A DNA stretch of 64,000 bases. Origin: a bacterium (GTDB taxonomy: Bacteria; Zhuqueibacterota; Zhuqueibacteria; Residuimicrobiales; Krinioviventaceae). How positions within the stretch are numbered: the first letter of the stretch is position 1; each line of letters starts with the position of its first letter. A program made the position numbers and the translations under genes. The notes beneath the pieces were generated by a model. It did not search any database. It was given only the letters and a program-made list of their open reading frames with translations, and was not told the origin of the DNA. Of this stretch, positions 1-64,000 are shown one piece after another. The stretch covers positions 480,001 to 544,000 of the forward strand of contig CAXXFV010000023.1 in NCBI GenBank assembly GCA_963674595.2, in the 5' to 3' direction.

Positions 1-1156
1 TTACATAATAACTGACATCAAGTCCGGGCCAGCCCTGCCAGCCCCAATGCGTGTTGTGAAAAATCGATGCACCGGTTGATATATGAAGATCAGGCCTGGC
101 GTGATATAAATGCTCAAAGAAAAATCCGTATCGTGTTCGCGAGTGCTCGCCAAGGTTGGTGCTTGTTATTTCATCTGTACTTATTTCCTGTCCCAGGGAT
201 GTTGTACCGAATATGGATGACCAGGAGTAATTCATATCAAAACTGTACAAACGGGTTGTATGAAAATTTTCATACCATTCCGGGTGTTCACGGTTCCAAA
301 TATAGTGGTCCTTGTGCCGGCGAAAAGCCAGGTTCATTTTTAAGGTCTTTTTGTTTTTATGAAATGTTAATCCAAGGGATGAATAAAAGGTCTTGGTATG
401 TTCCCATTGACGTGTTGATGTTGAACTGTAAAAACTGTTGGCTCCGAATTTTTTGTCCGTATAACCGGCTGTTAGTTCAAGTTCGGATGATCCGGTTTTC
501 AGACCGGACAGGTAAGAAACATTGGAAAAATCATAATCCGTATTCGGACGGTAGCCGTCTGAAGCGGCACGCAAGACTGAAACATGGTGATTAGTTTTTC
601 CGATATTTTGCAATAGCTGAAAACTGTGACGTGATGTGTTATAAGAACCCAAACTGCTGCTCAGAGATATGGATTTTGCCGGTGTTTTGGACGTTATAAT
701 ATTTATAACACCACCATAAGCATTGGGACCATACAATCTGGCGCCCTGGCCTTTAAGAATTTCAATTTTTTCAATGCTTTCAAGACTGACAGGAAGGTTT
801 AAATTGTGATGCCCTGTTTGCGGATCGATGATTTTGACGCCGTCCAGTAAAACCAGGGTCTGTTCATAACCGGCGCCACGAATGCTGACGTCGGCTTGTA
901 TGCCGTCAACACCCTGTTGTTTAATGTCGACACCGGAGATATATTCCAGTAATTCTGAAATTGATTTTGCGGGAGCTGCTTTTATATCATTTTTATCCAG
1001 TGTGACGATGGCCCGTCCGATATATGGAAATGCAGTCGGCACCCTGTTGGCTATTACGGTAACCGGCTGCTTTATCTCATATTGTTTTATTTCATGTTCG
1101 TTTGCCGACAAATTACCAAATAATATTAAAGAAAATATAAAAATGCGTTTATACAA
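1..1156 (-). CDS. TonB-dependent receptor (BtuB/plug-type), N-terminal part, runs off the left edge
   Basis: Not in the ORF track. Manual translation from TTG at 1156 (GGAGAG RBS upstream) gives MYKRIFIFSLILFG...VTVIANR...LEYISGVDIKQQG..QADVSIRGAGYEQTLVLLDGV...IEKIEILKGQGARLYGPNAYGGVINIIT, a typical TBDR plug domain. Confidence 0.9.
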   Translation of the reverse strand, partial: MYKRIFIFSLILFGNLSANEHEIKQYEIKQPVTVIANRVPTAFPYIGRAIVTLDKNDIKAAPAKSISELLEYISGVDIKQQGVDGIQADVSIRGAGYEQTLVLLDGVKIIDPQTGHHNLNLPVSLESIEKIEILKGQGARLYGPNAYGGVINIITSKTPAKSISLSSSLGSYNTSRHSFQLLQNIGKTNHHVSVLRAASDGYRPNTDYDFSNVSYLSGLKTGSSELELTAGYTDKKFGANSFYSSTSTRQWEHTKTFYSSLGLTFHKNKKTLKMNLAFRRHKDHYIWNREHPEWYENFHTTRLYSFDMNYSWSSIFGTTSLGQEISTDEITSTNLGEHSRTRYGFFFEHLYHARPDLHISTGASIFHNTHWGWQGWPGLDVSYYV

Positions 1157-1195
1157 ATATTACTCTCCAATAATTGTTTTTGGGCTTTGTAGAAT

Positions 1196-2092
1196 TTAAG
1201 CGTTATTCAGGCTGCCCGTTGCAGGCTCAGATTTTGCAGGTTTCGGGGATTTTGATGTTGCTGCCAGGATGATGGATAAAATAATAAAAATTGCCCCAAA
1301 TAGTAAAGTAAAATTTATCTCTATAGATTGCAGGGATGATTCTGCCCAGTCTTTAAGGATGATGAATCCCGTACTGCCAAGTGTTGTACATAACAACAAG
1401 CGTTTTATGTTTACAGCCGGATGGAACAACAGCAGAATTATAGAATAAAGTATAATCATATATCGTATGCCGGGAAAAATAGCCAAACTCAGCGCGGCTG
1501 AATTCAGCAAAAGTTTCCAGGACGGCATTTGTATGACCATTTTACCTTTTTCAAAATCAATGTTGGCTTTTTCTCCATAGTCCATTAAGGACAAGCTGTC
1601 CATTTGTACCCAAACATGCCTGAAATTGGCGACAAGGCGGGCGTCTTTATATCCTCGTGAGTGTAAAATGCTGATCAGAAGAATCGCTTGTCCGTCACAG
1701 TCTTCCGTATGTTTTTGCCAAACTTCCGAGGCCGTGGGCCAATATTCTACATTTTTCCAGATATTCCAGTCATAATTGTATTTTATCTCTTTTAAAACAA
1801 AACGGGTGATAATATCCAGTTCTGATCTGTCCTTTGTGTCGGTTTGAATCAGAGAGTCGATTTTGCTGTTGATATTCGCCATATAGGGCGAATCAGGTTG
1901 AATGAGGGCGTTTGTATCATTATAGTGTTGAATTTGCTTAATAAGTCGCACGGGATTCGGAAACAGAACACCGACGATAATTAGTATCAGTAACACCAGC
2001 TTGACGAACAAACGCCATCTGCGTTTTTTGTCCGCACCTAAATTCCAAAATGTTAAAAATTTTTTATGGAATATACGAAAAAAACTTTTCAT
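1196..2092 (-). CDS. Membrane protein with transglutaminase-like cysteine peptidase domain
   Basis: EDCDGQA...RHVWV..D catalytic-triad-like motifs, an N-terminal TM helix and three C-terminal TM helices. Start moved to ATG 2092, just after the upstream stop. Confidence 0.7.
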   Translation of the reverse strand: MKSFFRIFHKKFLTFWNLGADKKRRWRLFVKLVLLILIIVGVLFPNPVRLIKQIQHYNDTNALIQPDSPYMANINSKIDSLIQTDTKDRSELDIITRFVLKEIKYNYDWNIWKNVEYWPTASEVWQKHTEDCDGQAILLISILHSRGYKDARLVANFRHVWVQMDSLSLMDYGEKANIDFEKGKMVIQMPSWKLLLNSAALSLAIFPGIRYMIILYSIILLLFHPAVNIKRLLLCTTLGSTGFIILKDWAESSLQSIEINFTLLFGAIFIILSIILAATSKSPKPAKSEPATGSLNNA

Positions 2093-2093
2093 T

Positions 2094-3209
2094 TTATTTT
2101 TGTCCGGACATATAATTTTCTGCAATATATCGGATCTCTTCAAGACGATTTATAATGGGCAGCTTTTGGGTGCAAATATCTTCACATTGACCGCAGGCAA
2201 TACATTTGCTGATAACATCATTATCCGCTCCAATGCCCCAGTGCCATTTTAAACGGTTCAACAATGCAGTATCCGTGCCTTCAAGCATATAATGATTATA
2301 GGCGTCCATCATTTTGGGGATCGGTATTTCTTCCGGACAGTTATCACAATACTGACAACCGGTACAAAGTTCGTCAAAAGTATCTTTAAGATTGTTGCGA
2401 ATGGAATCAATTTGTTCCTGTTCTAATGGTTTAAAATTTTCAACAGCATGTATTGTTTCCTGTAAATCTTTTTGATTGGCAAAACCCACCAAAGAAACCG
2501 TAATTCTTGGATCGTTTAATAAAAATCCGAGTGCTGCGTCGACGACCGTTTCCTCCGCTCTTGTTCGTAAAAAGTCAAAACGATCCGGATGTTTGGGGAT
2601 AATTCCTCCGCCTAAGGGATTCATAACAACAACGGCGCGGTTTAAAGAGGCGGCGGCATCCAGGGCTGCGTCCCGATAGGAAAAATTCATGGCCGAATAA
2701 CCGAGTAAAACACCTTCAAAAGGATAATCATTTAAAACATCACCAATATCGGTACCGGTCATGTGGGATGAAATACAAATGTGCCGGATTAATCCTTCAC
2801 TTTTTAATTGTTCAAACGCTTCAATAACGCCCTGTTGTTTGCGTTTTTCATAAGCGTCTTTTGTAAGAACACACCAGACATGATAAAAATCGATATATTC
2901 CAGGTTCATTCGTTTCAACGATGTTTCCAGCTCTTTACGGACTTGGTCCGGTTCAGCCATAAAAGTTTTTGTGGATACAAAAAAAGGTTTTTGTTCGCGA
3001 ATTTTATTCATTTCTTTAAATGCAACGCCGAACAGATCTTCCGAATCCTGATATCCGGGGGCCGTGTCAAAATATGTAATGCCGTTATTATGGGCTGCCT
3101 GTACCAGTTCCGCGCAGGCATCAATATTTTTTTGATCTTCAAAACGCATACCGCCAAATCCGATAGCGGATACCTTGTCGTCTGTTGTTCCGTATTTTCT
3201 ATATAACAT
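2094..3209 (-). CDS. Aldo/keto reductase with C-terminal 4Fe-4S dicluster domain
   Basis: GFGGMRF, YFDTAPGY, STK motifs; CTGCQYCDNCP and CIACGQCEDICTQ. Confidence 0.92.
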   Translation of the reverse strand: MLYRKYGTTDDKVSAIGFGGMRFEDQKNIDACAELVQAAHNNGITYFDTAPGYQDSEDLFGVAFKEMNKIREQKPFFVSTKTFMAEPDQVRKELETSLKRMNLEYIDFYHVWCVLTKDAYEKRKQQGVIEAFEQLKSEGLIRHICISSHMTGTDIGDVLNDYPFEGVLLGYSAMNFSYRDAALDAAASLNRAVVVMNPLGGGIIPKHPDRFDFLRTRAEETVVDAALGFLLNDPRITVSLVGFANQKDLQETIHAVENFKPLEQEQIDSIRNNLKDTFDELCTGCQYCDNCPEEIPIPKMMDAYNHYMLEGTDTALLNRLKWHWGIGADNDVISKCIACGQCEDICTQKLPIINRLEEIRYIAENYMSGQK

Positions 3210-3394
3210 GGACCTCTCTTTTTTAAGTAAATAATCTTTTCATTATAAGCGATCCTCAGCACATTTTCAACAGTTTTATTTCAATGTTTCAGTGATCGCA
3301 GGAAAATGTTTTTATGTTTTGGGTTTAATTAATGGTGGTTTGATGGTATGGTTAAAAACAGCCGTCCAATATGAATATGGACGGCTGTTGAATT

Positions 3395-5986
3395 TTAATC
3401 TGCTTTTTCAGGATATGGTGTGTTGTAACCTTTGACGGCATGCCAGATGATACGGTTAAAAGTATCTTCATTAATGCGGTCCAGATCAGAGAGGTCTTCT
3501 TGCAGAGATTTTTGGGCCCAATAGAGCGCTTTCCCACGTAAGCTTTGCAGCGGCGGGTTCAGTTCATTCAATGGAATAATGTTCGGCAATGCCGTATAGG
3601 GCGTGAAATCCGGTGTGTTTGTAAAACATTCAGTCATGGGATTCGCTGCCCAATCAAACTGGTTCATTGGCGGTAATCCCAAAATGTTTTCCATGGTACG
3701 CACCATGGAAATTTGTGTATAATAAGTCGAAATAACCTGGCCCCTTTTGGTATAGGGACTGATCACCATTCCGACTGTCCGATGACCATCAACATGGTCC
3801 AGTCCGTTTTGCGGATCATCTTCTGTTACAAAGATACAGGTCTCCGGCCAGAATTTGCTATTTGAGACAGCCTGTACAATTTGTCCCAAAGCCAGGTCGT
3901 TATCGGCAACCGCTGCTTCGGGCGTTGGTCGTCCGGGTCTTGTGCCGGATGTGTGGTCATTTGGCAGCAGCATGATTATAAAATTCGGCAGATTGTTCTT
4001 TTTTTCAAATTGATCCAGTTCTTTTATAAATTCACGAGCGCGGTAAACATCCGGAATAGAGTTTGGAAAGCCGGTATACGTTTCACATAAATAAGGTGTT
4101 AATGTTTCCAAATTTGCTTTGGCCCTGATTTTAACTTTGGATGTGTTGTTCAAATAATCATCATATATATCAGAAAAAGTGGCTGTATTCGGGGTGATTT
4201 CAGCCTGGACAAATTCGCCATAATCCCGAAACGTTAAACCATGTTTGAGGACATTGTCCCAGATGAATCCGGAAGCGGCATAGGCGAGGGCATCGTCACC
4301 GTCGTAAGGATAACTCCGGACCCAGTCCCCAAAGGATTTTTCCAGATAGTCGGTCACAAAGGCCTCGTCGGTCCACTGGTGACCGTCTGCACTGAGAATA
4401 CCGCTGCAATAAAAATTGTCAAGCAGGACAAAGGTCTCGGCCAGTTTATGGTGATTGGGTGTTACATCCCTACCGAATATAACTAATTCCGGCTCTCCAT
4501 TTCCCTGGGGCATGTCTCCGAAAATTTGATCATAGGTCTTGTTTTCTTTGATAATATAAATAACGTGTTTGAAAAAAGACGTTTCTCCGGGATTGGTTGG
4601 TAACGCAACTTTTTTCTCTGTCCCATTTGTTTGGACAGCAGGTGCTTTCGTGTACTGATTGTTTTCCAATGTGAGCTGGGTCAGTGTTTTTAATTGCTGT
4701 TCCGTCGGGACAGGAATGATGGATATTGAACCGAGATGGTCGTGAGAATTGTAACCGGCACGTTCTGTTTTCTGGTTTCGTGATCCCATGCCTTTAATAT
4801 TGGCGATAAATAAAAATTTGTTTTCCCGGTCCAAAATAACCGATCCGGGATACCATCCTGTCGGGATAAATCCCTGAATTGTTGTCTTTTTCGCTTCTCC
4901 ACCGGATTCTTTTCCCAGTTGAATAACACATATCGCATTGTCCGTACCGTTTGCTGCGTATAATGTTTGACCGTCATTGGAGATTGTAACAGCATTCGGT
5001 GAACTGCCGAATAACAGATGCGGATACATACGTGTGCTGATGGTTTCAACAACCTGTTCGCTCAGCGTATCAATGACATAAATGGTATCGCTGTTTGCAC
5101 AGGCGACAAATAGTTTTTGATTATCCGGACTCAACACCATTCCCGATGGATGTAGCCCAACATTGATGGATTTTGTTCTAGTGCGTTTTTTAATATCAAC
5201 AATTGAGATGGAACCGGTATTGGCAATGCCTGTTTTGGGATCAACCAGCACCTGCGATCCTGAACTGTTGGCTGTTTTTTCGTTTTTTTGAGGAACACGA
5301 CCGCCCCAATTGGCGACATAGGCTTTGTTGTTTTCTCCCAAAATAACATTATAGGGGGCCATGCCTACAGGAATTGTGCGAACCCGTCCGCCCGGAACAT
5401 CAATGATTGCCAGCAGATTGTATCGGCTTAATGTAACGTATAACTGCTTTTCATCCGGTGATAAAGTCAGGCCCGTCGGCGCCGGATCACCGCTTATTAT
5501 TTCGCCGGTGTCTGTTCTGTTTTTAACGACGACATTTTCATCAAATTTTGGCACCAGAAAAGATTCGTTCCAGTGCATAATGTTTGATCCGTCAAGTTCG
5601 GCTACACGGACTCTGTCTTCGGCTTCTGTGGCATAAATTTTATGACCGTCGGCGGACCAGCATATTCCTGTAACTGCCGCACCGCTTTTTGGAAAAGCCA
5701 GAGACTGCATGATAACACGGTCAGATATCCGAATCAGATCAATGGAGCGCCAGTTTTTAAGCGCCAACAGTTTTCCGTTCGGGCTTAGCGCCAGGTCCAC
5801 CGGACGGCCCGGCAGTGTGATTTGAAATCCGGCCGGTCGCAGGCGCTGATGTGTCGGTACGACCATGCTGCCGTCGGATTGGGGACCGACTTTTTCTGTT
5901 GTGATCTGTTGGGCAAAACACACAGGTATAATGATAAATATCCATAACATTAGAAAATAAACAGGGGACAATAATTTCTTAAACAT
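3395..5986 (-). CDS. Secreted YVTN/YncE beta-propeller plus phosphoesterase (alkaline phosphatase superfamily) protein
   Basis: Signal peptide, propeller repeats (LFVACANSDTIYVID), and IIKENKTYDQIFGD, SADGHQW, NDHT, EDDPQNGLDHVDGHR phosphoesterase motifs. Confidence 0.9.
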   Translation of the reverse strand: MFKKLLSPVYFLMLWIFIIIPVCFAQQITTEKVGPQSDGSMVVPTHQRLRPAGFQITLPGRPVDLALSPNGKLLALKNWRSIDLIRISDRVIMQSLAFPKSGAAVTGICWSADGHKIYATEAEDRVRVAELDGSNIMHWNESFLVPKFDENVVVKNRTDTGEIISGDPAPTGLTLSPDEKQLYVTLSRYNLLAIIDVPGGRVRTIPVGMAPYNVILGENNKAYVANWGGRVPQKNEKTANSSGSQVLVDPKTGIANTGSISIVDIKKRTRTKSINVGLHPSGMVLSPDNQKLFVACANSDTIYVIDTLSEQVVETISTRMYPHLLFGSSPNAVTISNDGQTLYAANGTDNAICVIQLGKESGGEAKKTTIQGFIPTGWYPGSVILDRENKFLFIANIKGMGSRNQKTERAGYNSHDHLGSISIIPVPTEQQLKTLTQLTLENNQYTKAPAVQTNGTEKKVALPTNPGETSFFKHVIYIIKENKTYDQIFGDMPQGNGEPELVIFGRDVTPNHHKLAETFVLLDNFYCSGILSADGHQWTDEAFVTDYLEKSFGDWVRSYPYDGDDALAYAASGFIWDNVLKHGLTFRDYGEFVQAEITPNTATFSDIYDDYLNNTSKVKIRAKANLETLTPYLCETYTGFPNSIPDVYRAREFIKELDQFEKKNNLPNFIIMLLPNDHTSGTRPGRPTPEAAVADNDLALGQIVQAVSNSKFWPETCIFVTEDDPQNGLDHVDGHRTVGMVISPYTKRGQVISTYYTQISMVRTMENILGLPPMNQFDWAANPMTECFTNTPDFTPYTALPNIIPLNELNPPLQSLRGKALYWAQKSLQEDLSDLDRINEDTFNRIIWHAVKGYNTPYPEKAD

Positions 5987-6496
5987 TTGCTTTGTCCTTT
6001 CAAAAAATGGAAAATGCTGATTTGGTAATGTGGAAAGAAGGAATTTTATTTATTATTTCTTTTACATTGATTTTGGTATTTCAAGAGTATTGGGCTGTCT
6101 CTAACTAAATTCTGTTATACTAGAACCTTTATTAAATTACACAAAAATGTTATGACTAATATCTGGTTATATACAAACACTGACTGAGCTAATAATATTT
6201 TATGAATCTGGTTTATTAAAAGATAAGTGCCCGGTTTATCTGAATCAAGAAAAAATTGGGATTAATGTAATTGTTGGCAGAATCCCTGTTTTTTTGAAAG
6301 CCGTGCTTTTCCTTCGGCCAATTGGAGGGGGTATGGAGTTTTAGAGTGAATGACCCGGGGAAAATATTACTTTTTGTGATCTGGGGATAAAATTTTTATT
6401 TCGGTTACCTGTTATTTGGCCAAAATAAAAAGAAATCCCTTGATTTTCAACCGACAGTAAAGTATGTTTTATATTGGAATAATGAATGAGGTTTTT

Positions 6497-7636
6497 ATGA
6501 ATAAATTATCTCCGGACGAACTGTCGGAACTTTTACAATCTGTTTTCCCCAGGTTACCCCAAGACCAGCGGTTTGCTGTTTTGGTTGATTTCCCGGATGA
6601 GCAGGTAATTGACCAGCCTAAATGGAAGGAACGCCGGGACATGGCCTGGTACTGGGTGCAGCAGCTAAAAAGTCTGTCTGAAACAGGATTTGAGAATATT
6701 GATTTTATCGGTTATGAAAATGTAAAATCAAACAATGCCGATTTACCGGAACATGCTTTTATCCCTTCACAGAACTTGCCGGGTGATTTTGCGGAATTGT
6801 CAAACGGTGAAAAGGTGTCCTTTGAACAGGTTTTTCAACACTATCAGGTTTTTCTGGCGCCGACACAGTTTTCCGCAACAGCGCCGTTAAAAGTGGCGGC
6901 CAAAAAGTATGGATTTCGTGCCGCAACCATGCCCGGTTTTTCGGCAGCCATGATACCGGCATTGAGAATTGATTACGGTCTGGTCAATGAACGGGTTACC
7001 CTTGTTCAGCAAAAACTGGATGCCGCCGAATCGGTCAAGGTGCGGTTTTCTGTTGATGACAATACTGTCTATGATATGAATTTTGATGTTCGTTTTCGTT
7101 CTGCTCACGCCAGCGGCGGACGTTTTCCCAATGCGGGTACGGCCGGTAATCTTCCCAGTGGTGAGGCCTATATCGTTCCCTATGAAGGTGAAAACGAAAA
7201 GAGTCTCACCAGTGGATTGCTGCCGGTGCAGTTTAATGAAGAGATTGTCCTGTTTGAAATTTTGGAAAACAGGGCTGTCAAGGTCGTCAGTAAAGGTGAA
7301 GAAAGTACAAAACAGCAGGAATGGCTTGAGCGCGAACCCGCCTACGGCAATATGGCGGAACTTGGTTTTGGTATTTTAGGTGATTTTGGATTAAAACCGA
7401 TCAATGAAGTTTTGCTGGATGAAAAACTGGGTTTTCATATCGCTTTTGGGCGCAGTGAACATTTTGGCGGCATTGTCGGACCGCCGCAATTCTCCGGTCC
7501 CGACCAGGTTGTGCATATAGATCGTATCTATATTCCTGAAACACAACCACGCATTAAGATAAAAACAATAGAGTTATATTATCCTGACGGAAATGTTGAA
7601 GAAATTATGAGAGACAGCCGATATCTGCTGTTTTAA
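6497..7636 (+). CDS. Thermophilic-metalloprotease (M29)-like aminopeptidase
   Basis: GNLPSGEAYIVP, AELGFG, LLDEKLGFHIAFG and HIDRI motifs; GAGG RBS before ATG 6497. Confidence 0.8.
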   Translation: MNKLSPDELSELLQSVFPRLPQDQRFAVLVDFPDEQVIDQPKWKERRDMAWYWVQQLKSLSETGFENIDFIGYENVKSNNADLPEHAFIPSQNLPGDFAELSNGEKVSFEQVFQHYQVFLAPTQFSATAPLKVAAKKYGFRAATMPGFSAAMIPALRIDYGLVNERVTLVQQKLDAAESVKVRFSVDDNTVYDMNFDVRFRSAHASGGRFPNAGTAGNLPSGEAYIVPYEGENEKSLTSGLLPVQFNEEIVLFEILENRAVKVVSKGEESTKQQEWLEREPAYGNMAELGFGILGDFGLKPINEVLLDEKLGFHIAFGRSEHFGGIVGPPQFSGPDQVVHIDRIYIPETQPRIKIKTIELYYPDGNVEEIMRDSRYLLF

Positions 7637-7653
7637 TGTGAAAGGACCTTATT

Positions 7654-7872
7654 TTGAAAGATGAACACAACGCCGGTGTATCCACCTCTAAAATACTTTT
7701 TTGTGATTTAAAGTGTGAATATGCATCCTTCCCGGAAGAGAACGATGTAGACGGAGCGCGAAGCTGCCGGACGTTTGCTGCCCTGTATTGTAAAAAGCTT
7801 GAAAAACTTGTTACAAAAAATGCACCCTGTGCGGCTGTATTTGGACAACGGCGTCCGAAAAGTAATATTTAA
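7654..7872 (+). CDS. Small cysteine-rich hypothetical protein
   Basis: AAGGA RBS then TTG start; five Cys (CDLKC...CRTF..LYC...APC); directly downstream of the peptidase. Confidence 0.65.
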   Translation: MKDEHNAGVSTSKILFCDLKCEYASFPEENDVDGARSCRTFAALYCKKLEKLVTKNAPCAAVFGQRRPKSNI

Positions 7873-8013
7873 TCTGTCTGGCTTGATTTAATCAAATCAT
7901 TAGAATAAATTATCTTTAAATAGTAAAAAATCAAACTTTTATTACATTTTTAAGAAAAAATTAGTATATTGCGTTTTCAAAAATGGACCATTTAAACAAT
8001 GGAAAGGAAAAAA

Positions 8014-9402
8014 ATGAAAACCAAAACTTTTGTTCTTTCGTTTTTAACACTGGTTTGCGCTGTTTCTTTTTGTTCTAAAGATAAAAGTGGATGGCAGGAT
8101 CTATTTAATGGACAAGATCTTAAAGGTTGGGAAAGGTTGAATGGTGAAGCCGAATTCCAGGTTAAAGATAGTGTTATTGTCGGTATTAGCAAGCTTAATA
8201 CACCTAATACTTTTTTGGCAACAAAAAAGAAATATGGCGATTTTATCCTTGAATATGAAGCATTGATGGATAATGCCTTAAATGCCGGTGTTCAGATTCG
8301 AAGTGAAAGTAATAAGGATTATGAGAACGGTCGTGTGCACGGTTACCAAGTCGAGTTGGACGCTTCTGCCCGTGCATGGTCCGGCGGTATTTATGACGAG
8401 GCCCGGCGGGGATGGCTTTATAACCTGGAAATGAATCCACAGGCAAAAACCGCCTATAAAAATGAACAGTGGAACAAATATCGGGTTGAAGCTATTGGTA
8501 ATAATATTTGCGTATGGCTTAACGGCGTTCAGACGGCTGATTTAATAGATGATATGACGCCCAAAGGTTTTATCGCATTACAGGTGCATGCAATCGGTGA
8601 CAATAAAGAAAAAGAAGGTAAAACCGTTCAGTACCGTAACATTCGGATTATGACCGAAAACCTGGAAAGCGCCCGGACCCCAAAATCCGGAATACCACAG
8701 GCCAGTTATTTACTGAACCAGTTATCAGAACAGGAAAAAGAGCAGGGATGGAAATTATTGTGGGACGGTGCCACAACCAATGGTTGGCGCGGCGCAAAGA
8801 TCGATCATTTTCCAAAATCCGGCTGGGAAATTAAAGACGGCGTATTGTCTGTATTGGGCAGCGACGGGTCCGAATCTGAAAATGGCGGCGATATTATTAC
8901 TGAAAAGACTTATAAAAATTTTGAATTGTCCGTTGATTTTAAATTTACAGAAGGTGCAAACAGTGGTATTAAATATTTTGTCGATCCTGAACTGAATAAA
9001 GGCAAAGGCTCTGCTATTGGATGCGAATTTCAGATTTTGGATGATGATGTTCATCCTGATGCAAAAATGGGTGTAGCCGGAAACAGGACCCTGGCCTCGT
9101 TGTATGATCTTATCCCGGCCAATGCTACTTTTTATTCCCCGAATGAACGCCCCAAACGTGTTAATAAATACAATTGGAACCGTGCGAAAATCATTGTTCA
9201 GGGCAGCCATGTAAGTCATTATCTAAACGGCATCAAGGTGGTGGAATACGAACGTGGTACGCAAATGTGGCGGGCCCTGGTGGCATACAGCAAATATAAA
9301 AATTGGCCGAACTTTGGCGAAGCCGAATCCGGTCATATTTTATTGCAGGACCACGGCGATCTGGTATTTTATCGAAATATAAAAATTAAAGAGCTGGATT
9401 AG
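8014..9402 (+). CDS. Tandem DUF1080 (3-keto-disaccharide hydrolase family) protein
   Basis: Two repeats of LFNGxDLxGW/LWDGxTTxGW, NSG, GxIxLQxH and YRNIKI; signal peptide. Confidence 0.9.
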
Positions 9403-9428
9403 GTCTTTTAAATATATTTTTTTATCAT

Positions 9429-9455
9429 GGGCGAAAACTTTTTTCGCCCTTTTTG
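9429..9455 (+). terminator. Rho-independent terminator
   Basis: GGGCGAAAA-CTT-TTTTCGCCC hairpin followed by a T run. Confidence 0.8.
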
Positions 9456-9680
9456 TTTTATGATCCAATCTAAAAGTGTGGTTGACATATCTTGGGAGAA
9501 GAATGTGTGATCAAACTCTATATTCTAACGAATGTATTTATGAGTTGCGGTGTTTCAATATATTATTAACTGTTTTTGAAATTTAAACGAGTTGTTGACA
9601 ATCTGTTAAAGTGCCTTTTTATTAGGGAAAAAATATACTGAATGCCGGCAGGGCAAATGATTAAAAATGATCCGAAATAA

Positions 9681-10301
9681 TTGAGAATGATATTGTCTGA
9701 TAAGAATACTGATAACCAAAAAGACCTGATAATCCAGCTAAAAAACGGACACAAAGATAGTTTCAAGTTTTTGGTTGAATTATACCAGGATAAAGTATTA
9801 AACACCTGTTATCATTTTGTTCATGATAAAACGGATGCTGAAGATTTGTCACAGGAAGTATTTTTACAAGTCTATCGATCCATAGGCCGTTTCAGAGAAG
9901 ACGCGCAACTTTCCACATGGATATATCGGATTGCTGTAAACAAATCGCTGGACCATATTCGAAAGAAAAAACGTAAAAAACGATTTGCCTTTGTTACCAG
10001 TTTTTGGGGGACAACCGAAAATGAATATGAATTACAAATTCCCACGAATGAAAACCTGCACAGTGATTTGGAACAAAAAGAGATGATTCAAATTTTAAAT
10101 AACGCCATTAACAAGTTGCCGGAGAACCAGAAAACAGCTATTACCTTAAGCAAGTATGAAGGATTCAGTAATAAAGAGATTGCCGAGATATTGGATACTT
10201 CTGTTTCATCGGTAGAATCGTTGATTCATCGGGCAAAGAAAAATCTTAATCAGAAATTATATCATTTTTATGAAAAAAATACGCAAGTTTTTGCCGGATA
10301 G
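9681..10301 (+). CDS. ECF RNA polymerase sigma-70 factor
   Basis: DAEDLSQEVF, STWIYRIAVNKSLD (region 2); EGFSNKEIAEILDTSVSSVESLIHRAK (region 4). Confidence 0.95.
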   Translation: MRMILSDKNTDNQKDLIIQLKNGHKDSFKFLVELYQDKVLNTCYHFVHDKTDAEDLSQEVFLQVYRSIGRFREDAQLSTWIYRIAVNKSLDHIRKKKRKKRFAFVTSFWGTTENEYELQIPTNENLHSDLEQKEMIQILNNAINKLPENQKTAITLSKYEGFSNKEIAEILDTSVSSVESLIHRAKKNLNQKLYHFYEKNTQVFAG

Positions 10302-10310
10302 CACGTCTAA
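10282..10310 (+). promoter_or_regulatory. Candidate ECF sigma promoter CGCAAG-N16-CGTCT (anti-sigma operon)
   Basis: acGCAAGtttttgccggatagcaCGTCTaa; the same motif with the same spacing recurs at 11289-11315. Confidence 0.65.
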
Positions 10311-10327
10311 ATAGAAAAAGGCTTAAA

Positions 10328-10669
10328 ATGAACAAAAAAGATAAAATAGATCATAGAGTTCAAAAAACACTGGATTGTTTTGAAAAGGCTGAGCGAATAA
10401 AATCCAATCCGTTTTTTTATACGAGGTTACAGGCACGCATTGACGAATATGAAACAAAGGGACGTGCTGAAAACCGCCAATTGGTATGGAATGGATTAAG
10501 ACTGGCTTTTCTTGTATTTATGGTTGCGATTAATATCCTTACGGCAACAAAATTTTTCCATAACAGCGATCATGGTTATACGAACCGTGAAGGTCTTGTA
10601 AATTCCTTTGCTCTGGAATTTAACCTGGATTCGAACCAAAACAACCCGATTTTTTTAATCAATGAATAG
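10328..10669 (+). CDS. Putative single-TM anti-sigma factor
   Basis: Directly after the ECF gene; NPFFYTRLQARI cytoplasmic motif then one TM helix. Confidence 0.75.
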   Translation: MNKKDKIDHRVQKTLDCFEKAERIKSNPFFYTRLQARIDEYETKGRAENRQLVWNGLRLAFLVFMVAINILTATKFFHNSDHGYTNREGLVNSFALEFNLDSNQNNPIFLINE

Positions 10670-10678
10670 GACTGTAAA

Positions 10679-11239
10679 ATGGATTATTTGAAACAAAAAC
10701 GCTTCACAATCTGGACGATTGTTGTGCTTGTTATTTTGAATATTTTCACAATTTCAATGTTGTGGCTTGGGAAAAATAATATGCGAGCGAATAAACCGCC
10801 TTTTAAATTACCAGCACAGAACACGAGGACATTAAAATTTTTACAAAAAGAACTGGATTTAACGGATTCACAAATACAGGATTATAAAAAACTGCGGGAA
10901 GAACATGCAAAAAAGACACAACAGCTCATACATGATATTCGTAAGCTGAAAGAAGAAATGATGGATGAAATATTTACCGGTGATCCGGATTCGTCAATGG
11001 TTACGAAAATAGCCGGGCAAATCGGCGAGAAACAAAGAAAAGTTGAACAGCTTACCTTTGAACACTTTATGGATTTAAAAAAATTGTGTGGTGAACAACA
11101 GGTTCGGAAACTACAGGGACTGGTGGGTGAGTTTTTCAGAAATAATCCGCCACCCGGAAATATGGGACGTGCACCGCGTCCTCCTCAGCCGGGAATGCCT
11201 CCAGGGCGACCTCAAATTCCGCCCGGAGATTTAAATTAA
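10679..11239 (+). CDS. Periplasmic heavy-metal sensor / Spy-CpxP family protein
   Basis: Membrane anchor, LDLTDSQ and LCGEQQ (LTxxQ-like) motifs, helical bundle with His residues, Pro-rich tail. Confidence 0.8.
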   Translation: MDYLKQKRFTIWTIVVLVILNIFTISMLWLGKNNMRANKPPFKLPAQNTRTLKFLQKELDLTDSQIQDYKKLREEHAKKTQQLIHDIRKLKEEMMDEIFTGDPDSSMVTKIAGQIGEKQRKVEQLTFEHFMDLKKLCGEQQVRKLQGLVGEFFRNNPPPGNMGRAPRPPQPGMPPGRPQIPPGDLN

Positions 11240-11251
11240 TATAGAAATTTC

Positions 11252-11286
11252 AAGCCCCTTATCATTAGATAAGGGGCTTTTTTTTT
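11252..11286 (+). terminator. Rho-independent terminator
   Basis: AAGCCCCTTATC-ATTA-GATAAGGGGCTT followed by a long T run. Confidence 0.9.
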
Positions 11287-11288
11287 AC

Positions 11289-11317
11289 CGCAAGGTTTTT
11301 ATCCAAACAACGTCTTA
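11289..11317 (+). promoter_or_regulatory. Candidate ECF sigma promoter CGCAAG-N16-CGTCT (target gene)
   Basis: cGCAAGgtttttatccaaacaaCGTCTta immediately after the terminator; matches the 10282 motif. Confidence 0.65.
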
Positions 11318-11443
11318 ATATATGAGACCCGGGTAAAATGAATTTTTAAATGGGGTAGCGTGTAGAAAAGCAGCTTGTAAATATACATGTAATTTGTTAT
11401 TCCAAAAACTGAGAGTATAATTTATTTGGAATTGGAGAATAAA

Positions 11444-14400
11444 ATGAAATTAAAAATCATGTTAAGCATCGTAATTTTGACACTTTTGAGTGTTGTTATA
11501 ATGCCTGTTTCCATATTTGCACAGGGAGCACCCCCGGATATTATTGATCATATCGATCCTTCCGGTTCTGCTGCCGGCACAACGAATCTTGCCGTGACAA
11601 TTAATTTACAAGACCTGGGCACACCGCCTGTTCCGCCTTCAGATCTCGAACCGACGCGAGTCACCATCGGTACGCTGGAAGGGCGGGACATTGCCCGTAA
11701 TAACCTGGTCATCACTGCCGTGTTTGATATTCCGGCGAATGAAACCAATGGACAGAAAAGCCTGTCACTCACCTTTCCCGGGCCAAATAATCAGGACATT
11801 ACCTTTACTAAAGCAAATGCCTTTTTAGTAACGGGAGGTGAAGATGGCGATAATCCTGGCGAACCGGGCGATTCTGTTGACGTCACCGGAGACCTCGGCT
11901 GTTTGACCTATCCTGTCGTCGATACAGGACAGGACAAGTGTTATGATACCAGCGGTCAGATATCCATGCCCGGCCAGGAGGCGGCTTTTTATGGACAGGA
12001 TGGTCAGATGAACGGATACCAACCCAGCTATACGATCAGTTCAGATGGATTAACCGTGGATGATAATGTAACCGGTCTCACCTGGACCCGCAAAGCCGAC
12101 TGGGATGGCAACGGTACCGTAGATGCGGATGATAAATTCACCTACGCTGATGCCATGTCATACGTAGCTACAGTAAACGCCAATAATCTGGGTGGATATA
12201 ACGACTGGCGTCTGCCGAGTATCAAGGAGCTTTATTCTCTGATCGATTATCGTGGGACAGATCCCAATGTTCAGTCGTCGAACAGTGTCGGGTTGGTTCC
12301 GTTTATAAATGACAATGTGTTCCAATTCGGATATGGAGATATGGATGCCGGTGACCGAATTATCGACTCTCAATGGGCCACCACAACGCTGTATGTCGGT
12401 TCGGTAATGGGGGGGCAGCAGGCTATGTTTGGCGTCAACTTTGCGGATGGACGGATCAAGGGGTATCCCGTATCCAGCGGTCCCGGGGGATTTGAAAAGA
12501 CCTACTATCTCCGTTTGTGCCGTGGAAATACAGCTTATGGAGAAAATGATTTTATGGATAATGATGATGGTACCGTAACAGACAATGCCACCGGACTAAT
12601 GTGGGCCCGAACGGATAACGGCGCCGGTGTGAATTGGGAAGGCGCCCTGGCCTATGCCCAGCAGATGAATTCTGAAAACTATTTGGGTTACAGCGACTGG
12701 CGTTTGCCCAATGCCAAAGAACTGCAGAGTCTGTTGGACTATAGCCGCTCCCCCGACACTCATGGTACGGCCGCTATTAATCCTCTGTTCAATTGCACAC
12801 AGATCACCAATGAGGCAGGGCAGCCCGACTATCCCTTTTACTGGTCGAGTACCACTTTTTTGAGTTTCAACGGCAGTGCTTTCCGGGCCGTATACGTCGC
12901 CTTTGGACGTGGCCTGGGTTCCATGGATGGATCGAATGTGATCGATGTACACGGTGCCGGTTGCCAGCGAAGCGATCCCAAGGACGGCAATACCGGCGAC
13001 TATCCCGCTTGGGGCTTTGGTCCCCAGGGGGACGTGCAAAGGGTGTTCAACTATGTCCGTTTGGTGCGTACGTCAGAGAAAACGGATTCAGATGATCCGG
13101 GGACAGGTGAGGCCGGCGACGGTGCCACCTTGTTTGCCCCTCAGGGCAGTACCACAACCTATCTGATGGATGAAAACGAGGAGATGATAAAAACCTGGCA
13201 AAGCAGTTATCGTCCCGGTCTTTCCTGCTACCTGCTTGATGATAAATCTCTGCTGCGGACCGGAAGTTTAGGTCCTCAGGGTAACAGCGTATTCGGCAGT
13301 ACCGGTGGTTCCGGTGGTGTTGTTGAACGATACGACTGGGACGGCAATCTCATCTGGGACTTTACCTATTCGAGCGATAACTATTTACTACATCATGATA
13401 TCGAGTACCTGCCCAATGGTAACATCCTCATGATCGCCTGGGAACGAAAGACCCAGGCGGAGGCTTTGGCGGAAGGACGTAATCCTTTATTATTATCTGG
13501 CGGTGAGTTGTGGCCGGACAAAATCATTGAGGTGGCGCCGGACGGTTCATCAGGAGGCGACATCATCTGGGAATGGCATGTCTGGGACCATTTGATTCAG
13601 GACTATGACGCATCCAAATCCAATTTCGGGACTGTGTCAGATCATCCTGAAAAGATCAACCTCAATTTTGTACAGGGCCGTGAGAGTGCCGACTGGAACC
13701 ATATAAACGCCGTGGACTATAATGAAGAATTGGACCAGATTCTGCTCACTGTGCACAATTTTAGCGAGATATGGATTATCGATCACAACACAACCACCGC
13801 CGGGGCGGCCGGAACTGCCGGAGATTTGCTCTATCGCTGGGGTAACCCTCAGGCTTATGGGCAGGGCGATAATTCGCAACAACAGCTTTTTGTTCCCCAT
13901 GACGGTCACTGGATAGAGAAAGGCTGTCCCGGCGAGGGTGACATTTTGATTTTTAACAACGGGGCAAACCGTCCTGACGGCAACTATTCCACTGTGGACC
14001 AGGTTACACCACCCCTGAACAGTAATGGTCGTTATGACCTGGAAAACGGTTCGGTTTATGGACCCTCATCAACAACCTGGATGTACGAGGCTGATCCGGC
14101 CACTCTGTTTTTTGCAGACCATATATCAAGCGCCCAGCGTCTGTCCAACGGTAACACCCTGATATGCAACGGTCCGGCTGGTACTTTTTTTGAAGTCAAT
14201 ACAACTGGTGACATTGAGTGGGAGTATGTGAATCCCTATACTGCTATGACGCCTCAGGGCGAAACGAATGAGGTTTTCCGTGCTGTACGCTATGATCTGG
14301 ACGCCCTTGGTCAGGGGAATTCCTCTACATATATAGAAAATGATGAAAATGATACTTTGCTTCCGGAAACGGTTGTGCTCAATCCAAACTATCCAAATCC

Positions 14401-14644
14401 TTTTAATCCGGTTACCTCTATAAGTTTTAGTTTGCCCAACACAATGAATGTAGAACTGACAGTTTATAATCTCCAGGGACAAAAGGTGAAAACACTGTTG
14501 ACCGGTGTTCAAAATGCCGGGGTTTACCAGGTGACCTGGGACAGTACGGATGAAAACGGGACAAAAGTAACTTCGGGCGTCTACATCTGTCAGATAATCG
14601 CCGAAAGTCAGCGGGAAATCCGTAAAATGAGCCTGATCAAGTAG
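11444..14644 (+). CDS. Secreted multidomain protein: Ig-like, 2x DUF1566 (Lcl), arylsulfotransferase beta-propeller, C-terminal sorting (FlgD-Ig/T9SS-A-like) domain
   Basis: Two DNxTGLxW...GYxDWRLPxxKELxSL repeats; HHDIEYLPNGNIL, DWNHINAVDY and SSAQRLSNGNTLI ASST motifs; NYPNPFNP tail. Confidence 0.85.
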   Translation: MKLKIMLSIVILTLLSVVIMPVSIFAQGAPPDIIDHIDPSGSAAGTTNLAVTINLQDLGTPPVPPSDLEPTRVTIGTLEGRDIARNNLVITAVFDIPANETNGQKSLSLTFPGPNNQDITFTKANAFLVTGGEDGDNPGEPGDSVDVTGDLGCLTYPVVDTGQDKCYDTSGQISMPGQEAAFYGQDGQMNGYQPSYTISSDGLTVDDNVTGLTWTRKADWDGNGTVDADDKFTYADAMSYVATVNANNLGGYNDWRLPSIKELYSLIDYRGTDPNVQSSNSVGLVPFINDNVFQFGYGDMDAGDRIIDSQWATTTLYVGSVMGGQQAMFGVNFADGRIKGYPVSSGPGGFEKTYYLRLCRGNTAYGENDFMDNDDGTVTDNATGLMWARTDNGAGVNWEGALAYAQQMNSENYLGYSDWRLPNAKELQSLLDYSRSPDTHGTAAINPLFNCTQITNEAGQPDYPFYWSSTTFLSFNGSAFRAVYVAFGRGLGSMDGSNVIDVHGAGCQRSDPKDGNTGDYPAWGFGPQGDVQRVFNYVRLVRTSEKTDSDDPGTGEAGDGATLFAPQGSTTTYLMDENEEMIKTWQSSYRPGLSCYLLDDKSLLRTGSLGPQGNSVFGSTGGSGGVVERYDWDGNLIWDFTYSSDNYLLHHDIEYLPNGNILMIAWERKTQAEALAEGRNPLLLSGGELWPDKIIEVAPDGSSGGDIIWEWHVWDHLIQDYDASKSNFGTVSDHPEKINLNFVQGRESADWNHINAVDYNEELDQILLTVHNFSEIWIIDHNTTTAGAAGTAGDLLYRWGNPQAYGQGDNSQQQLFVPHDGHWIEKGCPGEGDILIFNNGANRPDGNYSTVDQVTPPLNSNGRYDLENGSVYGPSSTTWMYEADPATLFFADHISSAQRLSNGNTLICNGPAGTFFEVNTTGDIEWEYVNPYTAMTPQGETNEVFRAVRYDLDALGQGNSSTYIENDENDTLLPETVVLNPNYPNPFNPVTSISFSLPNTMNVELTVYNLQGQKVKTLLTGVQNAGVYQVTWDSTDENGTKVTSGVYICQIIAESQREIRKMSLIK

Positions 14645-14656
14645 GACCTTTCATAT

Positions 14657-14695
14657 AAAAAAAGGATGTTGGAAATTTATTTGACATCCTTTTTT
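14657..14695 (+). terminator. Rho-independent terminator
   Basis: AAAAAAGGATGT...ACATCCTTTTTT inverted repeat. Confidence 0.75.
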
Positions 14696-14918
14696 AAAAA
14701 TTATTTCAAGGGGAAAAAATGGCGGCCGGATTCCGCACCAAAAACATGTTTTAAAATTTCCACATATTTAAATTGGGGTAATGTAAAGCGAATTTTTTTA
14801 AAATATCCTTTGAAAACAGCGCCTTTTATTTGTACTTTAATTATGTCCCTTTTCTCTCTATTACGGCATAGACTTGTTCATTCCATTTAAAACCCATAAT
14901 TTATTGGAGGTAGAAACA

Positions 14919-16106
14919 ATGCTGCGGAAAATGTTTTACGTCTTATTTATCCTTATTATCGTGTCCGGACTGTTTTTTTGCCAAAATAATTCAACGGCTG
15001 ATGCTCCGGTGCCTGTCATTCATGTAACGGATTTATATACACCGGCAGGCGACCCTGATGATCATTGGGACCTTGCTTGTGAATTTGCATTGGCTTATCA
15101 GGAGAAAATTGATCTTAAAGGTATTGTTATTGATTGTGACCCGGACAACGTTCTGAATGGTAAAAGGCTTGACTGCGGTGATCCGGATGTGCGCGCTGTG
15201 GCCCAAATGAATTATATTACAGGTTTGAGCGTACCTGCTGTTATTGGAACACGCGGAAAAATACAATCCACTAATCTGAAGGATGAACTAGCTTCTCGTA
15301 AAGACCTCGGCGCTGTGAATTTTATTTTAAAAACACTAGAGGAATCACCACAGCCGGTTGTTATTCACGTCACCGGCACGGCCAGGGATGTTGCCCTGGC
15401 AGGACACGCTGATCCGCAATTGTTCACTGAAAAATGCAAAGCCATCTATTACAACGCCGGATTGTCACGTAATGACGGCAAGAGCGGAGAATATAATACC
15501 GGGCTCGATAGAATCGGCTATGCTGCGCTTTTTAATGTGCCGTGCCCCATCTATTGGATGCCTTGTTTTTCTGCCGGCAGCGGGTGGCACAAATTCCCGG
15601 ACAGACGCGAAGAACTTTATGGAGACCGCTATAATGACATTATAGATTATGAAACATTCTGGAAGTTTACGCATGAAGAAATTTTGTCGGACCTGTCTGA
15701 AAATACACAGAAATTTTTTGCCTATATGTATGAAAATTATAAAGACTATAATAAAAACGAACCGGTAACTGAAAACTTTTTACGCTACCTGTATGCCGAC
15801 AAGAATGAGGATATTATTCAGGAAGTGAATCCCAGTGTGAGACACATGTGGTGTACGGCCGGATTTTTACACGCTGCCGGACTATGTGTGGACAAGAATG
15901 GAACCATACAATCACTTGAGGAAGCAAAAGACAATAAATGGTACCGATTTGAACCTGCCAAAATAACGTCAGATGATAATGGCGCCACAACCTGGTCAAT
16001 TGATACAGAAGCAAAAGACAGGTTTATTTTCCGTCATTTGGGCTGGGATCAATATAATGAATCCATGAAAAAAGGGGCAAAAGAGCTGCTATTAAAACTG
16101 CCGTAA
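14919..16106 (+). CDS. Exported nucleoside-hydrolase-like protein
   Basis: VTDLY...DPDDHWD motif and EYN; signal/lipoprotein peptide; GGAGG RBS before ATG 14919. Confidence 0.7.
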   Translation: MLRKMFYVLFILIIVSGLFFCQNNSTADAPVPVIHVTDLYTPAGDPDDHWDLACEFALAYQEKIDLKGIVIDCDPDNVLNGKRLDCGDPDVRAVAQMNYITGLSVPAVIGTRGKIQSTNLKDELASRKDLGAVNFILKTLEESPQPVVIHVTGTARDVALAGHADPQLFTEKCKAIYYNAGLSRNDGKSGEYNTGLDRIGYAALFNVPCPIYWMPCFSAGSGWHKFPDRREELYGDRYNDIIDYETFWKFTHEEILSDLSENTQKFFAYMYENYKDYNKNEPVTENFLRYLYADKNEDIIQEVNPSVRHMWCTAGFLHAAGLCVDKNGTIQSLEEAKDNKWYRFEPAKITSDDNGATTWSIDTEAKDRFIFRHLGWDQYNESMKKGAKELLLKLP

Positions 16107-16153
16107 AAAATGTAAACAGGATTTTTTTAAACACTCAATGAAAATACATTCTG

Positions 16154-16188
16154 TAAGGGCCCAACATCTCAACATGTTTGGGCCCTTA
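16154..16188 (+). terminator. Hairpin, probable terminator
   Basis: TAAGGGCCCAA...TTGGGCCCTTA inverted repeat after the gene; weak T tail. Confidence 0.6.
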
Positions 16189-16350
16189 TAGTCCCTGCCT
16201 TGATAATATTCAATATTTTTACAAATATCTCTTGCGCTGTTTTTATTTAATTTGTATTATTCAATTGTCAGCATTAATATCACTTTTTTAGGACAATTGG
16301 GTGGTCACGGGCGTTCCTGAAAGAATTTTTGCTGGTTTATGACCGTTGTA

Positions 16351-16508
16351 AATCTATGTTCCCGCTGGGATATAGAAATAGACAAACCTGGATCGTAACG
16401 ATCCTTGTTCTCAATAGAATTTGGGCTATTATCTATTTCATTTGGGGGCCAAAGTCTCAGGAAAAACAAGGAGATGGTGTTGACCAAAATTATTTGAATA
16501 AAAAGTAA
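16351..16508 (+). pseudogene. Frameshifted remnant of a small PLDc_N-like membrane protein gene (copy 1)
   Basis: Translates NLCSRWDIEIDK, frameshift, TWIVTILVLNRIWAIIYFIWGPKS...; homologous to 19650-19800. Confidence 0.6.
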
Positions 16509-16709
16509 TCTGAAGGTTACTTTTTCGGAATTTTTGTCTTTACCCGGGAAAATGAAAACTACTACTTTATTAAATCTGTAGGGATGTTACTTTTGTTGAT
16601 TGATCATTTTTAATCCACCCAAATTTTTTAGATTTGGTTTATTTCATACTTACAAAGTGATCAAGTTTTTTCAATGTCGCCAAAAATAGAAAAGTAAGGA
16701 ACTTGCGAA

Positions 16710-19604
16710 ATGTTTTATAAACTATTTTTATGTATTTTATTAATATTTGTTTTTACGATTGATAACGTTTTTAGTAATGAAACTGAAGATTGGATTAATT
16801 ATTTTGCCTTGGAAAGTTCATCATGTAATAATGAATTAACAATTTCTACAATAGATAGTTCAGGAAATGTAATCGTAACAGGCGTTGGTTATAGTCAAAA
16901 TTATGGGAATTGTATAACCACTATAAAATATGACGCCCTTGGAAATAGAATTTGGTTGGAAAATTATGACGGTGGCGGTTTAAATGAAATTTATCCTATT
17001 GATATAGTTACTGATCTTGATGGAAATGTATTCGTTTTAGGGGAAATAAAAAATCGTAAAACTTATTATGATTTTTTAATTTTAAAATACGATTCTAAAG
17101 GACATTTTTTATGGGAAAAAATCTATAATGGAAAAGATAACCTTGATGACAGGCCGGCAAGTATTGCTTTAGATTTACAGGGCAATATTTATGCGACAGG
17201 GAAAAGTGAATCAATTAGCGGCTATTATAACTTTTTAACGTTAAAATTAAATTGTGATGGAATTTTAGAATGGTATGAACTTTATGATGGAGATAACAAT
17301 TTTGATGGTGCGGTTGACATCGTTGCCGATATTTCCGGTAATGTATATGTGGCAGGGAAAAGTGCTAAAATGAATTCAAAAACTGATATCATAATCCTTA
17401 AATATAATAGTGAAGGTCAAAGAATGTGGTTAACTAGATATAGTAGTGTAACAGACGGCTTGGCTAATGTGCATAATATATTTTTAGGGGTAGATGGTAA
17501 TTTCTATATCATTGGGACAGAATCTGATTCGCATGGAAATGTAGATTGCGTTACAATTAAGTATAATCCTTTGGATGGAGTAAAAGTTTGGGCGTCTCAA
17601 TTTGGTAATCCAGGTGAAACGGAAATGGGTATGGGTATAACACAGGATGAAAATGGTAATATTATTGTTCTGGTAATTAACGAAGAAAAAAATAATGGAT
17701 TTTATAATTCAATAATTAAATATGATCAGGATGGAAATGAATTATGGCGTGCCAAAGAATTAATGTCACAAACAGATGGTATCTTTAGAAATTTTCCCAT
17801 AGATATTGATGCAGATGGAAATGTTTATTCAGGAGGGTATTATACCACACAAGATTCTTTGAATAATAAAAAATACAATTACTTGTTTACAAGCTATAAT
17901 AACCAAGGCGTAAAAAATTGGACCATTATAAATGATGTCGACTTGTCTGAAAATAACATTCTAGCGGCAATTCATTGTGTCAGTCGAAATAGCATTTTTT
18001 TAACAGGGAAATCATATTATCCGGATTCCGGCTACGATTATACAGTACAAAATTATGACATTTGTGGAAATAAAAATTGGACGATGAGGCATAATGAAAT
18101 TGGTAAATTGTCATGCAGTGCAAGTAATATTGGTATTGATCAAAATGATAATATTTATGTTATAGGAGCATATATCAATGGTTTTTTAATTATTAAATAT
18201 GATAGGTTAGGAAATGAACAATGGTATATTAATCATCCAAATCCCTCAATCTCTTATTTGCAATATCTAACTTCATATATTGATAAGTTGGGTAATATTT
18301 ATTACGTTGGATTATCTAGTGTGAGGTCAAATTCGATACCGGCTGGCTCAGACTCGATCAAGTCGGTAATAATAAAGTACAGTACAAATGGTATATATGA
18401 ATGGCAAACGTCTCTAAACAATATTAAAATATCTAATTTAAAGTCAGATAAATGTGGGAATGTTTATGTAACTGGAACAAAATCATTATTATCACAATTA
18501 CCTACTTTTATTACAATAAAATATGATAAATTTGGATTAAAACAATGGGAAAACGAATATGATGACAGCAGTACAAACATAGATAAATCTTTATTTATAA
18601 ATTATGATTCGAAAAGCAATGTTTATATATGTGGTACAAATTATAATTCTTATTCGAATTCAAAATGTACTATAGTCAAATATAGTTCTGACGGTAACGA
18701 ATTATGGAAACAAACAATTAATGGAATACCGATTGATTTTGAACTTGACGGTAATGATAATGTACTTTTATTAGGGCAAGGAATTTATCCAAACAATTTT
18801 GTTGCTAGATATTTATCGGATGGCACCAGAGATTGGATAATAAATAGGGAAGATATAAGTTTTATCAAATTAGCAATTAGTTTAAAAGATAATATATTTA
18901 TTGTTGCCAGAAAAAGAGATGTTGAAGGAAAATATGTTTTTAGTACAACTAAATATGAAAAAACAGGGATAAAAAAATGGGATGCCATTTTTTCTGATTT
19001 TATTAAAGATGATAATAAAATAATTGATTTGTGTGTTGATAACAATGAAAATGTCTATATTGTTGGTTGCATGGATTCTGATATTTTTAATGATCCTGAC
19101 TATAGTGATATCGATTATATTAATATGAAATATAATACTGAAGGCTCCATCCAATGGATTAAAAATTATTCAGGTGTAGGATTTTCTTTTGATAAGCCTG
19201 TAGGTTTGACAATTGATTCAAATAATTCTATTTATATAACTGGAACTTCGGGTGCTCATTCTTGGAAAGTAATTACAACAATGAAATATAATCAAGGGCA
19301 AACCCAAGTTGAAAAAATGTTAAATGATACAGTTAAACCACATAACTTTGAACTCCTCCAAAATTATCCAAATCCTTTCAATTCAAAAACTATAATAAAC
19401 TACCAAATACATAAAAAGTCAAAAGTGATCCTTGAAATTTTTAATTTGAATGGAGAAAAAATAATAACATTAATAAATAAAATACATGATAAAGGTAGGT
19501 ACTCAATTGAGTGGGATGCAAGTAAATATAGTTCTGGCCTTTATATATGTAGAATACAAAACGGGAAAATGTTTGAGGCTAGGAAAATGATTTTCCTTAA
19601 ATAA
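16710..19604 (+). CDS. Secreted SBBP/beta-propeller repeat protein with C-terminal sorting domain
   Basis: Many DxxGNVYVTG...TIKYDxxGxxxW repeats; LLQNYPNPFN tail; visibly lower GC than neighbours. Confidence 0.9.
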   Translation: MFYKLFLCILLIFVFTIDNVFSNETEDWINYFALESSSCNNELTISTIDSSGNVIVTGVGYSQNYGNCITTIKYDALGNRIWLENYDGGGLNEIYPIDIVTDLDGNVFVLGEIKNRKTYYDFLILKYDSKGHFLWEKIYNGKDNLDDRPASIALDLQGNIYATGKSESISGYYNFLTLKLNCDGILEWYELYDGDNNFDGAVDIVADISGNVYVAGKSAKMNSKTDIIILKYNSEGQRMWLTRYSSVTDGLANVHNIFLGVDGNFYIIGTESDSHGNVDCVTIKYNPLDGVKVWASQFGNPGETEMGMGITQDENGNIIVLVINEEKNNGFYNSIIKYDQDGNELWRAKELMSQTDGIFRNFPIDIDADGNVYSGGYYTTQDSLNNKKYNYLFTSYNNQGVKNWTIINDVDLSENNILAAIHCVSRNSIFLTGKSYYPDSGYDYTVQNYDICGNKNWTMRHNEIGKLSCSASNIGIDQNDNIYVIGAYINGFLIIKYDRLGNEQWYINHPNPSISYLQYLTSYIDKLGNIYYVGLSSVRSNSIPAGSDSIKSVIIKYSTNGIYEWQTSLNNIKISNLKSDKCGNVYVTGTKSLLSQLPTFITIKYDKFGLKQWENEYDDSSTNIDKSLFINYDSKSNVYICGTNYNSYSNSKCTIVKYSSDGNELWKQTINGIPIDFELDGNDNVLLLGQGIYPNNFVARYLSDGTRDWIINREDISFIKLAISLKDNIFIVARKRDVEGKYVFSTTKYEKTGIKKWDAIFSDFIKDDNKIIDLCVDNNENVYIVGCMDSDIFNDPDYSDIDYINMKYNTEGSIQWIKNYSGVGFSFDKPVGLTIDSNNSIYITGTSGAHSWKVITTMKYNQGQTQVEKMLNDTVKPHNFELLQNYPNPFNSKTIINYQIHKKSKVILEIFNLNGEKIITLINKIHDKGRYSIEWDASKYSSGLYICRIQNGKMFEARKMIFLK

Positions 19605-19649
19605 AATATTTTCCAATATCGATAAAATAAAGGATCACCCAGATGTTCT

Positions 19650-19800
19650 AACCTCTGCTCCTGTCGGGATATAGAAATTCATAAAAATAAGCTGGATTGT
19701 GACGGTGCTTGTTCTCAATGGTATTGGGGCTATCATCTATTTCATTTGGGGTCCAAAGTCTGTGGTAAAACAAGGTGAAAGTGTTGAGCCAAATAATTAA
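19650..19800 (+). pseudogene. Frameshifted remnant of a small PLDc_N-like membrane protein gene (copy 2)
   Basis: Translates NLCSCRDIEIHK, frameshift, ISWIVTVLVLNGIGAIIYFIWGPKSVVKQGESVEPNN*; no start codon found. Confidence 0.6.
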
Positions 19801-19879
19801 ATTAAAAAAATAAATTTTGCTATTATTGCAACAGGACGGCAATATTGTTATTTTCTATAAATTAGTTATATACTAAAAA

Positions 19880-20515
19880 ATGGGAAAATCAATGAATGAA
19901 ACGCAGTTAATACTCTTTATTATCACATCCCTGGTTGTTATTATTACGCCCGGTCAGGATATGGTGCTGGTCTTGTCGCGGGGCGTTACACAGGGTTCCA
20001 AAGCAGGCGTTGCTACGGCGGCCGGTGTGAGTGTCGGTTTGATCGGGCACACGCTGTTGACGGCGTTTGGTATGGGCGCTTTGTTAATGGCTTCGGAGAT
20101 GGTGTTTTCAGCTATAAAATATATCGGGGCTGCCTACCTTATTTACCTGGGAATTCAACTGCTCTTTTCAAAAACAAAACAACTGGGATTCCGGGATGTA
20201 ACGGCAACACCGTTATCGCGTTTGTTTTTGACCGGGGCGTTTTCAAATATTTCCAATCCCAAAGTAACGATCTTTTACTTTGCTTATCTTCCGCAATTCA
20301 TTTCTTCGGATGTTGCGAATCCTTTGCCTTTACTACTCATGCTCGGTGTCGGATTTTCCTTATTGACCTTTTTAGTAAAAGGAACAGTCGGTTATATGTC
20401 GGGTCGGTTTTCAGCGTGGCTACGGGCACGTCCTGCTGTTTTAAAATGGATAAATAAAACCAGCGGAACGGTTTTACTGGGACTCGGTGTTAAACTCGCT
20501 TTTGAGAAAAGATAG
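19880..20515 (+). CDS. LysE/RhtB family translocator
   Basis: ITPGQD, IKYIGAAYLIYLG and NISNPK motifs. Confidence 0.92.
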   Translation: MGKSMNETQLILFIITSLVVIITPGQDMVLVLSRGVTQGSKAGVATAAGVSVGLIGHTLLTAFGMGALLMASEMVFSAIKYIGAAYLIYLGIQLLFSKTKQLGFRDVTATPLSRLFLTGAFSNISNPKVTIFYFAYLPQFISSDVANPLPLLLMLGVGFSLLTFLVKGTVGYMSGRFSAWLRARPAVLKWINKTSGTVLLGLGVKLAFEKR

Positions 20516-20579
20516 TGCGATGAGAAAATTTTTGATTTTGGTATATTCAGGAAACGATAGTGAATAATTAAAAATCATC

Positions 20580-20631
20580 TTGAATAATGCTAAATATCAT
20601 ATTATATTACTTGTAGGTTAAACTACAAGTA
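20580..20631 (+). promoter_or_regulatory. Toxin-antitoxin promoter with palindromic operator
   Basis: TTGAAT-N17-TATATT followed by TACTTGTAG-N6-CTACAAGTA (20608-20631) abutting the AGGAG RBS. Confidence 0.75.
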
Positions 20632-20642
20632 GGAGTAATACA

Positions 20643-20885
20643 ATGAGTGTTATGAGCATACGAATTGATGATAATAAAAGAAAAGCATTAAAAATTATCG
20701 CATCAATCGAAGGGAAAACAATGGGTGGGATTGTCTCTGATTTGATAGAGGATTATATTACTGAGAACATGGAAAAGGTTAAGGGACTTTCAGAAAAGGA
20801 AAACCTGAGAGAAATAATGAATATGTCTGAAAAATCGTTTATGGAGTGGGACAATGAAGACGATGAAATCTATAACATATTATAA
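20643..20885 (+). CDS. Ribbon-helix-helix antitoxin
   Basis: VMSIRIDD...LKIIASIEGKTM..IV..LIEDY RHH pattern; acidic tail WDNEDDEIY; overlaps the toxin gene. Confidence 0.8.
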   Translation: MSVMSIRIDDNKRKALKIIASIEGKTMGGIVSDLIEDYITENMEKVKGLSEKENLREIMNMSEKSFMEWDNEDDEIYNIL

Positions 20886-21210
20886 AAAATGGGATATTGT
20901 TCTGGTTCCGTTTCCGTTTACAGATTTGACAACGATAAAGAGACGACCTGCCTTGATAATTTCACCCGATGAATATAATACAAATTCGGATATTGTAATT
21001 GCTTTTGTTACAAGTAATTTAAACGTAGACTGTAGAATGGGCGATTATAAAATCGAACATTGGCAAGAAGCTGATTTACCAAAACCTTCTATGATACGTA
21101 TAAAGTTTGCTACTATAGACAAGTCAATAGTAATAAAAAGACTGGGGCGGATTGTAGAGAATGATCAGCAGAATTTCCAAAAACTGTTGATTGATTTTTT
21201 TAGCCAATAG
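20854..21210 (+). CDS. PemK/MazF family toxin
   Basis: DIVLVPFPFTD..KRRPALIIS and LPKPSMIR motifs. Confidence 0.92.
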   Translation: MKTMKSITYYKKWDIVLVPFPFTDLTTIKRRPALIISPDEYNTNSDIVIAFVTSNLNVDCRMGDYKIEHWQEADLPKPSMIRIKFATIDKSIVIKRLGRIVENDQQNFQKLLIDFFSQ

Positions 21211-21295
21211 GCATTTGTAAATATCTTCAGAATTTGACTTTTCAAATGTTATTTGTTTTATTCTATCTTAATTTTACTAGAGTTAAATAAATTAT

Positions 21296-22600
21296 TTACC
21301 CCGGGCCCAATCCTGAACGTCCCAATCCGTTAAACGAAGGTTTGAGAAAAGTCAGTGCATTAACTTTACTCTGCACACCTGCTGTTTCCAGTTGAATCAA
21401 CATGCCTGATTTGGTTTTTTGAAATAAAGAAAACATTTCGGTAGAAATGGGGTCACCGGAGGTGTTTTTAATTTTCAGCGGATTGACCGGTCTGCCGTTT
21501 TCATACAAGGCATAATGAAGGTGTGGGCCTGTTGCCAGACCTGTTTTACCCACATAGCCGATAACATCTTTTTGTTTAACTTTTTTACCCTTGTGTATGT
21601 TTTTTGCAAATTTTGAAAGATGCCCGTACAGGGTTATGAAACGATTGTTGGCGTGACGAATTTTAATGTAATTCCCTAGCCCTTTGTTGCGTCCTTTTTC
21701 AATGATTGTGCCGTCTGCTGAGGCCGAAACCGGTGTGCCCGTGGGCGCGGCATAGTCGATGGCGTAATGGGCACGGACGATCTTTAAAATCGGGTGTCGT
21801 CTTGCGGCTGTAAAAGAGGAACTGATTCGGCTGTAATTTAACGGGGATTTTAAAAACATTTTCTGAAAAGAGCGGCCGGATTCGTCATAATAACCACCGT
21901 GTCCCTCCTGGTTTTGAAAATACACGGCTGTCATTGGCGTACCTGCCAATGTATACTGTCCGGCAAGGATTTTACCGTATTTAACAAATTCACCGGTGGA
22001 ATCCGGTTTGGATGTGTCCTGTAGAAAATATTTTTCAAAAATAATACGGAATTCATCACCCCGTCGCGGGTCTGTAAAAAAATCAATGTCCCATTGAAAG
22101 ATGTCGCTGAATGCTATAATAATGTCCGGCGTTTCGTTTAATGCCAGTACAGCGTCATATAGAGTGGTTTCTACGGTGCCTCTAAGAGCTTCCGTCTTTT
22201 TTATTAGCGGGATTTGCTGAATGTGACCGGTATAGTTGTTGGTAGAGTCATACACTACCCAGACTGTTTTTTCCCTTTGGGCCTGGTATTCAAAACAATG
22301 AACGGTTTGGGTCGAGTCCTGAAACAGGCGATAAGCATTCCTGGGTTTAATCTGGCGAACATTAAATACATCGGAAAAGGCTTTAATAATTTGTACCGCA
22401 ACCTTGCGGGATATATTTTCACGTAACAAAAGTTTTTCGAGCGTATCGCCTCTTTTAACAACGCCCTCTTTTATCAATAATGGGATGGATGGTGTTTCTT
22501 TTTGTATTACGTGTATGGGCTGTTCTATTCTGTTTTCAATACAATTCAGTAAAAATGAAAAAGAAAGTAAAACAATGAATGGTAATTTTTTAATAATCAT
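21296..22600 (-). CDS. M23 peptidoglycan DD-endopeptidase (MepM-like)
   Basis: RRHPIL..RAHYAIDYAAPTGTPV, YGHLS, ATGPHLHY. Confidence 0.93.
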   Translation of the reverse strand: MIIKKLPFIVLLSFSFLLNCIENRIEQPIHVIQKETPSIPLLIKEGVVKRGDTLEKLLLRENISRKVAVQIIKAFSDVFNVRQIKPRNAYRLFQDSTQTVHCFEYQAQREKTVWVVYDSTNNYTGHIQQIPLIKKTEALRGTVETTLYDAVLALNETPDIIIAFSDIFQWDIDFFTDPRRGDEFRIIFEKYFLQDTSKPDSTGEFVKYGKILAGQYTLAGTPMTAVYFQNQEGHGGYYDESGRSFQKMFLKSPLNYSRISSSFTAARRHPILKIVRAHYAIDYAAPTGTPVSASADGTIIEKGRNKGLGNYIKIRHANNRFITLYGHLSKFAKNIHKGKKVKQKDVIGYVGKTGLATGPHLHYALYENGRPVNPLKIKNTSGDPISTEMFSLFQKTKSGMLIQLETAGVQSKVNALTFLKPSFNGLGRSGLGPG

Positions 22601-22687
22601 GGTGCTTTCGTAATTTTTTTATTTTTGAATTGTAAAAATAAGAACAAATATTATATTAATCAAGGCTCATAAATTTAAGGATATCGT

Positions 22688-23563
22688 ATGAAACGTATTT
22701 TATTAACCGGCGCCAGTGGATTTTTAGGCGGACATGTTTATACATTGCTGACAGGATCACATCATGTAATGGCCCTTTATAATAAAAATAAACCAAACAT
22801 TGCAAAAAATGACTGGACTTTTCTTGATTTAACCGATTCTGTTACTGTAAAAAGGGTTGTGAATGATTTTATACCGCATGTTATTATTCATGCCGCCGCA
22901 TTTAGTAATTTGGATGTTTGTGAAAAAAATCCGGAATCTGCATGGAAAGTAAATGTCAAAGCAACCCAAACACTTGCCGAATTATCAGCAAGTTTGGGCA
23001 GCAGATTTATTTATGTTTCCAGTGACATGGTGTATGACGGCAAGGGCTCCTTTTATAAAGAAGATGATCCTGTTTCTCCCATTTCTGTTTATGGACAGAA
23101 TAAAGTCGATGCTGAGAATATTGTCCGGGATGTGGTGAAAAATCATGTCATTGCCCGTGCCGCGTTAATTTACGGGAGGCATATAATCGGAGGGAACTCA
23201 TTTTCCGAATGGTTTGAAAATAAACTGGAGCAAAAGGAAAATGTTTCGCTGTATACCGATCAGTTTCGTACCCCGGTTCTGGTGAATAATTTAGCGGAAA
23301 TTCTGGTGGAAATGGCCGGCAATGATTTTATCGGTACCGTGCATCTTGGCAGTCCGGACAGAATTGATCGATATACTTTTGGAAAACAGTTGTGTCGAAT
23401 AGGCGGCTATGACCCCAATTTGCTACAACCCTGTTCCATGCATGATCACCATCCGGCTGCTCCGCGTCCGGCTGATATTTCTTTTTCCGTGGAAAAAGCG
23501 CAAAAGGTTTTTAAGACCAAACTGTTGACAACAGGACAGGGCCTGGAAAGAATGTTTCAATAG
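22688..23563 (+). CDS. RmlD-like (dTDP-4-dehydrorhamnose reductase family) SDR oxidoreductase
   Basis: TGASGFLG, SSDMVYDG, YGQNK, DQFRTP, RP motifs. Confidence 0.85.
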   Translation: MKRILLTGASGFLGGHVYTLLTGSHHVMALYNKNKPNIAKNDWTFLDLTDSVTVKRVVNDFIPHVIIHAAAFSNLDVCEKNPESAWKVNVKATQTLAELSASLGSRFIYVSSDMVYDGKGSFYKEDDPVSPISVYGQNKVDAENIVRDVVKNHVIARAALIYGRHIIGGNSFSEWFENKLEQKENVSLYTDQFRTPVLVNNLAEILVEMAGNDFIGTVHLGSPDRIDRYTFGKQLCRIGGYDPNLLQPCSMHDHHPAAPRPADISFSVEKAQKVFKTKLLTTGQGLERMFQ

Positions 23564-23587
23564 AAATAAACTGTTATTCATACCCGG

Positions 23588-25072
23588 TTACAGCAGTTTT
23601 TCGGCACCGGGCATGGCCGTGCTGGAAAAAATGATTTCTTTAAAATCGTTCTGGCTGATTTTAATTTCCGGGTGTTTTTTGCCCAAATATTCGATGTAAT
23701 AATCCCTGATCATACCGTCGATAAAAGATTTTTCATTCTGTCCTTCCACAATGCTTACCGTACAACCGCCAAAACCGGCGCCTGTCAATCTGGAACCGAT
23801 TGCGCCGTGCTTTAAGGCTGTTTCAACAAGTACGTCCATTTCTTCAATTGAGATTTCATAATTGTCGCGGCAGCTTTGGTGTGATTCGACCATAAGCTTG
23901 CCGAATTCCCGGATCCTGCCGGATTGCAGCATTTCTGCTGCCTGTTCAACACGGGCCGATTCGGTTATAACATGATCATAACGCATTTTGATTTTAAAAC
24001 CTTCTTCAGGCGGTTGAAACAGATCGTTTGATTTGAGTCGTAAAAATTTTTCCTGAAACTCGCTGTCCGACAGGTTGAGCTGTTGTTTTATATCATCCAC
24101 ACTAAAAATGTCTTTATCAAAGGTTTGCTGAACAATCTGATTATATTGCTCGGTATCTATATCAAATTTTTTTATATCGACATCACAAAGCCGCGCAACA
24201 TTTTCAATTTCATATCCATGTGATTTAAACGCACTTGACAGCAACGCTGCAGCAATACGGCATTCCACAGGACGTCTGTTGTAATTGTTTTTGGCTTTTT
24301 CTGTTTTTGGCGCCTGCATCAAAGAGTTGCTTATGATAATTTTATAGTTTTCGGGCAGGGGAATAGTCCGGGTGCGTAAGGGGAAAAAATCGATTTTCAA
24401 TGCGGCATTTTCTTTGCCCATTAAAGAAACTGCCTGGTCCATGCCGCCGCCTTCAGTGCCGACGAAACGTTCCGCGCGTGCCAGGCGTTCGGCAAGTTGA
24501 TCTTTTGCCATTTCGGTATTATTTACAGTTAAAAAGGTCATAGCTGTTGCGACAACCATGGCTGAAGATGAAGAAAGGCCGGATGCAGCAGGGACATTGC
24601 CATCATATACGGCATTAAATCCGTTAACCTCGCCTTTGTTTTCCTGTATATAGGGCAATAAATCAACAATTGCTGCCTTGACATAATTACCCCAATCACC
24701 GGCGTTATAGGGGGTGATTTTTTCCATAATTGAAAAGGTACGCTGTTCGAACCGTTCATTGGTGTTTTGTACGGAAACTGCCTTTGAATCGTTTACCGCA
24801 GCCAACACAAGAATATCCCGGGTTACAGCCATGGGCATAACCGGATAACCGTTATAGTCCGTGTGTTCACCAATTAAATTGACCCGACCGGGTGCACGGA
24901 TAATATTAATCTCCTGCTCCTGGAAAGATTGTTCGAATTTAGAGACCAGCTTTTTCAGTCTTGATAAAAAATGAGTTAATTCTGTTTCTGAATTTTGATA
25001 AAGTGGGAAGAGTTTTTGAAAAAATATTAAATTAGAATTTTCGAGTTCTTTTTTCAGAGTTGTCAGTTTCAT
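23588..25072 (-). CDS. galK: Galactokinase family GHMP kinase (GALK2/Gal1-like)
   Basis: APGRVNLIGEHTDY, PAASGLSSSSA, GSRLTGAGFGGC. Confidence 0.88.
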   Translation of the reverse strand: MKLTTLKKELENSNLIFFQKLFPLYQNSETELTHFLSRLKKLVSKFEQSFQEQEINIIRAPGRVNLIGEHTDYNGYPVMPMAVTRDILVLAAVNDSKAVSVQNTNERFEQRTFSIMEKITPYNAGDWGNYVKAAIVDLLPYIQENKGEVNGFNAVYDGNVPAASGLSSSSAMVVATAMTFLTVNNTEMAKDQLAERLARAERFVGTEGGGMDQAVSLMGKENAALKIDFFPLRTRTIPLPENYKIIISNSLMQAPKTEKAKNNYNRRPVECRIAAALLSSAFKSHGYEIENVARLCDVDIKKFDIDTEQYNQIVQQTFDKDIFSVDDIKQQLNLSDSEFQEKFLRLKSNDLFQPPEEGFKIKMRYDHVITESARVEQAAEMLQSGRIREFGKLMVESHQSCRDNYEISIEEMDVLVETALKHGAIGSRLTGAGFGGCTVSIVEGQNEKSFIDGMIRDYYIEYLGKKHPEIKISQNDFKEIIFSSTAMPGAEKLL

Positions 25073-25161
25073 TGTATATTCCTTATTTTTAGAATCTAAG
25101 AATAATCAATGAAATGAAAAAAATTCAAGTAATTATTTACTTAATTAGAAATTGAAATGCC

Positions 25162-25190
25162 TTGACATTCGTTTGTAACGTTACTATTTT
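25162..25190 (+). promoter_or_regulatory. Sigma70 promoter containing a LacI-type operator GTAACGTTAC
   Basis: TTGACA(25162)-N17-TATTTT(25185) with the perfect palindrome GTAACGTTAC at 25175-25184 in the spacer. Confidence 0.75.
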
Positions 25191-25280
25191 AAATAATAAA
25201 TTCCTTTTTGTTATGAGTGGAATATCTGTTTTTAAGATTCTGTTTGATAAAAAAAAGTTTCAGAATAGAAAGGACATTTA

Positions 25281-25820
25281 ATGAAATTGGCTGATTTTAA
25301 AGATGCTATGGACATGTGGCGGACTCCGGAACGTATTGTTTTTATAACTAGCGTTGATTCAGACGGAAAACCTGCGATTATTACTGTGGGTTGGAAAATG
25401 CGTTCATCTTTTAATCCACCCTCTTTTGCAATCGCTGTTCGACAAGACTCCCATATGCATCATTGTATTAAAACTTCCCGTGAATTTGTTGTCGCTGTTC
25501 CCGGTGCGGATTTGTCCAAAGAATCCCTTGTCTGTGGCCTTCGTTTAAAAGAGGGTGAGGATAAATTTGAAAAATGCAGTTTTGAAACCATCTCCGGGAA
25601 TTATATTTCAAGTCCGTTAATACGAGATTGTATTGCCAATTTTGAGTGTAAAGTTGTGGGGCACCTTGATTCGGGTGACCATACGATTTTCAACGGTGAG
25701 GTGCTGGCTTCGTGGGTTTCTGCAAAAAATGAACTCAAAAATCTTTTGGTCATAAATTCGGACAAAGGTTATACATTGCTGGCTGAAACGGAATCATATA
25801 AAATTGGTATTATTAAATAG
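25281..25820 (+). CDS. Flavin reductase family protein
   Basis: SFNPP, EFVVAVP, ANFECKV, GDHTIFNGEV. Confidence 0.88.
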   Translation: MKLADFKDAMDMWRTPERIVFITSVDSDGKPAIITVGWKMRSSFNPPSFAIAVRQDSHMHHCIKTSREFVVAVPGADLSKESLVCGLRLKEGEDKFEKCSFETISGNYISSPLIRDCIANFECKVVGHLDSGDHTIFNGEVLASWVSAKNELKNLLVINSDKGYTLLAETESYKIGIIK

Positions 25821-25841
25821 CTTTTTGAACGGAGTAAGGGC

Positions 25842-26678
25842 GTGGATTGCCGATTGATGACATTTGAGGATACACCGCACCTGATGGACCTTGTACAATC
25901 GGCGGGCTGGAACCAGTGTGAAAATGACTGGCTTCGATATATACGTATGGAACCTGAGGGTTGTTTTGTCCTTGAAAAGGACCGAAAAATAATCGGGTCT
26001 GTTACAACCATTTGCTACGAACATAAAATCGGCTGGATTGGTATGGTGCTTGTGCATCCTGAATACCGCCGGCAAGGCATCGGTACTGATTTGATGAATA
26101 CGGCTTTAGATTACCTAAAACCAAAAGTTGATACAATAGGGCTGGATGCAACCGACCAGGGCAAACCGGTTTATGAACGACTCGGATTTAAAGCTGCTTA
26201 CTCATTAAACCGTTTGTTTGTAAAAAACAGTGAACAGCATAAAGATGACGAATGTCTGAAAATGTCCGCACAAGATATTGACAAAATCGTGCAGTTTGAT
26301 GCGGCATGTTTTGGAGCACGGCGAATGAATGTTATTTCCGAATTGTATGAGGAATTTTCAGATTTTAGTTTTTATACAATGACGGATAAAAAAATAAGCG
26401 GTTATATTATGGCCAATTGCGGTCGTAATGCCTGGCATATCGGGCCCTTTGTTGCCAAACGTGTTGAAGAGGCGGATAGATTATTAAAAACGTGTTTGTC
26501 CTGTTTACCGGAACAAACCATTTTTGTCGATGTGCCTGTTATTGATCAAACTTTAACATTGTTTAATAAATTTAACTTTGTACATCAACGTGATTTTGTA
26601 CGTATGTTTTTAGGTAATGAACCAAATCAGCAAAATTTATCGTCAGTTTATGCTACGGCCCGGGCTGAAAAAGGATAA
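25842..26678 (+). CDS. GNAT acetyltransferase (two-domain, YitH-like)
   Basis: AGWNQ, MVLVHPEYRRQGIG, LDATDQGKPVYERLGF, IGPFVA. Confidence 0.88.
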   Translation: MDCRLMTFEDTPHLMDLVQSAGWNQCENDWLRYIRMEPEGCFVLEKDRKIIGSVTTICYEHKIGWIGMVLVHPEYRRQGIGTDLMNTALDYLKPKVDTIGLDATDQGKPVYERLGFKAAYSLNRLFVKNSEQHKDDECLKMSAQDIDKIVQFDAACFGARRMNVISELYEEFSDFSFYTMTDKKISGYIMANCGRNAWHIGPFVAKRVEEADRLLKTCLSCLPEQTIFVDVPVIDQTLTLFNKFNFVHQRDFVRMFLGNEPNQQNLSSVYATARAEKG

Positions 26679-26704
26679 AAATATTTACCAGACAAAGAAA
26701 AAGT

Positions 26705-26756
26705 TTGACTTTTATATGGCCATTACTTAATTTGGTTAATCGGTAACGTAACCGAT
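26705..26756 (+). promoter_or_regulatory. lacI-family promoter with autoregulatory operator
   Basis: TTGACT-N17-TAATTT, then near-palindrome ATCGGTAACGTAACCGAT at 26739-26756. Confidence 0.75.
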
Positions 26757-26784
26757 AAAGAAAGTTTTATTTAGGGATTTTATT

Positions 26785-27798
26785 ATGTCACGTGTCAGAC
26801 TTGAAGATATAGCTAAAATTTTAAATGTGTCCAAGGTTACCGTTTCCAAAGCGCTTCGGGATTATCCTGATATTTCTGAGGAAATGAAAAAAAAAGTCCA
26901 TAAAATAGCGCAGGAGGTAGGATATACTCCAAATTTTATAGCCCGAAATTTGTCCGCGCATAAAACAAACACGATTGGACTTGTTATCCCCGATGTTTCC
27001 AACCTGTATTTTTCTCATATTATTCACGGAATTATTGATTATGCCTCTGAATGCAATTATCAGATTATTTTGACCGTTTCGCGTGAAAATGAAGAAATTG
27101 AAAAAAATAATATTCTAACACTTATATCCATGCGTGTGGATGGTTTGCTGATTTCCATCTCCCAAAACGCCCAAAATTTGAATATTATTGAAATGGTTAA
27201 ACATGCTGATATCCCCCTGGTTTTCTTTGACCGTCATATTGAGAATGCAGATTATCACGTTGTAGAGGAAGACAATTTCGGCGGTGCCTTTAAAGCAACT
27301 GAATATATAATTGAGCAGGGATATACCAGGGTGGCCCATTTGGCGGGTTCGCTAAAAACGAGTATCGGCAGGGCCAGAAAAGCCGGCTATGAAGCCGCGT
27401 TGGAAAAAAATAATTTACCTATCCGTGACGAATATATTTACGAGTGCGGTTTTTCGAAAGAGGGTGGTTTTGCAGGAATGAACCAGCTTTTATCATTGAG
27501 TGATCCACCGGAAGCTGTTTTTACTGTCTGCGGGCCTGTAAGTGTCGGCGCCTATGATAGTGCAAAGGAACATAATATAAAAATCCCTCAGGATATTGGT
27601 ATTGTCGGTTTTGGATTTAGTGAATTTACAAATCTTTTAACTCCGCCGTTGACGATAATGAGCGAACAGCCAAAAATCCTTGGGCAAAGCGCTGTTGAAC
27701 TTTTAGTTAAAACGATAGATAATCCTTCAGCCAAGGTACAGCATATTATTCAGCCGTTGAACTTGGAGGTGCATGGGTCTATTATTCCTAAACAGTAA
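26785..27798 (+). CDS. LacI family transcriptional regulator
   Basis: LEDIAKILNVSKVTVSKAL HTH, GYTPN..AR.L hinge, sugar-binding domain. Confidence 0.95.
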   Translation: MSRVRLEDIAKILNVSKVTVSKALRDYPDISEEMKKKVHKIAQEVGYTPNFIARNLSAHKTNTIGLVIPDVSNLYFSHIIHGIIDYASECNYQIILTVSRENEEIEKNNILTLISMRVDGLLISISQNAQNLNIIEMVKHADIPLVFFDRHIENADYHVVEEDNFGGAFKATEYIIEQGYTRVAHLAGSLKTSIGRARKAGYEAALEKNNLPIRDEYIYECGFSKEGGFAGMNQLLSLSDPPEAVFTVCGPVSVGAYDSAKEHNIKIPQDIGIVGFGFSEFTNLLTPPLTIMSEQPKILGQSAVELLVKTIDNPSAKVQHIIQPLNLEVHGSIIPKQ

Positions 27799-27922
27799 AT
27801 TCAATTCTCCCGGGGATTAAATCTATTTTTCATTGCACCATTTTTAAATTATGTAAAAATGCTTTGATTTCAGTTGAGATTATTAGTAACTTTTCAGTAA
27901 TTTATCATGAATAAAGCAATTA

Positions 27923-30505
27923 TTGAAAATGAAACCAAAGCAAAACACAATCCTATTATTTTTAATTTTTATTATTTGTTCGTTTTTGACAATTACTCCG
28001 TTAAATAAATCGGTCAAAAATGCTGCAACAGATATGCTTGTAAAAACCCGGGGCGATCAACATGTTAATCCCAATCTTTTGTTTGTATATATCGGCCAGG
28101 AAGATATTCAGGCTTTAAACGGTTGGCCTATAACAAGAGATTATTATGCTTATATTACACATATTTTAAAAACATCGGGTGTCCGTGTTATTGCTTTTGA
28201 TCTGTTGTTTGATACACCCGATAAACGTTATCCCGAATATGATGCAGATTTTGCCGAATTTTTACAGTCTGATGTAAATATCGCATTACCCATGGTTTAT
28301 TCTGATTTTCAATTATCTGATACGGACACGACAGGGGAATTCATTCAGGGGCAAAATCCCCGGTATCCCGTTGCTGAATTTAAAAATCATGCTGATGCAT
28401 TGGGATTCAGTAATCTGGGAGATGAAACGATCGTTCGTTCGGTTCCGGTTACGGCCCTGTTTGAAAATAAACCGGTGTTCTCATTCGGCCTGGAACTGGC
28501 CCGACTTTATTTGTCGGTGCCTGAAGAGCAGATTAACGTTACCAAAAAATCAATCCTTATGAACAGGGATGGGCAGGAGCTGATTAAAGTGCCCATTGAT
28601 AAACATGGGCAGCTTTGTCTTTATCATTTGGGTAATATTTCCTCTGTAAACAGCATCGGATTTGTGGATTTATTGACAACTTTGCAAAACAATCCGGATT
28701 CTTTAAATCTGTCGGATAAATTGGTCTATATTGCCGTTACATCACCGGGACTGGCGCCGTTAAAAGTCACTCCTTTTTCATCAGCTTTTCCGGCCTCTTT
28801 GCTGCACCTGACGGTTGCTGAAAATATTATAGGTAAAAAGTTTATCAAACACCTATCCGTATGGCCGGATATTTTGATATGTTTTTTAATATTTATTGGA
28901 GTGGTTTTTTTTAGTCGTGATTATAAAAGAACGATCATCACCGCCGGTGTTTTTTTCATAATTTATCTTATCCTGGTTTATTTGCTATTTAGAACCATGT
29001 TGGTTGTGCTGCCTGTTTTCTGGCCGCTGACAAGTCTGGTTTTGTCCTTGGCGGCCATCGGGTTGTTAAAAATACGGCAACGTCAAAAAAAGGACATGGC
29101 CCGTAAAAATATTTTAAGGGGACGAATCACAGAAAAGGAAAAAGAACTTTTCTTTGCTCAGCAAAAGTATGATGAGATTTTTAACCAGTTGAACGCGGAA
29201 AAGCTTGAAAAACAAACTATTTCCGAAAAGGCACAACAACAATTGGAACAGAAACAAAAAGACATTCTGTTATTGAAAAACCAACTGGACGACCTTTATG
29301 TTTATGAAACAACCAAATCCGAATCTGAAAAGGTTGTAAACTCGGAAATTGTGCATACCGATAAAAGTCCGTTGGTTCATATTTTAAATATGATTAAAAA
29401 GATAAGTGCCGATGATATTCCTGTTTTAATTTTAGGCGAGACCGGCAGCGGTAAAGAACTTGTGGCAAGGTGCATTCATCAAAACAGTCATCGAAACGAT
29501 AAACAATTTATCGCTGTTAATTGCGGCGCTTTATCCGAAACGCTTTTGGAGAGCGAGCTTTTCGGACATGAGAAAGGAAGTTTTACCGGCGCCCAAGCTC
29601 AGCGACGCGGCCGGTTTGAACTGGCGGATGGTGGTACTTTATTTTTGGATGAAGTGACGGAAACTTCTTCGGCCTTTCAGGCGAAATTGCTGCGTGTCCT
29701 TCAGGAGGGCACATTTGAACGTTTGGGCAGCGAAAAAACGCTTAAAGTCGATGTCCGGATTATTGCGGCAACAGGCAGAAATATTCAGGATGAAATTGCC
29801 GCTGAAAGGTTCCGTATGGACCTGTATTACAGATTGAACGGATTCCCAGTTCAGCTTCCGCCGTTACGGGACCGGAAAATGGACATCCCCGCACTTGTGG
29901 AACATTTTCTGTTTAAATATACCAATGACAAATCATTCTCTTTTTCTGAACAGATCATAAAACAATTGTCGGCTTATTCTTTTCCCGGAAATGTTCGTGA
30001 ACTTGAGAATATCGTCCGGCATGCAGCTTTACTGGCAAAGAGCGAAGGCCGTCATTTGCTTCAGAGCAGGGATTTGCCACAGGATATATTAAAAAATCAC
30101 ACGCCGACCGGTTATGTGGAACTGGAAGACCAAATTCTGGAATCTCTTCGAACTCTTGAATTTTCTCATTCCGCCATCAGCAAAACAGCAAAAGCACTGG
30201 GGAACCGGGACAGAGGAACCATTACAGAGTATTTTAAAGGTATTTGTTTTAAATACTATTATGAAAATGACTTTGATCAGGACAAAGCAGCCCGGATCAT
30301 TGCCGGTTCCGCAGAAACCCAAATTGTTCAAAAGGTAACGTCTAAACTAAAAGAGTATTTGAAAAATTTATCATTGCCATCCCGGGAATTATCTGAAACA
30401 GATTTTCAAAATTTACCCCAGTTGAAAGGATTGCCGCAAAAATACCACGAATATGCGATAGAAATTATAAAATATTTTTTAAATAAAGAAAATGATGATT
30501 TTTAA
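27923..30505 (+). CDS. Membrane-anchored CHASE2-domain sigma54 enhancer-binding protein
   Basis: N-terminal TM; CHASE2 motifs (WPITRDYYA, VIAFDLLFD, DADFA, VRSVP); three TMs; coiled coil; AAA+ (GETGSGKE, ESELFGHEKGSFTGA, FLDEV, FRMDLYYRL, FPGNVREL); C-terminal HTH. Confidence 0.9.
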   Translation: MKMKPKQNTILLFLIFIICSFLTITPLNKSVKNAATDMLVKTRGDQHVNPNLLFVYIGQEDIQALNGWPITRDYYAYITHILKTSGVRVIAFDLLFDTPDKRYPEYDADFAEFLQSDVNIALPMVYSDFQLSDTDTTGEFIQGQNPRYPVAEFKNHADALGFSNLGDETIVRSVPVTALFENKPVFSFGLELARLYLSVPEEQINVTKKSILMNRDGQELIKVPIDKHGQLCLYHLGNISSVNSIGFVDLLTTLQNNPDSLNLSDKLVYIAVTSPGLAPLKVTPFSSAFPASLLHLTVAENIIGKKFIKHLSVWPDILICFLIFIGVVFFSRDYKRTIITAGVFFIIYLILVYLLFRTMLVVLPVFWPLTSLVLSLAAIGLLKIRQRQKKDMARKNILRGRITEKEKELFFAQQKYDEIFNQLNAEKLEKQTISEKAQQQLEQKQKDILLLKNQLDDLYVYETTKSESEKVVNSEIVHTDKSPLVHILNMIKKISADDIPVLILGETGSGKELVARCIHQNSHRNDKQFIAVNCGALSETLLESELFGHEKGSFTGAQAQRRGRFELADGGTLFLDEVTETSSAFQAKLLRVLQEGTFERLGSEKTLKVDVRIIAATGRNIQDEIAAERFRMDLYYRLNGFPVQLPPLRDRKMDIPALVEHFLFKYTNDKSFSFSEQIIKQLSAYSFPGNVRELENIVRHAALLAKSEGRHLLQSRDLPQDILKNHTPTGYVELEDQILESLRTLEFSHSAISKTAKALGNRDRGTITEYFKGICFKYYYENDFDQDKAARIIAGSAETQIVQKVTSKLKEYLKNLSLPSRELSETDFQNLPQLKGLPQKYHEYAIEIIKYFLNKENDDF

Positions 30506-30542
30506 ATGCGGAATTTTTCCGCATTTTTTTGTTTTTCCGCAC
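30504..30542. promoter_or_regulatory. Palindrome AAATGCGGAA-TTT-TTCCGCATTT plus extra TTCCGCA half-site: candidate activator UAS (may also act as terminator)
   Basis: Perfect 10-bp inverted repeat about 85-105 bp upstream of the -24 element; followed by a T run. Confidence 0.55.
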
Positions 30543-30609
30543 TTGTGATTTAGTTTTGACGATATTGTAACTTATTTAAAAATAATACGTAAAATAATTT
30601 TTTCAAATG

Positions 30610-30625
30610 TGGCATTGTTGTTGCG
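30610..30625 (+). promoter_or_regulatory. Sigma54 -24/-12 promoter
   Basis: TGGCATTGTTGTTGCG (GG-N10-GC), about 40 bp upstream of the AAGGAG RBS and ATG 30667. Confidence 0.8.
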
Positions 30626-30666
30626 GAACGGAAAGTAAATTGTTAAAATTTACAAAGGAGTTTAAA

Positions 30667-31317
30667 ATGTTTCGCAAAACAATATTTTCAAGTTTAATAA
30701 TTATATTTGCAGTTATGAATTCATTTGCTGATACAAATTTAAAAGATCGTTCGTCCGGTGTTGGTTTTAGGGCTTCTTATTGGTCCGGTTACAATGACCA
30801 GTCCGATTATACTGTTATTCACAAGGACGGCAGATCACATGTGGATATCGGCGGCGGCGGCGGCTGGTTGTCCTTCTTTTCCCGCATGAGCGAAAATGAT
30901 GTTCTTGAATTAAGTTTGGGCGCCCTGGGCAATGCTGAAACCAAAACTACTTATTATTACGGTGAAGACACCGATGTGAATGTTGTTGCCGCTGTAACAT
31001 TGGGTATTCGGCATGAGTTTTATTCTTTTTATCATAATAAAGCCATGGTCCCATACGTTACAGTAGGTGGCGGTCCCTATTGGGTCAGTGATATTTTAGT
31101 CAAGGACCGTGATTTTGATTATGATGATGAAGTTTTGGTACATACCAAGCTGCGTGCGGGAATGTATGCCGGTGCAGGCATGAATTTTATGCTCAGCAGT
31201 TGGTTCGGACTTGATTTTGACCTGCGCTATCATTTGATTAATTTTGACGTGAATAATGATTATAGCGGCTGGGAAACCGGATTAGGTTTTAATTTTTATT
31301 GGGGTTCATTTAATTAA
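30667..31317 (+). CDS. Outer-membrane beta-barrel protein (8-stranded type)
   Basis: Signal peptide from MFRKT; alternating strands, PYVTVGGG, terminal GLGFNFYW. Confidence 0.8.
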   Translation: MFRKTIFSSLIIIFAVMNSFADTNLKDRSSGVGFRASYWSGYNDQSDYTVIHKDGRSHVDIGGGGGWLSFFSRMSENDVLELSLGALGNAETKTTYYYGEDTDVNVVAAVTLGIRHEFYSFYHNKAMVPYVTVGGGPYWVSDILVKDRDFDYDDEVLVHTKLRAGMYAGAGMNFMLSSWFGLDFDLRYHLINFDVNNDYSGWETGLGFNFYWGSFN

Positions 31318-31338
31318 TTAAACGAAACGAGAGAGTAA

Positions 31339-32946
31339 ATGAAAGTATATATGTTGATGATTGTTATGTTTATGTTTGCAGCAGGTAAAAATACTCAACT
31401 ATTTGCCCAGGGCATGGTTCGGTCAACCGGTATTGGTGTCCGCGGAGGTTTTTGGGATGTCAGCGGTCAGTCAACACGTATTAATGTAAACTCTGATAAT
31501 GATAATCAACATGTACAGGTGAACGGCGCAGGGGGAGAGCTGTTCTTTTTTTCACGGGCGGCTAATAATTTGTTTTTTGAATTGAGTATTGGTGGTGCGG
31601 CAAATGTCGATGCCATTGGTTCGGAAAATGATGATGAACAAGATGTAGATGTGGAAACGATTATTCCGTTTCTATTAGGACTTCGGTATGACTTTTTGTC
31701 TTCTTACTTGTCCGGTTCTTTTCATCCCTATATTATCGGTGCTGCCGGGCCATATTGGTCTACATCTGTAAATTCAAAAACAACAACCGAAGGCACAACA
31801 GATTCGGAAGTTGCAACCGGACAGGCTTTTGGCGGATGTTTGGGTGGTGGTGTGAATATTATTCTATCCAGTTGGTTTGCTTTAAATTTTGATACACGAT
31901 ACCATTTTGTTGATATGAAATCCGACTATGATTATACCGGAATGCAGTTTGCCTTGGGTTGTTCATTTATGTGGGGTAAAAAACGAGAAGCCATCAAAGT
32001 TCTTGGTACAAAGATTATTGTACAAGAAATATATCCGGCTTATTACCAATTTTATTCCATATATCCGTTGGCTTATGTGACCGTTAAAAATATGCTGGGA
32101 AAGGCTGTTGAAGTTAATGTGCGTTGTTCTGTCAAAGGATATTCGGAGCGGCCAAAGGAGAGCGGATTTATAAGGCTGGAAGGCGGTGAAACGCAGGACA
32201 TCCCTGTTACTGTATTTTTTAGTCCGAAATTTTTACAGGTACCGCAAACTAAAACAGCCATACTCGATTTATTTCTGGAAGCCAGAGCGGCTTCTGTTTA
32301 TCGGCAAAATATCAGTCAGGAAATAGTCATACACAGCCGAAATGCCTGGAGCGGTGAAATGGATAAATTAACATTTTATCTGACACCGGAAGAACCGAAC
32401 GTTTTGAGCTTTGCCCGGCAGGCAACAGTAGCTGTTTCCCCGGACTCTGAAATTTTGTTACAGAAATTTAATTATGCTCAAAATATATTTAATGAACTGA
32501 CATTGAAAAATATAACCTATTTGCCGGACCCAAATGTTGTCTTTTATCAGGACGACAGGGTACAGTTTGCTGCTGAAACCTTGGATATGAGGCACGGAGA
32601 TTGTGATGATTTGGTTGTTCTCTATTGTTCACTTTTGGAAAGTCTTGGCATTCAAACAGCATTTATAGAAACAAGAGACCCTGAAAAAGAGATTGCGCAT
32701 CTGTATATGATGTTTGACAGCGGGCTGGATGTTTCTCAGGGAGACTTGATCAGCAGCAATGAAAAACGATACATTATTCGTGAAAATCAATCCGGTAAAA
32801 AACGTATCTGGGTCCCTGTGGAAACCACCCTTATACCCAAAGGTTTTGAACAGGCCTGGACTGAAGGAGCTACATCCTATTTGAAAGAAGGTGTTTTAAG
32901 AAACGGTCTTTCGGAGGGATGGGTAAAAGTGATTGATAATCACTAG
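31339..32946 (+). CDS. Outer-membrane beta-barrel fused to Ig-like and transglutaminase-like domains
   Basis: Signal peptide; barrel paralogous to the upstream gene; DRVQFAAETL..GDCDDLVVLYCSLLESLGI, AHLY and WVPVETT motifs. Confidence 0.8.
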   Translation: MKVYMLMIVMFMFAAGKNTQLFAQGMVRSTGIGVRGGFWDVSGQSTRINVNSDNDNQHVQVNGAGGELFFFSRAANNLFFELSIGGAANVDAIGSENDDEQDVDVETIIPFLLGLRYDFLSSYLSGSFHPYIIGAAGPYWSTSVNSKTTTEGTTDSEVATGQAFGGCLGGGVNIILSSWFALNFDTRYHFVDMKSDYDYTGMQFALGCSFMWGKKREAIKVLGTKIIVQEIYPAYYQFYSIYPLAYVTVKNMLGKAVEVNVRCSVKGYSERPKESGFIRLEGGETQDIPVTVFFSPKFLQVPQTKTAILDLFLEARAASVYRQNISQEIVIHSRNAWSGEMDKLTFYLTPEEPNVLSFARQATVAVSPDSEILLQKFNYAQNIFNELTLKNITYLPDPNVVFYQDDRVQFAAETLDMRHGDCDDLVVLYCSLLESLGIQTAFIETRDPEKEIAHLYMMFDSGLDVSQGDLISSNEKRYIIRENQSGKKRIWVPVETTLIPKGFEQAWTEGATSYLKEGVLRNGLSEGWVKVIDNH

Positions 32947-32959
32947 TTTGGAGAATATT

Positions 32960-33667
32960 ATGTTAAGGAAATTTAAAATGTTTTTTTCCGGTATACTGAT
33001 GACAAGTATAACGTTACTTTATGCTGAAGAAGCCGTTATTACAAAAATGAGCGGTGAAGTCAAAGTACGCCGGGGATTGGAAGAAGAATGGGTATCAGCG
33101 GCACCGGGTACATCTCTGGATGTCATGGATACTATATTGACCCTGGAAGGAAAAGTATTGTTAAAAATTCAGGATGGAACCAATTTTGAATTAGGAGAAA
33201 ATTCCATACTGGATATAAGTGATTTACGACGTGTGACGAAAAGAGAGATGTTTCTTTATCTCATGTCTGCAAAGGTCAATAAAATACAGCCTCGCAGTGA
33301 AAAAACAAAACTGCGGGTTGGAAATGTCAGTGTTGTGCACGGTGAATCGAAATTAAAAGATGAAACTGTTAAAGAAATAAATAATGATTCCTGGTCAAAA
33401 GAGTTTAACGGCGCTGTGGCGTTGTTTGACCAGCAATTTTATACAAACACAGTCATAAAGTTGTCCAAAATTAAAAATAAAAATTCGGAATTGAATGATT
33501 GTGGTCAAGTTGATCTCTATTTAGCAAAATCGTTTGAGCATCTCAATGAACCTGGCCAGGCTTTGGATGCGTATCAAACGGCTTTTGAAGAAATTAGTAA
33601 AAGTGAAACATGTCAAAAAAATAGTCTGTCTGATGTTGAGGCAGCCATACAACGTTTAAAAAAATAA
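32960..33667 (+). CDS. Periplasmic FecR-like plus TPR protein
   Basis: GEVKVRR...L..MDTILT..G.V.L...DGT...LGENS FecR-like beta domain; YLAKSFEHL..PGQALDAY TPR; GGAG RBS. Confidence 0.7.
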   Translation: MLRKFKMFFSGILMTSITLLYAEEAVITKMSGEVKVRRGLEEEWVSAAPGTSLDVMDTILTLEGKVLLKIQDGTNFELGENSILDISDLRRVTKREMFLYLMSAKVNKIQPRSEKTKLRVGNVSVVHGESKLKDETVKEINNDSWSKEFNGAVALFDQQFYTNTVIKLSKIKNKNSELNDCGQVDLYLAKSFEHLNEPGQALDAYQTAFEEISKSETCQKNSLSDVEAAIQRLKK

Positions 33668-33758
33668 GATATAGCGCTATAGCGGTATTGTTGTAATATC
33701 GCGAACCCGGGTTCTCTTTTAATATATATCACAACGTGATGACATTAAAGGAGAAGTC

Positions 33759-34550
33759 ATGAAAAGTTTAGTTTATTGTTGTTTGATATTTGTAATTATT
33801 TTTACTGTTGGTTGTGGAATCACCGATTCCGACTGGCAGGTTGAAAATACAGATTTTACTGCAGAATCCGAATTTGATTATGCAGTCAACATCATGGGGA
33901 AAAATCATCTTCATCTCGAATCCGTCAACGGACCGGTGCATGTCCATGCCGTTAAAGGTCTGGACCTGGTGGCCGTTAAGGGCGTCAAACGGGTTGGGTC
34001 TGAAACTCTTGAGGATGCGGAACATCATCTGAAATGTTTTGATGTGCAGGTTAGACAGGACCTTAATGCCGTGCATGTAAAAACATTGCACCCAAAAGAG
34101 ACCAATGGACGTGATTATTCTACAAGTTATAATGTAACGATACCACAGGATTGGTCCGTCGATATTGATCTGGTTAACGGGTCAGTTGATGTCGATTCTT
34201 GCCGGAACAATGTTTCTGTAGAGGTAACCAATGGTCCGGTAACGTTGGAGGCTGTTCAAGCAAATGTATATGTTCGCACCACAAACGGACAGATACAAAG
34301 TGATCTTGTTCTGCCGGAAAACGGTTTGGCTGACCTTAAAACGACCAACGGATTTGTATCGCTTTTGCTGCCAAAAACAACCTGTGCTTCTTTTGCCGCT
34401 CAAGTTGATAATGGAGTTGTTCAATTTTTAGAGTTTCCTTTAACAATTGATAATTCTTCATCGACTCATGTGCGTGGTTATAGCGGTAACGCAAACGGCC
34501 GGATTTTATTACGTGCGATAAATGGAAATATTTTCGTTTACGGAAAATAA
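33759..34550 (+). CDS. DUF4097 (adhesin-like beta-strand repeat) lipoprotein
   Basis: Lipobox TVGC; repeated VNG/TNG motifs. Confidence 0.8.
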   Translation: MKSLVYCCLIFVIIFTVGCGITDSDWQVENTDFTAESEFDYAVNIMGKNHLHLESVNGPVHVHAVKGLDLVAVKGVKRVGSETLEDAEHHLKCFDVQVRQDLNAVHVKTLHPKETNGRDYSTSYNVTIPQDWSVDIDLVNGSVDVDSCRNNVSVEVTNGPVTLEAVQANVYVRTTNGQIQSDLVLPENGLADLKTTNGFVSLLLPKTTCASFAAQVDNGVVQFLEFPLTIDNSSSTHVRGYSGNANGRILLRAINGNIFVYGK

Positions 34551-34635
34551 TGTGCAGAAATTAAAATTGATTCGCTTGTTTTATCAGGCAATGTAGTAAC
34601 CCTATTTTACAAAATACACTTTTGGAAGGAATGAA

Positions 34636-36927
34636 ATGAAAAAAATTATTTGTATATGTATGCTTTTTTTTGCGGCGGTTCAAAGTTTTTCAGCGTCAAT
34701 GATCGCTACAACAGTCAGCGGCTATGTTAAAGATGCATCAAACGGCGAGGCACTTATCGGCGCCAATGTCTTTTTTAAAGATACTTATCTGGGATGCAGC
34801 AGCAATAACAGTGGATACTTTGTTATTCCCGATATTCCGGCAGGAAAATACACCCTGGTTGTATCCATGTTGGGTTATAAAATGTATTATAAAAATATTA
34901 CCATCAACAGAGGTCAAAACATTCAGCAAAACGTTATTCTGGAAGAAGAACCTTTATTGACTGAAGAAATTGTTGTGACGGCGGATTCGGTTCCCACTGT
35001 TGAAAAATTGTTTAGAAAATCGATTTCAAAAATTGAAATGTCGCCGCAACAATTAAAAAGGGTCCCGCAAATTGCTGAAGCGGATTTAATGCGTACACTG
35101 GTAACATTACCGGGAATTGTACCACTTTCCGATTATTCTTCTGCCCTGTACGTTCGCGGTGGTACACCAGACCAAAATTTAATATTGTTGGACGGCACAG
35201 ATGTATATAATCCCGAACATGCATTCGGTCTTTTTTCCACTTTTAATACAGATGCTATTAAACATGTGGAAATACATAAAGGCGGGTTCGGTCCCGAATA
35301 CGGCGGCAGATTGTCATCTGTTCTGGATGTAACCAACCTTGACGGAAACAGGGAAGAGTTTGAATGTTCTACTTCTATAAGCATGTTGTCTGCTAAAACA
35401 ACCATGCAAATGCCGGTGGGCAAAAAAGGTTCTGTCTCCGGTTCCATAAGACGTACCTATTTTGACAAAACGGTCGCCAAAGTCATTGATGATATTCCTG
35501 ATTATTATTACTGGGATGGCAATTTTAAGGCTTTTTATGAAATTAACAAGAACAACAAATTAACACTAAGCACCTATGGCGGTCGTGATGCGCTTGATTT
35601 GGTATTCAACAACAACTCGACCGAACAGACCGGGTTTTTATATGACTGGGGCAATAAAACCGGAAGTGCTAAATGGACGCATATTTTTTCGCCTCAATTG
35701 TTTTCCAATTTTTGGATTACAGGAAGCGAATTTACATCCAATTTTGATATGGACTTTATTGAATTGCAGGAAATTAATGATTTGAACGATGTAACCATCA
35801 AAGGAAACCTGGAATACTATTATTCACAACAAATGGCTGTCAAGTTTGGTTTTGAACAGAAATTTTTAAATAACGAGTACGAATTTAGTGGTGAACATAC
35901 CAATACAATCCGAATCAAGAGCAAACCGGAACACAGTGTTGGTTACGGAAAGATTGAATGGACACCAACACCATTAATAAATATTGAAACCGGACTTCGG
36001 TACAATTATTTCAGGTCTGATGAAATTTTTCAAAATGTTGAGCCCCGTTTTTCCGCCAAGTACAGGATAACGGACAAAGCGAATATAAAAGCCGCCACTG
36101 GTGTGTATTATCAATATTTACATCATGTACCACGATTTTTATTTGCTGATATATGGACGACATCCAATAAATTTCAGAAACCGTCCAAAGCTATTCACTT
36201 TATTTTGGGTTATCAACAGGAATTAGCCAAAGACATAGAGTTTGAGGTAGAAACATTTTACAAGGATTATAAAAATCTATATTCCTATAATGAAAACATA
36301 GCGGCTGATGTTACGGCAATTGAATATGATGAGGAAGGACTGCCGATTTATACACAAACCGAAGGTGTGTTTAACCGGGCAGACGGCTGTTCCTATGGTT
36401 TTGAATTGTTGGTCCGCAAAAATTTTGGCCGAATCAACGGCTGGGTAGGGTATTCTTTATCAAGAACAGAGTATCAATTTGATGTTTTGAATCAGCAGCG
36501 CTGGTTTGCTCCGCGTCATGACCGAACCTCAACATTGAATGTTGTTGCCAATTATAACAAAAAAATGGCAGGTGGTAAATGGACTTTTGGATTTAATTTT
36601 GTCTATTCCAGTGGACAGCCGTTTACGGAACCCGGCTCGGCGTATTATATTTCTTCTTCACCGATGGCGCCCATACCATTCGTGGAATATGCGCCAACGC
36701 AAATTAATAATATCCGTTTTCCATATTATGCCCGGCTGGATATCAGCATCGCTTACTTGAAGCAATACAGCAATTGGAGCCTTGAACCTTATCTGCAAAT
36801 TTATAACGTCGGAAACCGCCGAAATGTCTGGTTTGTTGATTATGACTATGATAATGGCGTCCCGGATTTTGAAGAAATTTATATGCTGCCTATTTTACCG
36901 ACTATCGGATTTAATATCCGTTTCTAA
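34636..36927 (+). CDS. TonB-dependent receptor with N-terminal carboxypeptidase-regulatory-like domain
   Basis: SGYVKDASNGEALIGANV, YVRGGTPDQNLILLDG, GGRLSSV, C-terminal GFNIRF. Confidence 0.93.
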   Translation: MKKIICICMLFFAAVQSFSASMIATTVSGYVKDASNGEALIGANVFFKDTYLGCSSNNSGYFVIPDIPAGKYTLVVSMLGYKMYYKNITINRGQNIQQNVILEEEPLLTEEIVVTADSVPTVEKLFRKSISKIEMSPQQLKRVPQIAEADLMRTLVTLPGIVPLSDYSSALYVRGGTPDQNLILLDGTDVYNPEHAFGLFSTFNTDAIKHVEIHKGGFGPEYGGRLSSVLDVTNLDGNREEFECSTSISMLSAKTTMQMPVGKKGSVSGSIRRTYFDKTVAKVIDDIPDYYYWDGNFKAFYEINKNNKLTLSTYGGRDALDLVFNNNSTEQTGFLYDWGNKTGSAKWTHIFSPQLFSNFWITGSEFTSNFDMDFIELQEINDLNDVTIKGNLEYYYSQQMAVKFGFEQKFLNNEYEFSGEHTNTIRIKSKPEHSVGYGKIEWTPTPLINIETGLRYNYFRSDEIFQNVEPRFSAKYRITDKANIKAATGVYYQYLHHVPRFLFADIWTTSNKFQKPSKAIHFILGYQQELAKDIEFEVETFYKDYKNLYSYNENIAADVTAIEYDEEGLPIYTQTEGVFNRADGCSYGFELLVRKNFGRINGWVGYSLSRTEYQFDVLNQQRWFAPRHDRTSTLNVVANYNKKMAGGKWTFGFNFVYSSGQPFTEPGSAYYISSSPMAPIPFVEYAPTQINNIRFPYYARLDISIAYLKQYSNWSLEPYLQIYNVGNRRNVWFVDYDYDNGVPDFEEIYMLPILPTIGFNIRF

Positions 36928-36950
36928 CTAATGAACACAGGAGTTTTATA

Positions 36951-37871
36951 ATGAAAAAAATCATTTTTTATTGTTTTATATTGTCATTTACTTTAATCTT
37001 TGCTTGTGGTAAAAGTATTGTTTCGGTAACAAACGAGAGTTATGAACCGAAAATTGTTGTGCAGGGATATTTAACAGCCAATCTCCCCATTCAAGATATA
37101 ATTATTACCCGTAACTTTCCTGTTGGTTCAAATCTTGAAAAGATGAATATTTTCCCGGATGTTAATACCACATCAGTAACAGTAGAAAACCTGACCGACC
37201 AGAAAATTTACACTCTTTCTTTTAAAGCGTCTGAAAATGGTAAAACAAATGAAGGAAGTTGGTGTTGTTTAGATCCGGGTGTGCGGGTTGAATATGGCAA
37301 AACATATCGTTTGAACGTATCTGCAACAGTTGAGGGGACAAAATTAAATACCAGTTCCACAACAACTGTTCCAAATGAAGGACTTGCTATTGTGTCTGTA
37401 AATTATGATAAACTGACATATCGCCAAAAAGATTACAATGATCATGTGATGAGTTTTAGTGTAACTTTTGGTCGTTCACCGGAAACGGATTTTTATTTAT
37501 ATGGAATAATGGCTGTTGATGCCCATCCGGATTCGTTCATTTATGATAATCCGGTTCTGGATTATGATCGGGAAGATGTTGTAAAAGACCTGGAAGACCT
37601 GAAATACACTCATGACTGGAACCAAAATTTGGATCCTGATTTAGACAGAATAACGACCTATCTGGATTGGTTTAGTTTCTGGTTTTATGGAAATTATCAA
37701 ATTACTGTTTACGCGGTGGATAAAAATTATGCACGGTTTTTACAAACCTATAATGATGTTCAGGAAATGGATGGTAATTTTCATGAGGCGAGATTTTGTT
37801 TTGAGGGTGACGGTATCGGCGTTTTTGGCTCTGTTGTTGCCGATACTGTCAGTGTAAAGATTGTGCATTAA
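36951..37871 (+). CDS. DUF4249 family lipoprotein
   Basis: Lipobox IFAC, PKIVVQGYL, GKTYRLNV, GIGVFG; follows the TBDR as is typical. Confidence 0.8.
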   Translation: MKKIIFYCFILSFTLIFACGKSIVSVTNESYEPKIVVQGYLTANLPIQDIIITRNFPVGSNLEKMNIFPDVNTTSVTVENLTDQKIYTLSFKASENGKTNEGSWCCLDPGVRVEYGKTYRLNVSATVEGTKLNTSSTTTVPNEGLAIVSVNYDKLTYRQKDYNDHVMSFSVTFGRSPETDFYLYGIMAVDAHPDSFIYDNPVLDYDREDVVKDLEDLKYTHDWNQNLDPDLDRITTYLDWFSFWFYGNYQITVYAVDKNYARFLQTYNDVQEMDGNFHEARFCFEGDGIGVFGSVVADTVSVKIVH

Positions 37872-37892
37872 AAAAAATTAAGATAGTTTGAA

Positions 37893-37923
37893 TTGACCGG
37901 TGCAGTAAAGCTGCACCGGTTAA
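37893..37923. terminator. Bidirectional terminator
   Basis: TTGACCGGTGCAG-TAAAG-CTGCACCGGTTAA between convergent genes. Confidence 0.75.
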
Positions 37924-37931
37924 AAGGTTTT

Positions 37932-39086
37932 TTACTTGCTGTAAATTTTGCTAATTATTTTCCCTGATGTATTTATATAATAGGCTTTGTCCTTTTTAAT
38001 CACAATCGCTATTCCATTATAAAATGGATAGGCAACATCATAATTATCGTTCAAAATTATTTCATCTTTTTGATTTATATAAACCCAGCCGATTTCGTTC
38101 AACACCGGTGCCAATCCATTATTAAAACTTGCACCGGTTTTATACGTCGGTTCCAGAACAAATTCACCTTGTTTGTCGATATATCCGGTTTTGTCATTGT
38201 ATTTTACACACGATAGATTTTGAGAAAAATTTGCGGCAAAATCAAATTTGGGGTCAATAATCCATTCACCGTCTTTATTGATAAATCCCATTTTGTCATC
38301 AACACACACTCTGGCCAGACCTTCATCAAAAGCCCATGCTTTCTGAAATTGTGGTTCTATGACAACAGAGCCTTGTTTGTTTATATAGCCAAATTTTCCA
38401 TCCAAAGAAATGGCCGCCAAACCTTCTTTAAAATCGCCTGCCTGATCAAATTGTGGTTCAATTTGGAAATTTCCTTTTTTGTCGATAAATCCAAATTTTT
38501 TCTTGATTTGAACTCTGGCCAAATCCTCGGAAAAAGGTCCGACATAATCAAATTGTGGTTCAATTTGTATCGTGCCGTTTTTATTTAAATAACCGTATTT
38601 ATAATCCCAAAAGACAAAAAAAGCTCTTTTTTTCATTTTTACCTGCAACAAACCTTCTTTACAGTCGCCGATCCAGTTAAAATATCCCTGGAATATTGTT
38701 TCCCCTTTGTAATTAATTCCTATTAATCTATCACCGAGTTGAGTTTTTAATAAATTTTTTTCCTCGATTGTTGTTATACCTTCTGAAAATCTGTAATTCG
38801 TTGGGGGCATTTTAACATCGGATGTTTTGTTTTCAAAATGGATTTTTATCGATTCGGGGTCTAATTTTCTTTCAGTATCCAAAAGAATTTTCCCTGTTGA
38901 GTCAATATAACAGAGTTTTTTATCTTTAATGATCGGTATAAAATATTTATCTGCTTCCAACTGTTCTGTTAAATTGGTTTCATTATCATTTACACTGTCT
39001 TTTTGTTTTAATATCAGTTCATCGCCAAAAACTGCATTCGATAATAGTAAAATAAATAGAGAAAAGCTTATAATGCCCTTTTTCAT
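37932..39086 (-). CDS. WG repeat protein
   Basis: Repeated FSEGLA.V....KxGYIxKxG...IEPQFD. Confidence 0.92.
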   Translation of the reverse strand: MKKGIISFSLFILLLSNAVFGDELILKQKDSVNDNETNLTEQLEADKYFIPIIKDKKLCYIDSTGKILLDTERKLDPESIKIHFENKTSDVKMPPTNYRFSEGITTIEEKNLLKTQLGDRLIGINYKGETIFQGYFNWIGDCKEGLLQVKMKKRAFFVFWDYKYGYLNKNGTIQIEPQFDYVGPFSEDLARVQIKKKFGFIDKKGNFQIEPQFDQAGDFKEGLAAISLDGKFGYINKQGSVVIEPQFQKAWAFDEGLARVCVDDKMGFINKDGEWIIDPKFDFAANFSQNLSCVKYNDKTGYIDKQGEFVLEPTYKTGASFNNGLAPVLNEIGWVYINQKDEIILNDNYDVAYPFYNGIAIVIKKDKAYYINTSGKIISKIYSK

Positions 39087-39190
39087 AGGACCTCCATTTA
39101 GTAATTTTTATAAGTAATGGGTTGGTTTCTTGGTGCCGATTTCTGGGAGGAGTAAACTCTAAAGCGCCAAGGTTCACCAACTTTAGCTCT

Positions 39191-39760
39191 TTATTTTAAT
39201 CCTAATTTTTTACCTTCTGCTAATAACTGTATCGATTCCTTGATCCGTTTATCTCTGGTTTCGGGACGTTTTGCCGTAACGATCCACAAAAGATACTGTT
39301 TTTGTTGACTTGATGTCAGGTTGTTAAACGTTGTTTTGGCCTGCGGATTGTTTTGCAGGGCCTCAATAAATTCAGGCGGCATTGTTAAATCAAACTTGGG
39401 TTTCTGGGTTGGAGAATCCCAATTGCCGGACTGTTTTGCCGCATTCACCTTTTTCAAGCCGTGTTCCGTCATTCGTCCGTCCTGAATCAGTTCTTCAACA
39501 CGCTTTTTATTCACCAGGGACCATTTGCTGTTGTCTTTTCTGGGTGTAAACTTGCGTGCATATTTTTCTTCATCAATTTTTTTAATCAGACTGTCCACCC
39601 AGCCAAAACAGAGGGCTTCGTCCAGTGAATCCTTGTATTCGATGCATGGGATGCCTGTTGCTTTTTTATGAAATATTAACCAGATTTCATTTTCTTTATC
39701 ATGGTTCTCAGACAGCCATGCCTGCCATTCTGATGGGTTTTTAAATTCAATGGTTTTCAT
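39191..39760 (-). CDS. YdeI/OmpD-associated family protein
   Basis: WLSENH, EALCFGWVDS, FTPRK..SKWS, AKRPETR. Confidence 0.92.
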   Translation of the reverse strand: MKTIEFKNPSEWQAWLSENHDKENEIWLIFHKKATGIPCIEYKDSLDEALCFGWVDSLIKKIDEEKYARKFTPRKDNSKWSLVNKKRVEELIQDGRMTEHGLKKVNAAKQSGNWDSPTQKPKFDLTMPPEFIEALQNNPQAKTTFNNLTSSQQKQYLLWIVTAKRPETRDKRIKESIQLLAEGKKLGLK

Positions 39761-39784
39761 ATATATTATTTCCCAGTTATATTT

Positions 39785-40294
39785 TTATTTTTCAGCATCC
39801 TTGTTTTTTTTGAATTCGCGCTGACCGCGTAAAGCAGCGGTGTCGTCCGTGATTTTATCCTGCCATCCTGATCGTACGTTATCTCGCCTGTCAAAACGGC
39901 CGACGTAAGGTTTTATGTCGATGACCGGTGTCCCGTCAAGCATGTCAACGTCTTCAATGTTGAGAACATTGCCTTTAACGGAAATTAATTTTACAATGCT
40001 GAAACCGATTTTATTGGGTCTGACAGGAGCCCTGGTAGCAAAAACTCCATGGGGTGTATCTTCTAAAAAGGGGCATACCGTCAGTCTGGTTTCTTTGGCT
40101 TTGTGAAACATATAAAGCACATAGATGTGAGAAAAGCCTTCCAGGTCCAGCAGGCCTTCGCAATAATCGTTTTCGAGTATAATTTGTCCCTTGATCTCTT
40201 TTGCAAACACGGGCTGAATCGGTGTTTCGGCGGGGACGGTATGCGGGGACCGGACAAAGCCGATTGACTTTACTAAAAATTCATCACGTTTCAT
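39785..40294 (-). CDS. trmO: tRNA (N6-threonylcarbamoyladenosine(37)-N6)-methyltransferase TrmO/TsaA
   Basis: FSHIYV, GVFATRAPVRPN, DMLDGTPVIDIKPY. Confidence 0.9.
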   Translation of the reverse strand: MKRDEFLVKSIGFVRSPHTVPAETPIQPVFAKEIKGQIILENDYCEGLLDLEGFSHIYVLYMFHKAKETRLTVCPFLEDTPHGVFATRAPVRPNKIGFSIVKLISVKGNVLNIEDVDMLDGTPVIDIKPYVGRFDRRDNVRSGWQDKITDDTAALRGQREFKKNKDAEK

Positions 40295-40429
40295 TTTTTC
40301 CCTGTTGTTATAAATTTATGCTTTTTTTACACAGTTTTGGAATGTTTTGTAAAACAAATGTCCGGGTACAAAATCCCACGATACGCGACGGGTTCGGGTG
40401 GTGTGGGAGTGGGAGAGTAAAACTCCCAT

Positions 40430-41077
40430 CTATTTTTTTTGTAAAAATTTTATTTGTTGTTTAATCTCTTCTTGCAGTGTTTCGTAAAACTTGCCAACAT
40501 GAAGGCCGTCAATGAAAATATGGTTGACCTGAATATTATAAGGCAAAACTATTTTATCATTCAATTCGTAAAATTTACCCCAGGATATCCGGGGGATTGC
40601 ATCATCATTTTTTAAACTCAATGTGTGATCAATACCTGTGAACGGGATCCATGGGAGTGTAGAAATAAAAACAAAATCACTTCTGCCTATTAGCATGCTC
40701 AAATCAAAATATTTATCACTGTTTATAATTGCTTCTTTAATTATCTTGTCCATCTTGAAAATATCGTCACAATACTCGACAGAAATTAACCGGAACAATT
40801 CTTCATTATCCCGAAGACATGCAAAGGACGGATTTATCTTTTCATATTGGACGACTTGTCCGTTGTTGACTCTGTACAGGAAATTGTTAATTTTATTCAG
40901 TGTTTTTGTTGTTAGATATATTAAAGAATTATTTAAAGAAAGTCCATGTAATTTTGTCTGTTCTTTTAATCCAGTAATATCGACATTGAAATTGACATTA
41001 TAAAATGGCAGATCACTTTTGATAAAAAAATTGAAATGTTCTTTTCTGTCCCAATTATCTAAATTTATTTCTTTCAT
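40430..41077 (-). CDS. CatA-like chloramphenicol O-acetyltransferase
   Basis: WDRKEHFNFF, STLPWIPFT, PRISWGK, VNHIFIDGLH (HxxxDG); start moved to MKEINLD. Confidence 0.85.
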   Translation of the reverse strand: MKEINLDNWDRKEHFNFFIKSDLPFYNVNFNVDITGLKEQTKLHGLSLNNSLIYLTTKTLNKINNFLYRVNNGQVVQYEKINPSFACLRDNEELFRLISVEYCDDIFKMDKIIKEAIINSDKYFDLSMLIGRSDFVFISTLPWIPFTGIDHTLSLKNDDAIPRISWGKFYELNDKIVLPYNIQVNHIFIDGLHVGKFYETLQEEIKQQIKFLQKK

Positions 41078-41188
41078 TTTTAGTCCCAATAGTATATTGA
41101 GGCATAATTCTAGTTCTCTCTTTCTTTGAATTATTTTAAGTAAATAATACTCATTCTTTTGGGTTGGCACAAGAGATTTTTATGCTCT

Positions 41189-42697
41189 CTACCAGTCCTC
41201 CGGATAAAATCCTGCCCGTCGTTGTGTTGCGGTTTCATAAGCACACGTTACAACATGAAATGATTTTGTTTTTTCCGGTGGAATGGATATTTCTACTATT
41301 GTACCCGGATTGTGATAAATTTTATAACCAAAATAATCCGATTCTGAAATTTCATATCCGTCCAGACACAGATGGGTCGGCTCGGCATCAGGATAGGGGA
41401 TGAGAAGACGGAGAACAAGTCCGTTTTTGATGACCGGATCATCGACTGTCTCTGTTAAAAATAAAAGTTTTCCCACCAGGTAGGCCGGTATGGTTTTTAT
41501 AAATTCCTGAATCGACTTGACATTATAACCCGGTTTTTTGGACAGGTTTTCAGCCATTGTTTCGAGTTTGCGGTCACCGATTATTTCCGGGATTTCTGCC
41601 GGATCAGAAGCAAAAAATGCCATCATGGAACCGCGTGGTTCCGGCCAGGCAATTGAATAGGCAATTTGACCTGCTTTTTGCCAAAGTTCAACCCGACTGG
41701 CCCTTCGTTGCGCAGCCGTCCGGCCCCAGGCGGATACGGCCATGGACCCCCGGCAACCCACCTGGCTCACCGGATAACCCGGGTAGCGTTCACCCCGCCA
41801 AACCTGATGTCCCAGTTCCAATAAACGTTTTAAACGGACCACCGCACTCTCTTCGAAACCAATTTCCATGGTCATTCCGATTGTGTGCGCATAGTGGTAA
41901 GAATAGGCCGGAGGAATGACATGACCGCCACGCAGGTAAAAATGTTCATCAGCACCGGACACCGGTCCGGTTGCTAATAGTTTTCCATCACTTTTTTCGC
42001 CTTCTGTAATTAAAAAACCGGCCTTTTCAGCCGCTTCATTCATGAGTTTTGGTATTTCCGGATTAAAAGAACGAGAAAAACCTCCGGTCCAGGAAATGCC
42101 CGTGCTTTCCCACATTGTTTGTTCTTTTTTGCTGAATCCATGCAGATCAACATGAACCTCGGGCTGGTACTTTTCAATGACTTTTTGAAGCACGGCTGCC
42201 TCCGGATATTGTGCCGGATCGGAAATGCCGTTCCAGTCCCAGCCGTCATAGTAAATATCCCTGACACGTTTCCCCTGTTTATAACCTTCAGGATCATTGC
42301 AGGGCATTACTAATATGATCTGTTGTTTGCGAATTTCCTCTGCCGCAGCATCGTCGCTTAATAAAAATTTTGTAAAATGTAAAATACTGGTGACCCCATT
42401 CTTTTCTGTTGCCGCGTGACAGGTCGTAAGTAAAACAATTTGTTTGTTCTCATCGGCAACAGAAAAATCGGTGATTTTACACAATAAAATGTTATTCCCT
42501 TCCGGTGTTTTTCCGGCAGCAGTTACCTGAAAAATGTTTGGGTGATTTTGCTGCCATGTTAGCAATCCCTGTTCTATTTCAGCAAACGAAGGACATGGTA
42601 AATCTGTGTATTGGGGCTTTTCATCGGCGTACACATTTGTGCAAAGAAATACAAGTAAGAAAATCCGGGAAATAATATTGGCAGAACTTTTTATCAT
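41189..42697 (-). CDS. M14-like zinc carboxypeptidase
   Basis: HAATE (HxxE variant), NDPEGY, VDLHG, ME; signal peptide. Confidence 0.75.
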   Translation of the reverse strand: MIKSSANIISRIFLLVFLCTNVYADEKPQYTDLPCPSFAEIEQGLLTWQQNHPNIFQVTAAGKTPEGNNILLCKITDFSVADENKQIVLLTTCHAATEKNGVTSILHFTKFLLSDDAAAEEIRKQQIILVMPCNDPEGYKQGKRVRDIYYDGWDWNGISDPAQYPEAAVLQKVIEKYQPEVHVDLHGFSKKEQTMWESTGISWTGGFSRSFNPEIPKLMNEAAEKAGFLITEGEKSDGKLLATGPVSGADEHFYLRGGHVIPPAYSYHYAHTIGMTMEIGFEESAVVRLKRLLELGHQVWRGERYPGYPVSQVGCRGSMAVSAWGRTAAQRRASRVELWQKAGQIAYSIAWPEPRGSMMAFFASDPAEIPEIIGDRKLETMAENLSKKPGYNVKSIQEFIKTIPAYLVGKLLFLTETVDDPVIKNGLVLRLLIPYPDAEPTHLCLDGYEISESDYFGYKIYHNPGTIVEISIPPEKTKSFHVVTCAYETATQRRAGFYPEDW

Positions 42698-42859
42698 ACT
42701 GGTCCTTTCAGGTTTTGCTGGTTTTGTAATAATATTTACAAACAAGCTTTTGGTAAATTTATCTTGAAATTGTATGTTGGATCTGATTTATTATCAATTA
42801 AAAATTCTATTTATATCATTTGTCTGTGAAAACTTGTAAATGTTAAGGCCGGAAGACTA

Positions 42860-44392
42860 TTAATGACACCATGAGATCAGCTCTTTTAAATTTGTTTCAG
42901 CAGCCGGGTGTTCAATGAGTCCGGTGGCAGTCATACGATCTATAATTTCATCTTTTGAATGTTCATCCAAATGTTTAATATGTTTTTGCACCCAATTATA
43001 AACATGCCTTAGTGTAACCTCATTGGTGAATGTCCATTTATACTCCGAACCAAGATGTCCGCTGCCGACGTATCTGTGAACATCCCACCATTTCAGCATG
43101 GCTATTGCGGCCGATGAAATGAGATCGATTATCTCTACGGATGTGCCGGGTATTTTTTGGGTGTTACGCCCTACAGTTGTGTGGGACTCTGTAAATGCCG
43201 CCAGAACATCAAGGTACATGTGGGGACCGCCGGGCAGCCATTGTGCTGCCAGTGATTGCAGGGTACTGTTTCGAATTTTTCCCGGGAGATCAATTAAAGT
43301 AATATCCCAGGCTTTATTTGCCACAGATAACGCCGGAACCAGCACAGAGGGATCTCCGCCGAGGAATTCCGCATAGGAGACAAGCACCTCTTCGTCCGTA
43401 CGATCAAGCCATGTGGGATCAGCCGTGCATTGGGAAAAATAAAAAAGATTATGAAGCGCACAGATCGGCTGCTGGGCGTTTGCCATAATTCCTTTTACAA
43501 CCGATGCATTATAAAGCTCCTCACGGATAACCTGTCGAATCTGATCAAACTGCAGGACAAAAGCCGGGGGTGTAGGCTCCAGTTCAACACATTCATAGGT
43601 GAGCAGGGTGGACCGGTCCATAAGACCTGCGGTTTCGACAAGCTCAAAGTTAATGCGTTCGTTGGCCCGGTTCGGATTGCTGCGTCCCGGCAAAAGTTCC
43701 CACGGTCCATCCAATTTTGTTTCTTTAAAAGCCTCAATAAATGGCGCCACAGCTTTTCGCAAACTGTTGGTATCAGACCAGCCGTTTTCAGGATCTTGTC
43801 CCCAGCCGCACCATATCCAGGGAATGATTTTTTGTGGTGTATCGTTACCGACTGTGTTTAGAATTTTTCGTATATCATGCAGCATACGCATGAAATCCCC
43901 GGGCTGTGCCCCGGGATAACCACCCGGATCACCGTCGATAAAGACATAGCCATCTGCGTTATTCAAACAGCCTAACAGGTCACCAAGGTGTGATATATAT
44001 GTTTTATATTGTTTTTCATCATCAAATCTGAACACCTGTCTGTTCGGATAAAATACCCTCTCCTGCATCGGATTTTTACGAACATCTTTAGTCGTGCTGA
44101 CACTGGGGGTGAATACCAGCCAGCATTCCAATCCAAGGTCTGTGGCATTTTTTAAGACCTTGCGGAATTCTATCAGGTACGCGCGGTCCTGCGGGGACAA
44201 TGGCGGCGGGATAATCTCTGTCATGGGCCAAATCATCACCTTGTCCATTCCCATGGCTTGCAGTAACAGAAACATACTGTCGAAATCGTCATAACTCCAT
44301 CTGCGTACGGCAAATGGATATTTATACATCCAGCTTGCATGGAGATAAAAGCCCCGACCGGAGAATTTTTTATGAATTACTGGTTTTTCCAT
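42860..44392 (-). CDS. Hypothetical protein, possibly glycoside-hydrolase-like TIM barrel
   Basis: Long ORF in operon context; RGFYLH..W and IDGDPGGYP motifs; no confident family. Confidence 0.6.
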   Translation of the reverse strand: MEKPVIHKKFSGRGFYLHASWMYKYPFAVRRWSYDDFDSMFLLLQAMGMDKVMIWPMTEIIPPPLSPQDRAYLIEFRKVLKNATDLGLECWLVFTPSVSTTKDVRKNPMQERVFYPNRQVFRFDDEKQYKTYISHLGDLLGCLNNADGYVFIDGDPGGYPGAQPGDFMRMLHDIRKILNTVGNDTPQKIIPWIWCGWGQDPENGWSDTNSLRKAVAPFIEAFKETKLDGPWELLPGRSNPNRANERINFELVETAGLMDRSTLLTYECVELEPTPPAFVLQFDQIRQVIREELYNASVVKGIMANAQQPICALHNLFYFSQCTADPTWLDRTDEEVLVSYAEFLGGDPSVLVPALSVANKAWDITLIDLPGKIRNSTLQSLAAQWLPGGPHMYLDVLAAFTESHTTVGRNTQKIPGTSVEIIDLISSAAIAMLKWWDVHRYVGSGHLGSEYKWTFTNEVTLRHVYNWVQKHIKHLDEHSKDEIIDRMTATGLIEHPAAETNLKELISWCH

Positions 44393-44402
44393 TTTGTATC
44401 TT

Positions 44403-45047
44403 TTAGCAGTTGATGGTGGAATTTTTTTTATGCCATATTGTCAGCACTGCCCAGCCGACACACAGATGTGCCAGATAGTACGTTGGCAGTATCAACCGGC
44501 TAAGGACATGCATATCAAGAAAATCAGTGAACGCAATGATTGTGTCAGAGAATACAATCAGTCCCATGGCTGCAACATAGGCCCATTTGGCCCGGGCCGG
44601 TGCTTGCATTCCACAGGCTGCTGCAAAAACAAGGCAGGAGATTAAAAGATACAAAAGTACCGCAATAGAGAGTCCTGAATTATGAATAGCCGGATGGAGC
44701 CAGCACTTATAAAATGGCAGGTAGACGGCCAGGAACCCGCTAAACACCCGCCAATTCGGACGCCCGTAGCGTAGTGCAAAACCCAGGTATCCGATATGCG
44801 CACAGAAAAAAAGAATTACTCCGGCGAGAAAAAAGGAGACACGTCCGGCCCGCATGGACAGGAACCAGTCCCCGGCTGCGGAAAAGCAAAGCGCTATAAT
44901 CACCCAGCTTATGTCACGGACTTTATCACGCAGGAACCACAGTAAAACGGCTGCGCAACTGAGCGGCACACCCAGTTTTGCAAAGATATTCCCCGTCATC
45001 AGGGCAACAACGGCCAGTCCGGCCGGAATTATTAGATAAAAAAACAT
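44403..45047 (-). CDS. YhhN / lysoplasmalogenase family membrane protein
   Basis: FSAAGDWFL, FFCAHIGY, FSDTIIA, TYYLAH. Confidence 0.88.
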   Translation of the reverse strand: MFFYLIIPAGLAVVALMTGNIFAKLGVPLSCAAVLLWFLRDKVRDISWVIIALCFSAAGDWFLSMRAGRVSFFLAGVILFFCAHIGYLGFALRYGRPNWRVFSGFLAVYLPFYKCWLHPAIHNSGLSIAVLLYLLISCLVFAAACGMQAPARAKWAYVAAMGLIVFSDTIIAFTDFLDMHVLSRLILPTYYLAHLCVGWAVLTIWHKKNSTINC

Positions 45048-45053
45048 AATATG

Positions 45054-46052
45054 CTAGTTTGTTATATATTCTTTGTATTTACTTTTTCTTAAAACTTCCA
45101 TAGGCTCGATATCTATCAAACTCTGAGGATTCTCTTCAGGATATTGTCCCATATATTTTTTAACAATATTATAGCCAATACAGTATCCGCTTGAATAGGG
45201 AATGATATGATCTCCAACCATAATTCGTTCATTTAATTTTTCATCTCTTGAATCAAGTTTGTTTTTAATAATATCCCACACTATTTTTTCTTTTTCCTTG
45301 CTCAAATTAGAGTTCCAGGGAACGGTTATGTCCGGGTAGAGTGTTTTTGCAAAAGCATCGGCGCGGCCCTCAAAAACCAAATATTCTATAACGCTGAGGT
45401 CTTTTCTCTTGAAATTTTTGGACATCCAAACACTGTGATGGTATTCGTGGGCCAGAACAAAATTTAAAATGGTCTCCCAGCCTTTTTCCAACGGATCAAT
45501 TGAAATAATGAGAATTCCTGAACCGGGAGTTATGGCTGTAACACCCGTGTACATAAAACCTAAATTGTGTTTTTTATACAATCCTTTCATATCCGGATTC
45601 ATTGGAAGCAAAACAATAGTCGTGTTTGGTCCGGGCAAGTTTTTACATATATTTTTAAATGTTAAAGATATTTGAGAAATAATTTCTGAATTTTCAAGAG
45701 CTGTAATTTCTTCTTTTAATGCCTGAGCATTTTTACTTGATTGGTTGATTGATTCCAATATATCTGAAAATTCAGAGTTTTTCACAAATTGTTCTTTAAT
45801 TGGTTTGAAAATAAATTTATTATAAAGGGCTGTCGAATTATTTGGTTCTTTTTCCAAAGCAGATATAAACGTGTCCATCTGCCGGTACATCGGGATGATT
45901 TTTAATTCTTGTTTATCATAAACAGAATCTATCGACGAATATTGTATGTTATTTTGTTGATGTTTACAAGAGGTGTTAATGACCAGGAAAAGACAGACCA
46001 GTAAAATTTTAAAACTATCTATCATAACGAACCTCTGGTTAAATTTAATCAA
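45054..46052 (-). CDS. DUF2268 putative Zn-dependent protease lipoprotein
   Basis: AHEYHH, EGRADAFA, GYCIGY; lipobox TSC. Confidence 0.85.
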   Translation of the reverse strand: MIKFNQRFVMIDSFKILLVCLFLVINTSCKHQQNNIQYSSIDSVYDKQELKIIPMYRQMDTFISALEKEPNNSTALYNKFIFKPIKEQFVKNSEFSDILESINQSSKNAQALKEEITALENSEIISQISLTFKNICKNLPGPNTTIVLLPMNPDMKGLYKKHNLGFMYTGVTAITPGSGILIISIDPLEKGWETILNFVLAHEYHHSVWMSKNFKRKDLSVIEYLVFEGRADAFAKTLYPDITVPWNSNLSKEKEKIVWDIIKNKLDSRDEKLNERIMVGDHIIPYSSGYCIGYNIVKKYMGQYPEENPQSLIDIEPMEVLRKSKYKEYITN

Positions 46053-46091
46053 TTCCCTGTGATGAGTATAATTAACATTTTCTGCTTTATT

Positions 46092-47159
46092 TTAGTTACA
46101 ATTAAAGCCTTCTAAAAATTTTATATGGGCTTTAATCTCTTTATCATCTGTTTTTTTGCCGATATTTTTCATAGTGCTTTTATAAAGTCTAAAGTTTTTT
46201 TTGCTTGAATAATCTATAAATTTATTGGAAATATCTCCCGAAACATCCAGGTCAATGTCCATCATCTTGTGATTATTTCGGCACTGGAAATCTAAATGAG
46301 TAACGTCCAAATATCGTCTTTTTTTATTTTCTTTGGTTATAAAATATATTTTCATTTCAGATTGATCAAAAACGAGGCGCCATAAAGACTCTGGTGAACC
46401 CTGAATTTTTAAAAGTGTGTCGAATAATATATTAATCCCCTCTTTAAGGTTAATACAGTTCAAGTTTGTAATATCTTTGGCGGCTGTTACGAATCGTTTT
46501 GTTGTAATATAATTGAAAATATTATTTATTTGAGGTAAAGTCTGGTTTTTATAATGTGCAAGACAATTCGAATAGGATTGGTTGGTTACAACATGTATCG
46601 GCAAGGATTCGTTTTCGTAAATTATAACTTTATGATTCCTGAACTCAATCACCATGGATTGGTTATATTTATCACAAATGATGTAACGGTCAATCCCGGG
46701 TATAATTCTGATTTCTTTTAAAGTTTGTTTTACCTGTTCAACATTTTCGCAAACATCCAAAATATATTGGACCCAAAAATTACCGATCATCGACGGACGG
46801 TCATCTGGTTCAGGGCCTTTTGTTTCAGGATTTGAAACAGTGCTTACAACAAGTCCCTGCTCATTCATGCCATATTGAGCATATTCTTTACAGACAAGAT
46901 TGAACGTTATGCTGCCGTATTTGGAAATCCAGTGTTTGTCTTGCTTCCCGTTGTTATAAAGGTCCGTTTGTTTTGATACGTTTCGATAATTAATAAATAT
47001 CAATCCATCCCAGTCTCCCTCACCGTCCAGATTTGCGCCCATAATAAAGTACTTGCCGTAATTAATCCAAATGCTTGAACACGCTGTGGCTGATGTTGTA
47101 AAGGAAATTATGGTTATAATGATGAAAATAATTTTATTAATCATTCGTTTAATTTGCAT
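46092..47159 (-). CDS. Linear amide C-N hydrolase (choloylglycine hydrolase/penicillin V acylase family)
   Basis: Signal peptide then nucleophile Cys (ACS), GANLD, WISKYGS, GMNEQGL, TN, RF. Confidence 0.85.
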   Translation of the reverse strand: MQIKRMINKIIFIIITIISFTTSATACSSIWINYGKYFIMGANLDGEGDWDGLIFINYRNVSKQTDLYNNGKQDKHWISKYGSITFNLVCKEYAQYGMNEQGLVVSTVSNPETKGPEPDDRPSMIGNFWVQYILDVCENVEQVKQTLKEIRIIPGIDRYIICDKYNQSMVIEFRNHKVIIYENESLPIHVVTNQSYSNCLAHYKNQTLPQINNIFNYITTKRFVTAAKDITNLNCINLKEGINILFDTLLKIQGSPESLWRLVFDQSEMKIYFITKENKKRRYLDVTHLDFQCRNNHKMMDIDLDVSGDISNKFIDYSSKKNFRLYKSTMKNIGKKTDDKEIKAHIKFLEGFNCN

Positions 47160-47193
47160 GTAGCCTTTAATAAGGGTTGCTGGTCAGGTTTTA

Positions 47194-48837
47194 TTATTTT
47201 TCTCCGGCCAAAACTTCTGCAATGTTAAATGCATGATCTTTAATTCTTCTATAGGCGTTTAGCATATCCAGATAGTTCAGGCTGTGTAACGGTGATGTTT
47301 CATTGTTTTCCAACCGGCTTAGGTGGTTGGATCGAACCAGTTTTACTCTATGCGTAATTGAATTACCGTTTGTTAATGCTTTTGACAGAATTTCGGTATT
47401 ATTTATTTCAACCGCTTTTTTAATTTTATCCAAATATTTTGATACCATATCATGCAATTCAAGCATGTCTTTGAGCCCGCGTTTATTAAATGACAATCCG
47501 TCATTTCGCAACCGGCAGCGTAACTTTAAAATTGTTTCAATATAATCGCTGATGGATTCATATTCGTCCGCTATACGCATTTGTATTCTTGCTTCATTTA
47601 CAATGCTGGTTACAAGACTACCGGCAAGCATTTTGCCGATAAATTCTACTATTTCTTTTTGTAAGATATCGAGCTGTTTTTCTTTGTGAAATATTTTATT
47701 GTCACGGGCTTTATTTTCATTTTCTTCCTGAATAGATTCCCGCAGCAATACCATCATTTCTTTGATTTCCAGTGCCATATTATTAATAGCCTGATACGAT
47801 TGTTGAATGCCTATTGTGGGTGTTTCAGACATACCAACATCAAAATAGGTTAAATGTAGTTTTTCTTTATATCTTTTCTCCGGGATAATGTTTTGAATCA
47901 TCCAAACTATGATTTTGGTGGATGGTAAAAATAGACTTACTAAAATTATATTAAATCCCGTATGAGAAAAGGCTATTCTGGCGGCTATAGGTCCATTTTC
48001 AGGCAATATCCATTTTAGGAAGGAAATATAGTAAAAAAAGAAGGGCAGCATGATAAAAACACCGAGTATTTTTATCATGATATGTGTAAAAGCTGTCCGC
48101 CTGGCAACCGTTGCTGCACCAAGAGAGGCAAGAAATGCAGTAATAGTTGTGCCGATATTTTCACCAAGCACTAAAGCAACGGCTGTATCATATCCAATTG
48201 CGCCTGTTTGAGCCAGGCTAATTGTAATTGCGACAGTAGCTGATGAAGATTGTACAATTGCTGTGACCAAGGCACCAACAAGTACACATTTTATAACTCC
48301 CAGATAGCTGTTTGGTTCAAAACGTGAGAACAGGTTCCAAACTTCAGGCATGTCTCGCAAAAACGAAAGGCTTTCCTTCATAATCTCAAGACCAAAGAAA
48401 ATCATACCCAAGCCAACTACCATTATTGCCGTATAGCGGAGCTGTTCTTTTTTGGCGAATAAATAGAAAAATACGGATATGCCTAAAATTGGCAAGCCGT
48501 AATCAGCAATTTTTAAAGAGATAATCCATGCTGTAATCGTCGTACCAATATCAGCTCCCAGAATAACGCCAACTGATTGCCGAAGGGTCATTAAACCGGC
48601 GTTAACCATGCCGACAACCATAACCGTCGTTACTGAACTTGATTGAATAAGTGCGGTAACCGCCGCTCCAATGCCACAGGCCATCAAACGGTTATCCGTT
48701 ATTTTATTGATCATCGCCCTTAACTTGTCACCGGCCACCACTTGCATGCCATCTGACATGTTTTTCATACCGAGAAGAAATATCCCCAAACCACCAATGA
48801 CACCCAGAGTCATTTGAATAAATACTGTCAGTTCCAC
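47194..48837 (-). CDS. Na/Pi cotransporter with PhoU domains
   Basis: Two QSSS repeats, GADIGTT/GENIGTT, ESISDY and RRIKDHAFNIAE. Confidence 0.93.
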   Translation of the reverse strand: MELTVFIQMTLGVIGGLGIFLLGMKNMSDGMQVVAGDKLRAMINKITDNRLMACGIGAAVTALIQSSSVTTVMVVGMVNAGLMTLRQSVGVILGADIGTTITAWIISLKIADYGLPILGISVFFYLFAKKEQLRYTAIMVVGLGMIFFGLEIMKESLSFLRDMPEVWNLFSRFEPNSYLGVIKCVLVGALVTAIVQSSSATVAITISLAQTGAIGYDTAVALVLGENIGTTITAFLASLGAATVARRTAFTHIMIKILGVFIMLPFFFYYISFLKWILPENGPIAARIAFSHTGFNIILVSLFLPSTKIIVWMIQNIIPEKRYKEKLHLTYFDVGMSETPTIGIQQSYQAINNMALEIKEMMVLLRESIQEENENKARDNKIFHKEKQLDILQKEIVEFIGKMLAGSLVTSIVNEARIQMRIADEYESISDYIETILKLRCRLRNDGLSFNKRGLKDMLELHDMVSKYLDKIKKAVEINNTEILSKALTNGNSITHRVKLVRSNHLSRLENNETSPLHSLNYLDMLNAYRRIKDHAFNIAEVLAGEK

Positions 48838-49446
48838 TTAAATATCCTTGTTTTATAAATGTTTGTTGTGTATGGCAACAGTTAAAGCAACTTGACGATC
48901 AATTTATTACTCGCCGTAACTATGCGAAATTTTTTAAGGAACATGCAATAAAAGTTCGTTTAAAAATATCGGCACTAACATACGTACAGATTGTAAAAAA
49001 AATATTAATCAATTTTCAAGCAGGGTGCCAACCGGTTTTTAAATTCAGTTCGTCGGCCTTGTTTTTTTTGTGTTAAGGAGTCACTGTATTTGTTGAATGA
49101 AATACTTGTTAACAGTAAGCCTTTCAGGAAAAAAGTCATGGATGTTAACGTCTGAAATTACATAATGTTTTAGAAATATAAAAGAAATTAATCTAATAAA
49201 TTACAAATATTCTTTTTGGTGTGATGGTTGATTTTTTTGTTATGCTGGAAACAAGGAAACCAGGTAGATTAGGTTGTTGTATGCGATGATTTTTTTGAGA
49301 ATAACAACCGCCTGAAGAATTTAAAAGGGGTTCTTGTAAGCCCGATGGTTAACAACAATCTGTTGTAAAATTGACTTGGAATTTTGTTTAAATAAATGTA
49401 AATTTTACGACTAAATATGATAACATAACAGAAGGAGGACATTTTT

Positions 49447-49584
49447 ATGAAGAATACAAATTTGGAGAGTGTGCGATACTTTTTGGGAGAAAATTTTTAT
49501 AAATCTAACAATCGAATATTATCGCATGGAGATAAAAATGTCAACATTGGAAAAGAATCCAAAAGATATAAACAATATTTCTGA
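49447..49584 (+). CDS. Putative 45-aa leader peptide overlapping the rsgA start
   Basis: AGGAGG RBS then ATG; MKNTNLESVRYFLGENFYKSNNRILSHGDKNVNIGKESKRYKQYF*; below the ORF-track cutoff. Confidence 0.45.
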   Translation: MKNTNLESVRYFLGENFYKSNNRILSHGDKNVNIGKESKRYKQYF

Positions 49585-50662
49585 AAGGAATAAAACAGAA
49601 TTTTTAAATAATTTAGGATTCGATGAGTGGTTTGAATCCCAAGGCCAGGAATATATCAAAGACGATTTTTCTTTCGCCAGAATTATTGAAGTAAATAAAA
49701 ATAATTACAAAATCAGTGATGGACAGCATGAAATATTTGCTGAACTATCAGGCAAGTTTTTATTTACGATTGAAAAAAGTACAGACTATCCAACCGTGGG
49801 TGATTGGGTAGTTGTGCAATGTTTTGATGATTATTCTATGGCAATTATCCATCATATCCTGCCTCGAAAATCATTGTTAAAGCGCAAAGATCCCGGCAAG
49901 GCGGTCGAGTTTCAACTGATTGCAGCAAATATAGATTATGCTTTTATCATGCAATCTGCTGATGCCAATTTTAATTTGAATCGCCTGGAACGGTATTTTG
50001 TTATGATTAATGAAAGCAAAATCCAGCCGATTATTGTGCTGAGCAAAACTGATTTAATATCTGAAAAAGAACTCTCTGAAATAAAAGAGAGTATCGATCG
50101 TTTTAACAACAAATACCTCTTTTTGCCGATCAGTAATTTGAACGGTGATGGTCTGGATACCTTGAAAAAGGAACTTGTTCCAAATAAAACCTACTGTCTT
50201 TTAGGTTCCTCTGGTGTCGGTAAAACAACCTTGTTTAACAGATTACTCGGAGAGCAACGGTTCGACGTGAATGAGGTCCGGGAAAAAGACAGTAAAGGCA
50301 GACACACAACCGTCAGACGGCAGCTTGTCCGTTTGGAATCAGGAAGTATATTTATCGATACGCCCGGAATGAGAGAACTCGGTAACTTTTCTGTTGAAGC
50401 CGGGTTGGAAGAAACGTTTGACGAAATTGTTTCTTTCGGAAGGCAATGCCGCTTTAGTGACTGCACGCATATCCATGAAAAAGGGTGTGCTGTAATAGAA
50501 GCTGTTGAAAAGGGCCTTATCGATAAGGATAGATATGATAACTATCTCCAGATTCAAAAAGAAGCATCCTATTACGAGATGTCATATCTGGACAAACAAA
50601 AAAAAGACAAATCATTAAGCAAACTGATTAAAAATTACAAAAAAATAACCAGAAAAAAATAA
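49538..50662 (+). CDS. rsgA: Ribosome small subunit-dependent GTPase A
   Basis: PTVGDWV, SKTDL, GSSGVGKT, GRHTT, DTPGMRE, CRFSDCTHIHEKGC; GGAG RBS before ATG 49538. Confidence 0.95.
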   Translation: MSTLEKNPKDINNISERNKTEFLNNLGFDEWFESQGQEYIKDDFSFARIIEVNKNNYKISDGQHEIFAELSGKFLFTIEKSTDYPTVGDWVVVQCFDDYSMAIIHHILPRKSLLKRKDPGKAVEFQLIAANIDYAFIMQSADANFNLNRLERYFVMINESKIQPIIVLSKTDLISEKELSEIKESIDRFNNKYLFLPISNLNGDGLDTLKKELVPNKTYCLLGSSGVGKTTLFNRLLGEQRFDVNEVREKDSKGRHTTVRRQLVRLESGSIFIDTPGMRELGNFSVEAGLEETFDEIVSFGRQCRFSDCTHIHEKGCAVIEAVEKGLIDKDRYDNYLQIQKEASYYEMSYLDKQKKDKSLSKLIKNYKKITRKK

Positions 50663-50809
50663 GCATCATATAGTGCTTACAGTGGTGGCTGGGCAAATAT
50701 GAAAATCATACTTTATTTGGAAACAGATTTTTCCAATATAATGTCCGGCCGCGTTTCATATTTAATTATTTTGGTTATGAAAAATTGAATTTAAAGAGGA
50801 TATTTTGAA

Positions 50810-51448
50810 ATGGATATAAAAATCAGAAATGAAATGGAAAAAGACTTTGAATGCGTTGAAAATCTGACAAGAGAAGCTTTTTGGAATTTATATTTTCCGG
50901 GCTGTAACGAACATTATCTGGTTCATATAATGAGAGATCATCCTGATTTTATAAAAGAACTGGATTTTGTTGCAGAATATGAAGGAAAAGTTGCTGGTAA
51001 CATCATGTATACCAGGTCCTGGCTGGTAAATGAAAACGAGCAAGAGCTGGAAATTGTCACCTTTGGTCCGCTATGTGTGTTGCCCGGGTATCAAAGAAAA
51101 GGGATTGGCGGCGCCTTGATTGAGCATACCAAAAAACTCGCTCGAGAAATGAATTACAAGGCCATCGTCATATTTGGTGATCCGCATAATTATTGTAAAT
51201 ACGGATTTAAAAGTGCCAAAGATCTGAATATCAGCACTATGGACGGCGAATATCCCTTTGGGATGCTTGCTCTGGAACTTGAAGAAGGGGCTTTGGGAAC
51301 ACATTCCTGGAAATATAACGATAGTGATGTTTATAAGATTGATGATCAAAAAGCGGAAGAATTTGACAAAAGTTTTAAAGAAAAAAAGAAAGAGTACCAA
51401 TACTCTCAGGATATTTTTTCAATTATGTTTCGCGCTTTTGTTAAATAG
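50810..51448 (+). CDS. GNAT N-acetyltransferase (YhbS-like)
   Basis: TREAFWN, FGPLCVLPGYQRKGIG, FGDPHNY. Confidence 0.9.
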   Translation: MDIKIRNEMEKDFECVENLTREAFWNLYFPGCNEHYLVHIMRDHPDFIKELDFVAEYEGKVAGNIMYTRSWLVNENEQELEIVTFGPLCVLPGYQRKGIGGALIEHTKKLAREMNYKAIVIFGDPHNYCKYGFKSAKDLNISTMDGEYPFGMLALELEEGALGTHSWKYNDSDVYKIDDQKAEEFDKSFKEKKKEYQYSQDIFSIMFRAFVK

Positions 51449-51485
51449 CTATTTTTGTTCATCGTTTAATTGTATTTAAAATTAT

Positions 51486-51516
51486 AAGGTAACCTTTTTT
51501 ACAAGGTTACCTTTTT
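51486..51516. terminator. Terminator hairpin between convergent genes
   Basis: AAGGTAACCTT-N6-AAGGTTACCTT followed by T run. Confidence 0.7.
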
Positions 51517-51648
51517 AATATTATCCTCTATATTGTTTACTTGCCGGATATTGAACAATGATCCGGCTATTAATAATAGGGATATAGGGGCGTTCAATGA
51601 TGAATTATGATATTAAACCCATTCCGGATAATAATTCATGTTTGTATA

Positions 51649-52194
51649 TTACCAAACAGGTCCAAGGGGAATTATTTCCATAAGACATTCATTGTCTCCC
51701 ATTTTTACACTTTTTAACAGCTCTACATCGACTTTACAGCCAAAAGCTTTTTCGAAAAGAACTTTGCTATAGCCTGTCGTGCATTGACACCATGTATCAG
51801 TATCTAATTTATCAACATCGGCAAGCATGGGACAAGGGCAAAATGGAAATTGTAAATAGAGTTTACCATCTGAAAAAGATAGACCGGCTGCTTTAGCTTT
51901 GTCTTGATTTGCAAATCCTTCCAAATCAGACGATGTTTCTACAAGCTCTTTTACAAGATTTAATTTTTCGTCCATTCCATATCCGCATTGACAGTTCATT
52001 CTAATCTGTTTGACCATAGACGTGTCAAACTGCTTTTCCAGTCTGTTCATGGTGGATTTTACCCAGGTCGCATTGTCCTCTGATAAATATTGTTTGTGTT
52101 CTCCAAAAACGATTTTTGTTGCTGTTTCGTCATTACTTTTATTTTTTATGGCATTATAAATTACCTGTTCCTGGATTTTTCTTATATCAAACAT
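51649..52194 (-). CDS. Cys-rich protein (DUF6144-like)
   Basis: CQCG, CPCP, WCQCT.G, VELLKSV..GD..C motifs. Confidence 0.7.
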   Translation of the reverse strand: MFDIRKIQEQVIYNAIKNKSNDETATKIVFGEHKQYLSEDNATWVKSTMNRLEKQFDTSMVKQIRMNCQCGYGMDEKLNLVKELVETSSDLEGFANQDKAKAAGLSFSDGKLYLQFPFCPCPMLADVDKLDTDTWCQCTTGYSKVLFEKAFGCKVDVELLKSVKMGDNECLMEIIPLGPVW

Positions 52195-52703
52195 TATAAA
52201 ACCTTAATTTTTGAATTAAAAAATCGAGTTGTCTTTTTAGTCGTACAACAAATTAAAAATTTATTATAAGGCATTACTCGACAACTTTTTCAATATTTAT
52301 TAATCTTTAATCCTATAACAAACATAGGCTTGTCCATTGTTGCTAATAGGTTGTGTTGATGCTACATTCTATTAATCCACATTGGCTGATAATCTCCTTT
52401 ATATAGAACAGAGTAACGGGTATCTTTATTATTGGGTTCTATTAGTACACCTTTTCAATAGAGCTTTATATAATCTTTGATCCACGTTTTTTATTATCTG
52501 TTGTATGTTTAATTTATTTTATGAATTCTAAATTATTTTACTCTGTTCATTGGATTATGTTCTCCCTAAAATTTATGACTATATTTAATGAAATATATTA
52601 TTTTTTATTTAGCGGGTAATTTAAATGATCCAGACCTGCAATTGTAGTAAAGCTCAAACAGCCAATGCTGATTTACAGGCAACTTGATCTACTGCTTGAA
52701 ATA

Positions 52704-53324
52704 TTATTTTAAAGAATTCATCAATTCATAAAAATAGTTACTTTCTCTTGTTTTGTATAATTTATACCAACTTTCCAAAGTATCTGCCTTGAACAACTTT
52801 GTCGCTTTCAATACGTTAAAACTAAATTTTAAAGGAGCCAGTCCGGTTGCTGTGATTAAATTTTCATCAGCCACAACCGGTTCATTTATATAATTTTCAA
52901 AACCATTGTAATTTTCACAGAAAATTTTTAAAAATTCTATATCATTACTCGTATGTTTTCGGTCATCCAATATGCCGGCTTGAGCCAGCGCCGCCGTAGC
53001 ACCACATATTGCACAAACAGTAACACCCTTTTTAAGCAATTCTTTGATAATGTTCATGATACCAAAGTTTTGCGGTTCCATCCAGGAATCGGAACCGGGT
53101 AAAATCAAAATATCGTCTTTATTAAAACTAGTATTATGTATCGATCCCTCTGGTTTGATTTCTAATCCGCCTAATGTTTTTATACTTTCTAATGAGCTGG
53201 AAATTTTAATAATGTTAACTTTTTTGCTTTTATCGGAAATATATCTTCCGGTATTTAATTCCGGTAAAATATAACTTATTTCCCAGTCAGCTAATGTGTC
53301 CAAAACATATAAAAATACTCTCAT
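52704..53324 (-). CDS. DJ-1/PfpI (type 1 glutamine amidotransferase-like) protein
   Basis: LADWE, ILPG, AICGAT, HTSN. Confidence 0.9.
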   Translation of the reverse strand: MRVFLYVLDTLADWEISYILPELNTGRYISDKSKKVNIIKISSSLESIKTLGGLEIKPEGSIHNTSFNKDDILILPGSDSWMEPQNFGIMNIIKELLKKGVTVCAICGATAALAQAGILDDRKHTSNDIEFLKIFCENYNGFENYINEPVVADENLITATGLAPLKFSFNVLKATKLFKADTLESWYKLYKTRESNYFYELMNSLK

Positions 53325-53597
53325 ATTTTCCTCTTTTTGTTGATAAATGTCTTTCCGTTTCGTTAACCGGACAAAGCCGGTATCCCCTATTGGACCGACT
53401 TTTGCTGTTCCAGGTTATTATTTAAATGGGGCATTCGTTTGTTAAATTTATTAATTTTAAGGTCATATTTTTTTAACAAGAACAGTCTGTTACCGTCGCT
53501 GGTTTAACACCCTTCTCATAACGAATCAGGATCATGGTGTGAGTAAAGAGATCCCTGTCTGCTGCTCAATAGTCAACAATTTGTGTTTTAATGTTTT

Positions 53598-54026
53598 TTA
53601 TGTTGCCGTTGTCGATTCAACGATGGGTAACAGTCGAGAGTCTTCCAGTGCGGCGGTCCGGTGCCCCAAGCCTGCCATGTATGCTTTATTCGATGAAAAT
53701 GCCATAAAGTCCGATAAAGAATTTTGGCGAATAAGCATTACAAAATCCCATCTTTCATCCTGGGGACCAATAAGGTTTTGGCCGCCTTTTCCTAAAAATA
53801 CAATATCTCCACCGCTTTCCTTTAAAAATGGTAATGTGTGGTCAATATATTTTTGAAATGCTTCTGCTCCGGAAATCGGTTTAGACGGTTTAAGCTCCGG
53901 ATTTTCTGAATAATCAGCAACTTTACGAAAACGTAATAAATTCAACATAATTATTTCACCTGTTATATTCCGTTTAAATAAAGCTGCTCCTGCTTCTTGT
54001 GATACTGTTAAAAAACGTTCTTGCAT
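53598..54026 (-). CDS. DUF1330 family protein
   Basis: MLNLLRF, SGAEAF..Y, WD, HRTAALEDSRL. Confidence 0.85.
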   Translation of the reverse strand: MQERFLTVSQEAGAALFKRNITGEIIMLNLLRFRKVADYSENPELKPSKPISGAEAFQKYIDHTLPFLKESGGDIVFLGKGGQNLIGPQDERWDFVMLIRQNSLSDFMAFSSNKAYMAGLGHRTAALEDSRLLPIVESTTAT

Positions 54027-54273
54027 TAAATTTCCTTTTACTACTTATAATATGCCATTAAATGTCGGGCTGCAACAGCATTTAAAGTGCCTGATGCTGT
54101 TTATGGACCAAGTTTGTCTATATTCTACAAAAATTGATTTTTAGGATGGGGTGCATATTATCGTTATACGATTTTTCGTGACATCAAATAAAATTTTAAT
54201 ATGATTAACCATGACCGTTGTTGTATGCAGCACACTAATCCAACGGTCACAGTAGGTATCATATAAACCGATT

Positions 54274-55185
54274 TTATTTATGCAGACCTTTTTCTCTTAA
54301 ATATTTTATCAAAATTTGAGGCCTGTCTGTTTGTATCATGTCCACATTATTTTCGATATACCAATCATATACCGTGGGATCAAGAGCGCCTTTTTCATCA
54401 TTGTGACCGCCATTGAGGTTAGCCCATAATGCATTAACCCAAACTCCTGAACCGCTTTCTCTAATATCGTCAAATTGGTCTATTATCTTGACAGAGTCAT
54501 TTTTAAAAACAAATTCAAAGGCAACAGGTTGAAGGTTTTCAAGATAATCATCTACCATTTTTTGCACATTCGGATTCGGCAAGACAACAACCGGCATGAA
54601 ATGTACCTGGTTCAAATATTTTCCGAATTCACGTTCAACCTGCTCTAGTGGTTTTGCTGCTTTGATAACAACCTGGTCAAGTGTTCCTGTTTTTTTTATT
54701 ATATCATAACATTTATCAAACATATCATAACTCTTGTCAAGATTAACAAGGATTTTGTCTTTGGCAACCAACAAGGCTTCTTCAAGTGTGGGAATGCCGT
54801 GAATCGTTTCCATGTCTAATCCGTCAACCAGCTTTAAGGTCCTTAAACTATCCAGAGTCCAATCTTTAACATAGCCGCTGGCCCTTGTCGTTCGGTCAAT
54901 TGTATCATCGTGCATGAGTACAAGTTGTCCGTCTTTTGTTTCGTGTAAATCTATTTCCACCATATCCACGCCCATCGCAATACAATTTTTAATTGCCTGA
55001 AGAGAGTTTTCCGGTGCATTGCGCCAGTCTCCGCGATGAGAAATGACAATGATGTCGTCATTTGTCGAATCTTTTAAATTTTGAATTAAATCATTGATTG
55101 AAATTTGTGTTTTATTCTGGGCTTTATTTTCGCAGGAAATTATAACGGCTGCTATAACCAGGAATAATGTAATTACACGTTTCAT
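54274..55185 (-). CDS. Glycerophosphodiester phosphodiesterase (lipoprotein)
   Basis: SHRG, PENS, VEIDL..TKDG.LVLMHD.T.DRTT, IQTDRP; lipobox IISC. Confidence 0.92.
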   Translation of the reverse strand: MKRVITLFLVIAAVIISCENKAQNKTQISINDLIQNLKDSTNDDIIVISHRGDWRNAPENSLQAIKNCIAMGVDMVEIDLHETKDGQLVLMHDDTIDRTTRASGYVKDWTLDSLRTLKLVDGLDMETIHGIPTLEEALLVAKDKILVNLDKSYDMFDKCYDIIKKTGTLDQVVIKAAKPLEQVEREFGKYLNQVHFMPVVVLPNPNVQKMVDDYLENLQPVAFEFVFKNDSVKIIDQFDDIRESGSGVWVNALWANLNGGHNDEKGALDPTVYDWYIENNVDMIQTDRPQILIKYLREKGLHK

Positions 55186-55498
55186 CAATAGTCTCCCAAT
55201 TTTAGTCGAGTTCATTACCACCACACGAATTGTTATTTTGTTCCGGTTTATTTACAAGTGTAATTCTTTAGTACAATGAGTAAATAATAAGAATTATGTA
55301 TACTTGTCGCAAGAGATTTTTCAATTATTTGTATTGATTCTGAAATTCTTAATTTAAGTGATATAAATAATTTCGAGTTTCAACCCCAAGCAAGACTGTA
55401 GTTTTTTATTAAGGATTTCTGTTGATATTAACAACATGCTTGTCGTTTGAAACAAAAGTGCGGTTGTTTTTATTTACCTGGTCACATAACAATATAGA

Positions 55499-55522
55499 GA
55501 GCGGGAGAGATGTCCCCCGCTC
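55499..55522. terminator. Hairpin downstream of the VOC-methyltransferase gene
   Basis: GAGCGGG...CCCGCTC inverted repeat. Confidence 0.5.
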
Positions 55523-55541
55523 AATTAGAAATTATTTACCA

Positions 55542-56738
55542 CTATCTTTCTACGGAAGCTTTAACCAGACAAAATGACATCAAAATACCTTCTGCTATTG
55601 TTCCATCCTCAAGTGTCAAATATCTTTTTGTCATTTCAGCGGCATCAACCTGTTCCTTGATCATTATACCATAGTTTGTGAGTATTTCTTGCATGTGTTC
55701 TTTTTTTGCCCAAAATTTAAAAGGTTCTGACGGATTGATCGATGCAAGTTTGTCTGTCATATAATCAAAACAGAGAATACTTTGTGCCGGTGAATAATTT
55801 TGAATAAAGTCCAATGTTTTTTTTATTTTTTCTTTTGTGAGATAATATGTTACACCTTCCCAAATAAATAATGTTTTTTTGGTTTTGTCATAGCCGGCTT
55901 TTGATAAAACATCCGCAATTTCATCCGTGTTAAAGTTGATTGGAACAAACGACAGCGAGTTTGGAATGTCTATTTTGTTCTTTTTTAAAATTTCTGTTTT
56001 TCTTTGTTGTGTCGTATTGATATCCAATTCAAAAATGACAGTGCTTTTTAATTGTTTTATAAACCGATAGGAGCGTGTGTCGTAACCTGCACCCAGGAAT
56101 ACAATCTGTGGAATATCATCATTAATGGCATTTTCAAATATGTTGTCTATGAATGCCGTTCGCGCAATAAAATATCCATACAACGGGGATGTTACAACAT
56201 TGTGTATGGCCCATTTTCTGGAATCATCATTTTGAAGGATTTTTTTTGCTTCATCCTTTAAAAATAATTCAGCCAGATAATCAGGGCCTTGCACTTTTTT
56301 CCTGCTTTCTTTTGATGCAAGGGCCCTGCAAAAGGCAACTGACAATGCTGTTTCAGAAGGTTGTTTTTCAACTGTTCTTTCTTCTTTGTCTAATACACTA
56401 CCTGTTAGTCCGATAACGTTACCAAACGGATCGATTAATTGAGCAATTCTGATATTCAATACTTGTTTTATCGGTGTTTTAATTTGGGCCCCCTGCTTTA
56501 TGAATTTTTCAAATGCGGAATCTATATCATCCACTTCCCAATAAACATCCATTCTATTGACTACGTCTTTCATTGGAGTTTGTGGCTGAGTGAGAGATAA
56601 AGAACAGTCACCGATATTGTATATTTTAGCAAAGGGTGTATCGAAAATCGGATGAATATCTAATACGCTATTATACCAGAGTTTTGCTTTTTCGATGTCA
56701 TCAACATAATAAGTGATTCTTTTTAATGATTTAAACAT
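55542..56738 (-). CDS. VOC (glyoxalase-like) domain fused to LCM-type SAM methyltransferase
   Basis: N-terminal V.DIEKAK.WY...YWEVDDID...DPFGN; C-terminal TA..VA..RA, ART.FID, LGAGYDTR, WEGVTYYL. Confidence 0.85.
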   Translation of the reverse strand: MFKSLKRITYYVDDIEKAKLWYNSVLDIHPIFDTPFAKIYNIGDCSLSLTQPQTPMKDVVNRMDVYWEVDDIDSAFEKFIKQGAQIKTPIKQVLNIRIAQLIDPFGNVIGLTGSVLDKEERTVEKQPSETALSVAFCRALASKESRKKVQGPDYLAELFLKDEAKKILQNDDSRKWAIHNVVTSPLYGYFIARTAFIDNIFENAINDDIPQIVFLGAGYDTRSYRFIKQLKSTVIFELDINTTQQRKTEILKKNKIDIPNSLSFVPINFNTDEIADVLSKAGYDKTKKTLFIWEGVTYYLTKEKIKKTLDFIQNYSPAQSILCFDYMTDKLASINPSEPFKFWAKKEHMQEILTNYGIMIKEQVDAAEMTKRYLTLEDGTIAEGILMSFCLVKASVER

Positions 56739-56756
56739 TCATCGTTTCCTTTTAGT

Positions 56757-57896
56757 TTATTTTCCGGTCATTTTTTTGATGAAATCAATTTCTGTCTGTG
56801 AATAGGGTGTGCCGTCAATGCGATAAATGTCATGGAACCAGATTTCCGGTTCAGGAAAAAGCTCACCCGGCTGGACAGTATGTTCTTTATGTTTGCGAAG
56901 TTCGTAAACGTCCTTGCCTTTTTTGGAACTCCAGGGCCAGATCGTACCGGTTTTACCGGAAACAAATCCCCAGTTATAAGCAGCAATGTGATATTTTTTT
57001 AGAATGGGTAAAGCCCTTTGAAAGGTGCTATGGGGCCTTGCCATGTACTCGGTGCACAGGGCCGGCCGACCGATTTTTACATATTCTTGGATGGTGCCCT
57101 CAAGCAGCGAGTCGTTATAGCAGTGGAATGAAATGACATCGGAATTTGCACGGGCAATGTCGATAAAAACCTCGCCTTTTGATCCTTCCGCTGAAGAACA
57201 AACCGGTTGTGAGGGATTAATTTCACGCGCCCATCTCCACGCATCCATTAAAAGTGGTATGGATTTGTCCTCGGCGGAGCGGCCGGGTTCATTGTACAGT
57301 TCCCAAACCAATACCCGTTTATCATCCTTAAAATGGTCCATAGTCTTTTGGACATAATCTTTTAAACGTTTTTTCTCCTGGTCTGTGGCCTGGCCGTCAT
57401 GATAGCGAATGACAAGGTCTCGTGCAGGCGATTTCGCCCAACCGGAATTGTGAAATCCCTTTACACAGGGGGGCTGCTTGCCGATTACCGGGTCGGGACG
57501 GTGACAGTCATCGAAAAAAACAAACAAAACTTTTATCCCATGCTTTTTACAAATATTGAGAAAAGTGTCCATGCGGCCGTACAGTCCCTCAGGGTCCTGT
57601 TCCCAAACCAAATCATGCAGGTACACCCGCAGGGTATTAAAGCCGAGGTCTTTTGCCCAGCCCAATTCTTTGTCAATCGTTTCGGGATCAAACGTGTCTT
57701 TCTGCCACATCTCAAGCTGGTTAATGGCCGTTGCAGGAATATAATTACATCCGACCAGCCACGGTTGTTCGTCGTACCAGGCCTGTGCTTTTTCCACCGA
57801 CCATCGTCCCGGAATTTCCTCTACTTGTGCAAATAAAAAAGTGCTTAAAACGAGGCTGATAATTGTAGTTAATATTATAAGCTTTTTGTCTTTCAT
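56757..57896 (-). CDS. GH5-like secreted glycoside hydrolase (mannanase/xylanase type)
   Basis: GCNYIP..AINQLEMW, LYNEP (acid/base), CTEYMAR (nucleophile). Confidence 0.88.
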   Translation of the reverse strand: MKDKKLIILTTIISLVLSTFLFAQVEEIPGRWSVEKAQAWYDEQPWLVGCNYIPATAINQLEMWQKDTFDPETIDKELGWAKDLGFNTLRVYLHDLVWEQDPEGLYGRMDTFLNICKKHGIKVLFVFFDDCHRPDPVIGKQPPCVKGFHNSGWAKSPARDLVIRYHDGQATDQEKKRLKDYVQKTMDHFKDDKRVLVWELYNEPGRSAEDKSIPLLMDAWRWAREINPSQPVCSSAEGSKGEVFIDIARANSDVISFHCYNDSLLEGTIQEYVKIGRPALCTEYMARPHSTFQRALPILKKYHIAAYNWGFVSGKTGTIWPWSSKKGKDVYELRKHKEHTVQPGELFPEPEIWFHDIYRIDGTPYSQTEIDFIKKMTGK

Positions 57897-58096
57897 GTTT
57901 ATCTCCTTTTGGTTATCGATGCTCTGTATCTGGTGTTGTGTGATTTTATAGTTACAATCAATACTTTGTTAACTGTTTTTTTTGTCAACAAGCCATTTTA
58001 TTTTATGCGAATTAGTTTAATATTCGCATTGACAGTATTTTTTTAACAAAATTACAAATCTGTTTTGATGCTCTTGTATAGCAACTATTATTATAT

Positions 58097-58711
58097 TTAC
58101 ACATAGAACTCTGTCTGCCCAATAGATCGTGATAGTTTACCAAAATAGAGACAAAAAAGCTCGTGATTATCTCCAAGATAGAGTTTCTCACATTCGTGTT
58201 CTGGAAGATTTTGAAATTCCTGTTGCGACACAAATGGCGGCAGCACAATAGCGACGTTTTTTGTTATTTTGAATATAGTATTCAGCAGAACATCTGCTGG
58301 TGGCTGGGTATTTGAGCGGATAAAACGATAAACATGGTCTGGACTGGTAACGGCCCAATCAGGATCAAGAAAAGCAGCATCAATTTTTGAAAGTTTGTTC
58401 AAGTTATCAGAATCCAAAATATTGCCATATATAAAAGACACATTCGATGAAAGCCCTGCCTTTTGAATATTGCTGATTGCCTTTTCCTGGTTGGATTTAT
58501 TGATTTCAACTGTAAATACGTGTTTGGCTTTTTTGGCCAAAGATATTGTCGTAAAACCTGCGCCGGTGCAAGTTTCAAGTACTGTAAGGTCTTTAAAACG
58601 CTCTGCGAAATGGGTGGTAAAACGTATATCTATACCCATGATAAAAGTATTTTCATCGGCTGTATAGTCATCACCAAATTTTTCCCGGATGTCATTTGGA
58701 TTGATATTCAT
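58097..58711 (-). CDS. Class I SAM-dependent methyltransferase (RsmD/Tgs-like)
   Basis: VLETCTGAG, VEI and FLDPDW motifs. Confidence 0.8.
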   Translation of the reverse strand: MNINPNDIREKFGDDYTADENTFIMGIDIRFTTHFAERFKDLTVLETCTGAGFTTISLAKKAKHVFTVEINKSNQEKAISNIQKAGLSSNVSFIYGNILDSDNLNKLSKIDAAFLDPDWAVTSPDHVYRFIRSNTQPPADVLLNTIFKITKNVAIVLPPFVSQQEFQNLPEHECEKLYLGDNHELFCLYFGKLSRSIGQTEFYV

Positions 58712-58943
58712 CTTTGTTCGTTGATTTAAATTAGTTCTTAAATTTTGTGTTTTTTAATTAAACTATTTTGCAAAAACAATGATTCTTGAGATAATAGTCT
58801 TTCCAACCCAGATTATTATTAAACACTTTATACAAGGAAAAGATTTTAATCTAGATAAAAAACAATCTGTTATAACTGATCTGGCTATAATACAAATTCT
58901 GTAAAATTGTCGCAAGGAGTTTTTATTGCAAACTATGATAATC

Positions 58944-59062
58944 TTATATCATCCCTTCGGGATTTGATTATGTTTGTGGATTTATCTATAATAATGTCAT
59001 CCCTTCGGGATTTGATTGTATTTGTGGTTTTATCTATAATAATATCATCCCTTCGAGATTAT
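58944..59062. repeat. Tandem 48-bp REP-like repeat, three hairpin copies
   Basis: ATCCCTTCGGGAT hairpin at 58951, 58999 and 59047 (third degenerate); intervening sequences nearly identical. Confidence 0.85.
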
Positions 59063-59151
59063 TAATTCTATAAATTTAAATCCACCGTTCTTGTTTTCCT
59101 AAAATCTACAATTCCTGCCTTTATCGATTTTTCAAATAAACTTTATTCGTT

Positions 59152-59192
59152 CTTAATCAGGGCTTAATTGCTTTCTAATGTTATGCTATTAT
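59152..59192 (+). promoter_or_regulatory. 11-bp-phased direct repeats ahead of a -10 box (OmpR/PhoB-type site)
   Basis: CTTAAT(59152), CTTAAT(59163), TCTAAT(59174), then TATTAT at 59187. Confidence 0.45.
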
Positions 59193-59221
59193 CTTAAGCC
59201 GTACAAAAAAAGAGGTTTGAT

Positions 59222-59749
59222 ATGGTCAAAGTTTTTTTGAGTCAGATAAACAGTTGGGACAACAATCTCTGTTTAAAAATATTCAGGTTAAACGGAAAAA
59301 AGGTTGCCGATATACTGATGGTTGTCATGTCAAAAACAGGTGACGGATATTTATATGCGCTCATCGGCCTTTTGGTTTTTGTTTTTGATTTTACTACGGC
59401 TCTTAAATTCGTTCCTGCCGGGCTTGTTGCATTTGCTTTAGAGTTATCTGTTCATACGTTGCTTAAGCAGAAAACAAAACGAAACAGGCCTTTTGAACGG
59501 GTTTCAGGTATTAAATTTTTAATAAAACCTCCGGATAAATTCAGTTTCCCATCCGGACATACTGCTGCAGCCTTTTTAATGGCTACGCTTACCAGTTCTT
59601 TTTATCCATTCATTACGTTGCCGTGTTTTTTATTTGCCGCTCTGGTTGGATTTTCGCGTGTCTATAATGGTCTGCATTATCCAAGCGATGTGATTGCCGG
59701 CACCGTGCTGGGAATTACATGTGCCAATATTGGTTTGGCGTTTTTTTAA
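59222..59749 (+). CDS. PAP2 family phosphatase
   Basis: K...KRNRP, SFPSGH, SRVYNGLHYPSDV. Confidence 0.93.
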   Translation: MVKVFLSQINSWDNNLCLKIFRLNGKKVADILMVVMSKTGDGYLYALIGLLVFVFDFTTALKFVPAGLVAFALELSVHTLLKQKTKRNRPFERVSGIKFLIKPPDKFSFPSGHTAAAFLMATLTSSFYPFITLPCFLFAALVGFSRVYNGLHYPSDVIAGTVLGITCANIGLAFF

Positions 59750-59760
59750 GGAGTTATAAA

Positions 59761-60918
59761 ATGAAAGTCGCCTATTTTACGGAAAGCTTGCCCCCAAACA
59801 CCGATGGTGTTGTTAAAACTTTGTGTCATTTGATCAATACGTTGGAAGATAATAAAGTCGATTTCAGGTTTTATTCGCCTGTAAAACCGGACAATTCTTT
59901 TACCTGGAACGAACATGTTTATAAGGTCCCTGCCGTTCCGTTTTTTTTATATAAAGATTATAAAATGGGCTTACCCTATTTTAACGGTATTTTTTCAAAA
60001 CTGGACGAATATCGGCCGGATATGATTCATATTGTTAGTCCGACGCTTTTGGGATTGTATGGTCTTAATTATGCTCACAGTAGAAACATTCCGGTTGTTA
60101 CCAGTTATCATACCCATTTTGTTTCCTATTTTTCCTATTTTGGATTATCCGGTTTAGAAAAAGTGGGATGGAATTTTTTGCAGTGGTTTCATAACCGCTG
60201 TTTAAAAACATACGTACCATCACCCAGTGCTTGTCAAGAGCTAGAGACACGCGGTATTCAAAATGTGGAATTATGGCAGCGCGGCATTGAACTGGACCGG
60301 TTTTCACCCTCGTTAAGAAATAATGAATTAAAGAGTGCCATTGGTGTTGATGAGGACTGTCCGGTTTTACTTTTTGTCGGTCGGTTAATAAATCACAAAG
60401 ACCTTAATGACCTGGTGGATGCCCATCATCTGTTAAATGCCCAGGGATTCAAGTATAAAATAGTTATTGTTGGTGACGGTCCCATGCGGAATGAACTGGA
60501 ACAAAAACTGCCTCAGGCCCATTTTACCGGCTACCAATATGGACAGGACCTGGCCCGATGGTATGCTTCATCGGATGTATTTGTTTTTCCGTCAACAACA
60601 GAAACCTTTGGCAATGTTATTTTAGAAGCTTTTGCTTCCGGTATTCCGGCTGTTGGTGTGGCAAAAGGCGGAGTTGCTGATATTATAAATCACGGAAGAG
60701 ATGGTTTAATTGCAAAACCCAATGACCCGGTCGATTTTGCCAAACAAATATCCTATTTCCTGAGTCATCCGGATGAGCGGTATCAATACGGCCGGATTGC
60801 TCGAGAAACAGCGAAAACTTATAGTTGGAAAGCTATCAATACCAGATTGCTGCAGAGTTATGAAAATGTCATCCGTGCCTCTGAATCTGTCGAGTTTAAT
60901 CCTGAAATATACAATTAA
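59761..60918 (+). CDS. GT4 glycosyltransferase (glycolipid synthase-like)
   Basis: FTES..P..DGV, SYHTHF, FVGRL, ETFGNVILEAFASG; AAGGAG RBS. Confidence 0.92.
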   Translation: MKVAYFTESLPPNTDGVVKTLCHLINTLEDNKVDFRFYSPVKPDNSFTWNEHVYKVPAVPFFLYKDYKMGLPYFNGIFSKLDEYRPDMIHIVSPTLLGLYGLNYAHSRNIPVVTSYHTHFVSYFSYFGLSGLEKVGWNFLQWFHNRCLKTYVPSPSACQELETRGIQNVELWQRGIELDRFSPSLRNNELKSAIGVDEDCPVLLFVGRLINHKDLNDLVDAHHLLNAQGFKYKIVIVGDGPMRNELEQKLPQAHFTGYQYGQDLARWYASSDVFVFPSTTETFGNVILEAFASGIPAVGVAKGGVADIINHGRDGLIAKPNDPVDFAKQISYFLSHPDERYQYGRIARETAKTYSWKAINTRLLQSYENVIRASESVEFNPEIYN

Positions 60919-60933
60919 AATAGAGATAAGAGT

Positions 60934-62808
60934 ATGAATTTAAAAAGCTGTGCTGATTTGCATGTCCATAGTAAATTTTCCCAAAACGCCGGTGATTGGC
61001 TTTTATCCAGTTTAGGGGTAAACGAGTGTTATACATCACCGATAGATGTTTACAATATGGCCAAAAAACGCGGAATGGATTATGTTACAATTACAGATCA
61101 TGATACCATTGACGGCGCCCTGGAACTGGCATTGATGGATGATTTTTTCATTAGTGAGGAAGTGACAACATTTTTTCCCGAGGATAAGGTTAAAGTCCAT
61201 GTTGTTGCCTTGTCTATTACCGAAGAACATCATCGCAACATTCAGAAATTGAGAAAAAATATTTACGAATTGGTCCAATATTTAAATCAGGAAAAGATTG
61301 TTCACTTTATTGCGCATCCGTTTTTTAGAATGAGTAAAGATTTGACCATGTTTCATTTTGAGAAACTGCTGTTAATGTTTAAAACTTTTGAAGTGCGCAA
61401 TGGTGGGAAACAACTTGTTCCCGATGATTTGCTGGATAAAGCTCTTGAAAATCTGTCGCAGGATCGGATAAATTATCTTGAAAATAAACATAACATGGCA
61501 GCAATCGGGAGCGATCCCTGGATAAAAGGTATGGTCGGCGGCAGCGATGATCACGGTGGTCTTACTATTGGCGATACACATACTGTTTGTCCGAAATCGG
61601 AAGATAAAAACCGGTTTTTGGAATTTATAAACAACAGACAAAGTATGGCCGGTGGAAAAGGCGGGAGTATGCTGACTGTGGCGCATACTATTTATTCGGT
61701 TACTTTTCATTCTATCCGAAACAGTGAGTATGATTTTGACACCATTGGGTCTGATATGATGTGGGCTGTGCTGGACCAGGTATTCGACAAGTCCGGCGAG
61801 AAAAATTCCATGACCCTGGCAAAAGCAGCATCTTTTTATTTGAATAGCAGGCTGCATCGGTTCGGATCAAAAAAGGATAATTCTTTATTTGAAATTCTTA
61901 ATAATCAGATCCAGGCGGTATTAAAAAAAGATTCGGATTTGTTGTCCCTTTTTAAACCGGATGAGCAGGTGGGCGATTATTGTCATGGCAAGTTGTTTCA
62001 GGTCATTGAGCAGATTATGAACACACTGCTGTCAACTTTTGATTTTGATGATTTGAAACAATCCAAAGAGGTAATGAATAATTTACAATTAATATTTAAA
62101 AAGCTGGCTGCCCTGGTTTTTCTCTTTGTGCCCTATGCTGTTGCGGGAAATACCGAATATCGTGACAGACATTTAATGAGATTAGCGTTTGAAAATTTTG
62201 CAAAGTTTAAAAACAATCATCATGCGGGAGTCGCTGTTTTTGCCGACGAGTCAGCAGGCCAATTAGTCGATTCAGGTTTGTTAAATGTCTTCTTAAAAGA
62301 GGAACAGATAAGTGACTCCCGCATTTCAATTTTTGGTTTATCAGATCAGGATTATGTCTCCTTGTATCATAAAAATTTTGCTCCTGTTGTTCATTATAAC
62401 ATGCCCTTTTTAAGCCCTGACCCTGTTGCTATTCCTCCGGTGCTTGATATTTTGTATTCAATGACACGCGGGGATTATGAGAAAATTTATATTCATTCTG
62501 CCGGTCCTATGGGCATTTTGGGTATTCTCATTGGTAAAATATTAAACATTCCAATTGTTGCCCGTTATCCTTTTCCTTTGGTCCTAAAAATATTGAAAGA
62601 CGCTGATGATTATAAAAAGGAACAAATGTTCAGGCATTTATTCACTGCAATGTATTCCAATGTTGATGAATTGCGTGTGCTAACGCCTGTTGCACAAGCA
62701 AGCGCCGAGTCTTTAAAAATCGATGAACGGAAAATTGTTATCATCAGCCAGACCTGTGATTTTTCGCCTTCTATTTCTAAGGAAGATCGGCTTTTAAAAC
62801 ATGAATAA
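60934..62808 (+). CDS. PHP-domain protein with a degenerate GT4-like C-terminal region
   Basis: DLHVHS, TDHD, H, AHP, GGSDDH PHP motifs; C-terminus (VAVFAD, IYIHSAGPMG) resembles a GT4 N-lobe only. Confidence 0.75.
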   Translation: MNLKSCADLHVHSKFSQNAGDWLLSSLGVNECYTSPIDVYNMAKKRGMDYVTITDHDTIDGALELALMDDFFISEEVTTFFPEDKVKVHVVALSITEEHHRNIQKLRKNIYELVQYLNQEKIVHFIAHPFFRMSKDLTMFHFEKLLLMFKTFEVRNGGKQLVPDDLLDKALENLSQDRINYLENKHNMAAIGSDPWIKGMVGGSDDHGGLTIGDTHTVCPKSEDKNRFLEFINNRQSMAGGKGGSMLTVAHTIYSVTFHSIRNSEYDFDTIGSDMMWAVLDQVFDKSGEKNSMTLAKAASFYLNSRLHRFGSKKDNSLFEILNNQIQAVLKKDSDLLSLFKPDEQVGDYCHGKLFQVIEQIMNTLLSTFDFDDLKQSKEVMNNLQLIFKKLAALVFLFVPYAVAGNTEYRDRHLMRLAFENFAKFKNNHHAGVAVFADESAGQLVDSGLLNVFLKEEQISDSRISIFGLSDQDYVSLYHKNFAPVVHYNMPFLSPDPVAIPPVLDILYSMTRGDYEKIYIHSAGPMGILGILIGKILNIPIVARYPFPLVLKILKDADDYKKEQMFRHLFTAMYSNVDELRVLTPVAQASAESLKIDERKIVIISQTCDFSPSISKEDRLLKHE

Positions 62809-62825
62809 TTCCTGCAGGAATCAAT

Positions 62826-63995
62826 ATGTATGGATTTAAAGTTTGCGATCTTGCGCAAGCCTATACAACAAAAAGCGGGGGAATACGGACCTATATTCTG
62901 GAAAAACAAAAATTTTTAAATAAAAATGGTCTTGAACACATACTCATTATTCCCGGCGAAACTGATTCTCTGACGATTGATCATCTTTGCAAAGTTTATA
63001 CAATCGCTTCGCCCTCGGTCCCCGGATGCGAACCCTATCGTTTTATTTTACGGCTGGACAAGGTTTATCAAATTTTGCAAAAGGAAAGACCGGATATAAT
63101 AGAGTGCGGCAGTGGTTATTTATTACCTTATGCTGCTTTTGCTTACAGACATCGAAATCCTTGTTCTGTTTTTGGATTTTATCATACCGATTTCCCATCT
63201 GCTTATGTGCAGCCGTTTTTGGAAAAAAAGATCGGCCAAACCGCCGGAAAGGTTGGCCTGAAAATAGCAGGTGCTTATGCACGTTTTATTTATAATCATT
63301 GTGATGTAACCATAACGTCATCCACCCAGTTGGAGCAGAAATTATATCATTCCGGTGTTAAAAACGTCAGACGTGTGTTTTTGGGTGTTGATACGGAGCT
63401 GTTTAATCCGGTGAAACGTAATCCCTGTATCCGGCAAAGGCTGGGTGTGAAACAGGATCAATTATTGTTTATTTATCACGGACGGCTGGATAGTGAAAAA
63501 AGAATACCCCTGTTATTAAAAGCTTTTAACAAAGTGTGTGACGAACTTGACTGCTTTCTTTTGGTGTTGGGAGAAGGCCCTTATAAAGACTGGATTTTGG
63601 ATTGTTGTCAGGAAAATTCAAAAATTATATTCATGTCCTATGAAAGCAATCGAAATAAAATGGCTGAACTGTTGGCTTCGGCAGATATTTATATCACTGC
63701 CGGGCCTCATGAGACTTTTGGTTTGTCTGTATTAGAGGCACAGGCCAGCGGACTTGCTGTGGCCGGTGTCTATGCCGGTGCGCTTGTCGAACGGGTGCCG
63801 GACCATGTCGGTTTGTTGGCCGAACCGGATTCGATAGAGTCTATGGCCGGCACCATTTTTGACCTTTCTACGAACGGTTTTCGTGCAAAGGGCCAAAATG
63901 CCCGCAAGCTGGTGGAAGATAAATATTCATGGGAAAAAACTTTTCAACAGATTTTAAATTTATATCAGGAAAAATTTCGTGCTTGCAAAATTTAA
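62826..63995 (+). CDS. GT4 glycosyltransferase
   Basis: SGGIRTY, FYHTDF, GRLDSEK, HETFGLSVLEAQASG. Confidence 0.92.
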   Translation: MYGFKVCDLAQAYTTKSGGIRTYILEKQKFLNKNGLEHILIIPGETDSLTIDHLCKVYTIASPSVPGCEPYRFILRLDKVYQILQKERPDIIECGSGYLLPYAAFAYRHRNPCSVFGFYHTDFPSAYVQPFLEKKIGQTAGKVGLKIAGAYARFIYNHCDVTITSSTQLEQKLYHSGVKNVRRVFLGVDTELFNPVKRNPCIRQRLGVKQDQLLFIYHGRLDSEKRIPLLLKAFNKVCDELDCFLLVLGEGPYKDWILDCCQENSKIIFMSYESNRNKMAELLASADIYITAGPHETFGLSVLEAQASGLAVAGVYAGALVERVPDHVGLLAEPDSIESMAGTIFDLSTNGFRAKGQNARKLVEDKYSWEKTFQQILNLYQEKFRACKI

Positions 63996-64000
63996 TCATC

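Follow-up and report, generated by a model that had tools for sequence, protein, structure and literature searches.

The activator gene ACT and the envelope operon downstream of it appear to form a conserved, so far uncharacterised envelope-signalling unit, found here in a window of 64,000 nucleotides from a bacterial contig. ACT itself appears to be a membrane-integral, one-component sigma-54 activator. On sequence grounds, the conserved core of the unit comprises ACT, two small barrels (A and B), a secreted beta-domain/TPR protein (C) and a Toastrack lipoprotein (D). A literature search for CHASE2 together with sigma-54 found no description of a CHASE2 sigma-54 activator, in agreement with the first-pass annotation of this DNA, which knew of no characterised system with such an architecture. 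The features are listed in Table 1.

Table 1. Coordinates of the activator, the putative cis-elements and the operon genes in the window
Feature	Position	Strand	Basis or remark
ACT, sigma-54 activator	27923..30505	+	Pfam, NCBIfam bEBP models, TM segments, motifs
Putative enhancer (UAS) palindrome TGCGGAA-N3-TTCCGCA, TGCGGAATTTTTCCGCA	30507..30523		Cross-genome conservation
Third half-site TTCCGCA	30535..30541	+	28 nt past palindrome start
Putative sigma-54 -24/-12 promoter TGGCAT-N5-TTGC, TGGCATTGTTGTTGC	30610..30624	+	103 bp past UAS start
Gene A, small outer-membrane beta-barrel with signal peptide	30667..31317	+	Identity to B barrel
Gene B, barrel + transglutaminase-like protein	31339..32946	+	Pfam OMP_b-brl and Transglut_core over cut-off
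Gene C, secreted beta-domain/TPR protein	32933..33667	+	Alignment, AF2, profile comparison
Gene D, putative lipoprotein with Toastrack (DUF4097) domain, LiaG/LiaX-like	33759..34550	+	Pfam DUF4097
Gene E, TonB-dependent-receptor-like	34636..36927	+	Pfam CarboxypepD_reg and Plug
Gene F, DUF4249 lipoprotein-like partner of E	36951..37871	+	Pfam DUF4249, E 7.3e-15
Operon-end intrinsic terminator hairpin	37893..37923	+	14-bp stem, 7 G-C pairs, T-run

The ACT reading frame encodes 860 amino acids (858 in the database form, from ATG 27929). Pfam models place CHASE2 at residues 17-326 (E 2.9e-36), Sigma54_activat at 481-643 (E 6.6e-69) and AAA_lid_14 at 649-728, and the Walker A (GETGSGKE at 505), GSFTGA (552) and Walker B (LFLDE at 573) motifs are intact. 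One hydrophobic segment near the N terminus (about 10-27) and three more at 313-331, 337-357 and 360-384 point to the order TM1, periplasmic CHASE2, three TM segments, charged helical linker, AAA+ and a divergent C-terminal region that probably binds DNA. The linker, residues 400-475, consists to 51% of E, K, Q, R and D and is free of Pro and Gly. Pfam gave no Response_reg match in ACT, so that the first-pass description of a receiver-less CHASE2-TM-AAA+ protein holds; its CHASE2, membrane segments, charged helical linker and AAA+ parts were all recovered, whereas the HTH it also listed drew no Pfam HTH_8 match and only a weak, in-register hhalign match to the Fis-type HTHs of 79 other activators (probability 16%, E 0.0016). 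The NCBIfam RtcR model alignment covers the C terminus as far as residue 822. Among 69 database matches of ACT, 61 likewise combine CHASE2 with Sigma54_activat. The genome also encodes rpoN (Sigma54_DBD, 208.6 bits against a cut-off of 22.8), whose presence the first-pass annotation had proposed to confirm. D. vulgaris DVU3220 is tabulated in PMC4641369 as an activator that has GSFTGA and whose regulon is assigned.

The palindrome, the GG-N10-GC promoter, the six co-oriented envelope ORFs (A to F) behind it and the one strong terminator that closes them were all found as first described. TGGCAT-N5-TTGC has its sole match within the window at this promoter, and the palindrome, at zero to one mismatch, occurs once in the 6.6-Mb genome. 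Among shuffled versions of the window, the promoter pattern turned up in 30 out of 100 and the palindrome (allowing two mismatches at most) in 26 out of 100; each motif could therefore be due to chance in the window alone, and the significance of both rests on cross-genome conservation. The window and 21 of 22 relatives' loci with B carry the pair ahead of the operon, and so do half (10/20) of the upstream regions of operons not adjoining ACT. Across 32 promoters, the G/C core positions of the UAS are always kept (32/32), and the third half-site lies at an offset of 27-29 or 17-18 in 29. The distances from UAS to promoter are 99-105 bp (14 promoters), 111-115 bp (11) or 123-126 bp (7), with none between, and these three classes suggest helical phasing. 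In the window the palindrome also forms the 10-bp stem of a terminator-like hairpin (30504-30526) with a T-run, 3' of ACT. Since it is conserved at 32 promoters and stays upstream of the operon even where ACT lies on a different contig or 8-35 kb off, we take it to be more than a terminator, namely the enhancer of the operon promoter as far as sequence can tell. The transcript would be expected to start near 30636. The hairpin at its end, which faces a convergent gene (37932-39086), ranks first in strength among the 13 terminator-like sites that a search of 27500-38300 returned; the stretch from A to F contains no comparable one.

To assess the distribution of the unit, we surveyed 167 genomes of the phylum (thresholds E<=1e-30 for ACT and E<=1e-80 for B; unpublished genomes G158 and G162 included). 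ACT was present in 74 and B in 65, all of them within the 74, and B occurred in none of the 93 ACT-less genomes, a co-occurrence that overstates the number of events because related genomes are not independent. Nine genomes have ACT without B at threshold; assembly gaps cannot account for every absence, given that three of the nine (G034, G064 and G152) reach 95-100% completeness. Neighbourhood searches, suggested at first pass, revealed the expected synteny: B is present in 22 of 40 fetched ACT loci, directly downstream of ACT in 18, and otherwise about 8 kb away (L119, L135), across a 1.5-kb gap (L128) or on the opposite strand (L131). Six of the 18 loci without B end at a contig boundary. 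Of 45 full-type loci in metagenomes, 40 have C next after B and 19 have ACT upstream; in three metagenome loci ACT is absent although the sequence before the operon extends for 4 kb or more. Given the conserved enhancer and -24/-12 pair, the near-perfect phyletic co-occurrence and the rpoN gene, ACT very probably activates the operon promoter through sigma-54, as the first-pass annotation had supposed.

Gene A is a paralogue of the B barrel (35% identity to B residues 23-214; NCBIfam OMP_myx_plus at E 1e-4, under cut-off) with orthologues in 18 of 40 ACT loci. Its likely start is ATG 30667, preceded by AAGGAG, since the longer reading frame, which begins at 30607, would run across the promoter. 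Gene B encodes an OmpA/OmpW-like barrel (28-215), a beta-sandwich (219-331) and a transglutaminase-like alpha/beta domain (340-535), presumably periplasmic, in which C422, H454 and E495 are invariant in 21 of 21 sequences. Foldseek matched its AF2 model (pLDDT 84.4) to OmpA, OmpW and OprG, to 3kd4 and to transglutaminases. Gene D, found in 16 of 40 ACT loci, exceeds the Pfam DUF4097 cut-off (26.1 bits against 22.9) and reaches LiaG (E 5e-9) and LiaX (E 4.8e-6) below their NCBIfam cut-offs. Genes E and F are, from their distribution, probably lineage-specific accessory genes: E is last in the operon in L112 and L113, first in L127, L141 and L142, and has counterparts outside the operon in L116, L136 and L146, and F occurs among the 40 loci in L112 and L113 only.

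Gene C, whose probable start is ATG 32960, comprises a signal peptide, a beta-domain (34-94), a conserved helix (103-115), a linker of low model confidence with a conserved RIGNVSVVHGE motif, and TPR-like helices (151-243; AF2 pLDDT 89.9). TPR_2 is found in 19 of 23 family members. The label "FecR" given to this protein at first pass finds support for one half only: the C of the window has no Pfam FecR match even at E<=10, and only 6 of 23 family members have one (best E 0.065), whereas hhalign against the genome's own FecR proteins aligns the first half of the domain only (88.6%, 50 columns). The first-pass proposal that C contacts CHASE2 is matched by prediction. Complex models of CHASE2 (26-328) with C (30-244) reached ipSAE values of 0.84, 0.83 and 0.84, against 0.00 for the best of three controls, with contact agreement of at least 54% and partner pLDDT of at least 79; the mark applied is one that 116 of 157 solved complexes attain, as do 2 of 215 mismatched pairs, a calibration that is rough here since we used our own alignments. 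Among the residues at the predicted interface are the invariant D71, Y75 and E103 in ACT and F107, K114 and G208 in C. On these models, C probably binds CHASE2.

Taken as a whole, the data are probably best explained by a self-contained sigma-54 envelope module with feedback through C. ACT would lie in the inner membrane with CHASE2 on the periplasmic side and its AAA+ and DNA-binding parts in the cytoplasm, where the C-terminal domain would bind the three-half-site enhancer (TGCGGAA-N3-TTCCGCA plus TTCCGCA), some ten helical turns upstream of the -24/-12 promoter. A change in periplasmic state would cause the AAA+ ring to assemble and remodel sigma-54 RNA polymerase, with neither phosphorelay nor second messenger. 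The operon would then yield two paralogous small outer-membrane barrels, one bearing a periplasmic Cys-His-Glu transglutaminase-like domain, together with C, the Toastrack lipoprotein and, in the window's lineage, a TonB-type receptor with its DUF4249 partner. Docking of C by its conserved helix and a TPR loop onto the WPxxRDYY face of CHASE2 would close the loop. Our preference is for a negative loop that serves homeostasis, after the pattern of CpxP-CpxA, ZraP-ZraS or PspA-PspF, in which C would keep the sensor off until titrated or cut, possibly by B, upon envelope perturbation. That B processes C is doubtful, and, provided that C binds, analogy tips the sign slightly towards negative rather than positive. 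The ZraPSR, Cpx (CpxP-CpxA) and Psp (PspA-PspF) envelope-stress circuits of E. coli each have a regulon member that acts back on the sensor or activator controlling it. Two of the regulators, ZraR and PspF, belong to the sigma-54 activators, PspF without a receiver domain. The feedback logic proposed for C is the same, its negative sign being carried over by analogy, whereas the sensor here is CHASE2, the activator itself appears membrane-integral, and C showed no homology with CpxP, ZraP or PspA. Gene D, in turn, resembles the Lia proteins LiaG and LiaX (below NCBIfam cut-offs).

The first-pass annotation had instead envisaged a relay like FecA-FecR, from TonB receptor or barrels through the soluble FecR-TPR protein to CHASE2, turning the operon on in positive feedback. 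This reading, which we consider unlikely, shares with ours the link between ACT and operon and the predicted contact between C and CHASE2. Invariant beta-domain residues of C (G41, V43, R46, E51, W53, L62 and D66) lie outside the predicted interface and could bind an outer-membrane partner, and the receptor-like gene recurs at two distinct operon positions. As in FecA-FecR-FecI signalling, a periplasmic protein with FecR-like sequence features would connect envelope proteins to transcription, and the operon of this lineage includes a TonB-type receptor. Against it, operon-encoded periplasmic partners of sensors, such as CpxP and ZraP, are usually inhibitors; the receptor lies within the operon in only 5 of 22 relatives' loci, and Pfam listed CarboxypepD_reg and Plug for it with no STN signalling-domain match, which speaks against its being the entry point of the signal. 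Furthermore, C matches the first half of the FecR domain only, at profile level, and has neither a cytoplasmic anti-sigma part nor a TM segment, and the window's operon lacks an ECF sigma gene. The system is not a member of FecA-FecR-FecI signalling. In favour of the relay, an outer-membrane barrel does feed CHASE2 sensors in S. meliloti, where NsrA signals to inner-membrane cyclases (PMC13001267, as excerpted).

Release of ACT by proteolysis, the membrane-bound form being inert and a signal-triggered cut freeing a soluble coiled-coil/AAA+/DNA-binding fragment, resembles regulated intramembrane proteolysis of anti-sigma factors. An AAA+ hexamer held by 24 TM helices would reach DNA awkwardly, the linker between TM4 and AAA+ is long, and B has a protease-like domain with an invariant Cys-His-Glu triad. 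We nevertheless hold this to be quite improbable, as that domain is presumably periplasmic and the linker cytoplasmic, the examined ACT loci share no site-2-type protease, and ToxR and CadC are membrane-tethered activators that function without release. Among the known systems closest to the unit is the LapD-LapG-LapA switch of Pseudomonas fluorescens. There the inner-membrane receptor LapD controls LapG, a periplasmic cysteine protease of the transglutaminase superfamily, which cuts LapA beside the beta "retention" domain at its N terminus; a helix and then a flexible stretch come after that domain (bioRxiv 10.1101/198937, as excerpted). The beta-domain of C matches 5ix9, the template used for the retention module (Z 9.1, rmsd 2.8, 73 residues aligned). 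The resemblance is confined to fold and layout: we found no LapG family (PF06035) match, RTX adhesin or c-di-GMP receptor, and cleavage of C by B would be hypothetical. Finally, mere coincidence of neighbours, with the palindrome only a terminator of ACT, the operon on another promoter and ACT regulating something else, would fit the stem and T-run and the chance level of either motif in 64 kb, and is largely refuted, at a very small residual probability, by sequence conservation beyond mere pairing, by linkage of the palindrome to the operon rather than to ACT, by the unpaired third half-site with its phased spacing and by the lack of B in ACT-less genomes.

Two further known systems come close, the first of them with the same kinds of parts. 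NsrA-CyaD1/CyaD2/CyaK-Clr of Sinorhizobium meliloti acts through cAMP and a CRP-type regulator, whereas ACT unites sensor and sigma-54 AAA+ activator in one polypeptide. The targets of the S. meliloti pathway include, in the excerpted source, the periplasmic FecR-domain protein SMc02177 and the TPR protein SMb20495; in C, FecR-like and TPR parts are joined in a single protein, and in B a transglutaminase-like domain is joined to a barrel. There is no close sequence relation past shared domains. CyaD1 without CHASE2 (pCyaD1-deltaCHASE2) produces cAMP constitutively (PMC5498481, as excerpted). In the Burkholderia "BiofilmReg" operon (response regulator, LysM/FecR protein, CHASE2 histidine kinase and DUF4136), a secreted FecR-domain protein is likewise encoded next to a CHASE2 sensor, an arrangement seen across Burkholderiales and in P. 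aeruginosa (PMC5192318, as excerpted); it is a two-component system with an OmpR/CreB-type regulator and, as described there, has no sigma-54, barrel-transglutaminase or TPR part. Within metagenomes, a second, divergent family keeps the trio of CHASE2-sigma-54 fusion, barrel/transglutaminase protein and C-like protein, together with related repeated half-sites and a -24/-12-like element. Transglutaminase/TPR proteins also adjoin CHASE2 cyclases there, and some relatives carry an LTXXQ (CpxP/Spy family) gene and ECF sigma genes downstream of the operon.

Seven co-oriented ORFs span positions 27923 to 37871 of the window, and the first of them (27923 to 30505, +; database form of 858 amino acids) encodes a protein of 860 amino acids, referred to here as ACT, which joins a CHASE2 domain to a σ54 activator AAA+ domain and in which Pfam finds no receiver domain. 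Hydropathy analysis places one hydrophobic segment at the N terminus (residues ∼10 to 27) and three behind the CHASE2 domain (residues 313 to 331, 337 to 357, and 360 to 384). Given this 1+3 layout, CHASE2 should face the periplasm, with both termini of ACT in the cytoplasm, and the PF05226 match between transmembrane segments assigns the sensor to the CHASE2 family. Residues 400 to 475, of which 51% are E, K, Q, R, or D and none is proline or glycine, fit the expectation for a coiled coil. The Walker A (GETGSGKE, residue 505), Walker B (LFLDE, residue 573), and GSFTGA loop (residue 552) motifs are intact, and their residues are invariant in 24 of 24 activator sequences. The domains, the hydrophobic segments, and the intact motifs agree with the one-component CHASE2-σ54 protein described in the first-pass annotation. 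At the C terminus, no Pfam helix-turn-helix (HTH) model matches (HTH_8 not even at an E value of ≤10); the alignment to the NCBIfam RtcR model extends to residue 822, and hhalign puts the C-terminal profile in register, if weakly (16% probability; E value, 0.0016), with the Fis-type HTHs that 79 other activators carry. The source genome also carries the required rpoN, a 473-amino-acid open frame on its contig C8 with a Sigma54_DBD score of 208.6 bits. The AAA+ domain, rpoN, and, at the sequence level, a −24/−12 promoter with an enhancer palindrome (UAS) place ACT among the bEBPs.

Domains of the activator ACT and regulatory elements of the operon that follows it
Feature	Position	Details
CHASE2 (PF05226)	ACT residues 17-326	Pfam, E 2.9e-36; 125.8 bits vs cutoff of 26.3
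Sigma54_activat (PF00158)	ACT residues 481-643	Pfam, E 6.6e-69
AAA_lid_14	ACT residues 649-728	Pfam
UAS palindrome TGCGGAATTTTTCCGCA	30507-30523	directly 3' of the ACT stop codon
Third half-site TTCCGCA	30535-30541	3' of the palindrome
Candidate σ54 −24/−12 element TGGCATTGTTGTTGC (TGGCAT-N5-TTGC)	30610-30624	103 bp after the palindrome
Shine-Dalgarno-like AAGGAG		between promoter and gene A ATG (30667)
Operon-end hairpin	37893-37923	14-bp stem

To relate ACT to the six genes that follow it (A to F), we collected the loci of 40 ACT orthologues in other genomes of the phylum and searched their ORFs with the proteins of the window. Gene B, which encodes a barrel-transglutaminase protein, is present in 22 of these loci and lies directly 3' of ACT in 18 of the 22, in the order A-B-C and usually with D behind. 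In the remaining four, it is found ∼8 kb away (L119 and L135), after a 1.5-kb gap (L128), or on the opposite strand (L131). Contig ends cut 6 of the 18 loci without B, and most of the other genomes of this kind carry B on another contig or farther off. Among 167 genomes of the phylum, including the unpublished G158 and G162, 74 contain ACT (E value of ≤1e-30) and 65 contain B (E value of ≤1e-80); all 65 are among the 74, and B occurs in none of the 93 genomes that lack ACT. Presence is patchy within families, so that ACT and B seem to have been gained and lost together, related genomes not being independent of one another. On this comparative evidence, the regulatory link between ACT and the operon, which the first-pass annotation had proposed and for which conserved synteny was the suggested check, is well supported. 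Nine genomes have ACT only; several of them are fragmentary, and three (G034, G064, and G152) are 95 to 100% complete and remain exceptions. The ACT loci of two of these nearly complete genomes (L147 of G034 and L150 of G064) show no B at the threshold used, and in L150 a C-like gene alone lies 3' of ACT; the module may have been reduced or rewired in both.

The palindrome, the promoter, the six co-oriented genes, and a single strong hairpin at the end, all noted at first pass, are present between 30507 and 37923, and no comparable hairpin was found inside the operon. In the window alone, the promoter and the palindrome could each be due to chance. In the window, and likewise in 21 of 22 B-bearing loci, the two elements lie 5' of the gene that opens the operon, the exception being L142, where the palindrome is present and the promoter pattern is unmatched. 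Where the operon is separate from ACT (L119, L128, L131, and L135), the palindrome is found at the operon, not after ACT. From genomes with unlinked B, we examined another 20 regions upstream of A, two of them shorter than 250 nucleotides, and found the pair in 10. Scanning all 61 sequences on both strands for UAS-to-promoter distances of 60 to 170 bp yielded 35 palindrome-promoter pairs; setting aside two whose distances were atypical (62 and 151) and one that was an additional candidate for a site already represented leaves 32 promoters. These distances fall into classes of 99 to 105 (14 promoters), 111 to 115 (11 promoters), and 123 to 126 (7 promoters), with empty gaps between them, and such steps of about one helical turn fit looping from one face of the helix. 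The G and C core positions of the palindrome are invariant in the 32 promoters, and a third TTCCGC(A) half-site lies at an offset of 27 to 29 or 17 to 18 in 29 of them. Across the 6.6-Mb genome, the perfect palindrome occurs just once; at two mismatches, there are 21 more sites versus 13 for a control pattern. As judged from this conservation across loci, UAS and promoter belong to the operon. We also observed that the palindrome with its T-run (30504 to 30526) scores as a terminator-like hairpin just after the ACT stop codon; in this AT-rich genome, one element may double as ACT terminator and operon UAS.

The first two products of the operon are related to each other. A (216 amino acids from the ATG at 30667), which has a signal peptide and resembles a small barrel, is 35% identical to residues 23 to 214 of B, the N-terminal part of that protein. 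B comprises 535 amino acids and matches both OMP_b-brl (PF13505; 30.0 bits versus a cutoff of 28.7) and Transglut_core (PF01841; 28.5 bits versus a cutoff of 23). Its AlphaFold model (pLDDT of 84.4) consists of a barrel (residues 28 to 215), a β-sandwich (residues 219 to 331), and an α/β domain (residues 340 to 535). In Foldseek searches, the barrel aligns with OmpA, OmpW, OprG, OmpX, and Ail (E values of 2e-6 to 1e-4), which places the N terminus of B and, through its identity to B, also A among the small outer membrane barrels of the OmpA/OmpW/OmpX type; the remainder resembles the putative protease 3kd4 (E value, 6.3e-5) as well as TG3, factor XIII, and protein 4.2 (∼1e-4). All 21 orthologues share C422, H454, and E495 without variation, the acidic member of this triad being assigned by inference. 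Together, the Transglut_core match, the conserved Cys-His-Glu residues, and the fold assign B to the superfamily of transglutaminase-like cysteine proteases. Since its barrel is OmpA-like, the C-terminal domains of B should be periplasmic.

C, the third product (244 amino acids as an ORF, probable start at 32960), had been labeled a FecR-TPR protein. The TPR half of this label holds, with TPR_2 in 19 of 23 orthologues and many TPR fold matches, and the FecR half does so over part of the domain only. PF04773 (FecR) does not match C of the window at an E value of ≤10, C is not among the six PF04773 proteins of the genome, and 6 of 23 orthologues match FecR weakly (best E value, 0.065). An hhalign comparison with the genome's six true FecR proteins gave 88.6% probability (E value, 2.6e-6) over 50 columns that cover just the initial half of FecR. 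Among the fold matches of the β-domain, 5ix9 ranks first (Z score, 9.1; root mean square deviation, 2.8; 73 residues); it is the retention domain at the N terminus of an RTX adhesin and served as a template for the LapG-cleaved retention module of LapA according to the accessible part of a preprint (bioRxiv 10.1101/198937). A Foldseek search of the PDB with the C model gave no match at an E value of ≤0.001, and a profile search of solved structures with the C alignment returned TPR proteins only. Within a low-confidence linker (residues ∼125 to 140; ORF at 32933 to 33667), a RIGNVSVVHGE-like motif is strongly conserved and may be a short linear binding or cleavage motif.

We modeled CHASE2 (residues 26 to 328 of the 858-amino-acid form) together with C (residues 30 to 244) on the basis of our own alignments, the check that had been suggested for the proposed FecR-TPR-to-CHASE2 step. 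The three runs reached ipSAE values of 0.84, 0.83, and 0.84, compared with 0.00 for the best of three controls; they share at least 54% of their contacts, with a partner pLDDT of at least 79. Of 157 solved complexes, 116 reach the pass mark, as do 2 of 215 mismatched pairs; with our own alignments in use, these counts apply here only roughly. On the C side, the predicted interface is formed by a conserved helix (residues 104 to 121) and a TPR loop (residues 205 to 209), and on the ACT side by the WPxxRDYY face, residues 100 to 110, and residues 246 to 253; its invariant residues include F107, K114, and G208 in C and D71, Y75, and E103 in ACT, the latter three corresponding to D73, Y77, and E105 when the 860-amino-acid form is numbered. 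Binding of C to CHASE2 is thus a good prediction of the models. The invariant residues of the C β-domain fall outside this interface and may serve another partner.

The last three genes of the operon are D, a Toastrack/DUF4097 protein (PF13349; 26.1 bits versus a cutoff of 22.9) with weak similarity to the LiaG and LiaX models (both below their cutoffs); E, a TonB-receptor-like protein with CarboxypepD_reg and Plug domains (Plug, 37.7 bits versus a cutoff of 23.9) and no barrel-domain match among the Pfam matches listed; and F, a DUF4249 protein. We considered a TonB receptor nutrient uptake operon in which CHASE2 senses the substrate. Across the 40 loci, E belongs to the operon in the two nearest relatives (at its end, with F) and in three others (as the first gene), and F in the two nearest relatives only. 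We rejected nutrient uptake as a general reading because E and F are missing from most orthologous operons. The TonB receptor, a possible entry point of the signal at first pass, is an add-on of this lineage that lies outside the core. Nor is the module one of cell surface signaling of the FecIRA type: we found no ECF σ factor among the operon genes of the window, no transmembrane segment in C beyond its signal peptide (C is secreted), and no STN domain among the Pfam matches listed for E, which are CarboxypepD_reg and Plug only. An ECF σ factor gene was observed 3' of the operon in three relatives only (L124:7319-7864, L129:7256-7804, and L131:11194-11751); in L129, it is followed by a 142-amino-acid ORF without a Pfam match and an LTXXQ (CpxP/Spy family) protein (L129:6353-6823 being listed), neighbors that lend an envelope stress flavor.

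A metagenome scan with the B alignment yielded 79 loci, which we annotated with our own HMMs. Of the 45 with full-type B, 40 have C behind it and five have no downstream sequence; D is found in 27. An upstream ACT in the same orientation is present in 19 of the 45, 23 are too short on that side, and three show no ACT despite at least 4 kb of upstream sequence. A divergent family (class II: L228, L229, L233, L241, L244, and L247) keeps the same trio, namely, a CHASE2-σ54 fusion of 856 to 917 amino acids, a B counterpart of 660 to 695 amino acids with a larger barrel and a transglutaminase-like region, and a C-like protein alongside; each locus also carries one or two unknown ORFs. In five of the six, repeated TTCC(G/C)GCA-like half-sites and a −24/−12-like element of the TGGCAC-/TGGTAT-N5-TT(T)G type lie 3' of the activator, and neither was seen in L228. 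Two further loci (L250:1-4088 and L252:6326-14314) encode a transglutaminase-like/TPR fusion protein directly upstream of a CHASE2 adenylate cyclase, the one in L252 being 1,698 amino acids long and also containing NHL and β-propeller repeats. The pairing of CHASE2 with transglutaminase-like and TPR proteins thus does not go with the σ54 output alone.

When the first 480 residues of ACT served as a database query, 69 matches were returned, 61 of which contain both CHASE2 and Sigma54_activat. Sixty of these show 31 to 100% identity over 84 to 100% of the query, the window's own protein (P0001) accounting for the 100% and the rest for 31 to 40%, and their named sources are candidate division KSB1 or Zhuqueibacterota. 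These 61 proteins indicate that the CHASE2-σ54 fusion forms a family whose annotations are merely generic. A contig scan with the full ACT alignment proved unusable for synteny: its patterns fell in the AAA+ domain and retrieved 80 generic activators (L002 to L081). When these 80 loci were searched with HMMs of the module, a CHASE2 protein turned up in L056 alone; it is an adenylate cyclase that seems to be a chance neighbor of an NtrC-type regulator. CHASE2 paralogues of ∼730 amino acids are common across the phylum. The second CHASE2 protein of the source genome is an adenylate cyclase of 724 amino acids (L182, G000:C15:82000-99000), flanked by genes for Ddl (D-Ala-D-Ala ligase), DapF (DAP epimerase), and a SpoU methylase and then a SpoIIE-type phosphatase; no FecR or TPR neighbor was found at this locus.

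The closest characterized system to the ACT module is the CHASE2 cyclase cascade of Sinorhizobium meliloti. In the accessible parts of the reports, its CHASE2 cyclases respond via the outer membrane barrel NsrA (PMC13001267), one FecR-domain protein and one TPR protein belong to its Clr regulon, and a CyaD1 construct without CHASE2 makes cAMP constitutively (PMC5498481); a FecR-domain protein beside a CHASE2 kinase is likewise described as conserved in Burkholderiales (PMC5192318). The ACT module has like kinds of parts, with its sensor fused directly to the σ54 motor, whereas S. meliloti uses a cyclase-cAMP-Clr route and Burkholderiales use a kinase and regulator. In the literature searched, which leaves most subscription journals outside, no paper combines CHASE2 with σ54, and phrase searches for a membrane-bound or transmembrane bEBP gave no relevant paper, in keeping with the earlier remark that no system of this architecture has been characterized. 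We rate the module as an uncharacterized, readily testable combination of known kinds, a bEBP with a CHASE2 sensor.

We know of no ligand for CHASE2 domains since they were named. A speculative and in our estimate rather improbable reading is that CHASE2 is the receptor for a periplasmic protein set within a proteolytic trans-envelope relay. CHASE2 would receive a conserved set consisting of a transglutaminase-like protein, TPRs, and a FecR-like β-domain; B, as a cysteine protease carried on a barrel, would cleave C or set it free, much as LapG acts on the LapA retention module; and this would flip the membrane-integral AAA+ activator, which would address the σ54 polymerase directly, with no kinase, second messenger, or ECF σ factor. 

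σ54 activators are normally soluble and switched by phosphorylation or small ligands. With extracytoplasmic sensor and AAA+ motor in one polypeptide, ACT would need just one step to connect the periplasm with RNA polymerase. For CHASE2, a domain that is poorly understood, the module offers a concrete, testable candidate partner with predicted contact residues that can be named, and it supplies a defined candidate enhancer and promoter that can be moved into a laboratory host. Given that the partners recur beside CHASE2 cyclases in metagenomes and echo the rhizobial NsrA-CyaK pathway, these findings may generalize to CHASE2 signaling.

Upstream of ACT (23588 to 27798), the window encodes a galactokinase (−), a flavin reductase, a two-domain GNAT acetyltransferase, and a LacI-family regulator; in relatives, these genes showed no connection with the module. 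Beyond the operon, an ORF at 40430 to 41170 (−) matches the chloramphenicol acetyltransferase family (PF00302; E value, 1.6e-32) and lies near TrmO, YdeI/OmdA, and WG-repeat genes, all of them unrelated to the module. The G+C content of the window is ∼39%, with 51% at 12001 to 14000 and 29 to 31% at 16001 to 20000.
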